From assembly GCA_964490075.1 (NCBI GenBank), contig CAZBBK010000039.1, positions 1 to 52,343 on the forward strand: a stretch of DNA of 52,343 nt. The letters run 5' to 3'. Of this stretch, positions 1 through 52,343 are shown piece after piece. This stretch comes from an uncultured Gemmatimonadota bacterium (GTDB lineage Bacteria; GCA-2686955). Positions within the stretch are counted from its first letter, which is position 1, and each line of letters begins with the position of its first letter. A program made the position numbers and the translations under genes. The notes below the pieces were generated by a model, which saw only the letters and a list, made by a program, of their open reading frames with translations, was not told the DNA's origin and did no database searches.

Positions 1-653
1 CAGCCGCCCGGTGTGCCGCAGCCGCCGTGCCAACTTCCCGTGCCCTCATCGAAGACGCCCTCGGAGGTGAAGAGAAACACCGGCCGGAACTTCGCCCCGA
101 GCTCGGCGACCGACTCGTCGTAGTTGTCGAGTATCGCGATGTCCTCTCTGTTGGCCAGGCCGATCTTGTTGTATGTCTTTTCGTCTCCGTAGGTCCAGCC
201 CAAGAGCGCGGGGTGATCGTCGAGCTCCTCGATCCACTCCGCGACGATGCCCGGGACCATCGGCAGTGTTGCGCATGGCCGCCCGCCGGGTAGAAGAACA
301 GCCACAGAATCACCTTTCGTGCAGAGAAAGACATCGGTGGGTGGTTGGTAGGTCACATCGAAGCGCGGGTTCTCCAGGAAGTTGATCGCCTTCGCGGGCT
401 GGACGCCCCAATCGGCGAGCGCGGAGCGCGCCAGGAACAGAATCACGGCGATCGCGAGCGCGGCTACCGCGGATCGATGCGGCCGCCTACGGTACCTGAG
501 ACCTGAGACGTCAGGTCGTCCCCCCCTTCTTGAGCTTGGGTCTTCTGAGTGTTCATCTTCTTCGGCCCGCGACCCGATCTTCGCCCCCGGCCCCCCTCCT
601 CCAGGGCCGTCTTGGTCGTGGATCGAGCGTTGGGCTCTTCCACCAGGAACCAT
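1..653 (-). CDS. Partial secreted protein (runs off left edge); possible glycoside-hydrolase-like TIM barrel
   Basis: Not in the ORF track (no stop in window). Manual translation gives an open frame with a signal-peptide-like segment (RYRRRPHRSAVAALAIAVILFLARSALA-DWGVQP) and later DDHPALLGWTYGDE, resembling HPALLGWxxxDE of clan GH-A-like enzymes. Start uncertain (in-frame ATG at 653). Confidence 0.5.
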   Translation of the reverse strand, partial: MVPGGRAQRSIHDQDGPGGGGPGAKIGSRAEEDEHSEDPSSRRGGRPDVSGLRYRRRPHRSAVAALAIAVILFLARSALADWGVQPAKAINFLENPRFDVTYQPPTDVFLCTKGDSVAVLLPGGRPCATLPMVPGIVAEWIEELDDHPALLGWTYGDEKTYNKIGLANREDIAILDNYDESVAELGAKFRPVFLFTSEGVFDEGTGSWHGGCGTPGG

Positions 654-1279
654 AGCACGAATCGAGGGCCGGACGCCCGCGGGATCGGCAGGATTTCAAG
701 GTCCCGGCAACGGCGCGACAACCCCGGAGCTCAAGGAGCCGCGGCGAGGAGGAGGCGGCGGATCAGGTCGGCGATGAACGATCGAAGCTCGGTCGGGGCG
801 ACCTCCGCGGGGAGCTGGGCATCGTCGGGGACCTCGATCTCCGACAAGAGCCACGCGATGGAAGGGTAGCGTCGTGGGAAGGGTCGGTGGGTGCCCGTCG
901 GACTCGAGACGGCGGCGGGAGCAACAGATCTGGCAGGAGCGTGATCGTAAGCTCGAGACGGCCCGGGAACTCCGCCGCCAGCGCCGGCAAGCAGTACGAC
1001 AGGAAGCAGCGTGAATCCCCTGCGCTCGAACCGACAACCTGCTGCTGCTCTGGTTCCCAATGGGGAAAGGTCTTCCTTTCCCCTCACCTACTCCACCCAA
1101 CGTCCGCGAAGCGGACACCACATCCTGCTATACTACCGACGATTCCAACATCAAACCGCAAAAAGTCATGTTCCCGCGGAACCAGTACATCTTCGCCGAC
1201 CCTGAGTCCCCGCGATCTCGTGCGCTCCGAAGAAGTCGGTGGTGGCGAAATCGACCGAGGTGCGGGGCGCGAAGCCCCC

Positions 1280-2119
1280 TCACCCCCGAATCCCCGAGCT
1301 GGCCACCCCGCGCACGAACCAACGCTGAAAGACCACGAACACCAGCAGCACCGGCGCCGCCATCATCACGCCGAAGGCGAGGATGTCGCCCCACTGCAGG
1401 GGCGGCAGGGTGTGGAAGGCGGCGATGGCGACCGGCAGCGGGCGTACGTCGTCGCCGATGGTCACCATCAAGGGCCACAAGTAGGCGCGCCACCAGGTGA
1501 GGAAGCTGAGGATCGCCACCGTCGCGAACACCGGCCGGGCGTTGGGCACGATAATGGTGAAGAAGGTGCGCAGCACCGAGGGACCGTCGAGGCGCGCCGC
1601 CTCCTCCAGCTCCTTGGGCAGACCGAGGAAGAAGCTGTAGAAGAGGTAGATCGAAAATGCGTCGGCGACAAAAGGCAGGATCTGTACCGAAAAAGTGTCG
1701 CGCAGGCCGAGCAGCGAGGCGCCGAAGAAGAGCGGCACCGCGATCGCCTCGAAGGGCACGATCAACAGCGCCAGCACCAGAGTGAAGAGCGCCCTGCGCC
1801 CGCGCCAGCGCAGGCGCGCGAAGGCGTAGGCGGCCATCGAGTTGACCAAGAGCCCCAGGGTCACGATCGAGCCGGTAATCAGCGTCGAGTTTCGCAGGTA
1901 GCGCAAGAAGTCGCTGCGGCGCAGCACGTCGGCGTAGTTCTGCATGGAGGCGCCGGCCGGGAGGAAGGCGGCCAGCGATCCGGCCTCGACCAGCACCCGC
2001 CGGTCCGCCTTCAGGCTGCCGGCCAGCATCATCACCAGCGGCGCCAGAAAGAACAGCGCCAGAACCACCAGGACCAGCGTACCCAGAGCGGTGCCGAGCA
2101 CACCGGACCGGCGTCTCAC
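1280..2119 (-). CDS. Carbohydrate ABC transporter permease (MalG-like)
   Basis: C-terminal part of ORF 1280..3127; multiple TM helices, EAA loop (ELEEAARLDG), FQRWFVRGV ending; GTG start overlaps upstream TGA (GTGA at 2116-2119). Confidence 0.93.
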   Translation of the reverse strand: MRRRSGVLGTALGTLVLVVLALFFLAPLVMMLAGSLKADRRVLVEAGSLAAFLPAGASMQNYADVLRRSDFLRYLRNSTLITGSIVTLGLLVNSMAAYAFARLRWRGRRALFTLVLALLIVPFEAIAVPLFFGASLLGLRDTFSVQILPFVADAFSIYLFYSFFLGLPKELEEAARLDGPSVLRTFFTIIVPNARPVFATVAILSFLTWWRAYLWPLMVTIGDDVRPLPVAIAAFHTLPPLQWGDILAFGVMMAAPVLLVFVVFQRWFVRGVASSGIRG

Positions 2120-3018
2120 GCCACCTCCTGGTGCGGCGCCAGGCGCCGTTGCAGCCAGGTGAGGGCCGCCACCAGCAGAAAGAAGACGACGGTCATGGCC
2201 GATGCGCGCGCCACCTGCTGCCGGACGAAGGCCGCCTGAACGATCTCGTACATCAACGTGGTGGTGGCGTGCTCGGGACCGCCGCGGGTCATGATCTGTA
2301 CCTGGTCGAAGAGCCGAAAGGCGAGAACGGTGGTGACCAAACTGACGAAGATCAAGGGATTGCGCAGCTGCGGCAGGGTTATTCGCGAAAACTGTTGCCA
2401 GCGGCCGGCGCCGTCCAGCGCCGCCGCCTCGCAGAGCTCGCGCGGGATCGCCTGCAGGCCGGCCAACAGAATCACCATCTGGAATCCCGCGCCCTGCCAG
2501 ATCGAGAGCAGCATGATCGCCGGCATGGCGAGGCGCGGATCGCGCAGGAAATCGTGTGGCTGCCAGCGTCCCAGCGTGACCAGATCGAGAAAAGTGTTCA
2601 TCATGCCATTCGGTCCCGGGGCGTAGATCAGGATCCAGATCACCGCCACCAGCGACATCGGCAGCACCACCGGCATGAAGAAGAGAGTACGAAAGAGCGC
2701 CCTGCCCTTCAGCCGGCGGTTCAGCAGCAGCGCCAGAACCAGCGCCAGGGCGGTCTGCGCCGGCACCACCACCGCGGCGAAGAGCAGGTTGTTGCCGATC
2801 GCCCGCAGGAAGGCCGGGTCGCCGAAGATGGTGCGGAACTGCTCGAAGCCGACCGCCTCCAGAGGCAGCGGCGAGCCGAGACGCAGATTGGTGAAGGCCA
2901 GTCCGAGCGCCGCCAGTGCGGGCGCCAGCACGAAGGCCGCCAGCCCGGTCAGGGCGGGCGCCGCCAGCAGCCATGCCCTGCCATCGCTGGCCCCGCCCAG
3001 CTCCCGCCGGCTGCTCAT
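2116..3018 (-). CDS. Carbohydrate ABC transporter permease (MalF-like)
   Basis: TM helices, LAGLQAIPRELCEAAALDGA EAA motif, TRGGP; ATG overlaps upstream stop (ATGA 3015-3018). Confidence 0.93.
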   Translation of the reverse strand: MSSRRELGGASDGRAWLLAAPALTGLAAFVLAPALAALGLAFTNLRLGSPLPLEAVGFEQFRTIFGDPAFLRAIGNNLLFAAVVVPAQTALALVLALLLNRRLKGRALFRTLFFMPVVLPMSLVAVIWILIYAPGPNGMMNTFLDLVTLGRWQPHDFLRDPRLAMPAIMLLSIWQGAGFQMVILLAGLQAIPRELCEAAALDGAGRWQQFSRITLPQLRNPLIFVSLVTTVLAFRLFDQVQIMTRGGPEHATTTLMYEIVQAAFVRQQVARASAMTVVFFLLVAALTWLQRRLAPHQEVA

Positions 3019-4352
3019 CGCAGCGCCTCTTCGCGGGCGCGACCGACCAGGGGATAGCCGCGGTTGTCGGCGATCTCCCGGTCGATGGCGCGGCTGGCGC
3101 CGTCCAGCGCCTCCTGCACGTCGCCACCGCCGCGGATCCGGTCGAAGGCCTTCTGGAACTCCGCCGTGATCACCGGGTAGGCCGGGGTGCGCGGGCGCGG
3201 CACCGCCCACCGGCCCTGGAGCTGGTCGGCGAAGAGGCGCAAGGGCCCGCCGGGGCGGTAGTGGGGCGAGCGGGCGACGGCCGAGCGGGTCGCGGGCACC
3301 GCGCCGTTGGTCGCGCTCATGGCGAGGATTTGCTCGGTGCGCATCAGGTAGAGCAAGAAGCGGGTGGCGGTTTCGGGATGGCGAGCGCCGGCGCTCAGCG
3401 CCCAGGTCCAGGAGCCCTGGCCGGTTCGCGTCCCGCGACCGAGATCGGGCAGTGGCAGCAGCAGCAGTTCGTCGCCCAGCTCCTCGGCGTACTCGGCGTA
3501 GTTCCAGTGTCCCCCGAAGGCCAGCGCCACCCGCCGCGCCACGAACGCCGCGCCGTCGATATTGGGATCGACCCGACCGCGCTCAATCCAACGCTGCACC
3601 CGCGCACACGCCGCCACCGCCGCCGGGCCGTTCAGGGTGCCATCGGCGCCGCCCCCGCCCGTGCGATCGACCAGGTCGCCGCCGGCCGACTGGATCAGAG
3701 GCGAGAAGGCGTAGGTGTACCACTCGCCGGCGTAGTCGAGCTTGAGATCGAGCACCGCGCCGTCCGGATCGCCGCGCGCCAACCGCTCCAGCAACGCGTC
3801 GAGCTCGGCGCCGCTCCAGGGCCGTTCCAGGGTGGGGATGCGCGCGCCGACCTCGCGCAGCCGGGCGCCGTCGGCGTAGATGCCGAGCCCAGAGTCGAAT
3901 GTGCCGACCGACCAGAGACGCCCGTGCCAGCGCCCCTGGGCGACGATCGAGGGGAGCAGATCGGCGCGCAGGCTGTCGGGCAGCAGATCGTCGAGCACCC
4001 GCAGGTGTCCCTGCCAGACGTAGGACGCGAGATAGGGGCCATCGAGCTCCAGCAGGTCGGGCAGGGCCCCGGCGACCGCCGCGGCCTGCACCTGGGCGTT
4101 GTAGGCGCCCTCCGGGATCTCGGTGAGCCGCACGCGCAGCTCGCCATGCGCGGCGTTGAAGCGCTCCACCTGCCGCCGCAGCACGACGCGCTCGCTCTCC
4201 TGCCCGGCATGGGCCCACACTTCGAGGGTGGGGACGCCGGGGGGGGCGGCGTCGTTGCCGGGGCAGCCCGCCAGCAGCAGGGCCGCCGCGAGGGGTGCCA
4301 GGCGGGAAACTCGGCACGGTCCGGGCGCTCCGGAGGCGATCGCTTTGGTCAT
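3015..4352 (-). CDS. Sugar ABC transporter substrate-binding lipoprotein
   Basis: Lipobox LLAG-C, ALPDLLELDGP motif, family-1 extracellular solute-binding layout; first gene of the permease operon. Confidence 0.92.
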   Translation of the reverse strand: MTKAIASGAPGPCRVSRLAPLAAALLLAGCPGNDAAPPGVPTLEVWAHAGQESERVVLRRQVERFNAAHGELRVRLTEIPEGAYNAQVQAAAVAGALPDLLELDGPYLASYVWQGHLRVLDDLLPDSLRADLLPSIVAQGRWHGRLWSVGTFDSGLGIYADGARLREVGARIPTLERPWSGAELDALLERLARGDPDGAVLDLKLDYAGEWYTYAFSPLIQSAGGDLVDRTGGGGADGTLNGPAAVAACARVQRWIERGRVDPNIDGAAFVARRVALAFGGHWNYAEYAEELGDELLLLPLPDLGRGTRTGQGSWTWALSAGARHPETATRFLLYLMRTEQILAMSATNGAVPATRSAVARSPHYRPGGPLRLFADQLQGRWAVPRPRTPAYPVITAEFQKAFDRIRGGGDVQEALDGASRAIDREIADNRGYPLVGRAREEALR

Positions 4353-4430
4353 GCGTGGCTTCCTCCGTGCGAAGAGGATCGCACGCCTCGCCGGCGGCCG
4401 GGGGAATGGGGGCTCAGACGGCGATCACAC

Positions 4431-4447
4431 ATCGCATATACTGCGAT
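4431..4447. promoter_or_regulatory. Palindrome ATCGCA-TATAC-TGCGAT in divergent intergenic region, possible operator/-10 element
   Basis: Perfect 6-bp inverted repeat enclosing a TATACT-like hexamer between the divergent ABC operon and the + strand genes. Confidence 0.3.
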
Positions 4448-4512
4448 CGTGAGGTCGGTCGTCATCCCATCTTGAACATCCTGGATCGGATTCGAGGATC
4501 GGGAGCCCGCAG

Positions 4513-5769
4513 ATGAAATCCTCGAGAGCGATATTGGCGTGCACGGTCCTGGCTCGCGCGGCGGCCGGCACCACTCTGCACGTCCCTGGCGACTACGGCA
4601 CGATTCAATCAGCGATCGATGTCGCTGTCGAAGGGGATACCGTGCTCGTCGAGCCGGGCACTTACGGGGGCTCCGGCAGCGGAGCGCTCGACTTCCGCGG
4701 TGTCGACCTGGTGCTGCGTTCCTCTCGCGGGGCTGAATCCACGGTGGTCGTCGCCGATGAGGACGGGCGTGTGGTCGATCTCCGGTCTGGAGAAGGCGCC
4801 GCGGCCCGGATCGAGGCGCTCACCCTTCGCGGAACCTCGGGCAGCCGGCACTCCGCTGTCTTCTGCTTCCGCTCATCGCCCACGATCGCCGATTGCGTGG
4901 TCGAGGGGGCCAACTCCGCGGCTGTCGAACTCTACGATGCCGATTCCGCTCTGCTGCGCTGCACCATCCGAGACAACGCGGGACCCGGCGTCGAGTGCGA
5001 CTACTCGAGTCCAACACTGGTCGATTGCGTCATCGCCGGCCAATACCGCTCCGGCGGTGTGCGCTCCAGGCATTCGGCGCCCTCGCTCTCGCGTTGCAGC
5101 ATCGCGGACAATCGCAACGGCGTCTCGGTCGGAGGGGGGATCTACAGCTGGAACTCGAGCACTCGAATCGCCAACTGCGTGATCTCGGGCAACTACACCG
5201 ACGACTACGCCGGAGGGCTCTATCTCACGGAATCCGACATCGACTGTCTGAATACGCTATTTACGGGCAACTCCGCCCCCTTCGGTGGTGGCGCGATCTA
5301 CACGGTCGAGACCACCGGTCGCTTCGAGAACCGCACCATCACCGGCAACGAGTCCGACCGTGGCGCGGGCATCTACGTGCGCTTCGAGCCGGTGCCGAGC
5401 ATCACCAACTGCATCTTCTGGGGCAATGACACCGGCGAGATTTTCCGAAGTCCAGGCTCCCCGCCGACCTCTTATTCCTGCGTCAGAGGCGGCTGGCCGG
5501 GCGAGGGGAATATCGACGCGGACCCCCGTTTTCGTAGCTACCAGGGCTTCGACCTCCTGCTCGGACCCCACTCTCCCGGGGTCGATGCCGGCGACCCGCG
5601 GCTCGAGGACTCGATCCACGACGCCGACTCGAGGTGGCCGTGGGATGCGTGGTACGACAATGGCCCCAGGTCGGACATGGGTGCCTTTGGCGGGGTCGGA
5701 AACAGAGCTTGGCTGCCCTATGATCCAATACGGCTTGTGCGGCAGGCAGCGGGAGTTCATGGCGAATAG
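4513..5769 (+). CDS. Secreted right-handed parallel beta-helix repeat protein
   Basis: Signal peptide, TLHVPGDYGTIQSAID start, repeated SSPTxxxCxIxxN / GGGIY units, C-terminal GNIDADPRF...RSDMGAFGG. Confidence 0.85.
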   Translation: MKSSRAILACTVLARAAAGTTLHVPGDYGTIQSAIDVAVEGDTVLVEPGTYGGSGSGALDFRGVDLVLRSSRGAESTVVVADEDGRVVDLRSGEGAAARIEALTLRGTSGSRHSAVFCFRSSPTIADCVVEGANSAAVELYDADSALLRCTIRDNAGPGVECDYSSPTLVDCVIAGQYRSGGVRSRHSAPSLSRCSIADNRNGVSVGGGIYSWNSSTRIANCVISGNYTDDYAGGLYLTESDIDCLNTLFTGNSAPFGGGAIYTVETTGRFENRTITGNESDRGAGIYVRFEPVPSITNCIFWGNDTGEIFRSPGSPPTSYSCVRGGWPGEGNIDADPRFRSYQGFDLLLGPHSPGVDAGDPRLEDSIHDADSRWPWDAWYDNGPRSDMGAFGGVGNRAWLPYDPIRLVRQAAGVHGE

Positions 5770-5838
5770 GGAGGGCAGTCGATTCGGAGCGCTCGGGGTT
5801 CGCGCAAGAATAGTCTGCGCATACGAAAGGACCCATCG

Positions 5839-6735
5839 ATGGACGATGACGCCGCCGCGCTGATCTTCGGCGAAGTGCTTTTCGACCACTTCCCGGACGG
5901 CCGCCGGGTGATGGGGGGGGCGCCCTACAACGTTGCCTGGCACCTGGGTCGGATGGGCGCGCGACCCTTTTTCGTGAGCCGGGTGGGGGACGACGCGGCG
6001 GGGGGCGCGGTGCGCCGCCACATGGAAGCTGCCGGGCTCGCCACGGCGGGGCTGCAGGTCGATGACACGCTGCCGACCGGGTCGGTCCGGGTCGACATCG
6101 AGGAGGGCGAGCCGAGCTACCAGATCCTGGCGGACCGGGCTTATGACGCGATCGATGACGCACGATCCGAGGCCGCGCTGGGCGCGCGCGCGGTGGCGCT
6201 GCTCTACCACGGCACCCTGGCCCTGCGCGATCCGCGCTCGCGCGGCGCCCTGCGGCGGCTCCAGGAGCTGACGGGAGCGCCGCGCTTCGTCGACGTCAAC
6301 CTGCGCTCGCCCTGGTGGGATGCGGCGCGGGTGCGCGAGCTGCTCGATGGCGCGCGCTGGATCAAGCTCAACGAGGACGAGCTCGACGCCCTGGCTCCCG
6401 GTGGCGCGGGCATGGCCGAGCGCGCGGCGGCGCTGCGCACCGTGCACGGAGCCGAGCTGGTGCTGGTCACCCGCGGCGCACGCGGGGCCCTGCTGGTCGG
6501 CGAAGACAGCCACGTTGCGCCCGCCCCACCAGTCCCCGATCTGGCCGACAGCGTCGGCGCCGGAGATGCTTTCAGCGCCGTGGCGATCCTCGCTTTGACG
6601 CGCGGTTGGCCCGCCGACCGGCTCCTGGCGCGCGCCGTCGACTATGCGGCCCTGATCTGCGGCGCGCGCGGCGCCCTGCCGCCCCCGGAGTTACCCCCGC
6701 GAACGTTGCGCGCCTGGCAAGGAGACGCGCGGTGA
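5839..6735 (+). CDS. PfkB-family carbohydrate kinase (probable fructokinase)
   Basis: GEVLFD, GGAPYNVA and DSVGAGDAF PfkB signatures; directly upstream of sucrose genes. Confidence 0.92.
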   Translation: MDDDAAALIFGEVLFDHFPDGRRVMGGAPYNVAWHLGRMGARPFFVSRVGDDAAGGAVRRHMEAAGLATAGLQVDDTLPTGSVRVDIEEGEPSYQILADRAYDAIDDARSEAALGARAVALLYHGTLALRDPRSRGALRRLQELTGAPRFVDVNLRSPWWDAARVRELLDGARWIKLNEDELDALAPGGAGMAERAAALRTVHGAELVLVTRGARGALLVGEDSHVAPAPPVPDLADSVGAGDAFSAVAILALTRGWPADRLLARAVDYAALICGARGALPPPELPPRTLRAWQGDAR

Positions 6736-8894
6736 GCGAGCCCGGCCTCTACATCCTGATGATCAGCGTGCACGGGCTGATGCGGGCCGGCGAGATGGAG
6801 CTCGGCCGGGACCCCGACACCGGCGGCCAGATCCGCTACGTGCTGGAGCTCGCCCGCGCTCTCTCCGAGCTCGACGAGGTCGAACGCATCGACGTCCTGA
6901 CCCGCCGCGTCCACGACTCCAAGGTCGCGTCCGACTACGCCCAACCCGAGGAGCCGATCACCGCCAAGGCCACGATTCGGCGCCTGGAGTGTGGGCCGCG
7001 ACGCTACCTGCGCAAGGAGGTGCTCTGGCCCCACCTCGACAGCTTCCTGGACCGGTCGCTCTTGCACCTGCGCGGGTTGCGCCGGGTGCCCGACCTGATC
7101 CACGCCCACTACGCCGACGCCGCCTACGTGGGAACCCAGCTCGCCGGTCTGCTCGGCGTCCCCTTCGTCTTCACCGGCCACTCCCTGGGGCGCGTCAAGC
7201 GCCGCCGCCTGCTGGCCCGCGGCCTGACGCCTGAGTCGATCGAAAAGCGTTATCGGATCGCCCAACGGATCGAAGCCGAGGAGGTGGCGCTCGACAACGC
7301 CGCCCTGGTGGTGGCCAGCTCCAGCCAGGAGGTGGAGGAGCAGTACGCGCTCTACGACCACTACAGCCAGCGCGAGATGCTGGTGCTGCCGCCGGGAGTC
7401 GACCTGTCGCGCTTCCGCCCGCCCGGCCGGCGGCGTCATCCCTATCGGATCGTCGGCGAGCTCTCGCGCTTCCTGCTCGATCCCAAGCGCCCCCTGGTGC
7501 TGGCCCTGTCCCGGGCCGATCCCCGCAAGAACCTGGGCCTCCTATTGCACGCCTTCGGCGCCAGCAAGCGGCTGCGGGCCCAGGCCAACCTGGCGCTCGT
7601 CACCGGTCAGCGCGACGATCTCCAGGAGATGGAGGCCGGGGCGCGGGGCGTCGTCGAGGAGATCATCGCCCTGGTCGACTACTACGATCTATACGGCCTC
7701 GCCGCCTACCCCAAGAACCAGGTGCCGGACGACGTGCCGGCGCTCTACCGCTTCGCTACCCGCAGCCGCGGAGTCTTCGTCAATCCGGCGCTCACCGAGC
7801 CCTTCGGCCTCACCCTGCTCGAGGCGGCCGCCAGCGGCCTGCCGGTGGTCGCCACCTCCGACGGGGGACCGCAAGAGATCATCGACCGCTGCGACAACGG
7901 CCTGTTGGTCGACGCGCTCGATCCGGCCGCCATCGAGGCGGGGATCTTCGACGCGCTCTCCGACGCGTCACGCTGGCGCCGCTGGTCGAAGAGCGGCCTG
8001 CGCAACGTGCACCGCCACTACTCCTGGCACAGCCACGCCACCCAGTATCTGCGCGCCCTGCGCCGGCTGACCCGACGGCGCTCCGCGGTGCCGGCCAAGA
8101 CCCGCCTGCCGACCGCTCGCCGCCTCCTGGTCAGCGACATCGACGGCACCCTGCTCGGCGACCGCAGGGCGCTCGCCCGCCTGCTCGCGCTGCTGAAGGA
8201 GAACGAGCAGCGCGTCGCCCTGGCGGTGGCCACCGGGCGGCGCATCGAGAGCGCGCGCAAGGTGTTGAAGGAGAATGGCGTCCCTACGCCCGACGTGTTC
8301 ATCACCGCGGTCGGAACCGAGATCCACTACGGCGCCCGACTGGCGCCCGACGCGGCCTGGGCTCGCGCCCTCGATTATGCCTGGCGTCCCGACGAGATCC
8401 GCCGTGTTCTGCGCGATCTGCCCGGCCTGCGTTCCCAGCCACAGCGCGAGCAGCGCCGTTACAAGATCAGCTACGACGTCGACCCGCGGCGCGCCCCAGC
8501 GGTGAGCGAGATCCACCGCCTGCTGCGCCGTGAAAGTCTGAAAGCCAACGTGATCTACTCCCACGGCGCCTATCTCGACGTGCTCCCGGTGCGCGCTTCC
8601 AAGGGACAGGCGCTGCGCTTCATTGCCTTGCGCTGGGGGATGTCGATGGATCGGGTGCTGGTCGCGGGCGACTCGGGCAACGACGCGGAGATGCTGCGCG
8701 GCGACTCGCTCGGCGTGGTGGTGGGGAACCATTCCAGCGAGCTCCGCGCACTTGCCGGCGAGCCCGGCGTCTACTTCGCCAAAGGCGAGTGCGCCCAGGG
8801 GATCCTGGAGGCGATCGACCACTATTCCTTCCTGGAGATGGCGCCACGCCCCGACGCGACGCGCCCGGTCCCCGCTCTCTCCTCTAAACGCTAG
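6732..8894 (+). CDS. sps: Sucrose-phosphate synthase with C-terminal HAD (SPP-like) domain
   Basis: SVHGLMR..ELGRDPDTGGQIRYV, HAHYADA, FTGHSLG, ALTEPFGLTLLEAAASG (GT-B), then LVSDIDGTL and GDSGND HAD motifs; GTG start overlaps pfkB stop. Confidence 0.95.
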   Translation: MSEPGLYILMISVHGLMRAGEMELGRDPDTGGQIRYVLELARALSELDEVERIDVLTRRVHDSKVASDYAQPEEPITAKATIRRLECGPRRYLRKEVLWPHLDSFLDRSLLHLRGLRRVPDLIHAHYADAAYVGTQLAGLLGVPFVFTGHSLGRVKRRRLLARGLTPESIEKRYRIAQRIEAEEVALDNAALVVASSSQEVEEQYALYDHYSQREMLVLPPGVDLSRFRPPGRRRHPYRIVGELSRFLLDPKRPLVLALSRADPRKNLGLLLHAFGASKRLRAQANLALVTGQRDDLQEMEAGARGVVEEIIALVDYYDLYGLAAYPKNQVPDDVPALYRFATRSRGVFVNPALTEPFGLTLLEAAASGLPVVATSDGGPQEIIDRCDNGLLVDALDPAAIEAGIFDALSDASRWRRWSKSGLRNVHRHYSWHSHATQYLRALRRLTRRRSAVPAKTRLPTARRLLVSDIDGTLLGDRRALARLLALLKENEQRVALAVATGRRIESARKVLKENGVPTPDVFITAVGTEIHYGARLAPDAAWARALDYAWRPDEIRRVLRDLPGLRSQPQREQRRYKISYDVDPRRAPAVSEIHRLLRRESLKANVIYSHGAYLDVLPVRASKGQALRFIALRWGMSMDRVLVAGDSGNDAEMLRGDSLGVVVGNHSSELRALAGEPGVYFAKGECAQGILEAIDHYSFLEMAPRPDATRPVPALSSKR

Positions 8895-8962
8895 AGTTCT
8901 AGCCGCAGATCCACCGATCTGATGGCAAGAGGCCCCAATCCCACCCGCGGGAGCGCAACACG

Positions 8963-11404
8963 ATGCCGGACGAGCTGCTCGAATGGACCCACCACAACCG
9001 CGATCTCGTCTACCCCCTGATGCGCCGTTACCGGGCTCTGGGCAAGGACTTCCTGATGCGCTCCGACCTCATCGACGAGCTCGAGCGCTACGCCGCCGAG
9101 CTCACCGATCCCGAGCACTTGCTCGGTTCGCCGCTGGCCCAGGCACTGACACGCACCCAGGAAGCGGCGCTTCAGGGGGAGTCGGTGCGCTTCGCGCTGC
9201 GGCCGCGCATCGGGCGCTGGCGCTACTACGAGTACGAGGGCGATTCGGGCGAGATGAGCGAGATCTCGGCGCGTCATTACCTGAAGTTCAAGGAGCGGAT
9301 CGCGGCCCCCGACCAGTCACGCAACGCCTGGGATCTGGAGATCGATCTCGCCCCCTTCGACCGCGAGTTCCCGCGCATGCGCGAGGCTCGGTCGATCGGC
9401 AAGGGGGTCGAGTTCCTGAACCGCCGCCTCTCCAGCCGCCTCTTCGAGACCCTCGAAGAGACCGGCGCCCAGCGCCTGCTCGATTTCCTGCGCATGCACA
9501 ACCACAAGGGGCGCCAGCTCCTGCTCAACGGCCACCTGGAGTCGACCGAAGAGCTGCGCCGCGCCATCCGTCGCGCCGACGCGGCGCTCGCCCGGAAGAG
9601 CGCCGACACCCCATGGCACCAAGTCGAGCCGGAGCTGCGCGCGCTCGGCTTCGAGGTCGGCTGGGGCGACACCGTGGCCCGCATCCGCGAGACCCTGGCG
9701 CTGCTTTCCGAGCTGATGGAGGCGCCCGCCGCCGAGACCTTTGAAGAGTTCCTGGCCCGCATCCCGATGATCTTCGGAGTCGTGATCCTCTCCCCGCACG
9801 GTTGGTTCGGGCAGGCCAACGTGCTCGGCCGTCCCGATACCGGCGGGCAGATCGTCTACATCCTCGACCAGGTGCGCGCCCTGGAACGTGAGATGCGCCA
9901 GCGGATCCAACGCCAGGGTCTCGACGTCGAGCCCAAGATCCTGGTGGTGACGCGTCTGATCCCCGACGCCCAGGGCACCACCTGCGACCAGCCGCGGGAG
10001 CGGATCGTCGGCACCGAGCACGTCGAGATCGTCCGCGTTCCTTTCCGCACTCCCGGTGGCGAAATCGTGCCGGAGTGGATCTCGCGCTTCGAGGTCTGGC
10101 CCTACCTGGAGCGCTTCGCGCTCGACGTGGAGCGCGAGATTCACGCCGAGCTCGAGGGCCGACCCGATCTGCTCATCGGCAACTACTCCGACGGCAACCT
10201 GGTGGCGACCCTGCTCTCGGAGCGCCTGGGCGTGACCCAGTGCAACATCGCGCACGCCCTGGAGAAGTCCAAATACCTGCTCTCCGATCTCTACTGGCGG
10301 CAAAACGACGCCACCCACCATTTCGGCTGCCAGTTCACCGCCGATGTGATCTCGATGAACACCGCCGACTTCATCATTACCAGCACCTACCAGGAGATCG
10401 CCGGAACCGACGACACCGTGGGCCAATACGAGAGCCACGCCAGCTTCTCCATGCCGGGGCTCTATCGAGTGCTGAACGGCATCGACGTGTTCGATCCGAA
10501 GTTCAACATCGTCTCGCCGGGGGCCGATACCGAGACCTTCTTCCCCTTCACCGAGCACGAGCGGCGCGTCGAGGCGCTGCAGAAGGAGCTGCGCGGAATC
10601 CTCTTCGACGCCGACCCGCCGCGCCCGGTGCGCGGCACCTTCGCCGATCCGGAGAAGCCGATCATCTTCGTGATGGCGCGCATGGATCGCATCAAGAACC
10701 ACACCGGGATCGTCGAGTGGTTCGGCGCTACACCGGAGCTGCGCGAGCACGCCAACCTCTTCCTGATCGGCGGCCACATCGATCCGCGCAAGTCCTCTGA
10801 TCGCGAGGAAGGGCGCCAGATCGAGCGGATGCACGCGCTCTTCGACCAGTACGATCTCGAGCAGCAGGTGCGCTGGGTGGGATCCCACGTCGACAAGCGC
10901 CTGGGAGCCGAGTTCTATCGACTGGCCGCCGACCAGCGCGGGATTTTCGTGCAGCCGGCCCTCTTCGAGGCCTTCGGCCTGACCGTGATCGAGGCGATGC
11001 TCTCGGGTCTGCCGACCTTCGCCACGCGCTACGGCGGGCCGCTCGAGATCATCGAAGACGGCGTCAGCGGCTTTCACATCGATCCCAACCACGGTGCCGA
11101 ATCGGGGCGCAAGATGGCCGAGTTCTTCCAGCGCTGCGCCGCCGAGCCGGACTACTGGGACCGGATCTCGGCAGGAGGGATCGAGCGGGTGCGCAGCCGT
11201 TACACCTGGGAGCTCTACGCCGAGAAGCTGATGACCCTCTCGCGCGTCTACGGCTTCTGGCGCTTCGTCACCGACCTGGCCCGTGAAGAGAACCGCCGCT
11301 ATCTCGAGATGTTCTACACGCTCCAGTACCGTCCCCTGGCCGAAGCGCTGGAGTCGGAGGCGGCGACCGTGAAAAGAGGCGCGCCCGGCGGCCGGGTTTC
11401 GTAG
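8963..11404 (+). CDS. sus: Sucrose synthase
   Basis: IGKGVEFLNRRLS, SPHGWFGQANVLGRPDTGGQIVYILDQVRALE, WISRFEVWPYLE, HALEKSKY, QPALFEAFGLTVIEAM; 813 aa. Confidence 0.96.
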   Translation: MPDELLEWTHHNRDLVYPLMRRYRALGKDFLMRSDLIDELERYAAELTDPEHLLGSPLAQALTRTQEAALQGESVRFALRPRIGRWRYYEYEGDSGEMSEISARHYLKFKERIAAPDQSRNAWDLEIDLAPFDREFPRMREARSIGKGVEFLNRRLSSRLFETLEETGAQRLLDFLRMHNHKGRQLLLNGHLESTEELRRAIRRADAALARKSADTPWHQVEPELRALGFEVGWGDTVARIRETLALLSELMEAPAAETFEEFLARIPMIFGVVILSPHGWFGQANVLGRPDTGGQIVYILDQVRALEREMRQRIQRQGLDVEPKILVVTRLIPDAQGTTCDQPRERIVGTEHVEIVRVPFRTPGGEIVPEWISRFEVWPYLERFALDVEREIHAELEGRPDLLIGNYSDGNLVATLLSERLGVTQCNIAHALEKSKYLLSDLYWRQNDATHHFGCQFTADVISMNTADFIITSTYQEIAGTDDTVGQYESHASFSMPGLYRVLNGIDVFDPKFNIVSPGADTETFFPFTEHERRVEALQKELRGILFDADPPRPVRGTFADPEKPIIFVMARMDRIKNHTGIVEWFGATPELREHANLFLIGGHIDPRKSSDREEGRQIERMHALFDQYDLEQQVRWVGSHVDKRLGAEFYRLAADQRGIFVQPALFEAFGLTVIEAMLSGLPTFATRYGGPLEIIEDGVSGFHIDPNHGAESGRKMAEFFQRCAAEPDYWDRISAGGIERVRSRYTWELYAEKLMTLSRVYGFWRFVTDLAREENRRYLEMFYTLQYRPLAEALESEAATVKRGAPGGRVS

Positions 11405-11487
11405 ACTTACGCGTTGGAGGCGGACCACTGCCGACCCCCCCGAACAGGCGAACCACCGATCGATTGCTCCAAATCGCGGAGGGGGAC

Positions 11488-12078
11488 ATGGAACGGCGAT
11501 CACGCGCCGCGGCCTCGGCGGCGGCTTTCTCGGCGTGTTTTCTGGCGCTCGCGGCCGGGTGCGGAGGCGGACCGATCGAAGAGCGGCGGGCCTTGTCGGC
11601 CGCGGTGATGGACTCGGTCGCCACCACGGCGATTCAGGCGCAGCGCGAGCTTTTCGCAGGCCGGGCGCGCGTCTCGCGCAGCATCGACGAGCTGGATCGG
11701 CTCTATTTGGAGCATCTGCGGCTCAAGCGGGAGCAAGGGGTTGCCGAGCTGGGCGCGGTGCATTGGCGCAACTTGCGCGCGCGCGACGAGCTGGAGACGG
11801 TGCGCGCCAAGCTCGCGTCCGGCGACTGGGAGGGCGCCAACGGCGCCTTCGCGGAGGTGGTGGCGGGCTGCGCGCGCTGCCACGTGCAGTACAACGAGAG
11901 TTACCAGCGCCGCGAGGGGATCGAGAACGTCCGGGCGGAGTCGATGGCGGGCGCGGTCGCGGAGCTGGAGCGGATCAGGGCCGAGGGCATCGCCGCCGCG
12001 GCTCAGGCCAGGCGCGAGCGCGCGGTGGCGCCCTCGCGCGACGCAGTGGAGGAGAACGATGGCGGTGTGGAGGAGTAG
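11488..12078 (+). CDS. Monoheme c-type cytochrome lipoprotein (cytochrome c'-like helical)
   Basis: Lipobox LAAG-C, helical sequence, single CARCH heme motif late in the domain; ATG at 11488 after GGAGGGGG. Confidence 0.65.
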   Translation: MERRSRAAASAAAFSACFLALAAGCGGGPIEERRALSAAVMDSVATTAIQAQRELFAGRARVSRSIDELDRLYLEHLRLKREQGVAELGAVHWRNLRARDELETVRAKLASGDWEGANGAFAEVVAGCARCHVQYNESYQRREGIENVRAESMAGAVAELERIRAEGIAAAAQARRERAVAPSRDAVEENDGGVEE

Positions 12079-12913
12079 CCGGGCGCTGATTTTGGTCGCG
12101 TCGATTCCGATCACGGCGTCGGGCGGGGCCGCGGGCGAAGAGCTGCCCTCCTTTCTGCGCGACCGTGGCCGGGGCATCGCGACCTCGATGTTCGCGACCT
12201 ACGTGGAGCCCGGCGAGCTCTTGATCTACCCCTTCTTCGAGTACTACTACGACAAGGGCGGCGCGGTCGATCCGACCGACCTGGGCTTCGCCGAGGAGAC
12301 CGAGCTGAGCGCCGACTACCGTGCCACCGAAGAGCTGATCTACCTCGGCTACGGCATCAGCGACCGGATCGCGGTGGAGATCGAGGCGGCGATCATCCAG
12401 GCCGAGCTGGAATGGGATCCGGGCGCCGACTCCGAGCTGCCGCGCGAGATCGAGGCATCGGGACTGGGCGACGTAGAGGGGCAGATTCGCTGGCGCTGGG
12501 CCTTCGAGAGCGCCTCCCGCCCCGAGTGGTTCAGCTACTTCGAGACCGTCGCCCCGACCCAGGACGAGGGCTCCCTGATCGGCACCGCCGACTGGGAATT
12601 CAAGCTCGGGACCGGTCTGATCAAGGGCTTCGACTGGGGCACCACGACCCTGCGCGCAGCGGTGGAGTACGACAAGGCGGAGGGCAAGGCGGACCTGGGC
12701 GAGTTGGCGCTCGAATACATGAAGCGGATCTCCGACCACTGGCAGCTCTACGGAGGGATCGAAGGGACGCTCGACGAGGTGGAGCTGATCAGCGACATCC
12801 AATGGCGCCCGCTCGACTGGCTCATGCTGCGCATCAACAACGCCTTCGGCGCCACCCCCGACGCCACCGACTGGGCTCCGGAGGTTGGGGTTTTGGTGCG
12901 GTTCAGGCCTTGA
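12059..12913 (+). CDS. Putative outer-membrane beta-barrel protein
   Basis: Signal peptide, SGLGDVEGQIRWRW motif, alternating hydrophobic strands, C-terminal VGVLVRF; start overlaps upstream gene. Confidence 0.65.
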   Translation: MAVWRSSRALILVASIPITASGGAAGEELPSFLRDRGRGIATSMFATYVEPGELLIYPFFEYYYDKGGAVDPTDLGFAEETELSADYRATEELIYLGYGISDRIAVEIEAAIIQAELEWDPGADSELPREIEASGLGDVEGQIRWRWAFESASRPEWFSYFETVAPTQDEGSLIGTADWEFKLGTGLIKGFDWGTTTLRAAVEYDKAEGKADLGELALEYMKRISDHWQLYGGIEGTLDEVELISDIQWRPLDWLMLRINNAFGATPDATDWAPEVGVLVRFRP

Positions 12914-12949
12914 TCGCGCACGCCCTCGGTTTGGAATGGGGCGTGTGCC

Positions 12950-13711
12950 CTACCTCCTGAATATCGCGTACTGACCGCTGGTCGTCTCCGTGAACCCCCT
13001 GCCCCGCATGGCCTCGAGCACGACGTCTCGGCAGCCCGGGATGAACTCGTCGTGCAGCTCCACGACCATGGTTCCGACCCGATCGAGCCAGTCCAGAGGT
13101 TCCGCGGCGAAGACCTCCTTCTCCGCTCCTTCGATGTCGAGCTTCAACAGATCGACCCGATCGGCCTCGATCTCATCCAGAAGATCCGGGATCGTCACGC
13201 CGCGCACAGGGCTTGGGCTCGAATCGCCGCTTTCCCCCATCCTCAGCGCCCATTTCCACTCCTCGGGGTTTTCGACCGCCAGAGTCGCTCGAGATCCCCA
13301 AACGGCCGCGCGGATCAGGCGGATGTTCGGGTAGCCCGCGCAGTTCATCTCGAAGAGCTTGCAGTTTTCTTCGTCCGGCTCCACCGCGAGGATTCGGGCA
13401 TTGGGAAATCTGTTGGCGAAGAGCAGTGTCGTGAATCCCGCGTAGGCGCCCCCGTCGATGATGACCGCGGGCTCATCCGCCATGTCGATATCGGACTCTC
13501 GTTTTCCGTAGGTCTGCCAGAGTACGAAGATGTCGGAGCCGGTGAGGCGACAGTAGACGGGCGTGGCGATCCTGGGCAGGTCGACCCGCACGACCTCCGA
13601 TCTGCGCAGCATGTGCCACACGTAGCGGCACGCGTTGCGCAGTCCGAGGAGGCGGATCAACCTCGGGATCCGGATCGGGATCCGGATGATGCTGACGATG
13701 GGACCGTTCAT
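12950..13711 (-). CDS. FkbM-family methyltransferase
   Basis: IIDGGAYAG, AVEPD, DLLKLDIEGAE, VELH motifs. Confidence 0.92.
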   Translation of the reverse strand: MNGPIVSIIRIPIRIPRLIRLLGLRNACRYVWHMLRRSEVVRVDLPRIATPVYCRLTGSDIFVLWQTYGKRESDIDMADEPAVIIDGGAYAGFTTLLFANRFPNARILAVEPDEENCKLFEMNCAGYPNIRLIRAAVWGSRATLAVENPEEWKWALRMGESGDSSPSPVRGVTIPDLLDEIEADRVDLLKLDIEGAEKEVFAAEPLDWLDRVGTMVVELHDEFIPGCRDVVLEAMRGRGFTETTSGQYAIFRR

Positions 13712-13719
13712 TCTCCCCT

Positions 13720-14721
13720 TTACCAGTCGCAGCGCTCGGGGAACCCCGGCGGCAAAACCAGGGAATCTCGCTCGCTCTCGGGCCAGATGAACCCGTCATA
13801 GAACGAGAAGAGGTACATCTCCCTCACGGTTTCGGCGAATCCTTCGTGGTTTACGAGCAGGAAACTGGTGGCGTTGGAATCGGTCCCGCCGTCGTGATCC
13901 ACCCAGAGCTGGACCTGCATGTCGTTCGAGTAGCGCCGAACGAGAAGACCGATCTCAGTCTCGGGGTTGTGGATGGCGTACCAACCCTGCTCCCGATCCC
14001 AGGGCGGAGATAGCAAGATCGCGCTGCCAGGGAGCTCGGGCTCGGTGCATCCGGGGCTGCAGGTACGCACGTCGATGGTGGCGAGCTCGCCGCCGACGCT
14101 CGGGTAGAGCACCTGGGCGTACTCGTCCGACGGCCTCAGCCGCGGGAGATATGGACGTCCGTACTCCTGATCCAGCGCCGTTCCGTAGAAGACGCGCTTG
14201 ACCCCGATCATATTGCGCCGGCTCTGCATATCCCAGAAGCGGTACTTGGTACGCACGGACGCGCCGAGTGAATAGGGGGGGCATTCGGTCGATTGAGACT
14301 CGATGATCACGCCCTTGCCGGCGTACGCGACATCCCATTCGACCCCGATCGGCACCGATCCCGATCCGACCAACACCCCTCCGTCGCCCCAGACCGGAGG
14401 GGCCCAGCTGTTGCCGAAGAACTCCACCAGCCCCGAGGCACAGCCGCTCGGGTTCTTGGAAAGGGTCAGATTCCCGTCACCGGCGACATCCCAGGTGAGA
14501 ACCGAGATCTCCTCCGGATTGGGGGGGTCGGAGGCTCCGTTGCTCCAGTCGACGAAGAACGCGGCGCTGGTGACGGTTCGCTCGACCGGATCCACGGTCA
14601 CGGCCTTGGCGCGCGTTGGGGCCCAGCAAAGAACGAATGCCGACGATACGACAATGGCAGTTCGGGTCGTCAACCGACGACTCGACTCGAGATCAGCACA
14701 CTCGCGGTTAGTCCACTGCAT
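13720..14721 (-). CDS. Secreted hypothetical protein (beta-rich)
   Basis: GGAGG RBS before ATG 14721, signal-like AIVVSSAFVLCWAPTRAKA; stop is 8 nt before the FkbM ATG. Confidence 0.7.
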   Translation of the reverse strand: MQWTNRECADLESSRRLTTRTAIVVSSAFVLCWAPTRAKAVTVDPVERTVTSAAFFVDWSNGASDPPNPEEISVLTWDVAGDGNLTLSKNPSGCASGLVEFFGNSWAPPVWGDGGVLVGSGSVPIGVEWDVAYAGKGVIIESQSTECPPYSLGASVRTKYRFWDMQSRRNMIGVKRVFYGTALDQEYGRPYLPRLRPSDEYAQVLYPSVGGELATIDVRTCSPGCTEPELPGSAILLSPPWDREQGWYAIHNPETEIGLLVRRYSNDMQVQLWVDHDGGTDSNATSFLLVNHEGFAETVREMYLFSFYDGFIWPESERDSLVLPPGFPERCDW

Positions 14722-14860
14722 GATGCAATCCTCCAAGGTGTTGGAGAAAGTGTATCCGCGGGATTTTGGGGGGTCAACGGCTGGCCCTCCAGCGCCCCTC
14801 GCAATAGCTCCATCCAACCTTCCCCCCTCCCCCCAGCCCCATCCGTCCTACTCTCTCCGC

Positions 14861-15691
14861 ATGCCCGATTCAGCGACCGCCCCCCGCACCCTGGGCCGCT
14901 CCGGCCTCACCACCCTTCCGCTCGGGCTGGGCGCGTCGTACGGCGCCCCGGCCGCCGCCTACGAGGAGGCTTTCGAACACGGAGTGCGCTACTTCTACTG
15001 GGGCTCGCGGCGGCGTGGGGAGATGGCGCGGGCGATTCGGGCTCTTGCGCCTCGGCATCGCGAATCGCTGGTGGTGGTGGTGCAGAGTTATGCCCGCCTT
15101 GGAAAGCTGGTGCGGTCCTCGATCCTGAAGGCGCTGCGCGCCCTCGGCCTGGAGCATGTCGATGTGCTGCTGCTCGGCTGGCACAACTCGCCCCCCTCGG
15201 CGCGGATTCTCGACGCGGCCATGACGCTGCGCGACGAGGGCAAAGTGCGTCATGTGGCACTCTCGGGGCACCGCCGGACGATGTTCCCCGGCCTGGTCGA
15301 CGATTCGCGCTACGCGATCTGGCACGTGCGCTACAACGCCGTGCACCGTGGCGCCGAACGCGAGGTGTTTCCGGCCTTGGACCTTCGCGACGTCGCCCGC
15401 CGGCCCGGCCTCGCGACCTATACCACGACGCGCTGGGGCAATCTCTGCGATGCGCGGCGCATGCCGCCCGGCGAGCCGACGCCGACGGGCACCGATTGCT
15501 ACCGTTTCGCCTTTTCGCACCCGGCGGTCGATCTGGCCCTGGCCGGTCCCGACAGCCTGGAGGAGATGCGCCAGGCGCTGGCCGCCCTCGAACGCGGCCC
15601 GATGGACGAGGACGAGCTGGCGTGGATGCGGCGCGTGGGGGACCACATCTACCGGAGCGACCGCAAGGCGACGGTGCTCGATCGGGTGTAG
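14861..15691 (+). CDS. Aldo/keto reductase
   Basis: RTLGRSGL..LPLGLG N-terminus, LRALGLEHVDVLLL, EGKVRHVALSGH. Confidence 0.88.
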   Translation: MPDSATAPRTLGRSGLTTLPLGLGASYGAPAAAYEEAFEHGVRYFYWGSRRRGEMARAIRALAPRHRESLVVVVQSYARLGKLVRSSILKALRALGLEHVDVLLLGWHNSPPSARILDAAMTLRDEGKVRHVALSGHRRTMFPGLVDDSRYAIWHVRYNAVHRGAEREVFPALDLRDVARRPGLATYTTTRWGNLCDARRMPPGEPTPTGTDCYRFAFSHPAVDLALAGPDSLEEMRQALAALERGPMDEDELAWMRRVGDHIYRSDRKATVLDRV

Positions 15692-15825
15692 AGACGCGGA
15701 ACGCACGGCGTCTCGCGTTGTAACGGATTCTCAGTTCGGCCCATGTCCAGGCAAGAGACTCGATTCCCATCCCGCGAACGCGGGCTTGGATCCGGGCTCT
15801 CACGCATTCGACCACGGAGGACATC

Positions 15826-16230
15826 ATGGGCCGCAAATTGCTCACAATCGCCGCGCTGATCGCGCTCGCACCCTTCGCCGGATCCGCTCACGGGGCGGAA
15901 GACGACGGGGACTGGAGGAAGGGACCGGGCGGTGGGACGAACATCAAACCGGGCGATTCGTTCATCCTGCCGGTCAGGAACAAGACTGGAACCGACGTCA
16001 TCATCCAGCTGCGCATGGTCAACGGCGACCCGTCGGAGCCGGTGCGTGTCGGCTGGATCGACGACGACGGGGAGTTCATGTGCGAGAAGTACGCCGACCC
16101 CGGCGACACGCTCACCACCGATGAGCTGGAGTTCGACAAGGACGAGCAACGCAACCTGAAGGTCGAGAACATCGGCTCCCCGAACCTGGCGCGCGTCAAG
16201 TGGGGTTCGCGCTACAAGAAGGCGCAGTAG
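15826..16230 (+). CDS. Small secreted hypothetical protein
   Basis: GGAGG RBS, clear signal peptide (MGRKLLTIAALIALAPFAGSAHG), strong GC3 codon bias. Confidence 0.75.
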   Translation: MGRKLLTIAALIALAPFAGSAHGAEDDGDWRKGPGGGTNIKPGDSFILPVRNKTGTDVIIQLRMVNGDPSEPVRVGWIDDDGEFMCEKYADPGDTLTTDELEFDKDEQRNLKVENIGSPNLARVKWGSRYKKAQ

Positions 16231-16272
16231 TACGCGGCCCCTGCTCGGCGTCGCTCCGGTGCCGCGGGTCGC

Positions 16273-19200
16273 TCAGGTGCGCGACCCGCGGCCTGACGCC
16301 GATTGGGCGGGCATCGGCTCCCCCGCCTGCCGCGCCCCGGCTTCCGCCCCCAGCAGCGCCGCCAAGATGAACTCGTCGATCCGCCCGTCGAGCACCGCGC
16401 CCACGTCGCTCACCTGGTGGCCGGTGCGCGGGTCGCGCACGAATCGCTGCTTGCGCAGACCGACGTTGCGCACCACGCGGCCGAGCTCATCGTCGATGGA
16501 GGCGCGCCGCTCCGCGAGTCCACGGATCAGCTCACGGCCCAGGGTCAGGGCGGCGTCGCGCGGCAGCTGCGAGTAGATTCGCCACTCCCTGCGCGGGCCG
16601 CGCAGCGCCAGCACGCCGCAGGCCTTGTCGAGGAATCTCAGCTCGTCGGCCCTGGCGCTCCGATAGCTCGGCTCTTCGGCCCGCTCGGCGCTCGCCGGAT
16701 CGGGCAGCACCAGTACCCGCGCCACCGTCACCTCGCGGCCGCCGTCTCCCGCGCGGCTTCCGATGCGCCGGTGAGTGCCGGTCTCGCTGCGCAGCAGACC
16801 GTAGGCGTTGGGACCGTCGATGCGCAGAATCGCGGCGCGGCCCTCGCCGCCCACCGAGAGCCGTTCGCCCTGCAGCTCCGATTCGTAGCCGCGGTGGCGG
16901 GCCCAGCGCCGATACATCTTCAGCAGCGCCGCCGCCCACTCCTGCGCCGCCGCGCCGCGTTGCGCCGCCGCCACCACCAGGTAGGCGGCGCGTGCGTCGC
17001 CGGGGTCGGTCAGCACCGTCTCCAGCTCGACCCCTTCGCTCAGCTCCTCCATCTCGTGGATGCGGCGCTCCAGCTCGCCCTGTCGCTCCTTGCGGCCCCC
17101 GGTCACCAGGTCGACCAGCAACAGGGCCTCCTCGATCTTGCGCTCCATCCCCTTGTGACGATCGATGAGGTGTGTGACCCGGGCCAGCTCACGCAGCGCG
17201 GCGGTGCTCCGGGTTGCGTCATCCCAGAAGGTGGGGCGCGTCATTTCGCGCCGCAGGTCGTCGGCGCGCGCGCGCAGCGCATCGATGCCCAGGGCGCCCT
17301 CGATGCCGGCCAGGCGCTCTTGCAGCCGGGCGATCCGCTGATGCGCCTGACGCGTCGAGCCGTGGCGGCGCGCGCGCGCCGGCCGGCGCGGTGGTGGGGC
17401 TGCGGCGGGTTCGGGCTCGTCACGCACGATCTGCGCCTCCACGCGCTGATCGCGGGGCAGCAGCCGCACCGTGTCGTCTGGCCCGGGGCTGGCCTCGGAG
17501 AGCAGCCGGGCCAGGGGCACCGCCACCAGGTCCTCGACCGCCCGTTTGAGCTGGCGCGCGCCGTAACGGGCGCTCTGGCCGCGCTCCAGGATCAGGTCGG
17601 CGACGCCGGGATCGGTCTCTACCACCACTCCGCGACGCACGATCCCTTCGCGCGTCAGGCAGCGCCCGATCTCGCGCAAGGCGATCTTGCGCATGGTTTC
17701 GAGGGAGAGACCGTAGAAATGCACCACACGGTCGATGCGGTTGAAGAGCTCGGGCCGGAAGAAGCGCTCGATCTCGGTGCGCAGAGCGGCTGCCTCGGCC
17801 TCGTCGCGGTCGCGGTGGAAGCCGAAGGCGCCGTCCCCGCCGCGCTCGTAGCCGAGGTTCGAGGTCATCAGGATGACGCACTCGCGAAAGTCGACCGTTT
17901 CACCGAGCGCGTCGGTCAGCCGCCCCTCGCCGAGCACCTGCAGCAAGAGATCGAAGACCCGCGGGTGGGCCTTCTCGACCTCGTCGAGCAGCAGCACCGA
18001 GAGCGGCTGGTCGCGCACCGGGCCGGTCAGCTGGCCGCGCGAGCCTTCGCGCCGAGGGTCGCCCATGATCAGCCGGTCGGGTGCGCTCGGGTCGCCGAAC
18101 TCGCTCATGTCGAGTCGAATCAGCCGGCCCTCGTCGCCGAAGAGGAATGCCGCCAGGGTCTTGGCGGCCTCGGTCTTGCCCACTCCGGTCGGCCCGGCGA
18201 AGAGGTAGCAAGCCAGGGGGCGCTGCGGATCGTGCAGGTCGGTCTTGATGCGGGCGACGGTGTCGACCAGCGCCTCGATGGCGCGTTCCTGCCCCAGAAC
18301 GCGTTCCGCGAAGAACGCGGTTGCCCGCCGCAGATCGAGCGGTTCGGAGTCGAGCAGGAGGAAGCGCGGCAATCCGGTGCTGGCGCTCAGCTCGTGTGCG
18401 ACCTCTTCGCTGCCCACCTGCTCGCCGCCCTGGGCGCCGACGCTCTCGACCGTGCGCCGCAACAGATCGAGCCCTTTGGCCGGGAAGCCGCGGTGGCGCT
18501 GGAAACGGGCGCAGAGGTCGATCGTCCGATCGACCGCCGCCGCGTCGATCGCGGGGCCGGTGCCGCCGATCCAGCCGCAGGCACCGGTCAGGATCTTGCG
18601 GGTCTCGGCGCGCGTCGGCTCCGCCAGGGCGACGCGGGTGAAGGCCCGCTCCAGCTCGGGCCGGGCGCGCAGCATGCGTGCCGCCGGCCCCGGCAGCGTC
18701 TCGCCGACCACCACCAGCTCGTCGGCCTCGATCATCGGCGCCAGGGCCGACAGCATGTCGATCTCGTGGTGCTCGGTCGTTCCGGCGCCGAGAAGCTGGT
18801 GCAGGCGGGGCATGTGGACGATCGTCTTGCCGCGGCTCTTGAGCTTGTCGGCCAGCTCCGAGATCTTGCTCTGCCACTCCCCGAGGTACTTGATGTCGGT
18901 CTGCAGCTCGATCGGCGGAATCACCCAGAAGCTGTGCTCGCGCAGCTCGGCCGGGCCCTCTCCGGCGGCGATCCGCGCCGCGGCGGCGCGCACCAGGGCG
19001 GTCTTGCCCACTCCGCCGCCGCCGACGATCAGCACCGAGCGCCGCGAGGGTCGCGCCAGCAGCCGCAGCAGTCGATCGATGTCGGCCGTCGACCCGATCC
19101 AGGGCGGAGCCCGCCCGTCGCTGGGATCGAGGGGGCGGCCGATGCCGATCGCCGGGTGGTCGCCGTCCGTTCCCGCTCCGCTGGATCGGCCGGCGACGGC

Positions 19201-20346
19201 GCCACCCTCGGGCGTCTGGACGTCGTCGCGGATCTGCTCCATGTCGTGCCGAACCCGATCCGGCAGCCGATCCCAGTCCAGGGCTTCGAGGTGGGCGGCG
19301 AGATCGGGATGCTCGTCGTCCTCGTCGTGGAGCTCGCGGATCAGGTGCACGCGGGCGGGATCCATATTGGGGTCGAGCTCGAGGGCGCGACGGGTCCAGC
19401 GCAACGCCTTCTCCGGCAGCTTCCGGTCGAGGAGAAAGCGCGCGCAGGCCCAGGCGAGATCGCCTGGTGTGGCCCCTTCGAACTCCTTCAGCACGGTTTC
19501 GATCGAGCGTCCGCTGCCTTCGCGGGCCCACCAGCGCTCGGCGAAGATCGGCGGCGGATCGCCCTCGTGTGAGGCGAGCGACGCACGCATCAGGTCGGCG
19601 GCCCGCGCGCGCTGGTCGCGCAGCAGGTCGATCAGTGCCAGCTCGCGCAGATTGGCCGGGTCGAGATCGCCCTCGAGCAGCGCCAGCAGGTGGACCGCGC
19701 CGGCCAAGTCGGGATTGCGAAGCTGGCTCCAGATCACCATGCCCAGCGGATGGAAGGCCTCTTTGCGACCAGCCAGGGCCGCTTCCGCGAGGTGCTCGCA
19801 GGCCAGCACGGGATCCCCCACGTCGTAGGCGGCCAGTCCGATCGCTTCGTGGACCTCCGGCGCGTCGGCGTGGGAGGCCAGCAGCCGATCTACCAGCACC
19901 GCCGCACGCGAGCGTTCCCCGCCTTGCTCGAGCACCGCGATCAAGGTCCGCGCCCAATCGGGCGCCAGGCTCTCGTCCGCCCGTTCGAAGGCCTGGCGGG
20001 CGTGCTCGAAGGCATCCTCCTCGCGCCCCGCCGCCAGGCTGATGCGTGCCATGCTGATCAGCGGAACCGGGTCGTCGGGTGCCCCGCGCGCCGCCTCGCC
20101 CAGCAGCTTCAGGGACTGCGGCAGGTTGCCGAGAGCCAGCTCGATCTTGGCGCGCGCGGTGAGCAGCTCGGGATGGGCGCGCAGGTCGCGGGCGACCTGC
20201 TGGTGCACGTGCCGCGCGTCGGTGGCGCGGTCGAGGCGAAGCATCAGGTCGATCAGCTCGCACGCCGTCTCGATCGAGCGGGGGTCGGCCTTCAGTCGGG
20301 CCAGAGCCTGGTCCAGAGCGGCGGCGTTCGCGTCGGATTCGGTCAT
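16273..20346 (-). CDS. TPR - ClpA/ClpB-type double AAA+ ATPase - RF2-like (GGQ-less) fusion protein
   Basis: N-terminal helical TPR-like repeats; NBD1 GGGGVGKT; NBD2 GPTGVGKTE, LLLDEVEKAHP, FRPELFNRID; C-terminal PTFWDD, AQEWAAALLKMYRRWA, GPNAYGLLRSETGTHR, VRDPRTG, AVLDGRIDEFI matching release factor 2. Confidence 0.88.
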   Translation of the reverse strand: MTESDANAAALDQALARLKADPRSIETACELIDLMLRLDRATDARHVHQQVARDLRAHPELLTARAKIELALGNLPQSLKLLGEAARGAPDDPVPLISMARISLAAGREEDAFEHARQAFERADESLAPDWARTLIAVLEQGGERSRAAVLVDRLLASHADAPEVHEAIGLAAYDVGDPVLACEHLAEAALAGRKEAFHPLGMVIWSQLRNPDLAGAVHLLALLEGDLDPANLRELALIDLLRDQRARAADLMRASLASHEGDPPPIFAERWWAREGSGRSIETVLKEFEGATPGDLAWACARFLLDRKLPEKALRWTRRALELDPNMDPARVHLIRELHDEDDEHPDLAAHLEALDWDRLPDRVRHDMEQIRDDVQTPEGGAVAGRSSGAGTDGDHPAIGIGRPLDPSDGRAPPWIGSTADIDRLLRLLARPSRRSVLIVGGGGVGKTALVRAAAARIAAGEGPAELREHSFWVIPPIELQTDIKYLGEWQSKISELADKLKSRGKTIVHMPRLHQLLGAGTTEHHEIDMLSALAPMIEADELVVVGETLPGPAARMLRARPELERAFTRVALAEPTRAETRKILTGACGWIGGTGPAIDAAAVDRTIDLCARFQRHRGFPAKGLDLLRRTVESVGAQGGEQVGSEEVAHELSASTGLPRFLLLDSEPLDLRRATAFFAERVLGQERAIEALVDTVARIKTDLHDPQRPLACYLFAGPTGVGKTEAAKTLAAFLFGDEGRLIRLDMSEFGDPSAPDRLIMGDPRREGSRGQLTGPVRDQPLSVLLLDEVEKAHPRVFDLLLQVLGEGRLTDALGETVDFRECVILMTSNLGYERGGDGAFGFHRDRDEAEAAALRTEIERFFRPELFNRIDRVVHFYGLSLETMRKIALREIGRCLTREGIVRRGVVVETDPGVADLILERGQSARYGARQLKRAVEDLVAVPLARLLSEASPGPDDTVRLLPRDQRVEAQIVRDEPEPAAAPPPRRPARARRHGSTRQAHQRIARLQERLAGIEGALGIDALRARADDLRREMTRPTFWDDATRSTAALRELARVTHLIDRHKGMERKIEEALLLVDLVTGGRKERQGELERRIHEMEELSEGVELETVLTDPGDARAAYLVVAAAQRGAAAQEWAAALLKMYRRWARHRGYESELQGERLSVGGEGRAAILRIDGPNAYGLLRSETGTHRRIGSRAGDGGREVTVARVLVLPDPASAERAEEPSYRSARADELRFLDKACGVLALRGPRREWRIYSQLPRDAALTLGRELIRGLAERRASIDDELGRVVRNVGLRKQRFVRDPRTGHQVSDVGAVLDGRIDEFILAALLGAEAGARQAGEPMPAQSASGRGSRT

Positions 20347-20616
20347 CGATCCCTTCCGGGGCTGGTTCTCGCCTCGATCTTAGCGCGCTGGCGACGTCGC
20401 TGTCCGCTCGCCGTGGCTCCGCACGCTGCGGCGGAACTGCGCACCCGCTCGGGCGGCGAGTCGTCCCGGCCCTCGATCGACCGTTGTAGATGGCCGATTT
20501 GGATTGGCGCGATCGTTGCAGGGAACACTCTACGCCTGCTGGCGGAACGAGCTGAGGCCCTTGGCTCGATCATGAGCGGGGTGTTCCGCCGGGGTGGAAC
20601 CGTTGAGGATGAACGC

Positions 20617-20645
20617 GCCCGGGTCCGGATGCAGCGGACCCGGGC
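20617..20645. terminator. 11-bp GC-rich hairpin, possible terminator
   Basis: GCCCGGGTCCG-GATGCAG-CGGACCCGGGC perfect inverted repeat, followed on + by TTCCTCGTTT; lies downstream of the VOC gene. Confidence 0.45.
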
Positions 20646-20719
20646 TTCCTCGTTTGGGGTCCGCGCAGATGGCCTGTTCTGCCAGATCATGATCTGGAGC
20701 TTCGTCCAGAGCTCGCCGC

Positions 20720-21067
20720 TCAGTACTTCGGTTGATAGAGCTCCACCCGCACCCCGCCCGGCATCATGAAGTGGGTCACGAAGCCGTAGCTCTGCTCGAC
20801 GATTGCGTCGTTGAGCTCGACCCCTCGCTCGCGCAGCTCGGCGACCGTGGTCTCGATATCGTCGCAGGTGAACGAGATGTCGTGCGTGCCCGAAGGCGGT
20901 GCGCCCGGGTGGTCGATCGGGTGCATGCCGATCTCCGACCGCGGCAGGTCGAAGATCAGCCAGCCGCCGCCCACGTCGCGGTAAGGGAGCCGCAGCTTGT
21001 CGCGCACGAAGGCGCGCAGCTCCTCGGCCTCGGACGAGAAGAACATTCCATGGATACCGTGGATCAT
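20720..21067 (-). CDS. VOC/glyoxalase-family protein
   Basis: MIHGIHGMFFS..DVGGGWLIF..HDISFTCDDIETTVAELRERGV..MPGGVRVELYQPKY; GGAGG RBS. Confidence 0.88.
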   Translation of the reverse strand: MIHGIHGMFFSSEAEELRAFVRDKLRLPYRDVGGGWLIFDLPRSEIGMHPIDHPGAPPSGTHDISFTCDDIETTVAELRERGVELNDAIVEQSYGFVTHFMMPGGVRVELYQPKY

Positions 21068-21135
21068 CGGGTCCTCCGAAGTGTGCGAACGTGCGCCGGC
21101 GATCGGCTCCCGCTCCCGCCCATGATCGGACGTCG

Positions 21136-21933
21136 CTACACCAGGAGAGCGCCGCGAAACACCGTCACCGCAGAGCCTCGTAATTCGACCCGCTCCCCGC
21201 GCACCCGCCCGCGCACCACGCCGCCGCGCGCCGAGGCCTGAAAGCCGACCAAGTCTTCCTTGTCGAGGCGTGCGCTCCAGAAAGGAACCAGCACGCAGTG
21301 GGCGGCACCGGTCACCGGATCCTCGTCGATCCCGGCGTGCACCGCGAAGAAGCGCGACACGAAATCGAACTCCCCTGCGCCGCGCGCCGTCACGATCAGT
21401 TCGCCGCGGGCGATGCGCCGCAGCTGATCGAAATCGGGACGTGCCTCGCGCACCTCGGCCTCGGAGCCGAGCTCCAGCAGGTAGCCGGGGTGTTCGAGGG
21501 TCTCGAAGCAGCGCAGCGGGCTCACGCCCAGCGCCTCCGCCTCGGGTCGTGGTGGGGCGCATGCCGCGACCCGCGAAGCCGGCAGATCGAGCGCGATCCG
21601 ATCGCCTTCGCGGCGCGCCTCGAGCACGCCGCTGCGGGTGTGGAAGCGAGCGCCTCGCTGCGGCTCCAGCCGGCCCGCCTCCCACAGCACATGGGCGCTG
21701 GCCAGGCTGGCGTGGCCGCAGAGCGGCACCTCGGTGGTGGGCGTGAACCAGCGCAGCCCGAAGCCCTCCTCGTGCGGCACCACGAAGGCGGTCTCCGACA
21801 GGTTCATTTCGGCTGCCACCTGTTGCATCCACTCCTCTTCGGCGGGCGATTCGAGCAGACAGACCGCGGCCGGATTGCCGGAGAAGGGCCGCTCGGTGAA
21901 GGCGTCGACTTGATAGAGGGGGAGCTCGGGCAT
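21136..21933 (-). CDS. PhzF-family isomerase
   Basis: QVDAFT..GNPAAVC, EMNLSETAF, LRWFTPTTEVPLCGHASLA, EDPVTGAAH. Confidence 0.94.
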   Translation of the reverse strand: MPELPLYQVDAFTERPFSGNPAAVCLLESPAEEEWMQQVAAEMNLSETAFVVPHEEGFGLRWFTPTTEVPLCGHASLASAHVLWEAGRLEPQRGARFHTRSGVLEARREGDRIALDLPASRVAACAPPRPEAEALGVSPLRCFETLEHPGYLLELGSEAEVREARPDFDQLRRIARGELIVTARGAGEFDFVSRFFAVHAGIDEDPVTGAAHCVLVPFWSARLDKEDLVGFQASARGGVVRGRVRGERVELRGSAVTVFRGALLV

Positions 21934-22064
21934 GGTGGGGTCCTCTGGGTCGGTGGTTCTCGTTACACTAACCATGAAGCGCTCGGGATGGGCGCCCCAA
22001 GGTAACGACCCATCGTCTGGGTTCCTTTTCTCATGGACCGCGCCCGATCACGCCGGAGGAAGCC

Positions 22065-25000
22065 ATGAGGCCAAAGCTGATTGCCACGCTGTCGATTCTC
22101 GGTACGGCGGTCATCCAGGCCGCGACGATCCATGTGCCGGGCGACAGCCCCACCATCCAGGGCGCCATCGATGGCGCCGCCGCGGGTGACGCGATCATCG
22201 TGCATCCCGGCACCTACATCGAGAACCTGGACTTTCTTGGCAAGCCGATCGTCGTCACTGGAACCGCTCCGCGCGATTCGGCGATCGTCGCCCGGACGGT
22301 GGTGGACGCCATGGCCACCGAGCAGGATCCGGTGAGTGTCGTGGCCTTCGCCTCGGGAGAGGGGCCGAGATCGGTGCTGGCGGGGCTGACCCTGACCGGT
22401 GGCACGGGAACCGAGATCGACCGCTACTACGGTTCCCCGAGCACCGTCGGCGGGGGCGTGTTCTGCGACGTCGGCACCGCGCCTCGTCTGATGGACCTGG
22501 TGGTGCGCGAGAACCGCACGGTCGGAATCGGCGAGCGGGTCGGAGGCGGCGGGATCGGCTGTGAGTCGTCGTCGCCCAGCCTCAGGCGTTGCACGGTGGT
22601 GGACAACTCCACCGAGCTCCAGGGCGGCGGCCTCTACTGCTCGGCCTCTTCCCCCACCCTGGTCGGCTGCAAGATCGAGCGCAACCGTGCCGTCGATCCA
22701 TACGATGCCTATGGAGGCGGAATCTGTTGTCGGGTCTCATCGCCCGCTCTCGAGAGCTGCACGATCAACGCGAACAGCGCGGGTCGTACGGGCGGCGGGA
22801 TCCACTGTATCTACTCCTCGCCAACACTCGACTACTGCACGATCGCCGCCAACACCGCACTGCGCGACGGCGCGGGCCTCTACTGCGACGTCGGTTCCTC
22901 CTCCGTGCTCACGAACTGCACGATCGCAGGGAATCGCGCCGACAACGACGGCGGCGGACTCTACAACTTCGCGTCTTTTTTGATCCTCGAAAACTGTATC
23001 TTGTGGTACAACCTTCCGGAAGAGATCACCGGGACGGGCGGTGACGCAGACGTGACCTACTCCAACGTCCGGGGAGGATGGGACGGCGAGGGCAATATAA
23101 GTGCGGGTCCGCGATTCTGCGATCTCACTTGCGGAGAATTCAATGCGCTCGGCCTCGCCGCCGACTCGCCCTGCATCGGCAGCGGTCGAGGGGGGGCGGA
23201 CATGGGAGCGTGGCCGGTGGCTTGCGACTTCCCGGCGGAGCCCACGCCCACGGTGCTCGAGGTGCCGGCGCAGTACGCGACCTTGCAGGCCGCCCTCGAC
23301 GTGGCCTGCTCGCTCGACACCATTCTCGTCGCTCCCGGAAGCTATCTGGAGTCGGAGCTCGTCTAACCCGATCTGAGTGTGGTGGTCCGAGGCTGGGATC
23401 CCCTGGATCCGGAGGTCGTCGCCGCGACGGTGATCGACGGCATGGGACAGGCCACGCTGCGCTTTCGAGTGACCCATTCGGCCGTGATCCACCGGCTCTC
23501 GGGTGTCACGGTCACCGGCGGGGATCCGGGAATCGACTGTCGCAAAGCATCTCCCGAGATCGATCGTTGCCGGATCACGGGGAATTACAGCCCATCCGGC
23601 GGTAGAGGGATCGTGTGCCATGGCGGGGCTCCGATCATCACCAACTGTACGATCACCGCCAACGGGTCTTCTGATCCGGGGGGGGGCCTCTACTGCTTCA
23701 AGTCCTCGCCGACCGTTGTCGACTGCACGATTTCCGGGAACTTCGCTGAGTATAAAGGCGCCGGTCTCTACTGCTACCGGTTCTCTCCGACCCTCACCCG
23801 CTGCACCATCGCTGAGAACTCCACACTGATGACGGGTGCCGGGATCTACTGCTGGGAAGGGTCTCCGCTCTTCACGCGCTGCACGATCGCGGGCAATGTC
23901 GCCCTTGAAGAAGGCGGTGGGCTCTATTGCCTCGACTCCTCTCCGACTCTGGTGGATTGCATCCTTTGGAACGACAGTCCGCGGGAGATCTACCCGGAAG
24001 ATGCCGATTCCGCGATCGTGACCTACTCGGATGTGCAGGGCGGCTGGGACGGCGAGGGCAACATCGACACCGATCCGCGATTCTGCGCCGAGGGCTGCGC
24101 GGGATCCGAGAGCTTCGGGCTCGCCTCGGACTCGCCATGTCTCGGCAGCGGTCAGGGGGGCGCCGACATGGGCGCCTGGGGCGAGAGCTGCGTTTCACCC
24201 GCCCAGAGCGTTCCGACCGTGCTCGAGGTTCCAGGAGACTACCCCACTTTGCGCGCCGCGCTCGATTCCGCCTGTCGGGCCGATACCATCCTCGTGGCCC
24301 CCGGCACCTACCAGGAGCCCGGGCTGACGATTCTCGGCCGCGGCCTGGTGCTGCGCGGATGGGATCCGCTGGACCCGCGGGTGGTGGCCGCGACCGTCAT
24401 CGAGGGCGATCAGAAGGACGTGATGTTCTTTCGTCCCCCGGTCGCCTCGATGGACGCGACTCTTGCCGGCGTCACCGTTACCGGAGGCGGGACGGGGATC
24501 CGCTGCGACGGAGCATCCCCGCGAATCGAGCACTGCGTGATCACGGGGAACTCCACCCAGAGGAGGGGTGTCGGACTGCACTGCAACTTCTCATCCCCAA
24601 CGCTTGCCTACTGCTCGATCACGGACAACGAAGCGTCGGACTATAGCGGCGGGGGGATCTACGGCTACCAATCCTCCCCGATCGTGCGCAACTGCGTGAT
24701 GGCGAGGAACTACTCCTACTCCGGTAGCGCGCTCTATTGCAGCCATGGCTCCTCGACTCTGCGTAACTGTACGATCATGGAGAACAGCGGGAATAGCTCC
24801 GTCTATGGCTATTCCTCCGACCTGACCATCACGAACTGTATTCTGTGGAATGATACCTCGCGCGAGATCCACTATTCCTTCGACGCGCCGGTCGTGACCT
24901 ACTCGGATGTTCGTGGCTATTGGAGCGGCGAAGGAAATATCGACGCCGATCCGGGTTTTCGCGGTGTCGGCTCTTTCGAGGGCCTTCTCGGCCCCGGGTC

Positions 25001-25151
25001 GCCGTGCATCGACGGCGGCGATCCGGCCGTCGAAGACGCCATCTTCGACTGGCATCCACGCTGGCCGGACCAGTATCCGAACGGTCCCAGAAGCGACATG
25101 GGTGCCTACGGGGGGGAGGGCAACTCGGGGTGGGTTGGTGGCGGCCGCTGA
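22065..25151 (+). pseudogene. Three-module secreted beta-helix protein interrupted by in-frame TAA (23364-23366)
   Basis: ORFs 22065..23366 and 23379..25151 are in the same frame; read-through YLESELV*PDLSVVVRGWDPLDP aligns without gaps to the third-module YQEPGLTILGRGLVLRGWDPLDP. Confidence 0.8.
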
Positions 25152-25160
25152 GGCGATCGA

Positions 25161-27074
25161 TCAAGGGGCCGAAATGCGCCGAGCGAGGTCCAGGTCGGTA
25201 CCGATCACGGTGGCGGGGCGCGAAATGACGATGTCGTCCACGCAGGCCGCGCCTCCGCTGGAGGGGACCGCGAAGTGGGTCCCTCCCCATGCCTGGGGAA
25301 TCTCGTCGCGGACCCGGATGATGGACTGGCCGTCGATGGCGACGGAGACCGTGTGCCCGTCGGAGCGGAGCTCGAGTCGATGCCAATCGCCGGGCGAGAT
25401 CGTCATCGGCACGCGCGCCAGCTCTTCGCTGAAGCCGCGCGCCACATTCCGCAGGAGCTGTGCGCCGCCAGCACTCAGATGCAACCGATAACCGCGATCA
25501 AACCACTGCACCCAGCGGGTCTGCACCGACAAGGTCCCCGATTCCAGCGTGAAGCGACAGTTCAAATCGTAGTCCCAAAGGGGTTCCGTGATCACCGCGA
25601 CGCTGGCCAGGTACTGGATCGCTCCCGAGTGTGGTCCGATACGGGCCGCGATCACGTGATTGGTGTCGTTTTCTGCGACGACGGCCCAGGCGCGCTCGAA
25701 TCGGGAGATGCAGACGTAGCCTTCGTTCTGGATCGGATCCTCGAAGTCGACAGCCAGGATCGTCCCTTCCGGTTGCGGCGGTCGAACCGCGTCCAGCGCG
25801 CGCGCGACTCGCAGCAGATCGTCCTCCATGCGCTGCGTTTCGTGCGTCAGGGAGTCCGCTAAATTGTGTTGCTCGTGGGGATCGACGGCCAGATCGAAGA
25901 GCTTGTTGTTGTCGGAATGGTCCAGGTCTTCAGCGCGGTGGATCAGCTTCATCGACCCGTCGACCAGCGCCCTGAATGCTCGGCCTTCCTGGATCGAGGC
26001 ACGGGGCTCGGGATCGTGGATCAGATTGCGGCCCTGGATCCCGGGTGGGATGGCCATCCCCAGCACCTCCAGCGTGGTGGGGAGGAGATCGGCGAGATCG
26101 GGATTGCCGGCGAGCATCAGATCGCGCGCGGGGCCGTGCCGGCGTTGCCAATCCTCGGGGAAGATCATGAGCAGCGGGATGCGGCTGTTCCCCTCGAAGT
26201 GATCGATATGACAGAAATAGTAGTTGTGGTCGCCGTGCAGCTCCTCGCCGTGGTCGGCGGTGATCACCACCAGGGTGCTCTCGCGCAGGCCCTCCTCGTC
26301 GAGCATCACGAAGAGCCGGCGGATCTGGTCGTCCATGTAGGCGATCAGGCCGTCGTACTCGGCGACGTACCAGTCCATGCTCAGGATTCCGTCGATCACC
26401 TGGTCGTCGCGCATCGCTGCCACGCAGCTGCGGCCGCTGGTCAGCGGTGCGTCGCCCAGGCCACCGTAGAAGGGGTCGCCGACGAAGAGGTCGTCGAAGG
26501 GGGCGGGACAGTCGTAGGGGGCGTGGGCTGCGAAGGGCTGGGCGTGGATGAAGAAGGGACGGGCGCCGGGGTCGCGGATGATGGTCTCGATCTGGTCGGT
26601 CAGGTTCTGGTCGGGCCGCGCGGTGAAGCTGCAGTGTTGAAAGTAGCAACCTGCTCTGCCGGCGGGCGCGAGCATGGGATTGCTGGTCAGCAGGTGGGTG
26701 TCGTAGCCGGCGTCCGCCAGGATGGATGGGAGGTTGGGGACGGTGCTGGGCAGGGCAAGTGCGTCTTCGACGACTCGGTGGGTCTCGACGCTCAGGCCGG
26801 TGAGCATCGAGGCGACGCTCGGCCAGGTCCAGGTGCCGGAGGAATGGGCGCTGGACCAGGCCACTCCTTCGGTGGCGAGCTGGTCGAGGAAGGGGGTGGT
26901 CTCGCGTTGGTAGCCGTAGAGGCTCAGGTGATCCGCCCGTGTGGTGTCGAGCACGTAGAAGATCACGTTGTAGGGGGTATCGGGGAGCGAGTGGGCGCCG
27001 GCCGGGAGCGCCGCGAGGGCGGCAAGAGCCGCGAAGCACCGGCGGGCGCTTCGGTTGCGGGTGCGGGTGTGCAT
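25161..27074 (-). CDS. Secreted sulfatase-like (alkaline phosphatase superfamily) protein with C-terminal beta-sandwich
   Basis: NVIFYVLDTTRADHLSLYGY, WTWPSVASMLTG, VVITADHGEE, LFDLAVDPHEQHNL; signal peptide after ATG 27074. Confidence 0.88.
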   Translation of the reverse strand: MHTRTRNRSARRCFAALAALAALPAGAHSLPDTPYNVIFYVLDTTRADHLSLYGYQRETTPFLDQLATEGVAWSSAHSSGTWTWPSVASMLTGLSVETHRVVEDALALPSTVPNLPSILADAGYDTHLLTSNPMLAPAGRAGCYFQHCSFTARPDQNLTDQIETIIRDPGARPFFIHAQPFAAHAPYDCPAPFDDLFVGDPFYGGLGDAPLTSGRSCVAAMRDDQVIDGILSMDWYVAEYDGLIAYMDDQIRRLFVMLDEEGLRESTLVVITADHGEELHGDHNYYFCHIDHFEGNSRIPLLMIFPEDWQRRHGPARDLMLAGNPDLADLLPTTLEVLGMAIPPGIQGRNLIHDPEPRASIQEGRAFRALVDGSMKLIHRAEDLDHSDNNKLFDLAVDPHEQHNLADSLTHETQRMEDDLLRVARALDAVRPPQPEGTILAVDFEDPIQNEGYVCISRFERAWAVVAENDTNHVIAARIGPHSGAIQYLASVAVITEPLWDYDLNCRFTLESGTLSVQTRWVQWFDRGYRLHLSAGGAQLLRNVARGFSEELARVPMTISPGDWHRLELRSDGHTVSVAIDGQSIIRVRDEIPQAWGGTHFAVPSSGGAACVDDIVISRPATVIGTDLDLARRISAP

Positions 27075-27295
27075 GGGTAGTTGGGATCGCTGTGGGTTGT
27101 TGCCGGAGCCGCGCCGAGCGCGGATCGTGCCGAATCCTCCAATCTCGAGCATAACGCAGGTGGCGGGGCCTGCCGGGTCATGAAGGCTTGCTCTTCCGGC
27201 GTCGGTATTGGATCTTGGGCTGCCATGGAATCGACCGACCACGAAGGGGATCCGCGACCGATGGGCTGCGGGCCGGGAACCAGGATCGAGAGATC

Positions 27296-27992
27296 ATGAA
27301 GGGTACGGCACTCATTGGAGCACTGTTCGTCCTCTGCTGCGGCACGACTGCCCAGGCGGGCGGCCTCTTCCGCGGCACTCTGGCCTCCGCCGAGCCCTTG
27401 GCGGCCGGCGAGGGACACCTGGCGGCGGCATGGCTGTCGCTCGATCCGAATGACCCGGAGAGCTACTGGGTGACGCACGGTCGAGTGGGCGTGCGAGATC
27501 GGCTCGCGCTCTCCGGTTTCGTGCCCCGCGGAGAACGACTCCGAGACCGACTTCTGGTGTCTGGGCGCCCAGATTCCCTTCGGCGATCCCGAAGGCGTGG
27601 CGGCGGCTCTTTTCGGGTCGGTGCTGGGCGGCGGGGACGATCTCGGGCGCTACGGCGGTGGCGCCGCGGCCTTCTTCGGGGTCGCGCTCAGCAAGCGTGC
27701 GGGCGCCTTTTCGCTGGACGGGGCTTTGCCTCTCTATGTGCGTCGCTTGACGGCTCCGGATGACGACTGTGAGAGCGCCCTCTGCGAGCTCCGAGGTGTG
27801 CCGGCGCCGATCTCTCTGGTGGCGTCCGAGCTCTGGGTCGGCTACTACCTGAGCGACCGCCACATCATCCGCACCAGCGCTTTTTATCCCTTCGGGACCC
27901 TGCAGTACGAGCTGCGCCACGGCCCCACCAGCCTGCGCTGCGGGGTCGGCCTCAACCTGAACGGCATGGTGGCGGTGGGGGTGCGGTTCTAG
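27296..27992 (+). pseudogene. Putative outer-membrane protein with a frameshift near 27520
   Basis: Signal peptide MKGTALIGALFVLCCGTTAQA in one frame; coding-like continuation (PAENDSETDFWCLGAQIPFG...VAVGVRF, terminal Phe) in another. Confidence 0.55.
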
Positions 27993-28129
27993 GTGCTTTC
28001 ATCCGTGTGCATGGATGGCAATGGTCACCAGCTACACTGATACCGGCTGTCACGAACTTCGCCGGAACAGCAGGGCTGCCGCCGCGGCCGAATCCCCGCA
28101 AGGTCCGAGCTCCACCGCCGGCAAGCACG

Positions 28130-28914
28130 ATGCACCTGACCGACCAACAGCTCGGCGCCATCCGGCGCGCCAGGAATTTGGGGCGTAGGCTTCGGGATGA
28201 GCTCCCCGAGATCGCGGAGGAGTATCGCGCGGGCGCCGAGTTCGGTGACATCGTCGAGCGTCACGACATCGTGGCGACCTACGGGGAGACTGAAGAGGTC
28301 TCCCGCCAGGCGATCCATTACGTACTCCACGGTGCCAAGCGCTTCGGGAGCCAGCGGGGATTCCGCGGACTCCTGCGGGTTGCCGAGCTGCGGGAAATCC
28401 GGCGGCAGAAGCGAGTCCGACTCGGGCGCAGGACCTACGAGGAGGGCAGGGCGCTCTTCGCGGCGACCGAGGAGGAACGCTTTCACCATCGATCCCTTGG
28501 TGGCCAGGCTCTTCGTGACCGGGGCGAAGGCCTGTTCGGCATGAGCGCGGAGGAGCGGAGGGAGATCGCGCGGCGAGCCGGACGCCTGCAATACGAGCGG
28601 GGAACCGGCGTTTCAACCGCACGCCCGAGCAGTGGTCCAAGGACAGTCAGCTGGCGGGCCGCAACTCCGCGATCGCTCGGGGCTTCGTGCCCTGGGTGGA
28701 GCCGAGGATCACGGAGGAGCTCTGCGACCTCTCCGAATTCGACGTCCTTTGGCTGTTGGCCCACGATCCCGACTACCAGTTGCCAAGAGGAGTCCGCCGT
28801 GCGGAGCTGGCTCGAGCACTCAATCGGGAGTTCCACGGCGGGCGGCCCGCGCGCACCGTGAAGGCGATCTCCTCGGCGCTGAGCAGGCTGCGGAAGGAGC
28901 GCGGCCGGGTCTGA
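28130..28914 (+). pseudogene. Basic helical hypothetical protein with frameshift near 28612
   Basis: MHLTDQQLGAIRR... with repeats (GRALFAATEEER, GEGLFGMSAEER, GTGV|FNRTPEQW); third repeat completes only after a frame change at the short T run in GGCGTTTCAAC. Confidence 0.65.
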
Positions 28915-28980
28915 GGAGCCAAGGCCGAGAGCGCCCGGAGAGCGTTTCGATGATGTGGGACCTGGGTGGATTCCGTGCTT

Positions 28981-29310
28981 CTAGTCCCTGCACGTTTGGT
29001 TGCCGCGCTTGCGCCTCAGGGTCAACCACTCGATGCACTCCAACGCCAGGACGAAGACGAGGTGCCAAAGTGGCCAGGGCAGGTCACGGAGCCAGATGAT
29101 CGTCGCGGTGAGAGCCAGAACATTGAAGCCGATCGCCAGGAGCCCCGTCCGTATCTGTCCGAAGCGCTTGCGCAGGCGAACGAAGATCAACGCCATCGTA
29201 ATGATCAGACCGGTCATGACGGCCACGGCCACCACCGCGTAGAGCGCCTCACGCATCGCCATCTCGCTCTGGAGCGGCCGGCCGAGAATCGATCCCTCCG
29301 CGGTGTTCAC
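28981..29310 (-). CDS. Small membrane protein (about 3 TM), candidate immunity protein
   Basis: Three hydrophobic segments; downstream of and co-oriented with Rhs C-terminus. Confidence 0.5.
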   Translation of the reverse strand: MNTAEGSILGRPLQSEMAMREALYAVVAVAVMTGLIITMALIFVRLRKRFGQIRTGLLAIGFNVLALTATIIWLRDLPWPLWHLVFVLALECIEWLTLRRKRGNQTCRD

Positions 29311-29331
29311 TGCGGATCGAGTCTCGGGGGA

Positions 29332-29598
29332 TCACCTTCGAGTTGGGGGGAGTAGCCGAGCCAGAGCAAGAGCGGAACCTCCGCAAAACAAGCTGACCAA
29401 GCTACTGATCCAGGCAACGACGCTTTGATCAAGGCTGGTCGGCACACCACCGAGCAGCATTAGCACGCCTATCGCGTACAGTAACCGTCGTCGCGTTGAC
29501 TCCCTCGCGTTCCGCAACCAGCGCCAGGAGAGAACGAGGGCAACAGACGCGATGGCAACAAAGGCCATGATCGCAAGTGCGAACGTCATATTGGGCAT
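29332..29598 (-). CDS. Small membrane protein (about 3 TM), candidate Rhs immunity protein
   Basis: Three hydrophobic segments, visibly more AT-rich DNA, first plausible gene after the Rhs C-terminus. Confidence 0.55.
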   Translation of the reverse strand: MPNMTFALAIMAFVAIASVALVLSWRWLRNARESTRRRLLYAIGVLMLLGGVPTSLDQSVVAWISSLVSLFCGGSALALARLLPPTRR

Positions 29599-29722
29599 GG
29601 TGTAGGTCGTTTTTCGGTGGAACCAAGGCGAGGGGCGGGAACGGATGGCCCGGAGCAGGCAGCGAGATCGAGGCTGGAGAAAAGCACGCGGCGATGCTCA
29701 GTACCCTTTTCAAACGTTGGCG

Positions 29723-31014
29723 CTAGTATAGGCCGCACTCGTACCACCCCTCAATCCTAATTCCATACTCTCCAAAGCTCGATACCTCCTCCTTCCATAC
29801 GCAGCCGAATCTCATTCGACCGGGAGCTTTCACCGTCGCCTCCTCCGGGCCGCCATAGGCAGGCTGACCAATTCCGCCAGAGCCACCTGAACGTCCCTGG
29901 GGACTTACGATACCATCGATGATGTTGGACGGAGGTCCGGCACGTCGCCCGCCGGGCTCGTAGTGGTCATCGGCTCCGTCCTCTGGGAAGAAGCGGTCGT
30001 CCAGCCTTGATGCCACCTCGGCCAACGGGCCCCAGGTCAGCGGAAAATCACGTGCAGCGTGCCCTTGCGTGGCCGCGACAGCTGCGCCGAGCCCGAACCC
30101 TATGTTCATGGAGCTCCCCGTAATCGAACTGGCAGTGAGCGCAGATGTCGCCACGAAAGCCAGTGTAACGCTTGCGCCGACCGGGTTGGCGATCGCGGCC
30201 GCCATGGCGAGATGAACCGTCAAACCAAGCGCAGCACTCGCCGCGCTCGCTTGGCCGATGCCAAAGCCAAACGAAAACCAGCGGACCCTCGATCCATCCA
30301 AGTCCACATAGAACAACGGATTCCCAAGCCCGTACGTATAGGGCGACACTTCCGGATAGAGCGCCCGCAGCGGCTCCGGCTGCAACCACCGGCCAACCTC
30401 CGGATCATAGAGGCGCACACCGTGCTCCTGGTAACCGAGCTCCACGTCGAGCTCCTGCCCGGTGTAGCGCAGGAAGTCACCGGAGACGGCCTCGCCGATC
30501 GACTCGTAGACCTCGCCGTAGCCCCATTAGGTGGTCGATTCCAGGGGCGTGCCTTCGGCGTCGACGATCAGGCGCACCGAGCCCAGCCGGTCCCTGGCCA
30601 GGAAACATGTTGCATACTCGGCCGGCTCCAGCTCCTCGACGGCGACGGTGCCGCCGAGGCCGTGAATGAAGCACCGGGTCGGCTCCAGCTCCTCGTCGTA
30701 GGTCGCGAGCAAGGTGGCGCCCAGGCGCAGATAGTAGGTGCTCCGAGAGCCGTAGCTCCCGGAAGCCTGCACGCGCCTCACCAGACCGCCTTCATCGCCG
30801 GGCCTATCGACGACCAGCTGCCATTCCCGCACCGTCTTCTCGATCCGGTGGCCGTAGGCGTCGTTTCCGATTCCAGGCGCCCCATGGCGTCGAAATCGCG
30901 CCAGGTCTCCTTGCCTTCCGGGGAGCGGACCCAGATCTGGTAGTTGCGGAGGTCGCAGTGAAACAGTGTCACCTGATCCTGCGGCGCTCGATAGGGCTCC
31001 TCGCACTCGACCAC
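29723..31014 (-). pseudogene. Truncated Rhs-repeat/core toxin gene (orphan remnant)
   Basis: YD-like FDAMGR and DAYGHRIEK, DRLGSVRLIVDAEG, RYTGQELD, RLYDPEVGRW, YTYGLGNPLFYVDLDG; frame break near 30865 and in-frame TAA at 30527-30529. Confidence 0.85.
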
Positions 31015-31214
31015 GGATCCCGGTGGCCCTGCGCGCTTGTGCCTGCGTGCTCTTCCCAGTCCTGTCGCGCGTCGATCGAACGCTCACACCGTTACACCGG
31101 CGGCCGGAGATCGCGCGAGGGCGGGCGGCACCGATCGGGGACAGGTTCGCGGGCGATCAGCCGCGCACCACCGAACGCCCTCGGAGGGCCTGAGAGCCCG
31201 AGCCCCCCCCGACC

Positions 31215-33728
31215 TCAGCCCACCACGAGGTTGATCAGCCGCTCCGGCACGAACACCACCCGCCGCGTCGCCTTGCCGGCCACCGCTCGCTGCACGCCGG
31301 GGAGCGAGAGCGCGGCCTCCCGAGCCTGGTCCTTCGCCACCCCGCGCGGCACCTGAATCGTCCCGCGGTGCTTGCCGTTGACCTGCACCACCAGGTCTAT
31401 GGTGTCGCCGACCAGGAGCGCCGGATCGATCTCCACCCAGCTCTGGTCGAAGAGGCTGGATTCGGCGTCGAACACGCTGTGCCAGAGCGCCTCGGCCAGA
31501 TGCGGGCAGAACAGGCCGAGCACCTTGAGGAACTCGCGCATGACGTGGCCCGCCACCAGCCACTGGCGCTCGCCCCGGGCCTCGCGCAGGGCGGGGCCGG
31601 CGGCGCCGATGAACGAGTGGATCAAGGCGACGGCGTTGTGGTAGCTGCGGGTGTGGAGCTCGGCATCGAAGCCGTGGGCGCTGCGGTGGAGCAGAGCCAG
31701 GAGCTCGCGCTCCCAGGTGTCGGCCGGCTCCGGGCGCTGCGCCGGGGCCCCGGCGAGCTGCTCCTGGTGGCGGGCGTAGAGATCCCAGATCGAGTCGAGG
31801 AAACGCTTCTTGGCCGCCAGCCCGGAGTCGTCCCAGTCGATGTCGGCACGCGGCGGGGCGTCGGCCAGAATGTAGAGCCTGAGCGCATCGGCGCCGACCT
31901 GCGACACGATTTCGGTCGGGGCCACGGTGTTGCCGCGCGACTTGCTCATCTTGGCGCCGCCGAGCCGCACCATGCCGTTGTCGAGGAAGACCTGCACCGG
32001 CTCCGGCTGGGTCGCCCAGCCGCGCGAGTGGAAGAAATGGCCGATGAAGCGGTGGTAGATCATGTGCTGCGCGGCGTGCTCCAGGCCGCCGACGTACCAG
32101 TCGATCGGCATCCAGTGGCGGCCGCGCTCGGGATCGAAGATGCGCTCCTCGTTGTGGGCGTCGGTGAAGCGGAAGGCGTACCAGGAGGAGCACATGAAAG
32201 TGTCCATGGTGTCGACCTCGCGCCGGGCCGGGCGTGCGCATTTCGGGCATTCGGTGCGCACGAACTCCTCGACCGCCGCCAGCGGAGAGCTGCCCTTTTC
32301 GCTGAAGCGAACGTCCTCCGGCAGCAGGACCGGAAGCTGGTCGGCCGGCACCGGAGACCAGCCGCAAGCGTCGCAATGGACCATCGGGATCGGCGCGCCC
32401 CAGTAGCGCTGCCGCGACACCAGCCAGTCGCGCAGCTTGAAGTTGATCTCGCGCGTGCCGATGTCTTGTTCTTCGGCCCAGGCGCCGATCTTCGGAATCG
32501 CCTCGTCCGAGGGCATCCCGGAGAAGGGACCAGAGTCGCGCATCGTTCCGGGCGCGGTCCAGGCGCCGGTGAGCACCGCGCCGCCCCGCGCCGGCTCGAT
32601 CACGGTCTTCACCGGCAGACCCTTGAGACGCGCGAAGTCGAAGTCACGCTCGTCGTGCGCCGGCACGTTCATGATCGCACCGGTGCCGTAGCCGCCGATC
32701 ACGTAGTCCGAGACCCAGACCGGAACCAGGTCTCCGTTGACCGGGTTGATGCACTGGAAGCCGGCATAGACCCCGGTGCGCTCGGCGTCCTTGGCCCGCT
32801 CGACGTCGGAGCGGCTGCGCGCCGCCTCCACGTAGGTCTCGACCTTGGCGCGGCGCTCGTCGGAGACCAGCTCGAGCAGCAAGGGATGCTCGGGGGCCAG
32901 GGTCATCGAGGTGACACCCCAGACGGTGTCGGGCCGGGTGGTGAAGATCGGGATCTCGGCCTCGCCGCCGGCGACCGGGAAATGGAAACGCACCCCTTCG
33001 CTGCGCCCGATCCAGTGGCGCTGGATCGCCACCGCGTCGGCGGACCAGTCGCGCAGGTCGTCGAGACCGTCCCACATCGCCTGCGCGAAAGCGGTGGTGC
33101 GGATGAACCACTGCTCCAGCTCGCGCTTGGTCACCACCGTGTCGTCGTGGCGCCAGCAGCGATCGCCGATCACCTGCTCGTTGGCGAGCACGGTGTCGCA
33201 GTCGTTGCACCAGTTGACCGGAGCGCGGCGCCGCTCGACCAGTCCCGCCTCGTAGAGAGCGAGAAAGAGCCACTGGGTCCAGCGGTAGTAGTCGGGTTCG
33301 GAGGTGTTGACCTGTTGGTCCCAGTCGAAGGAGAAGCCGAGCCGGTTGAACTGCTCGGTGCGCATCCGCTCGATGTTGTGCCGGGTCCACTCCCGGGGTG
33401 GGATGCCGCGCTCGATGGCGGCGTTTTCCGCCGGCAGTCCGAAGGCATCCCAGCCGATCGGGTGCAGCACCTCGTGCCCCTTGAAGCGATAGAGGCGCGC
33501 CATCGCATCGCTGAGCGAGTAGACCCGCACGTGGCCCAGGTGGGCGTTGCCCGAGGGATAGGGGAACATGCCGAGGATGTAGCGCTTGGGCCGGTCGCGG
33601 CGCTCGAGGTCGACCGCGTCGCCCTGGGCGGCATTCCACCGCTCCCGTACCTGGTCCTCGATCCGGGGGGCGTGGCGGCGGTAGTGGCCTGGTTCGATCA
33701 TGGTTCGTGCTCGGGGTTGAGTGGTCAT
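31215..33728 (-). CDS. leuS: Leucine--tRNA ligase
   Basis: MFPYPSG..HLGH, GWDAFGLPAENAA, FTTRPDT editing domain, RDWLVSRQRYWGAPIP, DTMDTF, KMSKS, VQVNGK C-terminus. Start may be 33728 or 33701. Confidence 0.96.
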   Translation of the reverse strand: MTTQPRARTMIEPGHYRRHAPRIEDQVRERWNAAQGDAVDLERRDRPKRYILGMFPYPSGNAHLGHVRVYSLSDAMARLYRFKGHEVLHPIGWDAFGLPAENAAIERGIPPREWTRHNIERMRTEQFNRLGFSFDWDQQVNTSEPDYYRWTQWLFLALYEAGLVERRRAPVNWCNDCDTVLANEQVIGDRCWRHDDTVVTKRELEQWFIRTTAFAQAMWDGLDDLRDWSADAVAIQRHWIGRSEGVRFHFPVAGGEAEIPIFTTRPDTVWGVTSMTLAPEHPLLLELVSDERRAKVETYVEAARSRSDVERAKDAERTGVYAGFQCINPVNGDLVPVWVSDYVIGGYGTGAIMNVPAHDERDFDFARLKGLPVKTVIEPARGGAVLTGAWTAPGTMRDSGPFSGMPSDEAIPKIGAWAEEQDIGTREINFKLRDWLVSRQRYWGAPIPMVHCDACGWSPVPADQLPVLLPEDVRFSEKGSSPLAAVEEFVRTECPKCARPARREVDTMDTFMCSSWYAFRFTDAHNEERIFDPERGRHWMPIDWYVGGLEHAAQHMIYHRFIGHFFHSRGWATQPEPVQVFLDNGMVRLGGAKMSKSRGNTVAPTEIVSQVGADALRLYILADAPPRADIDWDDSGLAAKKRFLDSIWDLYARHQEQLAGAPAQRPEPADTWERELLALLHRSAHGFDAELHTRSYHNAVALIHSFIGAAGPALREARGERQWLVAGHVMREFLKVLGLFCPHLAEALWHSVFDAESSLFDQSWVEIDPALLVGDTIDLVVQVNGKHRGTIQVPRGVAKDQAREAALSLPGVQRAVAGKATRRVVFVPERLINLVVG

Positions 33729-33837
33729 GGGCCGAGATCCTAGCAGCACCCCGGGCGGGGCACCAAACACACGGGTTATCCTCGAATCACCCGGAATGCC
33801 ATCGGGAGCGGGCCATCCCAGGGCGTCAGGAGGCCAG

Positions 33838-35388
33838 ATGAACGGCACAGGCACCATTCTCGGCACGCTTCTCGCGGCGGCTCCGTCCGCCCTCTGGGGC
33901 ACGGGCCCCGCCGCCGCCCAGGTGCTCCCCGACACGCCGGTCGCGCATCCGCGCCCCCTGCGATATGTCGCTTCCAACGAAGGGCTCGACTTCCCCCGCT
34001 GGGAAGGGGGACGCTCCGAGATGGAGATGGTCGACGTGAACGACGACGGCCATATCGACCTGGTCTCGATCGGCGACCATGGCAGTCCCTACATCAACGC
34101 CGACGAGCACGGCGTGATGGTCTACTTCGGCGACGGTCGCGGCTCGTGGGCGGTGCAGATGCGCGGCGACTTCGGCTACGGCGGGGTGGCGGTGGGCGAC
34201 ATCGACGGCGACGGCCTGCAGGACGTGGCCTACGGCATGCACCACGACTACTCGGGCGACGATTTCGGCGACCAACTGATCGAGGCCGCGCTGGGCGACG
34301 GCTCGGGAGTCGACTGGACTCCCTGGGACGACGGCCTGGCGACCAACGGCGAGACCTGGGGGATGTTCGGCACCGATCTCGGCGACATCGATGGCGACGG
34401 CGACCTGGACCTGGTCTCGATCAGCTTCGGGGGCGGCGCCGGGCTGCACGTCTACCGCAACAACGGCGACGGCACCTGGACCCAGAGTTACGGATTTTTG
34501 GGGGGGAATTCGCAGATGGACGTGGTGCTCGGCGAGGTCGACGGCGACGGGATTCTCGATATCTGTGCGTCCCACCAGTACGGCACAATCTACCTCGGCG
34601 ACGGCAGCGGGGGTTTTGTCGACGGGGACGGCAATCTGCCTCCAGCGACACTTCTGGGCCGCGACGGACCCGACCTGGGCGATGTCGACGGCGACGGGCG
34701 CGACGATATTTCCTGGGCGACCAACGGCGGCGGGTTGCAGGTCTGGCTGGCGCGCGGCGTGGGATTGTGGCTCGATGCCTCGCGCGGGCTGCCGGCCTCG
34801 GGCCGCTACGACGGCACTCAGCTCCACGACATGGACGGCGACGGCCGCGCCGAGCTGGTGGCGCAAACCAAGGGAGCCGTGACGGTGTTCGACGCCGGTT
34901 CCGGCGGCTGGTTCGAGGTGACCTCGATGGAGACGGTCGCCCCCGGCTACCACAGCGCGCTGCGCGCCGGCGGCGACGTCGACCACAACGGCATGCCCGA
35001 CTTGGTGGCGATCGCATCGAAGGGCGGTTGGCTTCACGAGCGCAATCAGGTGCTGGTCTTCAAGGAGCTGCGGCGGGCGACCGCGGTGGCGATCCGTTTC
35101 GAGGAGCCCCTGGCCGGGCGCGTGCTGCGCGGCGGTGCCGTCAGCTTCGTGGACTACGTCGCGACCATCCCCGAGGCGGCGATCGACGACGCCCGGGTCG
35201 ACCTGGACTACTCCTTGGAAGGACCGACCGGCCCCTGGCTGGCGCTGCGCGCGGAGGCCGCTCCGGGCGGCAGAGTGCAGATCGTGATGCCGGTGGAGGC
35301 GGCCGGGGATTCGATTCACTTTCGTCTGACGCTCGACTCCAGCGCCGGCTTCGCGACGGTTGTGAGCGCGGGGAACGAGGTGCGCTAG
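33838..35388 (+). CDS. Secreted FG-GAP/VCBS-repeat protein
   Basis: Signal peptide; about seven DxDGDGxxD repeats (DVNDDGHID, DIDGDGLQD, DIDGDGDLD, EVDGDGILD, DVDGDGRDD, DMDGDGRAE, DVDHNGMPD). Confidence 0.9.
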   Translation: MNGTGTILGTLLAAAPSALWGTGPAAAQVLPDTPVAHPRPLRYVASNEGLDFPRWEGGRSEMEMVDVNDDGHIDLVSIGDHGSPYINADEHGVMVYFGDGRGSWAVQMRGDFGYGGVAVGDIDGDGLQDVAYGMHHDYSGDDFGDQLIEAALGDGSGVDWTPWDDGLATNGETWGMFGTDLGDIDGDGDLDLVSISFGGGAGLHVYRNNGDGTWTQSYGFLGGNSQMDVVLGEVDGDGILDICASHQYGTIYLGDGSGGFVDGDGNLPPATLLGRDGPDLGDVDGDGRDDISWATNGGGLQVWLARGVGLWLDASRGLPASGRYDGTQLHDMDGDGRAELVAQTKGAVTVFDAGSGGWFEVTSMETVAPGYHSALRAGGDVDHNGMPDLVAIASKGGWLHERNQVLVFKELRRATAVAIRFEEPLAGRVLRGGAVSFVDYVATIPEAAIDDARVDLDYSLEGPTGPWLALRAEAAPGGRVQIVMPVEAAGDSIHFRLTLDSSAGFATVVSAGNEVR

Positions 35389-35454
35389 GAACAGGCTCCT
35401 CGCGGCCTCCTGGCCCGGGCCGCGCAAGGCGGCGGCCCGGGCGGCCGTGATCGG

Positions 35455-36093
35455 CTACTGCACCTGGAAGCACCAGGGACGAGTGGTTCCCTCCTCACCG
35501 GGAGATCTGCCCGGCGGGGAAGCACCGGGATCGGGGTCGAAGTACTCGATCGGCTCCGGACCGAAGATCACCGGCCCGGCGAAGATCGGTGGAATGCCGA
35601 CGTTGACGCCGCACTCGTCGTCGACGTCCTCATCCGGCCCCAGCGGAATGCCGTTGCCGCCGAAGTCGTTGCACTCCACGATCAGCGCCCAATCGAAGTA
35701 GCCGGGGGGAATCGCCCCGGGTGGAGCGGTATACGAGAACAGGATCTCGGGGATCGTGGGATCTCCGTCCCAGCGCTGGATCTCGTTTCGCAAATTGGGG
35801 AACTGGACCACGATGTCGGTCGGCTTCGGCTTCCCTTCGATGCAAGGCAGCACATAGATGCTCGCCACATAGGCCGAACAGGCGTCGGTGGGCATGATCT
35901 TGTGCTTCCAGACGAAGGTCACGGGCTCATTTGCTCCGAAAAAGCTGTAGCCCTCGAACTCGGGGTCCGGCATCCGCTCGATGTTGGTCGTCCAGCAGTC
36001 CTGCAGCACCGTTACCGGGAACTGCGCCTGCGCGGCGCCGCTTGCCAGGCAGCAGCAGACCACCGCGCCTGCGAGGTTTCGCGTGTTGATCAT
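35455..36093 (-). CDS. Secreted hypothetical protein (Pro/Cys/acidic-rich)
   Basis: GAGG RBS, signal peptide ending AAQA, strong coding bias. Confidence 0.75.
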   Translation of the reverse strand: MINTRNLAGAVVCCCLASGAAQAQFPVTVLQDCWTTNIERMPDPEFEGYSFFGANEPVTFVWKHKIMPTDACSAYVASIYVLPCIEGKPKPTDIVVQFPNLRNEIQRWDGDPTIPEILFSYTAPPGAIPPGYFDWALIVECNDFGGNGIPLGPDEDVDDECGVNVGIPPIFAGPVIFGPEPIEYFDPDPGASPPGRSPGEEGTTRPWCFQVQ

Positions 36094-36614
36094 GGCGTCC
36101 TCTCGGTTCTGTAAGCGCCGAATCGGAGCTCCGTCTCGGCTCTCTGGCCGGCGTGGTCGATCGACGGCGATCGCGGCTCACGATCGGCGTCCCACCCCGG
36201 CGTCGAATCAGCACCCCCGATCGCCTCCTTCCGCGCTTCGGCCGCTATCCATCCATGCCGCTCGCCCTCTCCGATCGAGAGCTCCGCCGTGTGGGGGCTG
36301 TCTTTCCGGCCGTTGCGGCATGGGGCAGGGAGAGGGAACTTACTATGCACGTGAATGATAACCTGAATGCCGCCACTGCAACGTGCGGCTTTCGGCCGCG
36401 CCGGGCGCCCAGACCTCCAGCACCGCTTCCCCCTGCGCGGCCCGGGACCGGGTCGTGGTGGGGCAGATCGGCCTCCCATGGGTGTGCTTTTCGATGTTAG
36501 TCTCACAGGCGCTGCAGCGATGGGGGCCCAGCGACCGCACCAGAAAGAGCCACCCGCCGGAGTTCGGCGCAGGGGGGTGCGTCGATTACCCTTGGGCGGC
36601 ACCGGGAGCCGGAC

Positions 36615-38057
36615 ATGCGCCCCTTCGACGCCCCGATCGCCCGATCTCCCGCTCCGCCTGTGTGGGTTCTTCTCCCATCGGCCCCGGTGATGATGCTCTG
36701 CGCCCTGGCTCTGGCCGCACCGGCCCCGGCGGCCGATCACGCGCCCTGCGTCGTACCTTGCGACGACCTCGAGATCGTCGACGACACCGTGCTCTGCCCG
36801 GGCACCTACTACATCCCCGACCGCGGCGAGGAAGGCGTGCTGCGACTGGCCACCGATGGTGTCGAGCTGCGCGGCGACAACACCCTCATCGTCGGCGACG
36901 GCGTGGGATTCGGCATCCGGGTCGGGGACGATGGAGGTCGGGTACGCGACGTGACGGTCGAAGGGGTCGGTGTCCGCGGCTACCAGGTCAACTTCTATGC
37001 GGCGAACGCATCCGATCTCACCGTCCGCGACAACGACTTCCTCTACCCGACTTCGTACGCGGTCGAGATGGGCAACCCCGACTTCAGTGTCGAGAACATC
37101 CACCTGGACGGCAACCGGATCATCGCCGACTCCACCGCCAACGGTCTCTCGTACAACGCCTGGCAGCCGGCCCGCGACCTGCTTTTCGAGAACAACCTGG
37201 TCGACGTCGGGATCGACGGGTTCGTGCTCGAGGCGCACTCCAACGGCACCGCTTTCCACCTCCGGAACAACACCTACGAGAGCTGCACCGGAGAGATCAT
37301 CAACATCGACGGGCACATCGGCAGCATCATCGAGAACGAGACCATTCTGGCGGCCAGCAACGTCCTGGTCTGGCACTACTCCACCGACTGCGTATTCCGC
37401 GGCAACTTCATGCCCTGGGCCGCCTTCCAGCTCGAAGGATCGATCGGCAACATCTTTTACGGCAACGCCGTCGGCGCCTCTGTCAACCTCTTCCCCTATC
37501 ACGAAGACGGCACGCCTTCTTCCGACAACTTGATCTTCGACAACGTGCTCTACGGCGGCCGCAATCCGGGCATGAACTGGGGGCTGCTGCTCAGCCAGGC
37601 CCACGACAACATCATCGTCCACAACACCGTCTACGGCGCCGCCGCCGGGATCATCCTGGAGTCCGAGTCGATTTGCAATATCGTCGCCAACAACATCTTC
37701 TCGGTCTCCAGCGGAGACCGGGCGCTGATCGAGCTGGAGAGCGGCTGCCTGGACGGCACCGAGATCGATTACAACCTCTACCACAACGCCGCCGTCGGCT
37801 TCGTGGGGGAGCTGGATGGGACGCGGATCGAATCGCTGGCGCAGTGGCGCCTCGCCACCGGAGTCGATCAGCATTCGCTCGCTGCCGATCCCGAGTTCTT
37901 CGACGCACCGGGGCGGGATCTCCGGCTGCGCTCGGCGTCGCCGGCGATCGGCGCCGCGGATCCCACGCTGCCCGGCCCGCCCTGGGATTTCCTCGGACGC
38001 CCCCGCCCCCTGGGCTCGCCGCGGGCCGACCTGGGGGCTTTGGAGGCGCCGCAATAG
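36615..38057 (+). CDS. Secreted right-handed beta-helix (NosD/pectin-lyase-like) protein
   Basis: Asn-ladder repeats (NLIFDNVLY, NIIVHNTVY, NIVANNIF), C-terminal LRLRSASPAIGA...DFLGRPRP...DLGALE; true start may be near 36689. Confidence 0.82.
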   Translation: MRPFDAPIARSPAPPVWVLLPSAPVMMLCALALAAPAPAADHAPCVVPCDDLEIVDDTVLCPGTYYIPDRGEEGVLRLATDGVELRGDNTLIVGDGVGFGIRVGDDGGRVRDVTVEGVGVRGYQVNFYAANASDLTVRDNDFLYPTSYAVEMGNPDFSVENIHLDGNRIIADSTANGLSYNAWQPARDLLFENNLVDVGIDGFVLEAHSNGTAFHLRNNTYESCTGEIINIDGHIGSIIENETILAASNVLVWHYSTDCVFRGNFMPWAAFQLEGSIGNIFYGNAVGASVNLFPYHEDGTPSSDNLIFDNVLYGGRNPGMNWGLLLSQAHDNIIVHNTVYGAAAGIILESESICNIVANNIFSVSSGDRALIELESGCLDGTEIDYNLYHNAAVGFVGELDGTRIESLAQWRLATGVDQHSLAADPEFFDAPGRDLRLRSASPAIGAADPTLPGPPWDFLGRPRPLGSPRADLGALEAPQ

Positions 38058-38542
38058 GGCCGGTGCGGCGTGCGCTCGGATCAGTCGGCGGCCTCGATGA
38101 TGTAGGCATGGGCGTTGGAGCGATCGTCGCCCTTGCCGTCGAGAAAGGCGCGCAGGCAGTCGACCTCGACCCGATCCGGGGTCACACTGACCTCGATGTG
38201 GGCGCGCCGGGACGCCCCGGCGACCAGGGCGGGCGGCGGTCGGAGCGGGTCCGGAGTCGAAGAAAGACATCGCGCTCTCCTCTTGCGGTGGGACAGCTCG
38301 GCTGCATTGCGACAAACGCGCCAGTCGCCGCGCCTACCGCAACGTGTTGCGGGACAACAGAACAGGGCGTGGCTCGCGGGGCGCGATGTCGGCATCGCCG
38401 GCAGAATCGCCGCGGAGTGTCGGGTTCGCCGACAGGCCCCTCGCACCCGCGGCGGACCTCGTCGTCTCCCCGACCAGAACCCGCGTTACTCTTGGTCGAG
38501 CGCGTGGGACGCGCTTCCTTCTCGGTCTAGCGAGGAATCTTT

Positions 38543-40933
38543 ATGCCGCACCGACACCCGTCGATCTCGTTTCTGGCCATCGCGCTCCCGATCGTGCTCG
38601 GATCGCCTCCGAGCACGAGTGCGGTGGCGCTCGAGGTGGCCGGCATCCACCGGATCGCGATTCCCGCCTTCCCGCGTCTGATCTCGGTCGCGCCCTCCGA
38701 GGGGCCGACGACGGGGAGCACCTGGGTGACGATCGAGGGAGGGGGGATCGTCGCCGGTGCACGGGTCCATTTCGGGGCGCTCGAGGCCCTGGCGACGGAG
38801 TGGGTGAACCCGACGCGGATCCGTGCGCTGAGCCCGGCCCAGAGTGCCGGGGTCGTCGACCTGAGCGTGGAGAACCGCCCCGGCTACGCCGCCACTATGC
38901 CCGCGGCCTTTGCCTACTACGACCCACCCCCGGCGATGATCGCTCGGCACTTCGACGCGCTCGATCTGTCGCTCAATGGCGGTGAGGGCTACAAGAGCGA
39001 ACACAATGAGAACGCGTTGCTGGCGTGGGGTGAGTCGTACGTCATGATGGCCTATCTGGCGAGCTACCAGGCGACGGGAGAGATCTACTACCTGCACAAG
39101 CTGGTCGATCACGCCGACGCGGTGCTCGCCAACCGCGACGATCATCGCGGCGTGAGCGACTACCGGGGTATTTCCGGCGCTTGCTGGATCAACCGACACT
39201 ATCAGAGCGATTCGTCGCCCTACTGCTACGTCGTGCACAGTGGGATGATCACCTATCCGATGGCACGTTTCGCGGTGCTGGTCTACTCCGATCCGCAGCT
39301 CTGGGATGTCGAGACCTACGACCAGTCGACGCTGGCCGAGAAGGCCGATCTCTACCTGCTGCGCGCGGAAGAGACCGTGGCGCATCACGAGTGGCAATGG
39401 CGCGACGGTCCGGGGAGCGACGAGGGCTACTACCTCTTCGCCCCCGACGCACCGGGAGGGATTCCGGCCGGTCTGAATCTGCCCTCGAATCAGCAGAATG
39501 CGCTCGGGCGCACGATCGTAGCGCTCTACCAGGCGACCGGCGACACGGCCTATCGAGACAAGGCCGCGGCATTGGCCAACCTCTTCGTCCGTGCGGCCGC
39601 CCTGGATGGCGACGCCTATGTTTGGGACTACTGGAACCTGATCGGCGATACCGGCTTCGATGGTCCTGGCGAGGATATCTCGCACGCCGCCATCAACGTC
39701 GACTTCGCGGCGTTGGCGCATCATGCCGGAGTGGTATTCGATGCCACCGACATGCAACGCTTTGCCGCGACTTTCACCGACAACGTGATCGCGGGCGAAG
39801 CAGCGGTGTTCGACCGGGTCGACGGTGGCGGCGGGATCGGTAGCTACGAAATTCAGGCGGGCCGCTGGCTGAATCTCGGTTCCTGGGATTCCCAGCAGGA
39901 GATGTGGTTCACGGTGCAGGGAGTGTACGAGGAGCTCTTCGACTGGGTCAGCACCGGCAGCGGCTCACTCCTGGCCGGCGTCGCCAACCTGGCGCTCTGG
40001 GAATCGGAGCTCGAGCTGCGCGGAGTCTACACCGGCAACGGCTCCGCGTCGGATTGGGCTGGCTGCGCGGCGGGGGATCTCGACGGCGACGGGCTGAGTG
40101 AGATCTGCGCCCTGCGCAATTTCGACGGAGGGCTCTTCTGCTACGACTTGAACCCGGCGACCGGAGGGGTCTCGACCTGGGGCTGGGACACCAGTCTCGG
40201 CAGCGACTGGGTCGCCCTGGCGGCGGCCGATCTCGACCAGGACGGACGCGACGAGCTGATCGCACCGAGCCACGCCGACGCCCAGATCCACTTCATCGAC
40301 TCCGACGGCGCCGGGAGCTTCGACGAGGCCTGGCACACCACCGGATGGGGTGCGGCCTCGGAGTGGGCCGGAGTCGGCGCCGGGGTGTTCGAGGCCGGGG
40401 CGCGACCCTGGGTGGCGTTGGCGCGCAACTTCGACGGTTCGATCATGGTGGCTGACTACGACATGGCGGGCAACGGCGAGATACGGGCGTCGAATCTCTC
40501 GTTCGGTGCGGAGAGCGACTGGGCCGATCTGGCGGCCGGCGATTTCGACGGCGATGGGCTGGCCGAGATCGTGGCGGCGCGCAACTCCGATGCGCACATC
40601 TTCATCCTCGACCGAGTCGGCTCCGAGCTGACGATCATCCACGAGATCAGCGGCTTCGGACCGGCCTCGGAGTGGGCCGCGGTGGCGGCCGCCGATCTGG
40701 ACGCCGACGGGGTCGACGAGATCCTGGCGGCGCGCAACTTCGACGGCATGACCTACGCCTGGAAGCTGGTCGACGGTTCGCTGCAGACTTTCGGCTACTA
40801 CAAACGTCTCGGCGCCACCCACAGCTTCGGCCCGATGGCTGGGGGCCGTCTTGCTCGCGGCTGGAACGGCGACATGCTTGTCGGTTGGAGCAACAGGACG
40901 GGGAATCTGCAGGTGTATGGGGTTCGGCCGTAG
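38543..40933 (+). CDS. Secreted IPT/TIG + helical (alpha/alpha toroid-like) + FG-GAP-like repeat protein
   Basis: SVAPSEGPTTGSTWVTIEG (IPT), helical middle with repeated YQATG, C-terminal SDW..AAGDxDGDG..EI..RNFDG repeats. Confidence 0.8.
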   Translation: MPHRHPSISFLAIALPIVLGSPPSTSAVALEVAGIHRIAIPAFPRLISVAPSEGPTTGSTWVTIEGGGIVAGARVHFGALEALATEWVNPTRIRALSPAQSAGVVDLSVENRPGYAATMPAAFAYYDPPPAMIARHFDALDLSLNGGEGYKSEHNENALLAWGESYVMMAYLASYQATGEIYYLHKLVDHADAVLANRDDHRGVSDYRGISGACWINRHYQSDSSPYCYVVHSGMITYPMARFAVLVYSDPQLWDVETYDQSTLAEKADLYLLRAEETVAHHEWQWRDGPGSDEGYYLFAPDAPGGIPAGLNLPSNQQNALGRTIVALYQATGDTAYRDKAAALANLFVRAAALDGDAYVWDYWNLIGDTGFDGPGEDISHAAINVDFAALAHHAGVVFDATDMQRFAATFTDNVIAGEAAVFDRVDGGGGIGSYEIQAGRWLNLGSWDSQQEMWFTVQGVYEELFDWVSTGSGSLLAGVANLALWESELELRGVYTGNGSASDWAGCAAGDLDGDGLSEICALRNFDGGLFCYDLNPATGGVSTWGWDTSLGSDWVALAAADLDQDGRDELIAPSHADAQIHFIDSDGAGSFDEAWHTTGWGAASEWAGVGAGVFEAGARPWVALARNFDGSIMVADYDMAGNGEIRASNLSFGAESDWADLAAGDFDGDGLAEIVAARNSDAHIFILDRVGSELTIIHEISGFGPASEWAAVAAADLDADGVDEILAARNFDGMTYAWKLVDGSLQTFGYYKRLGATHSFGPMAGGRLARGWNGDMLVGWSNRTGNLQVYGVRP

Positions 40934-40937
40934 GCGG

Positions 40938-42122
40938 TCAGGGCGTGTTGATGAGCGCCCAGTCCACGGCTCCTGGGCCGCCGTAGGCACCCATGTCGAC
41001 CCGGTCCGGATCGTTGCCGTAGCCGGGCGGCCAGGGGTGCCCGTCGTCCCTGGCGGGGGTGCCCGCATCGATGCACGGCGATGCGTGAGAGAGTGCGTAG
41101 CGATAGCCCCAGAGCGATCGTAGCTGTGGATTCAGATGGATGTTGCCCTCTCCTCCCAGCCCCTGCTCCCAGAGATTGCTGTAGTTGACTACGATCTCGG
41201 TGCAGATCTCCTCGCGGATGATGCTGTCGCGCACGTTTACGATCGAGTACTCGGAGAATCCCAGAAGATCGCAAATCGACGTGTTGTCTACGATCGTGCA
41301 GTTGATGAACCAGGGATAGGCTGCCCAGCCGAGCTCGAGGACAGCGCCGGACCCGGCTCTGTGCCCGACGACGAAGCAGTTGGTGAAGACCGGCGTTGAG
41401 CTGCCGACGAAGATGGCATTGGCGCGGTTGTCCTCGATCCAGCAGGCGTCGAAACGAGGGTTGCTTCCGCTGATCACGATTCCTCCCCGGAAGGGTGCTT
41501 CGTTGCGCCGGATGATGCAACGGCGGAACTGCGCCGCGCTGCCATCGGTGTAGATGCCTCCGCCGATCCAATCGGCCGCGTTGCCCTCGATTCGGCAGTC
41601 TTCGAACAGCGGTCCCGAGTCGTAGGGACCAGCGCAGTAGATTCCACCGCCCAGCGTGCTGCTGATGGTCTCGTTGCCGACGATCGCGCAGTGGCTGATC
41701 GTGGGCTGCGAGAGAACGCAGCGCAGGCCGCCTCCCTCTTCGGCGGCTCGCCCCCCGGTGATCGTCAGTCCCTGCAAGGCCGAGGCTCTGGATTCCCCCG
41801 CCTCGAAGCGGAACACGACGTCCTGGCCCTTCGCGTCGACCACGGTTCGGGCGACGGTCGACGAGTCCTCCGGTGCCGTTCCCCTTACAGTGATCGGCTT
41901 GGAGTGAAAGCGGATGCCCGACTCGTGGTAGGTGCCGGGCTCGACCACCACCCAATCGTCGTCGAGCGCGGCATCGATGGCCGCCTGAATCGTGGCGAAT
42001 TCACTCGGCACGCGCAACGCACGTGGTGGACGACGGTCGAGTCCGGCGGCGTTCGAGCAGCCGAGCAGCGCGAGCGCCAGAAGCGCTCTGGCCTGGGGCG
42101 TTGCAGCATTCGTCGAGCACAT
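40938..42122 (-). CDS. Secreted right-handed beta-helix repeat protein
   Basis: LRVPSEFATIQAAID, GGGIYC repeats, SPCIDAG...DMGAYGGPGA. Confidence 0.85.
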   Translation of the reverse strand: MCSTNAATPQARALLALALLGCSNAAGLDRRPPRALRVPSEFATIQAAIDAALDDDWVVVEPGTYHESGIRFHSKPITVRGTAPEDSSTVARTVVDAKGQDVVFRFEAGESRASALQGLTITGGRAAEEGGGLRCVLSQPTISHCAIVGNETISSTLGGGIYCAGPYDSGPLFEDCRIEGNAADWIGGGIYTDGSAAQFRRCIIRRNEAPFRGGIVISGSNPRFDACWIEDNRANAIFVGSSTPVFTNCFVVGHRAGSGAVLELGWAAYPWFINCTIVDNTSICDLLGFSEYSIVNVRDSIIREEICTEIVVNYSNLWEQGLGGEGNIHLNPQLRSLWGYRYALSHASPCIDAGTPARDDGHPWPPGYGNDPDRVDMGAYGGPGAVDWALINTP

Positions 42123-42293
42123 CGTCGAGCCTCTTCTTCGCTACTCGCGACGGCCTCCTGGGCAGCAATGCTACCCCCCGCCCCGCGCGATCTCAACAGG
42201 CGCCGTAGGTCCCTGCCCCTCAACCAGAGCGGTCACTCGATCGAGCAGCGTGCCGGCCATGGATCCGGCCGAGCGCGGGTCGGTCGAGTGCGT

Positions 42294-43376
42294 CTACTCC
42301 GCCAACCACCCCGCCGCGCCCGGACCCCCGAAGGCGCCCATGTCGCCGGTCCGCGAGTTGCGGCGTCCGTAGGCCGGGTGCAGGGCCGCCCAGTCGAGAC
42401 CGTCCGGCATCAAGGGATGGCCGGTGTCGATCGCCGGTGAGTTGGGGCCGAGCAGATAGGAATGGCCCGAGTGCTCGATGAAACGCGGATCGGCGCTGAT
42501 ATTGCCGGCGCCGACATAGCTTTCGGTCAAGTTGGAGTAGGTGATGATCGGCGTTGCGGTGTCATCGAGAACGATCTCGTTGGGGAGATTGTTCCAGAGA
42601 ATGCATCCGACCGCGTTCATGTACGACCAGCGGACCGACATCACCGCCCCGGCATCGGCGGCGACGTTCTTGGTGATCGTGCAGTTATTGAGAGTGATAC
42701 TGCCGTCGTACATGTAGAAGGCGCCCCCCGAGGCGTCGGCGGTGTTGCAGCCGAAGAGGGTGTTGTCGGCCCTGAGATAGGAATCTCGGTCGAGGTAGAC
42801 GCCGCCTCCGTAGCTGTCGACCGCCTGGTTGCGGGAGATGACACAGTTGCGCAGGATCGGGCGCGCGTACTCGGTCACGAAGAGGCCGCCGCCGCTGCGA
42901 CCGCTGGCGGAGTTGGCTTCGATCCAGGTGCGCTCCAGGACCGGCGCACCGCCATAGATGTAGATGCCTCCGCCCTGTCCGGCGGCGTTTCCGGTGATCA
43001 GGCAGTCGCGAATGGTCGGCGACGAGTCGCTGGTCCGGATGCCCGACCCGGAGCCCAGTACCACGGCGAGTCCGCAGAGCACGCTCGCCTCGCCCTCCCC
43101 CTCGGTGAAGCGGAACACCGCGCTCTGAGACTCCGCGTTTACGACGGTGGCCGCCACCACGTCGCGGTCGCTCGGATCGGTGCCGGTCACCTCGATCGCT
43201 TTGCCGTGGAAGCGGACGCTGTACTCGTAGTAGATGCCCGGCGCGACCACGATCCGGTCCCCGTCCTGCGACGCGTCGATGGCGCCCTGAATGGTCGTAT
43301 GATCGGCCGGAACGTGAAGCGTCGCGGCGAGCGCGGTGGCGCTGTACAGCGAAGCAAAACAAGCACTTCTGAGCAT
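42294..43376 (-). CDS. Secreted right-handed beta-helix repeat protein
   Basis: ATLHVPADHTTIQGAID, GGGIY repeats, GNISADPRF..SPAIDTG..DMGAFGGPGA. Confidence 0.87.
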   Translation of the reverse strand: MLRSACFASLYSATALAATLHVPADHTTIQGAIDASQDGDRIVVAPGIYYEYSVRFHGKAIEVTGTDPSDRDVVAATVVNAESQSAVFRFTEGEGEASVLCGLAVVLGSGSGIRTSDSSPTIRDCLITGNAAGQGGGIYIYGGAPVLERTWIEANSASGRSGGGLFVTEYARPILRNCVISRNQAVDSYGGGVYLDRDSYLRADNTLFGCNTADASGGAFYMYDGSITLNNCTITKNVAADAGAVMSVRWSYMNAVGCILWNNLPNEIVLDDTATPIITYSNLTESYVGAGNISADPRFIEHSGHSYLLGPNSPAIDTGHPLMPDGLDWAALHPAYGRRNSRTGDMGAFGGPGAAGWLAE

Positions 43377-43531
43377 TGTAAGTCCCCCGATGGATGGGTC
43401 CCCGCCCCCCCAGGAGCGGGTTGGATCCGACCGTGATGGCGGTCGGTCTGTCAGCTATCCCGGAAAGATAACCTAGATTTCTTGCACAGGAAAGGTGCCG
43501 ACGTTGCTGAGACGCCCGGACGAATGCGGGA

Positions 43532-44500
43532 TCAGTCCAGCAACCCTCTCTCACCCATCCATTCGTCGTTGAAGACCGAGCCCAGATAGCGCGTGGCGCT
43601 GTCCGGGAAGATGGTGACGATGCGCGCCGGGTCGGGCAGCGACCGGGCCAGCTTCAACGAAGCCCACAACGCCGCGCCGCTCGAGCCGCCGCCGAGGATG
43701 CCTTCACCCTTCACCAGCAGCCGCGCATGGTGAAATATGTCGCGATCAGAGATTCGGTAGACATCGTCGATCTGCTCGAAGTCGGGGCAGCCGATCAGGA
43801 ACTCGTCGCCCAGCCCCTCGACCAGGTAGGGGTGCGGCCGGACCACCTCGTGGCTATGGAAGTAGTCGTAGAAGATCGATCCTGCCGGGTCGACGGCGAC
43901 GGTTTTTATCCTCGGATCTTGCTCCTTCAGGAACTTCGCGGTGCCGCAGATCGTCCCGCCGGTGCCGATGCCGGCCACCAGGTAGTCGATCCTGCCCTCC
44001 ATCTGCCGCCAGATCTCCGGCCCGGTGGTGGCGTAGTGGGCCGCGAGATTGTCGCGGCTGTTGTGCTGGTCCGGGAAGTAGGCGCCTGGAGTCTCGGCGA
44101 CGATTCGTGGAGTGATGTTGTTGTAGCTGTCGGGTGACTCCGGCGGCAGCGAGCTGTCGACTGTGTGGACCTCTACGTCGAGGGCCCGCAGCAGGGCGAG
44201 CTTCTCCTTGCTCAGGGAGTCGCGCACCACCACCTTCAGGCGATACCCCTTCTGGATGGCGACCAGCGCCAACCCCACCGCTGTGTTGCCGGAGGAGTTC
44301 TCGATGATCAACCGACCCCGCTCCAGGCGCCCTTCGGCCTCGGCCTTCTCGATCATGTACTTGGCGATCCGGTCCTTGACGCTGCCCCCCGGGTTCATGA
44401 ACTCGAGTTTGGCGAAGATCTCGCTCGCGACATCGGCAGTGACCTTGCGGAGCCGCACCAGCGGCGTGTTGCCGATGGCGTCCAGGATGTCGTCGGGCAT
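43532..44500 (-). CDS. PLP-dependent cysteine synthase / cystathionine beta-synthase family protein
   Basis: IGNTPLVRL, NPGGSVKDRIA (PLP Lys), SSGNT, GIGTGGT; no C-terminal CBS domains. Confidence 0.93.
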   Translation of the reverse strand: MPDDILDAIGNTPLVRLRKVTADVASEIFAKLEFMNPGGSVKDRIAKYMIEKAEAEGRLERGRLIIENSSGNTAVGLALVAIQKGYRLKVVVRDSLSKEKLALLRALDVEVHTVDSSLPPESPDSYNNITPRIVAETPGAYFPDQHNSRDNLAAHYATTGPEIWRQMEGRIDYLVAGIGTGGTICGTAKFLKEQDPRIKTVAVDPAGSIFYDYFHSHEVVRPHPYLVEGLGDEFLIGCPDFEQIDDVYRISDRDIFHHARLLVKGEGILGGGSSGAALWASLKLARSLPDPARIVTIFPDSATRYLGSVFNDEWMGERGLLD

Positions 44501-44503
44501 CGG

Positions 44504-44872
44504 CTAACGCCTTTCCAGGATCTCGATGTCGTAGCCGTCGGGATCACGCACGAAGATGTAGCGCGAGGACGATGAGGGCTTCGACCGGCGCAACCACCAC
44601 CCCCGCGACTCCACGGCTGCGATCACGGCATCGAGGTCGTCGCAGGCGAAGGCCAGATGGCCGAACTGGTCGCCGAGGGCGTAGCCGCGGCCGTCGTGAT
44701 TGTGGGTGAGCTCGATGTGGTAAGCGCCGGCGTCATCGGACAGGAAGACGAGCGTGGCCTCGTCTCCGAGCCGGCGGCGGCGGACCTCGTGCAGCCCCAG
44801 GAAGCCGGTGTAGAAATCCAGCGAGCGCTCGAGGTCGGTCACGCGGATCATGGTGTGGGCGAGCTGCATCAT
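44504..44872 (-). CDS. gloA: Lactoylglutathione lyase (glyoxalase I)
   Basis: HTMIRV.DLERSLDFY, IELTHN, FGHLAF, DPDGYDIE. Confidence 0.85.
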   Translation of the reverse strand: MMQLAHTMIRVTDLERSLDFYTGFLGLHEVRRRRLGDEATLVFLSDDAGAYHIELTHNHDGRGYALGDQFGHLAFACDDLDAVIAAVESRGWWLRRSKPSSSSRYIFVRDPDGYDIEILERR

Positions 44873-44982
44873 GAAGACGGAGTCTACCCTGAACCGGCGG
44901 ACGAGAGACTCCTAGGTATGGCAAGAGCGGCAACCCTATACTCGTCGTTTTGCCCTCCCATCCACTCGCCCGGAGCCCCCCG

Positions 44983-47280
44983 ATGAGCGCCGTTCTGGCC
45001 GAAATCTCGACGCGAGCCCGCGCGGCAGGCAGAAGCAGCCTGTTCGAGCACGAAGTCTACGCCCTCCTGGAGGAGGCGGGGATCGCCACGCCCGCGCATC
45101 TCTTCATCCCCGCGGGGGAACCGCTCTCGCCCGAGGCTCTCGATGCCATTCCCTCCTCCGAGGTGGTGCTGAAGATCGTGTCGGCCGACGTAACGCACAA
45201 GAGCGATGTCGGCGGGGTGCGATTTCTGGCTCGAGAGAGCGACGCGGTCGCCGCCGCAATCGCCGAGATGCTCGACACGGTCGCGCGGGCCGCCCCGGAG
45301 GCCGAAATTGCCGGAACCCTGATCGCCGAACGGATCGATTACGAGACCGATCTGCCCGGCTCGGAGTATCTGCTGAGCTGCCGCTGGGACGACGCCTTCG
45401 GTCCGGTGGTGGTCTTTGGCATCGGCGGCCTGCTCACCGAGTGGTATGCCGACGTCACCGAGGGGGGGGCGCAGACCATCGCGTCGGCCAGCGACGACGC
45501 GCTCGACCGGGCGATCCAGACGATCGCGAGGAGCCCGCTGGGCGTGCTGGCTCTCGAGCCCGGGCGCCTGCACCGCGACCCCCCGGCGCAAATGGAGACC
45601 TTGTCGCGGGCCTTGCACGCGGTGTCGAAGCTGGCGCGCCTGTGCCACCAGGGAAGCTGCATCGCGGAGCTGGAGATCAACCCGCTGGCGGCGCGGCGCG
45701 GACAGCTGGTGGCGGTCGACGGCTTCGCCCGTCTCGGCACACCGCCGGCGCACGACCGGGCGCCGCGACCGCTGGCGACGATCGCCGGGCTGCTGCACCC
45801 ACGCAGCGCGTGCGTGTTGGGAGCCTCGACCCGCGGCGCCAATGCCGGGCGGATCATCCTGCAGAACCTCAAGAGCGCCCCGGGCCTCGACTACGGGCAT
45901 CTCTATGCGATTCACGGCAAGGCCGAGCGCATCGATGGGATTCCCTGCCACGCGAGCATTGCCGAGCTGCCCGAGCGAGTCGACCTGGCGGTGGTGGCGC
46001 TGCCGGCCGATGCGGCCGTAGAGGCGATCGCCGAGCTGGTGCGAGCCGACAAGGCGCGTGCGATCATCCTGATCACCGGAGGCTTCGCCGAGACCGGCCA
46101 GACCGGACGCGCGCAGGCGGTGCGCGACACCATGCGCGAGGCGCGCGCGCGCGACGACGGCGGCGCGGTGCTGGTCGGCGGCAACTGCCTGGGCATCGTC
46201 AGCAAGCGTGAATACAACACCTTTTTCCTGCCTTCCTACAAGCTCCCCCTGAGCGACGCTCCGGGGAGCAACCTGGCGGTCATCAGCCAGTCGGGCGCCT
46301 ACCTGGTGTCGCTCTCGAGCAACCTCGACAGCATCGTCCATCCTCGGGCGTCGATCAGCTACGGCAACGAGATGGACCTCACCGCCTCGGATTTCTTCGA
46401 GTACTACCTCGACCACGAGCCCGACCTGCGGGTGTTCGGCTTCTACATCGAGGGTTTCGCGCCGGCGGAAGGAGAGCGCTTCGTGCGCTTGACCCGGCGT
46501 GCCACCGAGGAGGGCAAGGCGGTGGTGGTCTACAAGGCCGGCCGCACCGAGTTCGGAGCGCGTGCCGCCGCCAGCCACACCGCGTCGATGGTCGGCAACT
46601 ACGATGTGGCGCGTGCGTTGCTCGAGGATGCCGGTGCGCTGGTCACACGCACCCTGAACCGCTTCGAGGACTTCACCAAGATCCTGACCATGCTCGACCG
46701 GCGCATTCCGCGCGGCAAGCGGGTGGCGGTGGTCACCAACGCCGGCTTCGAGGCCGGGGCGGTCAGCGACCATCTCTACGACCTGGAGTTGGCCGAGCTC
46801 CAGGACGAGACGATCGCCAGGTTGAGAGATGTGCTGCCCGAGATCGCTCACGCCGGCAATCCCGTCGACACCACGCCGATGGCTGACAGCGAGGTGTTCT
46901 CGGCCTGCGTGGAGATCGTCGCCACCGACCCGGGTGTCGACATGCTGATCGCATCGGCGGTGCCGGCGACGCCGGCGCTCGACATCCTGGCACCCGACCT
47001 GAGCGGCGCCCATCCGGAAAACGTGTTCGCGATGAACTCGGTCCCGGCAAGGCTCTTCCGCACCTTCCAATCGATCGACAAGCCGATGGTCTGCGCGGTC
47101 GACTCGGGCCGGCTCTACGACCCCAGCGTGCTGCTGCTGCAACGCAACGGCATACCGGTCTATCGCAAGATCGACCGTGCCAGCCGGGCGCTGGCGGCGT
47201 TTCGTCATGTGCAGCAGTTGCGCGGTCACCAAGCTCTATCCGGATCAAACCCCAGCAAAGTCCGAGTGCTCCCTCTTTGA
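44983..47280 (+). CDS. ADP-forming acyl-CoA synthetase (acetate--CoA ligase family), ATP-grasp domain N-terminal
   Basis: VLKIVS..HKSDVGGV and ELEINPL (ATP-grasp), then CoA-binding domain, GGNCLG, SQSGA, YGNEMD, AAASHTA phospho-His loop. Confidence 0.92.
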   Translation: MSAVLAEISTRARAAGRSSLFEHEVYALLEEAGIATPAHLFIPAGEPLSPEALDAIPSSEVVLKIVSADVTHKSDVGGVRFLARESDAVAAAIAEMLDTVARAAPEAEIAGTLIAERIDYETDLPGSEYLLSCRWDDAFGPVVVFGIGGLLTEWYADVTEGGAQTIASASDDALDRAIQTIARSPLGVLALEPGRLHRDPPAQMETLSRALHAVSKLARLCHQGSCIAELEINPLAARRGQLVAVDGFARLGTPPAHDRAPRPLATIAGLLHPRSACVLGASTRGANAGRIILQNLKSAPGLDYGHLYAIHGKAERIDGIPCHASIAELPERVDLAVVALPADAAVEAIAELVRADKARAIILITGGFAETGQTGRAQAVRDTMREARARDDGGAVLVGGNCLGIVSKREYNTFFLPSYKLPLSDAPGSNLAVISQSGAYLVSLSSNLDSIVHPRASISYGNEMDLTASDFFEYYLDHEPDLRVFGFYIEGFAPAEGERFVRLTRRATEEGKAVVVYKAGRTEFGARAAASHTASMVGNYDVARALLEDAGALVTRTLNRFEDFTKILTMLDRRIPRGKRVAVVTNAGFEAGAVSDHLYDLELAELQDETIARLRDVLPEIAHAGNPVDTTPMADSEVFSACVEIVATDPGVDMLIASAVPATPALDILAPDLSGAHPENVFAMNSVPARLFRTFQSIDKPMVCAVDSGRLYDPSVLLLQRNGIPVYRKIDRASRALAAFRHVQQLRGHQALSGSNPSKVRVLPL

Positions 47281-48999
47281 GAGCCAGAGCTCTCGGTAGA
47301 GGGGGCACGAGGAAGCGAGATCGCGGTGTCGCCCGGCGCCGACCACGCGCCCTTGCTCCATCACCACGATTCGATCGGCCTGCGAGGCGAGCGCCAGAGA
47401 ATGGGTAATCACCAGCAGCGAAGGGCGCGGCTCGATCGATCGGATCGATTCGATCAGCTCTCGGGCGGTGCGGGCATCCAGATTCGCGGTTGGTTCATCC
47501 AGGACCAGCAGCGAGCCGCCCTGGATCAGGGCCCGCGCCAGAGCCAGGCGTTGGCGTTGTCCGCCGGACAGATCCCGCGCCCCCTCGTCGATCTCGCCGT
47601 TCAGACCACCTGGACGACCCTGCACGATCGACATCGCTTGCGCGGATCGAAGCCCTTTGGAGATCCATTCATCACCTCCCGGTGTCGTTCCCAGACAGAC
47701 GTTGTCTCGCAAAGGACCGGAGAAGAACACACCTGTCTGAAACGCCACGACGATCGCCGAGCGCAGCTCCTCGACCGCCAGGTGGGCGATGTTCCGTCCA
47801 TCGAGCGTGACCGACCCGGTCGATGGGTCGCGCAGGCGCACCAGAAGATCGGCCAGCGTCGACTTCCCACACCCCGAGGGACCAACCAGCGCCACGTGCT
47901 CTCCGGCGCGGAGATCGAAGCTACAACCGCTCAGAGCCGGCGTACCCTCAGGATAGGTGTAGCTTAGGTTCCGTACCGACAGCCCGGCGGCTCGGTGCTG
48001 CTCGGTCGTTCGCGGCCGCGGAGCGCGAGGTTCGACCGCGAGAGCAAGGATCTCGCCGATCCGGTCCAGCGCGACCAAGGAGCCCTGAGCGGTGACCAGC
48101 GTGCCCGCGATTGCAGACGCCGGCCCGAAGAGGTAGCCGAGAAATGCCTGAAAGGCCAACCATGTCCCGATCGACATGCGCTCCGCCATGATCTCACGGC
48201 CACATCCCCAGAACAGGATCAAGGGGGCGCATGCGCCGATCAGCCCCACCAGGGCGCCGGCGTTGCACGATGCCGTCGCGGATCGACGCTGCGCCTCGAT
48301 GGCACGATCCATCACGATGCCGGCCCTGCGCGCGGCGAAGAGATCCGCCAGGTAGGCCTTGATCGTGTGCGCGCCCGCCACCAACTCCTGCATGGCGCCG
48401 CGCTCGACGGCGTCGGTTTCCTGCACGCCGCGCGCGGTTCGGCTCAAGACACCGGCGCATCCGTGCGTTGCTAGCACGTAGGGAAGAACAAGCGCCAATG
48501 CGGTCCAGCCGAGACCCGGGTGCAGCCGCACCACCATGAATGCGCCCACGCCGAAGGTCAACGCATCTCGGAGCAGACCGAAGACGGTAGCCCCCATGAT
48601 CCCGCCCAGACGATCGCAGTCGCGTTGGATTCTGCCGACCAGATAGCCGCTCTTGAAGCGCGCCAGCTCTTCGCTGGGCAGTCGCAATACATGGGCCAGC
48701 AGATGGGCCTTGGTATCCCGTACGACTTCTTGACGGAAGCGGGCGAAGGCATAGCTCTGTGCGTACTCCAGAGCGGTTCGCAGTCCGACGATCGCGAAGC
48801 ACGCGGCGATGATTCCATCGAAGGTCGCGAACGCGCTCGCACCCCGCGGCAAGACCTCATCGATGATGTGCCGGGTGATCAGGGGCATCGGCAGCATGGT
48901 GCTCACCGATCCGAGCATCGCCGCGGCGCCCGCGACCGCCAGGCCGATATGCCTTCTGACCTGCGGTCGGATCGCTTCGACGCGCGCCACTTGAATCAC
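47245..48999 (-). CDS. ABC exporter, fused permease/ATPase (no C39 peptidase domain)
   Basis: N-terminal TM domain, GPSGCGKST, LSGGQRQR, LVLDEPTANLD, H-loop ITH. Confidence 0.93.
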   Translation of the reverse strand: MIQVARVEAIRPQVRRHIGLAVAGAAAMLGSVSTMLPMPLITRHIIDEVLPRGASAFATFDGIIAACFAIVGLRTALEYAQSYAFARFRQEVVRDTKAHLLAHVLRLPSEELARFKSGYLVGRIQRDCDRLGGIMGATVFGLLRDALTFGVGAFMVVRLHPGLGWTALALVLPYVLATHGCAGVLSRTARGVQETDAVERGAMQELVAGAHTIKAYLADLFAARRAGIVMDRAIEAQRRSATASCNAGALVGLIGACAPLILFWGCGREIMAERMSIGTWLAFQAFLGYLFGPASAIAGTLVTAQGSLVALDRIGEILALAVEPRAPRPRTTEQHRAAGLSVRNLSYTYPEGTPALSGCSFDLRAGEHVALVGPSGCGKSTLADLLVRLRDPSTGSVTLDGRNIAHLAVEELRSAIVVAFQTGVFFSGPLRDNVCLGTTPGGDEWISKGLRSAQAMSIVQGRPGGLNGEIDEGARDLSGGQRQRLALARALIQGGSLLVLDEPTANLDARTARELIESIRSIEPRPSLLVITHSLALASQADRIVVMEQGRVVGAGRHRDLASSCPLYRELWLSKREHSDFAGV

Positions 49000-49012
49000 C
49001 GCCCAGCCAGGA

Positions 49013-51169
49013 TTACAACCACGAGAGCATGGCGACCTTGGTCAGGAGCGCCCACTCACCTTCGCGCCAGGTTCCGGATCGATTCAGTCCCGCATAGAAG
49101 ACCGCGTGACGCCAGCTGAGGCAGGCGAGCGCGTTGAGATCAAGCCAGGCCCTGGACCGCCAATCACTGCCCCAGCTCGTTGCGTCGACTCCCTGCGCGT
49201 AGAGCTGGAAGTAGGTCCGATCCGATACGCTGTAGCGAGGACGGATAGAGACGGTGGTCCAGTCGATCTCCTCCGCTCCGGGGGGGCGCTCCCACATTCG
49301 GTAGATATTGGTGTCGACGGTCAGCTGCCGCCCGATATTGGCGGTGCTCGAAAGCGACACCGATCGGAAGTCGACGCGCTCCGCCAGAGTGTAGTCGATC
49401 ATGTTGCCCGCGCCGGCGCTCAGCGTTGCCATGAGAGCGCGCGTGGGATTTGATCCGACGCCCGCGACGACAGAGCGCGTGTCATGGACCTCGCCAAAGT
49501 AGGTCGTCCGGCTCAGGTCGCCGTCGATCCACCCGCTCCACTGCTCCAGGGTTGTGACCGATAGTCCGGGGTTCCAGCTCCACGACCACCGGGGATCCCC
49601 CTCGTAGCGCGAGAAGCTCCCTTTCGATCCGATGCTGAGGGTGCGAATCCCAAGGCGCATCGGGTGTGGAGTCAGGAAGGCCGAGCCCGTCCATCGATCC
49701 TGGCCCGCCCACGGCACATAGCCCAGCTCGGAAGCCGAGAACTCGGTCGCCACATGGCGATAGGAGAGGGAGGCCGCCCGCGCCGCGTCGTAGAATCTGA
49801 GCTTTCCGTACGCCGCCAATCCCGAGGCGCCCTCGTGAACCGACTCGGCGACCTGCCCCTCGAAGTTCCAGTCGCGCGAAAGCTCGAGGTAGGTGTCGCC
49901 TCCGACGACCGTCTCGTTGCGGCTACCGCCGCCGGCGTGGGTCAAGGTGGCACCGACATCGGAGCCCTCACCGAAGTCTCGCGCGATCCTGAACACCGAG
50001 TACTGGGCGCGCGGCTCGGTCGACTCACCGGTCCAGGGGCTGACGTACGAGGTGCGTTCGGTGATCGAGTGCACCGCGGCGATCGAGTAGCGATCGACCT
50101 TGCCGGTCAGCTTCGTGCCGAAGAGAATCGGCACCAGCTCCCCATCGGCCAGCTTCTTGCCGATTCTGCGCGAGTAGAAGAGCTGGAAAGGTGTGTCGAA
50201 GAGATCGTTGCGTTCGGAGAACAGGGGACGGCGCTCGGCGTAGTAGGTCTCATAACGCGACAGGTTTACGTAATTGGGATCGGCGCTGATCTCGCCGAAG
50301 TCCGGATTGAGCGCCGCGTCGAGCACCATGGCGGAGCCGATTCGGACCTTGGCGCTGATCCCAAGCTCGGTTTCGGTTCTGAGCGCTTCACCCGCGGGCG
50401 AGCTGAACGAACGACTGGCGGCGGTTGGAACCAGGGCGATTCGCCCCGTATTGAAGGGACCGGAAAGACCGGTAACCGGGCGGGCATCGACCAGCTTGAC
50501 GATGGCCTCGCCGTCCCGCGGTCGAGAAAGCAACGATTCCTCGTTCAGTCGGTGAATCATGCGCCCGAAGTTGAGCGCGCAGCGCGGCGCTTCGCCGTCG
50601 GTGAATCGCAGCTCACGGAATGGCACCGCGATCTCAGCGTTCCAGCCTTCGTCGTGCACGGTGGCTGCCGCGCTCCACTCCGCGTCCCAGGTACGGTCCA
50701 CGGAGAGGCCGTCATCGGTGAGATGCGCGTCGCCGCGGGTGCCGGCGGCGCCGACCGAGAACAGATAGGCGGTCGATCCTTCGGCATCGGTGTCGATGAT
50801 CACGTAGGCGAGATCGCTCCCGCCTCCCGCATCGCGGTTGGCGATCCTGGCCTGGATCGCGCCCGGCTCGCTGTCGTGGCAACGAAACGAGAAGTAGAGC
50901 GCTTCGTGGTCGTAGCAGGCCTGGACCTCGGTCGGCATCGACGGTGCCTTGCCCGGGTCCGGCCAGTTGGTGATGAACCCGCCGTGACGCGGGCGCGATC
51001 TCCAGCAGGGGTCGTCTAGCTGGCCGTCGACCGTAGGCGACATCAACGCGAAGGACAGCTCGAGGACCTCTGTGGGCTGCGGATCCGCGAAGGCCGGATG
51101 GGTCACGGCGGCCACAGCGCAGAGGAGGAGAGGGACGAGAAGGCTGCTTGGCACGACAGCTCCAATCAT
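49013..51169 (-). CDS. CBM9-like + DUF5916-type outer-membrane beta-barrel protein
   Basis: Signal peptide after ATG 51169, PTVDGQLDDPCW, GWNAEIAVPFRELRF (CBM9-like), LNPDFGEI, ETYYAERRPLFSE, LFYSRRIG, then amphipathic strands. Confidence 0.85.
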   Translation of the reverse strand: MIGAVVPSSLLVPLLLCAVAAVTHPAFADPQPTEVLELSFALMSPTVDGQLDDPCWRSRPRHGGFITNWPDPGKAPSMPTEVQACYDHEALYFSFRCHDSEPGAIQARIANRDAGGGSDLAYVIIDTDAEGSTAYLFSVGAAGTRGDAHLTDDGLSVDRTWDAEWSAAATVHDEGWNAEIAVPFRELRFTDGEAPRCALNFGRMIHRLNEESLLSRPRDGEAIVKLVDARPVTGLSGPFNTGRIALVPTAASRSFSSPAGEALRTETELGISAKVRIGSAMVLDAALNPDFGEISADPNYVNLSRYETYYAERRPLFSERNDLFDTPFQLFYSRRIGKKLADGELVPILFGTKLTGKVDRYSIAAVHSITERTSYVSPWTGESTEPRAQYSVFRIARDFGEGSDVGATLTHAGGGSRNETVVGGDTYLELSRDWNFEGQVAESVHEGASGLAAYGKLRFYDAARAASLSYRHVATEFSASELGYVPWAGQDRWTGSAFLTPHPMRLGIRTLSIGSKGSFSRYEGDPRWSWSWNPGLSVTTLEQWSGWIDGDLSRTTYFGEVHDTRSVVAGVGSNPTRALMATLSAGAGNMIDYTLAERVDFRSVSLSSTANIGRQLTVDTNIYRMWERPPGAEEIDWTTVSIRPRYSVSDRTYFQLYAQGVDATSWGSDWRSRAWLDLNALACLSWRHAVFYAGLNRSGTWREGEWALLTKVAMLSWL

Positions 51170-51247
51170 GGCGACAGGCAATCGCGAGCGGTGTCTCGGT
51201 ATCGGTGAATGAGGAGGGAGTAACAACACAACGGCGGGATCTCGCTC

Positions 51248-51309
51248 GCCCGGAGCCGCGCGACTCAGGCATGACCAGCCGGTCGTCAGTGGGTCGCGCG
51301 GCTCCGGGC
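51248..51309. promoter_or_regulatory. Long RNA hairpin directly downstream of precursor genes (stabiliser/attenuator)
   Basis: 17-bp perfect inverted repeat GCCCGGAGCCGCGCGAC (51248-51264) / GTCGCGCGGCTCCGGGC (51293-51309) with a pairable interior. Confidence 0.7.
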
Positions 51310-51327
51310 ATCGATCGGGCTCCGTTG

Positions 51328-51477
51328 CTACTTGGAACCCTCGCCCTTGGTGATCTGGAACCTCGGCGCGGTGTCGTCGTTGTCGTGGCCGCAATTGCCG
51401 AACGTGCAAGCGTTGTTCCAGAGGCAGAAGCAAGGGAATGCGGGGTCGTGGTCGTGGGGGTTGCGAATCCAATCCAT
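51328..51477 (-). CDS. Cys-rich RiPP precursor peptide 2 (49 aa)
   Basis: Manual translation MDWIRNPHDHDPAFPCFCLWNNACTFGNCGHDNDDTAPRFQITKGEGSK*; AGGAG RBS 7 nt upstream; paralog of the adjacent peptide. Confidence 0.88.
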   Translation of the reverse strand: MDWIRNPHDHDPAFPCFCLWNNACTFGNCGHDNDDTAPRFQITKGEGSK

Positions 51478-51564
51478 GGGATCACTCCTGAGTACAGTGG
51501 TTGCTCAGGCGCCTCATCGATGCGCCGTCTCTGGGACGGAGCGAGAGCGCCTGCGCGGAGTCGG

Positions 51565-51714
51565 TCAGTTTTCGTCCTTGGCCGGTGCGATGGAGAACTG
51601 AGGTTGGTCGACGCATTTGCTGTCACCACAGTTGCCCTTGTCGCAACCGCGGTTGATGATGCAGAAGCAGGCGCCGGGAAGCTCTATCCTTGCAGGTTCT
51701 CGGATCCAGTCCAT
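51565..51714 (-). CDS. Cys-rich RiPP precursor peptide 1 (49 aa)
   Basis: Manual translation MDWIREPARIELPGACFCIINRGCDKGNCGDSKCVDQPQFSIAPAKDEN*; AGGAG RBS 7 nt upstream; follows the SPASM gene. Confidence 0.88.
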   Translation of the reverse strand: MDWIREPARIELPGACFCIINRGCDKGNCGDSKCVDQPQFSIAPAKDEN

Positions 51715-51851
51715 ATGTTCTCTCCTGGTTGTGGTGCTCTGCGGCTACCTGGTACTTCGGTGTCGGATGAGGGGTCGGAGGGGCTCGAATCATGGTGTAT
51801 TCCTCAGCGTCCGCATGAGTGGCGCGCGCCCATTGACGTCGCTGCTGTTGC

Positions 51852-52343
51852 TCAGGCGACGGTCGCTTGAACGCGCTCGAAACGTGTGACCTCTTCCTCG
51901 AGCTCGCAGGTCACGAAGTCTCGAAGCGATGACTCGAGCGGCGGGACCCCACAGCTGGGGCCGTCTGCTTCCACGCCCAGGCGTCGGCGCAGGGGACATC
52001 CACCCAGGCAGAGCGGGAGGCGCTCACAGGTCGAACACTCGGGATGATCGGCCGGGTTGAAGCTCATCCATCGGAGCCATTCCTGGTTCCAGATTTGGAA
52101 GGGCCGATCGGCATCCGCGGGAGGAAGGTGGCCGATGGTGCCTGAGGAATCGCCGAAGTGAACCCAGCATTTCACCAACTCGCCAAGTGGGCCGATGCAA
52201 AGCCCGTTCTTGGTCACCGCGGTGCACAGGCTGGAGATGCCGGGGTAGTGGGAGGCGTCGCTCGCGAGATTGGCGCAGCCGAGTCGATCCCGCGCGCGGC
52301 TCGCGAAGATCCGGTATTCGGCGCTCGGCAGGTAGAGGTCCGC
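51852..52343 (-). CDS. Radical SAM/SPASM-domain peptide maturase, C-terminal part (runs off right edge)
   Basis: Frame open from window end; CTAVTKNGLCIGPLGELVKCW and CSTCERLPLCLGGCP...C (Cx2Cx5Cx3C..C) SPASM pattern. The CxxxCxxC core is outside the window. Confidence 0.88.
   Translation of the reverse strand, partial: ADLYLPSAEYRIFASRARDRLGCANLASDASHYPGISSLCTAVTKNGLCIGPLGELVKCWVHFGDSSGTIGHLPPADADRPFQIWNQEWLRWMSFNPADHPECSTCERLPLCLGGCPLRRRLGVEADGPSCGVPPLESSLRDFVTCELEEEVTRFERVQATVA

What the first reader, a model, noticed from the sequence alone, without database searches (positions are those of the whole stretch)
47245..52343. Candidate new RiPP system: rSAM/SPASM + two hidden Cys-rich precursors + DUF5916 outer-membrane barrel + ABC exporter
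Seen: five co-oriented minus-strand genes: SPASM-bearing enzyme (partial), two 49-aa peptides absent from the ORF track, a CBM9/DUF5916-type barrel and an ABC exporter starting 13 nt after the barrel stop. Known: radical SAM/SPASM enzymes next to short Cys-rich ORFs make thioether-crosslinked sactipeptides/ranthipeptides. Inference: this is a ranthipeptide-like cluster in a diderm with its own inner- and outer-membrane transport; I do not recognise this precursor family or this gene combination as characterised.
Basis: partly seen in the sequence, partly recalled or inferred. Interest (0 to 1): 0.93.

Follow-up and report, generated by a model that had tools for sequence, protein, structure and literature searches.

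The report
Rare radical-SAM peptide cassette with barrel
This is a real four-part gene cassette, seen so far only in one small family of uncultured marine bacteria, that most likely makes a cross-linked cysteine-rich peptide and sends it out through a dedicated pump and an unusual outer-membrane barrel.

Summary
On the minus strand lie a radical SAM/SPASM C-terminal fragment (cut by the contig end), two paralogous 49-aa Cys-rich ORFs with Shine-Dalgarno sites, a secreted CBM9-like + large beta-barrel protein (divergent DUF5916), and an MsbA-like ABC exporter that starts 13 nt after the barrel's stop.

The order maturase-peptide-barrel-ABC recurs in 4 of 4 genomes of the window's family and in 0 of 1 sister-family genome. 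All parts diverge in step.

Full-length orthologues carry CxxxCxxC, an N-terminal RRE-like domain and the 7-Cys SPASM motif. Their best matches are thioether-forming RiPP maturases (TIGR04463/CrpC, Clo7bot, CefB; CteB by structure), but all fall far below family cut-offs.

A profile of the five peptides found nothing else among 1.84 billion representative proteins.

A complex model places peptide residues 1-8 and 10 (motif M-x-W-[IL]-x-x-P) on the RRE (score 0.61, best control 0.00).

Still inferred: the thioether chemistry, leader removal, and what the barrel does (export pore, receptor or partner).

Verdict: a new, lineage-restricted variant of the rSAM/SPASM Cys-rich RiPP theme, with an unreported DUF5916 partner. 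It is interesting but not extraordinary. Interest 0.55.

The parts
51852..52343 (-). C-terminal 163 aa of a radical SAM/SPASM peptide maturase. The N-terminal ~300 aa (RRE and radical SAM core) lie off the contig.
   Evidence: TIGR04085 SPASM 40.7 bits against a cut-off of 27; best full-family hits are Clo7bot, CefB and TIGR04463 maturases. The 7-Cys SPASM motif is complete. It is 53% identical to residues 300-457 of the full-length L010 orthologue. Public contigs run past 52343 with no differences.
51565..51714 (-). Precursor peptide A, 49 aa. N-terminal M-D-W-I-x-x-P recognition motif, five Cys (16, 18, 24, 29, 34), and a C-terminal tail.
   Evidence: ORF; paralogue of peptide B; profile hit E 1.3e-22; orthologues in L010, L011 and L012.
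51721..51726 (-). Shine-Dalgarno-like AGGAGA before peptide A.
   Evidence: Upstream 25 nt printed.
51328..51477 (-). Precursor peptide B, 49 aa. Same N-terminal motif, four Cys (16, 18, 24, 29).
   Evidence: ORF; BLASTP to peptide A E 9e-12; profile hit E 1.8e-21.
51485..51489 (-). Shine-Dalgarno-like AGGAG before peptide B.
   Evidence: Upstream 25 nt printed.
49013..51169 (-). Secreted divergent DUF5916 protein, 718 aa: signal peptide, CBM9-like beta-sandwich (about residues 31-238), and a large outer-membrane-type beta-barrel (about 245-716).
   Evidence: PF19313 68.1 bits, matching only model positions 4-98. AlphaFold2 model pLDDT 84.6, pTM 0.83. CBM9 structures Z 19-20; MtrB barrel Z 18.5 over 397 residues; ushers and TonB-dependent receptor barrels Z 15-17. 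60% and 37% identical to the syntenic proteins of L010 and L011.
47245..48999 (-). ABC half-transporter of the exporter (MsbA/ABCB) type, 584 aa, without an N-terminal C39 peptidase domain.
   Evidence: ABC_membrane 92.8 bits and ABC_tran 101.2 bits. The alignment to peptide-cleavage/export TIGR01193 starts at model position 178 of 708, and no family cut-off is reached. It starts 13 nt after the barrel's stop. 58% and 40% identical to the syntenic ABC genes.

Best explanation
This is a self-contained RiPP cassette.

Proposed mechanism:
1. The radical SAM/SPASM maturase holds the precursor by its extreme N-terminus (M-[DKQ]-W-[IL]-x-x-P) on an N-terminal RRE domain.
2. Using SAM-derived radical chemistry and two auxiliary [4Fe-4S] clusters, it links the four conserved cysteines of the core to carbon atoms of nearby residues, as sactionine- or ranthionine-type thioethers. 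Asn, Asp, Glu or Gln usually lie 2-4 residues after each Cys.
3. The cross-linked peptide has no signal sequence, so the co-transcribed MsbA-like ABC half-transporter carries it across the inner membrane.
4. The translationally coupled CBM9-like/24-26-strand barrel protein deals with it at the outer membrane, most simply as the exit pore.

Shown here: gene content, conserved synteny, domain and motif content, and the uniqueness of the peptide family.

Model-based: the RRE-leader contact and the barrel fold.

Inferred: the thioether chemistry, the export route, the fate of the N-terminal motif, and the biological activity.
For: Synteny:
- The order maturase-peptide-DUF5916-ABC occurs in G000, G002 and G003. 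In G001 maturase, peptide and DUF5916 are seen before the contig ends. That makes 4 of 4 genomes of family f1, against 0 of 1 of the sister family (95% complete).
- The flanks differ between loci.
- The parts diverge in step: window against L010/L011 is rSAM 53/48%, barrel 60/37%, ABC 58/40%; peptide A against the L010/L011 peptides is 66/34%.

Enzyme:
- Orthologues have CxxxCxxC, and seven conserved SPASM Cys (six invariant, one nearly invariant) across 28 homologues.
- They align full length to TIGR04463 (183-237 bits). A member of that family, CrpC, was shown to install ranthionine cross-links (PMC13692751, abstract and one passage).
- The best solved relative is CteB: profile E 1e-37; Foldseek TMq 0.68 over 452 columns, N-terminal domain included.
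- The model shows a beta-beta-beta-alpha-alpha-alpha N-terminal domain.

Peptide:
- Invariant M1, W3, P7 and three Cys; at least four Cys in each peptide.
- Third-position bias in substitutions, and Shine-Dalgarno sites before all 5.

Complex model:
- Score 0.61, best of 3 controls 0.00. That mark was reached by 58 of 80 solved complexes and by 2 of 110 mismatched pairs.
- The runs agree in at least 46% of contacts. Partner pLDDT is at least 37.
- Peptide residues 1-8 and 10 touch maturase residues 21-37 and 57-65.
- Like complexes are solved (CteB-CteA 5WGG, SuiB-SuiA 5V1T, ChlB-ChlA 9GM3; titles), so the pass may reflect likeness.

Barrel:
- Confident model with outer-membrane barrel matches.
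- It has a signal peptide and ends in W-L, W-L or R-F in the three full-length proteins.
- Adjacency is specific. Of 40 DUF5916 loci from other lineages, 0 had both an rSAM and an ABC exporter nearby, 1 had a SPASM-clade rSAM (6 kb away), and 1 had a full-length ABCB exporter within 1.5 kb.
Against: - The window's own maturase is incomplete, and its N-terminal part is not in the assembly.
- In one of four runs, a contig joins the upstream part of the gene to repeat-like sequence at 52289. The gene may therefore be disrupted in part of the population.
- No protease, membrane-fusion protein or TolC-type gene lies in the cassette, so leader removal and a continuous two-membrane route are unexplained.
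- The same fold also carries out C-C cross-linking (SuiB). TigE (8VPO) is another close structural match; that it is a cyclopropyl synthase is recalled, not taken from a call. The fold therefore does not fix the chemistry.
- All family cut-offs are missed by a wide margin.
- The peptide is modelled with low confidence beyond residue 10.
- Only five peptide sequences from four related MAGs exist, so motif statistics are weak.
Confidence: 0.6

Rival explanations
1. The peptide is a partner, not a product. As with QhpC of quinohemoprotein amine dehydrogenase, the cross-linked peptide is pumped into the periplasm only to become a fixed subunit, plug or ligand of the DUF5916 protein, bound by its CBM9-like domain or sitting in the barrel lumen. 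The functional unit is then a peptide-loaded outer-membrane protein, not a free secreted compound.
For: - Precedent: QhpD (rSAM/SPASM) makes three Cys-to-Asp/Glu thioethers in the small QhpC, which is then moved to the periplasm by the ABC exporter QhpF (PMC7876137, one passage).
- The cassette lacks a membrane-fusion protein and TolC, so the ABC pump alone delivers only to the periplasm.
- The barrel is kept in every copy of the cassette, is translationally coupled to the ABC gene, and evolves in step with the peptide.
- It is a divergent second DUF5916 copy beside a canonical one elsewhere in the genome.
- The closest barrel match, MtrB, sheathes a protein inside its lumen (entry title; the role of MtrB is recalled).
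Against:
- QhpD family score is low (56-68 bits against a cut-off of 453), and no QhpA/B/E/G-like genes are present.
- Two precursor copies in the window fit a secreted product as well.
Confidence: 0.2
2. The barrel is a receptor or immunity gate for the mature peptide, for example for re-uptake of a metal-binding or signalling peptide, as with receptor genes in siderophore and chalkophore clusters. Export across the outer membrane would then use general porins or TolC encoded elsewhere.
For: - The barrel resembles ligand-gated receptor barrels (TonB-dependent receptors, Z 15-17).
- It carries a ligand-binding-type CBM9-like domain (Z 19-20).
- The peptides are rich in Cys, His, Asp and Asn.
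Against: - No plug domain or TonB-dependent receptor family was detected by Pfam.
- No uptake permease or regulator lies in the cassette.
Confidence: 0.1
3. Same cassette, different chemistry. The maturase makes C-C cross-links, epimerises or otherwise alters non-Cys residues, and the conserved cysteines form disulfides or a metal site after export.
For: - SuiB (Lys-Trp cross-link) and TigE are among the best structural matches.
- No family cut-off is reached.
Against: - The top full-length family matches are all for Cys-rich substrates: TIGR04463, Clo7bot, CefB, PapB, SCIFF.
- The only invariant core residues are Cys. The invariant Trp lies in the part modelled on the RRE.
Confidence: 0.08
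4. These are chance neighbours: the small ORFs are non-coding and the four genes are functionally unrelated.
For: - No expression data.
- High-GC DNA throws up many spurious ORFs.
Against: - The ORF is conserved in position, frame, start motif and Cys pattern in 4 of 4 related genomes.
- Substitutions show third-position bias, and Shine-Dalgarno sites precede all 5.
- The paralogue pair scores E 9e-12.
- The gene order is conserved while the flanks change.
Confidence: 0.02

Closest known systems
CteB with its SCIFF precursor CteA (thioether-forming rSAM/SPASM maturase; PDB 5WGG/5WHY)
   Same: RRE plus radical SAM core plus SPASM architecture. It is the best solved relative by profile (133 bits, E 1e-37) and by fold (TMq 0.68, TMt 0.74). 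The precursor is short (about 45-50 aa) and Cys-rich, and its N-terminus is what the RRE holds; the CteA detail is recalled.
   Different: Only about 18% identity. The SCIFF maturase family TIGR03974 scores 64-68 bits against a cut-off of 425. The peptides match no NCBIfam or Pfam precursor model. The Cys lie mid-peptide, followed by a 15-25-aa tail. The host is a diderm, and a barrel and an ABC gene are attached.
TIGR04463 family (CrpC of Methanococcus voltae, installs ranthionine cross-links)
   Same: Best full-length NCBIfam match, from model position 1-8 to 396. The substrate is Cys-rich, has an N-terminal recognition region, and is encoded next door (PMC13692751, abstract and one passage).
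   Different: 183-237 bits against a cut-off of 525. CrpA/CrpB are large proteins with repeated Cys motifs, whereas these are 49-57-aa peptides. CrpC is archaeal, and no transport genes are described in the passage read.
PapB-type ranthipeptide maturases, and the Clo7bot and CefB (Cys-every-fifth) systems
   Same: rSAM/SPASM enzymes acting on small Cys-rich precursors; all are in the top hits. A Cys followed a few residues later by Asp/Asn/Glu, as seen in these peptides, resembles ranthipeptide motifs (recalled).
   Different: PapB 96-98 bits against 340, Clo7bot 167-173 against 600, CefB 152-175 against 600. The precursors are unrelated.
QhpD-QhpC-QhpF of quinohemoprotein amine dehydrogenase
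   Same: The same logic: an rSAM/SPASM enzyme makes thioethers in a small Cys-rich polypeptide, and a dedicated ABC exporter then moves it to the periplasm (PMC7876137 passage).
   Different: TIGR03906 scores 56-68 bits against a cut-off of 453. There is no dehydrogenase subunit, subtilisin-like leader protease or flavoprotein gene here.
Diderm bacteriocin/RiPP export by a peptidase-containing ABC transporter, a membrane-fusion protein and TolC (colicin V type)
   Same: A dedicated ABC exporter is encoded beside the precursor. An outer-membrane component is needed in a diderm (PMC10352776 passages).
   Different: No C39 peptidase domain: the alignment to TIGR01193 starts at model position 178. 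No membrane-fusion or TolC-like gene lies in the cassette. The outer-membrane gene is instead a CBM9-like/DUF5916 barrel.
DUF5916 / CBM9-like outer-membrane proteins (PF19313)
   Same: Passes the Pfam cut-off (68.1 against 22.6 bits). Same two-part build as family members. The family is common: 59 of 301 sampled genomes.
   Different: Only the first ~98 of 572 model positions match. The genome has a separate canonical copy scoring 183 bits. The nearest outside relatives are about 32% identical. Linkage to an rSAM and an ABC exporter was not seen in 40 other loci. No paper mentions the family.

Membership tests
Radical SAM/SPASM RiPP maturase (PF04055 + TIGR04085) | CxxxCxxC radical SAM cluster motif | tested here: inconclusive
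   The motif lies off the window's contig and is absent from the rest of the assembly. It is present in orthologues L010 and L011, and in P0002, which shares the window fragment's first 18 residues. Public contigs continue past the window end.
Radical SAM/SPASM RiPP maturase (PF04055 + TIGR04085) | SPASM 7-Cys motif (C-x9-15-G-x4-C ... C-x2-C-x5-C-x3-C ... C) | tested here: met
   Window fragment: C40-x13-G-x4-C59; C103, C106, C112, C116; C131. TIGR04085 40.7 bits against a cut-off of 27. The same Cys are invariant or nearly invariant in 28 homologues.
Radical SAM/SPASM RiPP maturase (PF04055 + TIGR04085) | N-terminal RRE (PqqD-like) domain that binds the precursor | tested here: met
   Tested on the L010 orthologue only. 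The model has a three/four-strand plus three-helix N-terminal domain. It aligns full length to CteB, which has an RRE. The complex model scores 0.61 against a best control of 0.00, with peptide residues 1-8 and 10 on maturase residues 21-37 and 57-65. Pfam PqqD was not detected by sequence.
Radical SAM/SPASM RiPP maturase (PF04055 + TIGR04085) | Adjacent small precursor gene | tested here: met
   One or two 49-57-aa ORFs directly downstream in all four genomes.
TIGR04463 (CrpC) equivalog | Score at or above the curated cut-off (525 bits) | tested here: not met
   183 bits (L010) and 237 bits (L011); 41 bits for the window fragment.
SCIFF system (TIGR03974 maturase) | Score at or above the cut-off (425 bits), and a SCIFF-type precursor | tested here: not met
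   64-68 bits. The peptides hit no NCBIfam model at E up to 0.1 (window peptides) or up to 0.01 (orthologous peptides).
Sactipeptide / ranthipeptide class | Cys sulfur linked to the alpha carbon (sacti) or the beta/gamma carbon (ranthi) of an acceptor residue | not testable with these tools
   Needs mass spectrometry or NMR of the modified peptide. Only the Cys-rich core and the family resemblance are available.
DUF5916 (PF19313) | Score at or above the Pfam gathering cut-off (22.6 bits) | tested here: met
   68.1 bits, but only over model positions 4-98 of 572.
CBM9 (PF06452) | Sequence score at or above 23.4 bits; CBM9 beta-sandwich fold | tested here: inconclusive
   The sequence score is 14.9 bits, below the cut-off. 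The fold matches CBM9 structures at Z 18.4-19.8, rmsd about 3 A, over 175-197 residues. Sugar binding was not tested.
Outer-membrane beta-barrel protein | Signal peptide, closed antiparallel barrel, aromatic/hydrophobic C-terminal residue | tested here: met
   Model-based. Signal helix at residues 8-22, and about 24-27 consecutive strands over 244-714. Barrel matches: MtrB Z 18.5, ushers and TonB-dependent receptors Z 15-17. The C-termini are W-L, W-L and R-F. Barrel closure was not checked on coordinates.
Peptidase-containing ABC transporter (TIGR01193 type) | N-terminal C39 peptidase domain | tested here: not met
   The protein starts with the membrane domain. TIGR01193 aligns from model position 178 of 708 and scores 222 bits against a cut-off of 523.85. 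No peptidase family appears in Pfam.
Type I secretion (ABC + membrane-fusion protein + TolC) | Membrane-fusion and TolC-type genes with the ABC gene | tested here: not met
   Not in the cassette in the window, L010 or L011, by ORF inventory. Copies elsewhere in the genome were not searched.
QHNDH maturation (TIGR03906 QhpD) | Score at or above 453 bits, and qhpA/B/E/G neighbours | tested here: not met
   56-68 bits. No such neighbours.

The most novel reading that the evidence does not exclude
The cross-linked peptide is made for the barrel. After ABC-driven delivery to the periplasm, it becomes a stable plug, gate or ligand of the CBM9-like/DUF5916 outer-membrane protein, in the way QhpC becomes a subunit of its enzyme. 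That would be the first case of a radical-SAM-tailored peptide acting as a built-in part of an outer-membrane barrel, and the first functional handle on the widespread, unstudied DUF5916 family.
Probability: 0.17. Interest if true: 0.78.

Novelty: new variant of a known kind. Interest (0 to 1): 0.55.

Why it matters
If the reading is right, the cassette adds a new precursor family and a new maturase branch to the thioether RiPPs, from a barely sampled lineage of marine uncultured bacteria.

More usefully, it ties a member of DUF5916 to a defined small-molecule pathway. DUF5916 is a family of large outer-membrane barrels found in about a fifth of the sampled genomes (59 of 301), and no paper in the searched library mentions it.

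How RiPPs cross the outer membrane of diderms without a TolC-type tripartite system is poorly understood. A compact four-gene unit with a complete orthologue (L010) is small enough to express and test.

Tried and rejected
- The maturase's N-terminal part in the window's own genome: a CxxxCxxC scan of all contig ends, inspection of the one candidate on C15, which is a complete unrelated rSAM with no end overlap, and a search with P0002. Not found.
- Pattern scans for the maturase: genome contigs returned only the four known loci. Metagenome contigs returned nothing with the alignment. With P0002 it returned five distant loci at 26-29% identity; P0002's own contig was not returned.
- Protein atlas look-alikes of peptide A: best score 0.89, no family. 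No lead.
- Rfam on 46900-52343: 0 matches at E up to 0.1.
- Promoter and terminator scans: 0 and 0.
- No RNA holder was listed among the sequencing runs.
- P0246, the only peptide-profile hit that was not an input (241 aa, E 9e-5), is a repeated unrelated sequence and was set aside.
- Two leads from the DUF5916 control came to nothing:
  - L073 has a DUF5916 gene after a CusB/CusA-like heavy-metal RND pair and before a GNAT and an ABCB exporter, but ORFs that looked TolC-like by eye lie upstream (not family-scanned), so the barrel does not stand in for one.
  - L075 has an RRE-less SPASM-clade rSAM with an ABC-2 transporter 6 kb from a DUF5916 gene, with six other ORFs between.
- Literature searches that found nothing relevant: 'OhkG/FlmE'; Clo7bot, Cys-every-fifth and rSAM_vs_C_rich, where only TIGR04463 hit.
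- Supplementary files of papers were not opened.


Full report
**What is there**

The window is an entire contig of a 5.7-Mb, 136-contig genome that is 95% complete. Five genes read on the minus strand between 47245 and the contig end:
- a 163-aa open-ended fragment (51852-52343);
- two 49-aa ORFs (51565-51714 and 51328-51477);
- a long ORF whose real product starts with a signal peptide at 51169 (718 aa, to 49013);
- a 584-aa ORF (47245-48999).

The intergenic gaps are 137, 87, 158 and 13 nt.

Family assignments:
- The fragment carries a SPASM domain (TIGR04085 40.7 bits against 27). Its best family hits are peptide maturases. Its cysteines give the full 7-Cys SPASM pattern.
- The 718-aa protein passes DUF5916 (68.1 bits against 22.6), with a sub-threshold CBM9 hit.
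- The last gene is an ABC_membrane + ABC_tran half-transporter. It aligns to peptide-cleaving exporters only from model position 178 on, so it has no C39 peptidase domain.

**Are the small ORFs genes?**

The evidence says yes.
- The two are paralogues: 18 of 43 residues identical, E 9e-12.
- Each has an AGGAG-like site 6-9 nt upstream, as do the three orthologues.
- The three other genomes of the same family have a similar ORF at the same place.
- The five sequences share M1, W3, P7 and three Cys columns. Each has at least four Cys, followed by a 15-25-residue tail.
- Over the first 20 codons, peptide A and its closest orthologue differ at 2, 4 and 13 sites in codon positions 1, 2 and 3.
- A profile of the five hits only these places in the five genomes of the group, at E 1e-16 to 1e-22.
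- In a library of 1,835,955,588 representative proteins the profile gives 6 hits at E up to 0.001. Five are the inputs themselves. The sixth is an unrelated repetitive 241-aa protein at E 9e-5.
- No Pfam or NCBIfam model matches the peptides.

**The cassette is conserved as a unit**

- With the maturase fragment, 5 of 61 genomes matched. These are the window's genome, its three family members, and one unrelated genome with weak hits (1e-7).
- The group that the tool calls the phylum holds only five genomes. The maturase and the peptide are found in 4 of 4 of family f1 and in 0 of 1 of family f2, which is 95% complete.
- Record titles call these MAGs Gemmatimonadota.
- L010 and L011 show maturase, one peptide, DUF5916 and ABC in the same order and strand. 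In G001 the locus is split over two short contigs and is seen as far as the DUF5916 gene.
- The flanking genes differ between loci. Upstream, on the other strand, L010 has an unassigned ORF and a methyltransferase/TPR ORF, and L011 has ORFs that looked to me like thymidylate synthase and dihydrofolate reductase (by eye, not family-scanned). Downstream of the window's cassette lie an ADP-forming acyl-CoA synthetase, a glyoxalase and a PLP enzyme.
- Window against L010/L011 identities are maturase 53/48%, DUF5916 60/37%, ABC 58/40%; peptide A against the L010/L011 peptides is 66/34%.

**The enzyme**

- The full-length orthologues (457 and 459 aa) have CxxxCxxC and PF04055.
- They align from end to end with TIGR04463 (183 and 237 bits; cut-off 525), Clo7bot (167-173; 600), CefB (152-175; 600), geopeptide and FlmE/OhkG maturases. 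PapB, DynA and SCIFF score lower, and anaerobic sulfatase maturase scores only 62-71 bits.
- The enzyme is therefore inside the RRE-bearing rSAM/SPASM peptide-maturase clade but belongs to none of its curated families.
- Among 5.8 billion clustered proteins, 8000 candidates were scored. The only close relatives of the L010 enzyme are itself and P0002 (61% identity over 69% of the query). Everything else is at or below about 35%.
- A profile of 28 homologues finds CteB first in the PDB (133 bits, E 1e-37), then TigE (8VPO) and anaerobic sulfatase maturase.
- The AlphaFold2 model of the L010 enzyme (pLDDT 84.8, pTM 0.87) begins with strands and three helices, as in an RRE. It superposes best on CteB (TMq 0.68), then on SuiB and TigE.
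- A member of TIGR04463, CrpC, has been shown to bind three [4Fe-4S] clusters and to install ranthionine cross-links in a neighbouring Cys-rich protein (PMC13692751; abstract and one passage read).

**Enzyme-peptide contact**

The complex model of the L010 enzyme and its peptide, both given as my own alignments, scored 0.61. The best of three controls scored 0.00.
- That mark was reached by 58 of 80 solved complexes and by 2 of 110 mismatched pairs.
- The runs agree in at least 46% of their contacts.
- The partner's pLDDT is at least 37.
- The confident contacts are peptide residues 1-8 and 10 against enzyme residues 21, 24, 27-34, 37, 57, 60 and 63-65 (the RRE-like domain), plus 331, 333-334 and 445.

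This makes the invariant M-x-W-[IL]-x-x-P the likely recognition motif. Similar leader-RRE complexes are solved (5WGG, 5V1T, 9GM3), so the pass may reflect likeness rather than anything specific to this pair.

**The barrel**

- The model of the 718-aa protein is confident (pLDDT 84.6, pTM 0.83). It has a signal helix, a beta-sandwich, and then about 24-27 consecutive strands.
- Residues 31-238 match CBM9-type modules (Z 18.4-19.8, rmsd about 3 A) and the ethylbenzene dehydrogenase gamma subunit (Z 15.3).
- Residues 245-716 match large outer-membrane barrels: MtrB (Z 18.5, 397 residues aligned, rmsd 4.7), PapC/FimD ushers (Z 15.6-17.1) and TonB-dependent receptors (Z 14-17).
- No solved structure matches by sequence.
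- The genome has a second, canonical DUF5916 gene (183 bits over the whole model). The cassette copy matches only model positions 4-98.
- The closest outside relatives are about 32% identical.
- DUF5916 occurs in 59 of 301 sampled genomes.

As a control I fetched 20 kb around 40 of the matches listed. Twenty came from the full-length matches and twenty from the 700-900-aa short-match class, all outside the window's family; the rest were not examined. I searched these with profiles of the maturase, the barrel and the ABC gene.
- 0 of 40 had the cassette.
- 1 of 40 had a SPASM-clade rSAM, 6 kb away.
- 1 of 40 had a full-length ABCB exporter within 1.5 kb.

The linkage seen here is therefore specific to this lineage.

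**The truncated maturase**

P0002 ends its homology to the maturases exactly 18 residues into the window fragment. It then continues with sequence that resembles a dispersed repeat of about 110 nt, present at two places on C35, on C68 and in part on C112.

Logan contigs of four marine metagenome DNA runs of one study hold the stretch; X1 may be the window's source. When laid on 50900-52343:
- X1 has one 13,103-nt contig that covers it without a difference and runs 5,566 nt past 52343.
- X3 runs on for 551 nt and X2 for 304 nt.
- X4 has a 3,095-nt contig that matches only 52289-52343 and then carries 28 other letters. Read by eye, these encode the start of P0002's divergent tail.

The contig end is thus an assembly break at a fork. 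The continuous form exists, and a second form joins the upstream part of the gene to repeat-like DNA. Whether that second form is a real disrupted allele or an assembly path through a repeat cannot be told from contigs.

**How it most likely works**

The maturase docks the precursor's N-terminus on its RRE and cross-links the core cysteines to nearby residues. The ABC half-transporter exports the product, since the peptides have no signal sequence. The barrel acts at the outer membrane.

Confidence by step:
- About 0.85 that this is an rSAM-modified peptide system.
- About 0.6 that the links are thioethers.
- About 0.35-0.4 that the barrel is the exit pore.

Rival readings:
- The peptide is a fixed partner of the barrel, as with QhpC, which is cross-linked by QhpD and exported by QhpF (PMC7876137 passage).
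- The barrel is a receptor or immunity gate.
- The chemistry is something other than thioether formation.

The cassette has no protease, membrane-fusion protein or TolC-type gene. This differs from the PCAT-MFP-TolC route described for diderm bacteriocins (PMC10352776 passages).

**Novelty**

rSAM/SPASM enzymes beside Cys-rich peptides are a known and crowded kind. antiSMASH-type surveys already report 'ranthipeptide' clusters in Gemmatimonadota (PMC10469786, one passage).

New here:
- the precursor family;
- a maturase branch below every curated cut-off;
- the fixed pairing with a divergent DUF5916 barrel and a peptidase-less ABC exporter.

'DUF5916' occurs in 0 papers of the searched library. 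Searches for Clo7bot, Cys-every-fifth, rSAM_vs_C_rich, OhkG and FlmE found nothing beyond the CrpC paper. Supplements were not opened and may hold cluster lists that include these MAGs.

I rate it a new variant of a known kind, interest 0.55.

Noticed in passing
window 52289-52343; also G000 C35:48273-48382, C35:59647-59756, C68:27360-27470, C112:1364-1394: The assembly forks inside the maturase gene. One public contig and the protein P0002 join the upstream part of the gene to sequence resembling a ~110-nt dispersed repeat of this genome, while other contigs read straight through. This could be a disrupted allele in part of the population or a repeat-induced assembly path.
   Followed up: partly
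G000 C15:90800-93700 (not in the window): Two adjacent radical SAM genes lie at the end of another contig. One is a complete ~400-aa ORF with CxxxCxxC. They are unrelated to the cassette's maturase (27-31% identity over the core).
   Followed up: no
window 43532-47280: Downstream of the cassette lie a convergent ADP-forming acyl-CoA synthetase (ATP-grasp_5, CoA_binding, Succ_CoA_lig), a glyoxalase-family protein and a PLP-dependent (PALP) enzyme. None is next to the cassette in L010 or L011.
   Followed up: partly
C-terminal tails of the five peptides (window 51328-51390 and 51565-51630; L010, L011, L012): The otherwise variable tails each contain a short alternating hydrophobic stretch ([FLV]-x-[IV]-like) some 6-12 residues from the end. 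This might be a second recognition element for the pump or the barrel. It was seen by eye and not tested.
   Followed up: no
L073 (G277:C1) 1-14458: In an unrelated genome a DUF5916 gene lies between a heavy-metal RND operon and a GNAT plus an ABCB-type exporter, all co-oriented. The operon has ORFs that looked TolC-like by eye (not family-scanned), a CusB-like fusion protein with four heavy-metal-binding domains, and a CusA-like pump.
   Followed up: partly
L075 (G257:C3) 8693-18300: An RRE-less SPASM-clade radical SAM gene is followed by an ABC-2 transporter, a DUF5128 beta-propeller and a CobW-type GTPase. These lie 2-6 kb upstream of a DUF5916 gene on the same strand. This is possibly another peptide-modifying locus, and its link to the barrel is unclear.
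   Followed up: partly
G000 C26:14643-17237: The genome carries a second, canonical DUF5916 gene (864-aa ORF, 183 bits over the whole Pfam model) away from any maturase. The three family relatives also have an extra copy.
   Followed up: partly

What the first reader, a model, noticed from the sequence alone, without database searches (positions are those of the whole stretch)
51328..51714. Two unannotated paralogous 49-aa peptides sharing MDWIRxP leader, CFC-x2-N-x2-C-x2-GNCG core and PxFxI tail
Seen: both ORFs are exactly 150 nt, both have AGGAG 7 nt before ATG, and they align without gaps with 18/49 identities in three blocks: MDWIR-P (1-7), C16-F-C18, N21, C24, G-N-C29-G, and P38-x-F40-x-I42; peptide 1 has a fifth Cys. 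Known: an NxxC motif is the site of a radical-SAM Cys-Asn beta-thioether in streptococcal NxxC peptides, and short leaders ending I-x-x-P followed by CxC recall Clo7bot-type precursors (from memory). Inference: N21-x-x-C24 (NRGC / NNAC) is a likely crosslink; the conserved C-terminal PxFxI may be a follower/export signal, unusual for this class.
Basis: partly seen in the sequence, partly recalled or inferred. Interest (0 to 1): 0.9.

Follow-up and report, generated by a model that had tools for sequence, protein, structure and literature searches.

The report
Twin cysteine-rich RiPP precursor peptide genes
Two small neighbouring genes encode cysteine-rich peptides that a radical-SAM enzyme next door most likely cross-links into a secreted natural product, a rare local version of a common kind of bacterial gene cluster.

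Summary
Two 150-nt ORFs lie on the minus strand (51714..51565 and 51477..51328). Each has AGGAG 7 nt before its ATG, and they share 18 of 49 residues without gaps (0 of 200,000 shuffles reach 18).

They are real genes:
- GC3 is 0.70 and 0.86, like neighbouring genes.
- 8 of the 18 shared residues use different codons.
- Homologous peptides sit in the same four-gene cassette (radical SAM/SPASM, peptide, DUF5916 barrel, ABC exporter) in 4 of 4 genomes of one GTDB family. That family belongs to a phylum with five species genomes.

No other member turned up among 1.84 billion protein representatives or in two metagenome scans.

The maturase is cut by the contig end, but a full 462-aa form exists in public data. 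It scores below every curated NCBIfam cut-off; the nearest families are TIGR04463, Clo7bot and CefB, and the nearest solved structure is CteB.

The leader is not unique. Cys-rich small ORFs beside related maturases in 5 of 6 unrelated genomes start M-x-[W/F/Y]-[I/L/V]-x-x-P.

NxxC is present in 4 of 5 family peptides. It is enriched across the wider set, but the chemistry is untested. The tail is well conserved only in the CFC-type subgroup (pepA, pepB, G003).

Verdict: a new variant of a known kind, moderately interesting.

The parts
51852..52343 (-). C-terminal 163 codons of the radical SAM/SPASM maturase gene, cut by the contig end. It holds the SPASM Cys motifs, including CxxCx5Cx3C. The full 462-aa protein is on record as P0246.
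   Evidence: (SPASM TIGR04085 40.7 bits against a cut-off of 27; Clo7bot 1.4e-12)
51722..51726 (-). Shine-Dalgarno AGGAG, 7 nt before the pepB ATG
51565..51714 (-). pepB, a 49-aa precursor with 5 Cys: MDWIREPARIELPGACFCIINRGCDKGNCGDSKCVDQPQFSIAPAKDEN. It is the likely orthologue of the single G003 peptide (23 identical residues of 45 aligned codons).
51485..51489 (-). Shine-Dalgarno AGGAG, 7 nt before the pepA ATG
51328..51477 (-). pepA, a 49-aa paralogous precursor with 4 Cys: MDWIRNPHDHDPAFPCFCLWNNACTFGNCGHDNDDTAPRFQITKGEGSK
51248..51309 (-). GC-rich hairpin with a 17-bp perfect stem, starting about 20 nt after the pepA stop. There is no U tract. It may be a partial terminator or an RNA-stabilising element after the precursor genes.
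   Evidence: z = -3.74, 0 of 200 shuffles fold as well. The consensus terminator scan found none. G002 has a strong hairpin at the same place (z = -5.73); G003's is weaker (z = -1.83).
49013..51169 (-). Divergent DUF5916 protein of 718 aa: signal peptide, CBM9-like beta-sandwich, then a large outer-membrane-type beta-barrel
   Evidence: PF19313 68.1 bits, profile positions 4-98 only; AF2 pLDDT 86.9; CBM9 1i82 TMt 0.74; TonB-receptor and usher barrels TM 0.25-0.35
47245..48999 (-). Fused permease-ATPase ABC exporter of 584 aa. It has no peptidase domain, because the transmembrane domain starts at residue 31. Its start lies 13 nt after the DUF5916 stop.

Best explanation
pepB and pepA are tandem paralogous precursor genes of a ribosomally made, post-translationally modified peptide (RiPP). 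They lie in a four-gene cassette: radical SAM/SPASM maturase, precursor(s), DUF5916 outer-membrane barrel, ABC exporter.

Shown:
- Both ORFs are under protein-level selection.
- The cassette is conserved in all four genomes of the organism's GTDB family, while its flanks differ.
- The maturase has a CteB-like three-part build: an N-terminal strand-helix domain, a radical-SAM core with CxxxCxxC, and a SPASM domain with all seven Cys.
- The N-terminal M-x-W-[I/L]-x-x-P block is the local form of a leader motif shared by Cys-rich small ORFs next to related maturases in other phyla.

Inferred:
- The leader docks on the maturase's N-terminal RRE-like domain.
- The maturase then makes intramolecular cross-links from the conserved Cys (C16, C24, C29, plus C18 and C34 where present). 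These are most likely thioethers of the sacti/ranthipeptide type. N21-x-x-C24 is one candidate donor-acceptor pair.
- The hairpin after pepA raises precursor transcript levels relative to the downstream genes.
- The ABC exporter carries the product across the inner membrane and the cassette-specific barrel carries it across the outer membrane.
- The hydrophobic C-terminal patch may be an uncleaved export or recognition element.

My odds for each step:
- Real RiPP precursors of this maturase: about 0.85.
- Thioether chemistry: about 0.6.
- Export by the ABC exporter plus the barrel: about 0.4.
For: Coding:
- GC3 is 0.70 (pepB) and 0.86 (pepA), against 0.76-0.81 in the neighbouring genes and 0.55 in the long overlapping ORFs.
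- 8 of the 18 identical residues use different codons.
- pN is below pS in 5 of 5 peptide pairs.

Conservation:
- Peptides with M1, W3, P7, C16, C24 and C29 invariant lie between the maturase and DUF5916 in G000 (two copies), G003, G002 and G001. That is 4 of 4 genomes of family f1 and 0 of 1 in the sister family.
- The cassette's flanks differ between genomes.

Maturase:
- The full-length form P0246 is 462 aa, and its last 163 residues equal the window fragment.
- NCBIfam best hits are TIGR04463 195 bits, Clo7bot 164 bits and CefB 158 bits.
- The best solved structure by sequence is CteB, 5wgg, 1.6e-13.
- The AF2 model of the G003 orthologue has pLDDT 90.8. Residues 1-86 form a strand-helix domain, and the best Foldseek hits are CteB with TM 0.60-0.66.
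- The SPASM Cys are conserved in the window fragment.

Leader motif elsewhere: Cys-rich small ORFs next to TIGR04463-like maturases in 5 of 6 non-family genomes start M-x-[WFY]-[ILV]. 13 of the 15 aligned peptides have P at position 7.

Export genes: DUF5916 is modelled as a signal peptide, CBM9-like domain and large barrel. The ABC protein is an exporter type, and its start is 13 nt after the barrel gene's stop.
Against: - There is no RNA, peptide or chemical evidence. The only runs holding this DNA are 4 DNA runs from one study.
- The maturase is far below every curated family cut-off, so no known chemistry can be transferred with confidence.
- The cassette contains no protease and no membrane-fusion protein, so leader removal and the periplasmic step are unexplained.
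- N21 is not conserved in G003.
- DUF5916 genes elsewhere are not linked to such maturases: 0 of 30 loci from other places had one. The barrel's role therefore rests on synteny in four related genomes only.
- Part of the population carries a form in which the maturase frame diverges before the SPASM domain (P0003, and run X4).
Confidence: 0.7

Rival explanations
1. The key modification is an NxxcB-type beta-thioether between C24 and the beta-carbon of N21.
For: - N-x-x-C is present in pepB, pepA, G002 and G001, which is 4 of 5 family peptides.
- Across 16 precursors of this maturase clade there are 17 N..C sites against 8.5 in shuffles (P about 0.0004; the sequences are related, so this is overstated).
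- NxxcB makes an Asn beta-thioether and tolerates Ala, Gln and Asp as acceptor (passages of PMC9389541).
Against: - G003 has K-G-C at that place, with no Asn.
- C-x4-C spacing is just as enriched, 19 sites against 9.2.
- The maturase's nearest curated families are TIGR04463, Clo7bot and CefB, and its nearest structure is CteB, which makes a gamma-thioether to Thr according to passages of PMC10352776.
- No NxxcB sequence or model was at hand to test kinship.
Confidence: 0.25
2. The maturase does other radical chemistry on these peptides. This could be C-C or C-O cross-links, epimerisation, or oxidation of Cys. In that case the Cys serve as metal or disulfide sites, not thioether donors.
For: The maturase is below all curated cut-offs. 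SPASM enzymes nearby in fold space include SuiB (Lys-Trp C-C link) and anSME. Conserved aromatic residues (W3, F17, F40) are present.
Against: The only residues invariant across the core are Cys. All the top-scoring curated families are maturases of Cys-rich peptides.
Confidence: 0.2
3. The product is a signal or metal-binding peptide that is taken up again. The DUF5916 barrel would then be its outer-membrane receptor or importer, not its exit channel.
For: The barrel's nearest folds include TonB-dependent receptors, and it carries a ligand-binding-type CBM9-like domain. The peptides are rich in Cys, Asp and Asn. From my own recall, not from any call: exporter-fold ABC proteins can import siderophores.
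Against: The model shows no TonB-type plug, and TM-scores to the receptors are low, 0.25-0.35. The cassette has no periplasmic binding protein and no TonB system genes.
Confidence: 0.15
4. The ORFs are chance open frames in GC-rich DNA and encode nothing.
For: Many spurious long ORFs overlap this region. There is no expression evidence.
Against: - Synonymous codon differences at conserved residues, and pN below pS in 5 of 5 pairs.
- GC3 typical of genes.
- Matched Shine-Dalgarno sites.
- Five homologues in syntenic position in four genomes.
Confidence: 0.03

Closest known systems
Predicted Cys-rich peptide systems of NCBIfam TIGR04463 (rSAM_vs_C_rich), TIGR04334 (Clo7bot) and NF038107 (CefB, Cys-every-fifth)
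   Same: These are the best-scoring maturase families. Precursors are short and Cys-rich. Small ORFs next to TIGR04463-like maturases share the M-x-aromatic-[ILV]-x-x-P start and often a CxC-hydrophobic core. C-x4-C spacing is present in pepB and G002.
   Different: Scores are a third or less of the cut-offs: 195 of 525, 164 of 600 and 158 of 600. No curated peptide model matches pepA or pepB at E <= 1. Here the precursors follow the maturase, carry a conserved C-terminal extension, and are followed by a DUF5916 barrel. None of these families appears to be characterised in print in the library searched ('Clo7bot': 0 papers; none of the 15 listed papers concerns them).
CteB/CteA (thermocellin, a SCIFF ranthipeptide; PDB 5wgg, 5why)
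   Same: Closest solved structure by both sequence and fold. It has the same build: N-terminal peptide-binding domain, radical-SAM core, seven-Cys SPASM domain. Its substrate is Cys-rich.
   Different: About 20% identity. The SCIFF maturase model scores 68 bits against a cut-off of 425. The precursors are unrelated in sequence.
NxxcB/NxxcA of streptococci
   Same: An N-x-x-C motif in a short precursor next to a radical SAM enzyme. The beta-thioether to Asn is documented (passages of PMC9389541).
   Different: Different phylum and cluster make-up. The motif is missing in 1 of 5 family members. Kinship of the enzymes could not be tested here.
Gram-negative bacteriocin/RiPP export by a peptidase-ABC transporter, membrane fusion protein and TolC-type outer-membrane protein
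   Same: An ABC exporter and an outer-membrane protein are encoded with the precursor. This scheme is described in passages of PMC10352776.
   Different: The ABC exporter has no peptidase domain, there is no membrane fusion protein, and the outer-membrane component is a DUF5916 barrel with a CBM9-like domain instead of TolC.

Membership tests
Clo7bot system (NCBIfam TIGR04334 maturase) | Maturase scores over the curated cut-off of 600 bits | tested here: not met
   P0246 164.2 bits; G003 166.8 and G002 172.8 bits
Clo7bot system (NCBIfam TIGR04334 maturase) | Precursor matched by a curated NCBIfam peptide model | tested here: not met
   pepA and pepB match 0 NCBIfam families at E <= 1. Of the 15 aligned precursors, 1 hits CefA weakly and 1 hits an unrelated AMP family.
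TIGR04463 family radical SAM/SPASM RiPP maturase | Maturase scores over the curated cut-off of 525 bits | tested here: not met
   195.3 bits (P0246); 182.9 and 236.8 bits (G003, G002)
Cys-every-fifth CefA/CefB (NF038108/NF038107) | CefB scores over 600 bits and the peptide matches the CefA model | tested here: not met
   CefB 157.8 bits. There is no CefA hit for pepA or pepB. C-x4-C spacing is nevertheless present (C24, C29, C34 in pepB) and enriched in the clade.
NxxC radical-SAM RiPPs (NxxcA/NxxcB) | N-x-x-C motif in the precursor | tested here: inconclusive
   Present in 4 of 5 family peptides, absent in G003. Enriched 17 against 8.5 across 16 peptides.
NxxC radical-SAM RiPPs (NxxcA/NxxcB) | Maturase orthologous to NxxcB, and a Cys-to-Asn beta-thioether in the product | not testable with these tools
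   No NxxcB sequence or model was available. The chemistry needs MS and NMR.
Sactipeptide/ranthipeptide class | Radical SAM enzyme with CxxxCxxC, a seven-Cys SPASM domain and an N-terminal peptide-recognition domain, next to a Cys-rich precursor | tested here: met
   (C102, C106 and C109 invariant; the SPASM Cys nearly invariant)
Sactipeptide/ranthipeptide class | Thioether bridges from Cys sulfur to a C-alpha, C-beta or C-gamma of another residue | not testable with these tools
   Needs the modified peptide. Class definition taken from passages of PMC10288494.
SCIFF (TIGR03974 maturase) | Maturase scores over the cut-off of 425 bits | tested here: not met
   68.4 bits for G003
Type I secretion (HlyB-type ABC, membrane fusion protein, TolC) | ABC protein over the TIGR01846 cut-off; membrane fusion protein and TolC-like genes present | tested here: not met
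   ABC protein scores 259.3 bits against a cut-off of 725.55. The cassette holds only the maturase, peptide(s), DUF5916 and ABC genes in three genomes.
DUF5916 (Pfam PF19313) | Score over the gathering cut-off of 22.6 bits | tested here: met
   68.1 bits, but only profile positions 4-98 of 572 match. The genome's second copy matches positions 2-528.

The most novel reading that the evidence does not exclude
The cassette-specific DUF5916 barrel is a dedicated outer-membrane conduit for a cross-linked peptide, or its receptor. The conserved hydrophobic C-terminal patch of the precursor acts as an uncleaved recognition signal for the ABC exporter and barrel. This would be a RiPP secretion route in diderm bacteria without a membrane fusion protein or TolC. 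It would also give the first functional assignment for a branch of the widespread DUF5916 family.
Probability: 0.15. Interest if true: 0.7.

Novelty: new variant of a known kind. Interest (0 to 1): 0.45.

Why it matters
This adds a lineage-restricted precursor subfamily and an uncurated maturase clade to the radical-SAM Cys-rich RiPPs. It comes from an uncultured marine lineage whose GTDB phylum holds only five species genomes.

Three results may be of use beyond this window:
- The M-x-aromatic-[ILV]-x-x-P start is a cross-phylum leader signature. It could seed a search model for precursors of the TIGR04463, Clo7bot and CefB maturase clade, which curated peptide models largely miss (1 of 15 matched).
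- N-x-x-C and C-x4-C are both enriched in these cores, which gives concrete cross-link hypotheses to test.
- The conserved linkage to a divergent DUF5916 barrel is a rare functional hint for a domain of unknown function. That domain was found in 59 of 301 sampled genomes, and 0 papers in the library mention it.

Tried and rejected
- Co-fold of the DUF5916 protein (residues 30-718) with pepB: no verdict, score 0.00 in two runs and the controls were not run. This is not evidence either way.
- RNA evidence: no RNA holder was listed. The stretch is held by 4 DNA runs of one marine-metagenome study, one of which may be the source of this DNA.
- Wider homologue searches for the peptides found only the sequences already in hand: the word-index search with pepB, the profile of four peptides against 1.84 billion representatives, and a metagenome scan with the peptide alignment.
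- A metagenome scan with the maturase alignment found nothing. A genome-contig scan with the G003 maturase found only itself.
- ESM Atlas with pepB: best score 0.89 to unnamed clusters, below the level worth following.
- Pfam on the peptides: only a sub-threshold AZUL hit for pepB, taken as chance.
- Rfam on 50500-52343: only a sub-threshold miRNA model over the hairpin, E = 0.055, 23 bits against 90, taken as chance.
- The consensus promoter and terminator scan found nothing.
- PDB sequence search with the DUF5916 protein: 0 hits.
- The N-terminal part of the maturase was sought in the organism's own assembly and not found. It was recovered as protein P0246 instead.
- The locus of G267, the best TIGR04463 scorer, showed no Cys-rich small ORF on the script's filter or by eye.
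- Literature searches for Clo7bot (0 papers), DUF5916 (0 papers) and OhkG/FlmE/CefB/TIGR04463/TIGR04334. In the last, the 15 listed of 291 papers were unrelated uses of 'flme' or 'ohkg'.
- The supplementary dataset of PMC10288494, with 3,421 predicted sacti/ranthipeptide precursors, could hold members of this leader family. I did not see it.
- In one search my slice of the maturase fragment was one base out of frame. That line is not used.

Full report
**What is there.** The window is a whole contig (G000:C39). Its last 5 kb carries, on the minus strand:
- the 3' part of a radical SAM/SPASM gene (52343..51852, cut by the contig end);
- pepB (51714..51565);
- pepA (51477..51328);
- a 62-nt GC-rich hairpin (51309..51248);
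- a DUF5916 gene (51169..49013);
- an ABC exporter gene (48999..47245).

The next gene is convergent. Both ORFs are 150 nt. AGGAG lies 7 nt before each ATG. The ungapped alignment has 18 of 49 identities at the listed positions, and pepB has a fifth Cys.

**Is it more than chance?** Yes.
- None of 200,000 shuffles of pepA reaches 18 identities with pepB; the maximum was 14.
- In the organism's own genome, pepB finds pepA at E = 1.2e-6 and nothing else below 0.77.
- GC3 is 0.70 and 0.86, like the neighbouring genes (0.76-0.81). The long ORFs that overlap the region have 0.55.
- Of the 18 shared residues, 8 are written with different codons.
- In five pairwise codon comparisons among the family's peptides, pN (0.35-0.46) is below pS (0.59-0.82) every time.

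That test is not met, so the ORFs stand as genes.

**Relatives.** The organism's GTDB phylum holds five species genomes. One relative's record title calls it an uncultured Gemmatimonadota bacterium.

All four genomes of the organism's family carry maturase, peptide and DUF5916 in that order:
- G003 has a 49-aa MDWIHNP... peptide.
- G002 has a 52-aa MKWIVTP... peptide.
- G001 has a 57-aa MQWLSTP... peptide, on a 1.9-kb contig.

An ABC gene follows where the contig allows it, and the flanks differ between genomes. The sister-family genome G004 has neither the maturase nor the peptide.

Across the five peptides, M1, W3, P7, C16, C24 and C29 are invariant. Only G000 has two copies. pepB is closer to the G003 peptide (23 identical residues of 45 aligned codons) than pepA is (17 of 48). 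pepA therefore looks like the diverged duplicate.

Outside this family I found no member:
- the word-index search returned only pepB itself;
- a profile of four peptides against 1.84 billion representatives returned only those four;
- two metagenome scans returned nothing.

**The maturase.** The window holds only the last 163 codons. These carry the SPASM Cys pattern (TIGR04085 40.7 bits against a cut-off of 27).

The gene is whole in the population:
- Protein P0246 (462 aa, seen on 5 contigs of up to 71 kb) ends with exactly the window's 163 residues.
- One run's contig covers 51100-52343 without a difference and continues 5.5 kb further.

P0246 is 59% identical to the G003 enzyme. It scores 195 bits on TIGR04463 (cut-off 525), 164 on Clo7bot (600), 158 on CefB (600) and 98 on PapB (340). 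It therefore belongs to the broad clade of Cys-rich-peptide maturases but to no curated family.

The closest solved protein is CteB (5wgg, 1.6e-13). An AlphaFold model of the G003 enzyme (pLDDT 90.8) has an N-terminal strand-helix domain at residues 1-86, then the radical-SAM core, then SPASM. It matches CteB best, with TM 0.60-0.66.

**The leader is a clade-wide motif.** I searched 301 sampled genomes with TIGR04463. Seven had hits at E <= 1e-60, none over the cut-off, and one of the seven was G002.

From the ten fetched loci outside the family, a script listed small ORFs of 20-100 aa with at least 3 Cys. From that list I picked by eye the ORFs outside the maturase frames that start M-x-aromatic-[ILV]. 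I dropped in-frame pieces of the maturase genes and obviously low-complexity frames.

Such ORFs occur in 5 of the 6 non-family genomes; none was seen for G267. Examples are MEWIMKP...DCFC, MLWIIKP..., MEWISNP..., MEFINIP... and MKYINTP.... In the alignment of 15 peptides (4 from the family, 11 from elsewhere), all have an aromatic residue at position 3 and I, L or V at position 4. Thirteen have P at position 7.

Curated peptide models miss nearly all of these: 1 of 15 hits CefA, at E = 1e-3.

**Core and NxxC.** Passages of PMC9389541 confirm that NxxcB makes a beta-thioether to Asn and tolerates other acceptors. N-x-x-C is present in 4 of 5 family peptides and absent in G003.

Over 16 peptides:
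- N..C occurs 17 times against 8.5 in shuffles (P about 0.0004).
- C....C occurs 19 times against 9.2.
- D..C is not enriched.

The sequences are related and I chose them for being Cys-rich, so these P values overstate the case. The motif is a fair hypothesis, not a finding.

**Tail.** [P/S]-[Q/R]-[F/L]-[Q/S]-I is shared by pepB, pepA and G003. G002 (LTVTF) and G001 (VVIM) have only a hydrophobic patch near a charged C-terminus. Peptides of other lineages lack it. Its function is open.

**The barrel.** The 718-aa protein matches DUF5916 only over profile positions 4-98. The genome's second, canonical copy matches positions 2-528 and has no ABC neighbour.

The model (pLDDT 86.9) shows a signal peptide, a CBM9-like sandwich (1i82, TMt 0.74) and a large barrel. 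The barrel resembles TonB-dependent receptors and ushers only loosely, with TM 0.25-0.35.

DUF5916 occurs in 59 of 301 sampled genomes. In 30 loci from other places, none had a maturase within about 1.5 kb and two had an ABC-like gene. Both positive-control loci were detected. The link to a RiPP cassette is therefore specific to this family.

**Mechanism and verdict.** I take the cassette to make a cross-linked peptide, most likely thioether-linked, from one or two precursors. The leader would be bound by the maturase's N-terminal domain. A hairpin after the last precursor gene (z = -3.74; G002 -5.73; G003 -1.83) would raise precursor message levels. Export would go through the ABC protein and the barrel.

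Only the coding status, the synteny and the enzyme's build are shown. The chemistry and the transport are inferred. This is a new variant of a known kind, worth a bench test but not a 0.9.

Noticed in passing
window 52289-52343 (contig end): The contig ends 54 nt beyond a branch point at 52289. In run X4 one contig joins other sequence there. Protein P0003 (368 aa) follows the maturase up to ...SRAR and then diverges into about 50 unrelated residues, so it lacks the SPASM domain. Part of the population may therefore carry a disrupted maturase. The divergent tail was not found in G000.
   Followed up: partly
window 51248-51309; L031 3123-3262; L028 9651-9790: A strong GC-rich hairpin without a U tract directly follows the last precursor gene in G000 (z = -3.74) and in G002 (z = -5.73). 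It is weaker in G003 (z = -1.83).
   Followed up: partly
L041, L044, L046 (G106:C15:53175-59746): Three tandem TIGR04463-like maturase genes lie here. The same 49-aa peptide (MEWISNP...) appears after at least two of them, which suggests a recently amplified cassette in an unrelated bacterium.
   Followed up: no
table (for example G004:C1:16460-16735, G106:C1:217250-217489, G150:C1:171889-172146): Many genomes have 700-800-aa frames that match DUF5916 only over profile positions ~5-97, like the cassette's barrel. This looks like a widespread divergent branch that the Pfam model covers poorly.
   Followed up: no
G000:C26:15387-17120 (L048): A second, canonical DUF5916 gene (864 aa, 183 bits) sits in the same genome. 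It is followed by a 216-aa ORF with no Pfam match, not by an ABC transporter.
   Followed up: partly
window 51148-51870 (+) and 50712-51629 (-): Long ORFs of 240 and 305 aa overlap both peptide genes. Their GC3 is only 0.55, so they are artefacts of the high G+C content and could mislead gene callers.
   Followed up: yes
G000:C15:90928-93130, C82:10100-10564, C67:22616-23038, C17:52747-53160: Further radical-SAM genes in the same genome match the Clo7bot model or P0003 weakly. Two of the matches lie close together on C15. These are possibly other peptide-modifying systems.
   Followed up: no
protein cluster of P0122: An unrelated 428-aa protein (P0245) is filed in the same 90% cluster as the 49-aa G003 peptide. 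This is probably a clustering artefact of the collection.
   Followed up: partly
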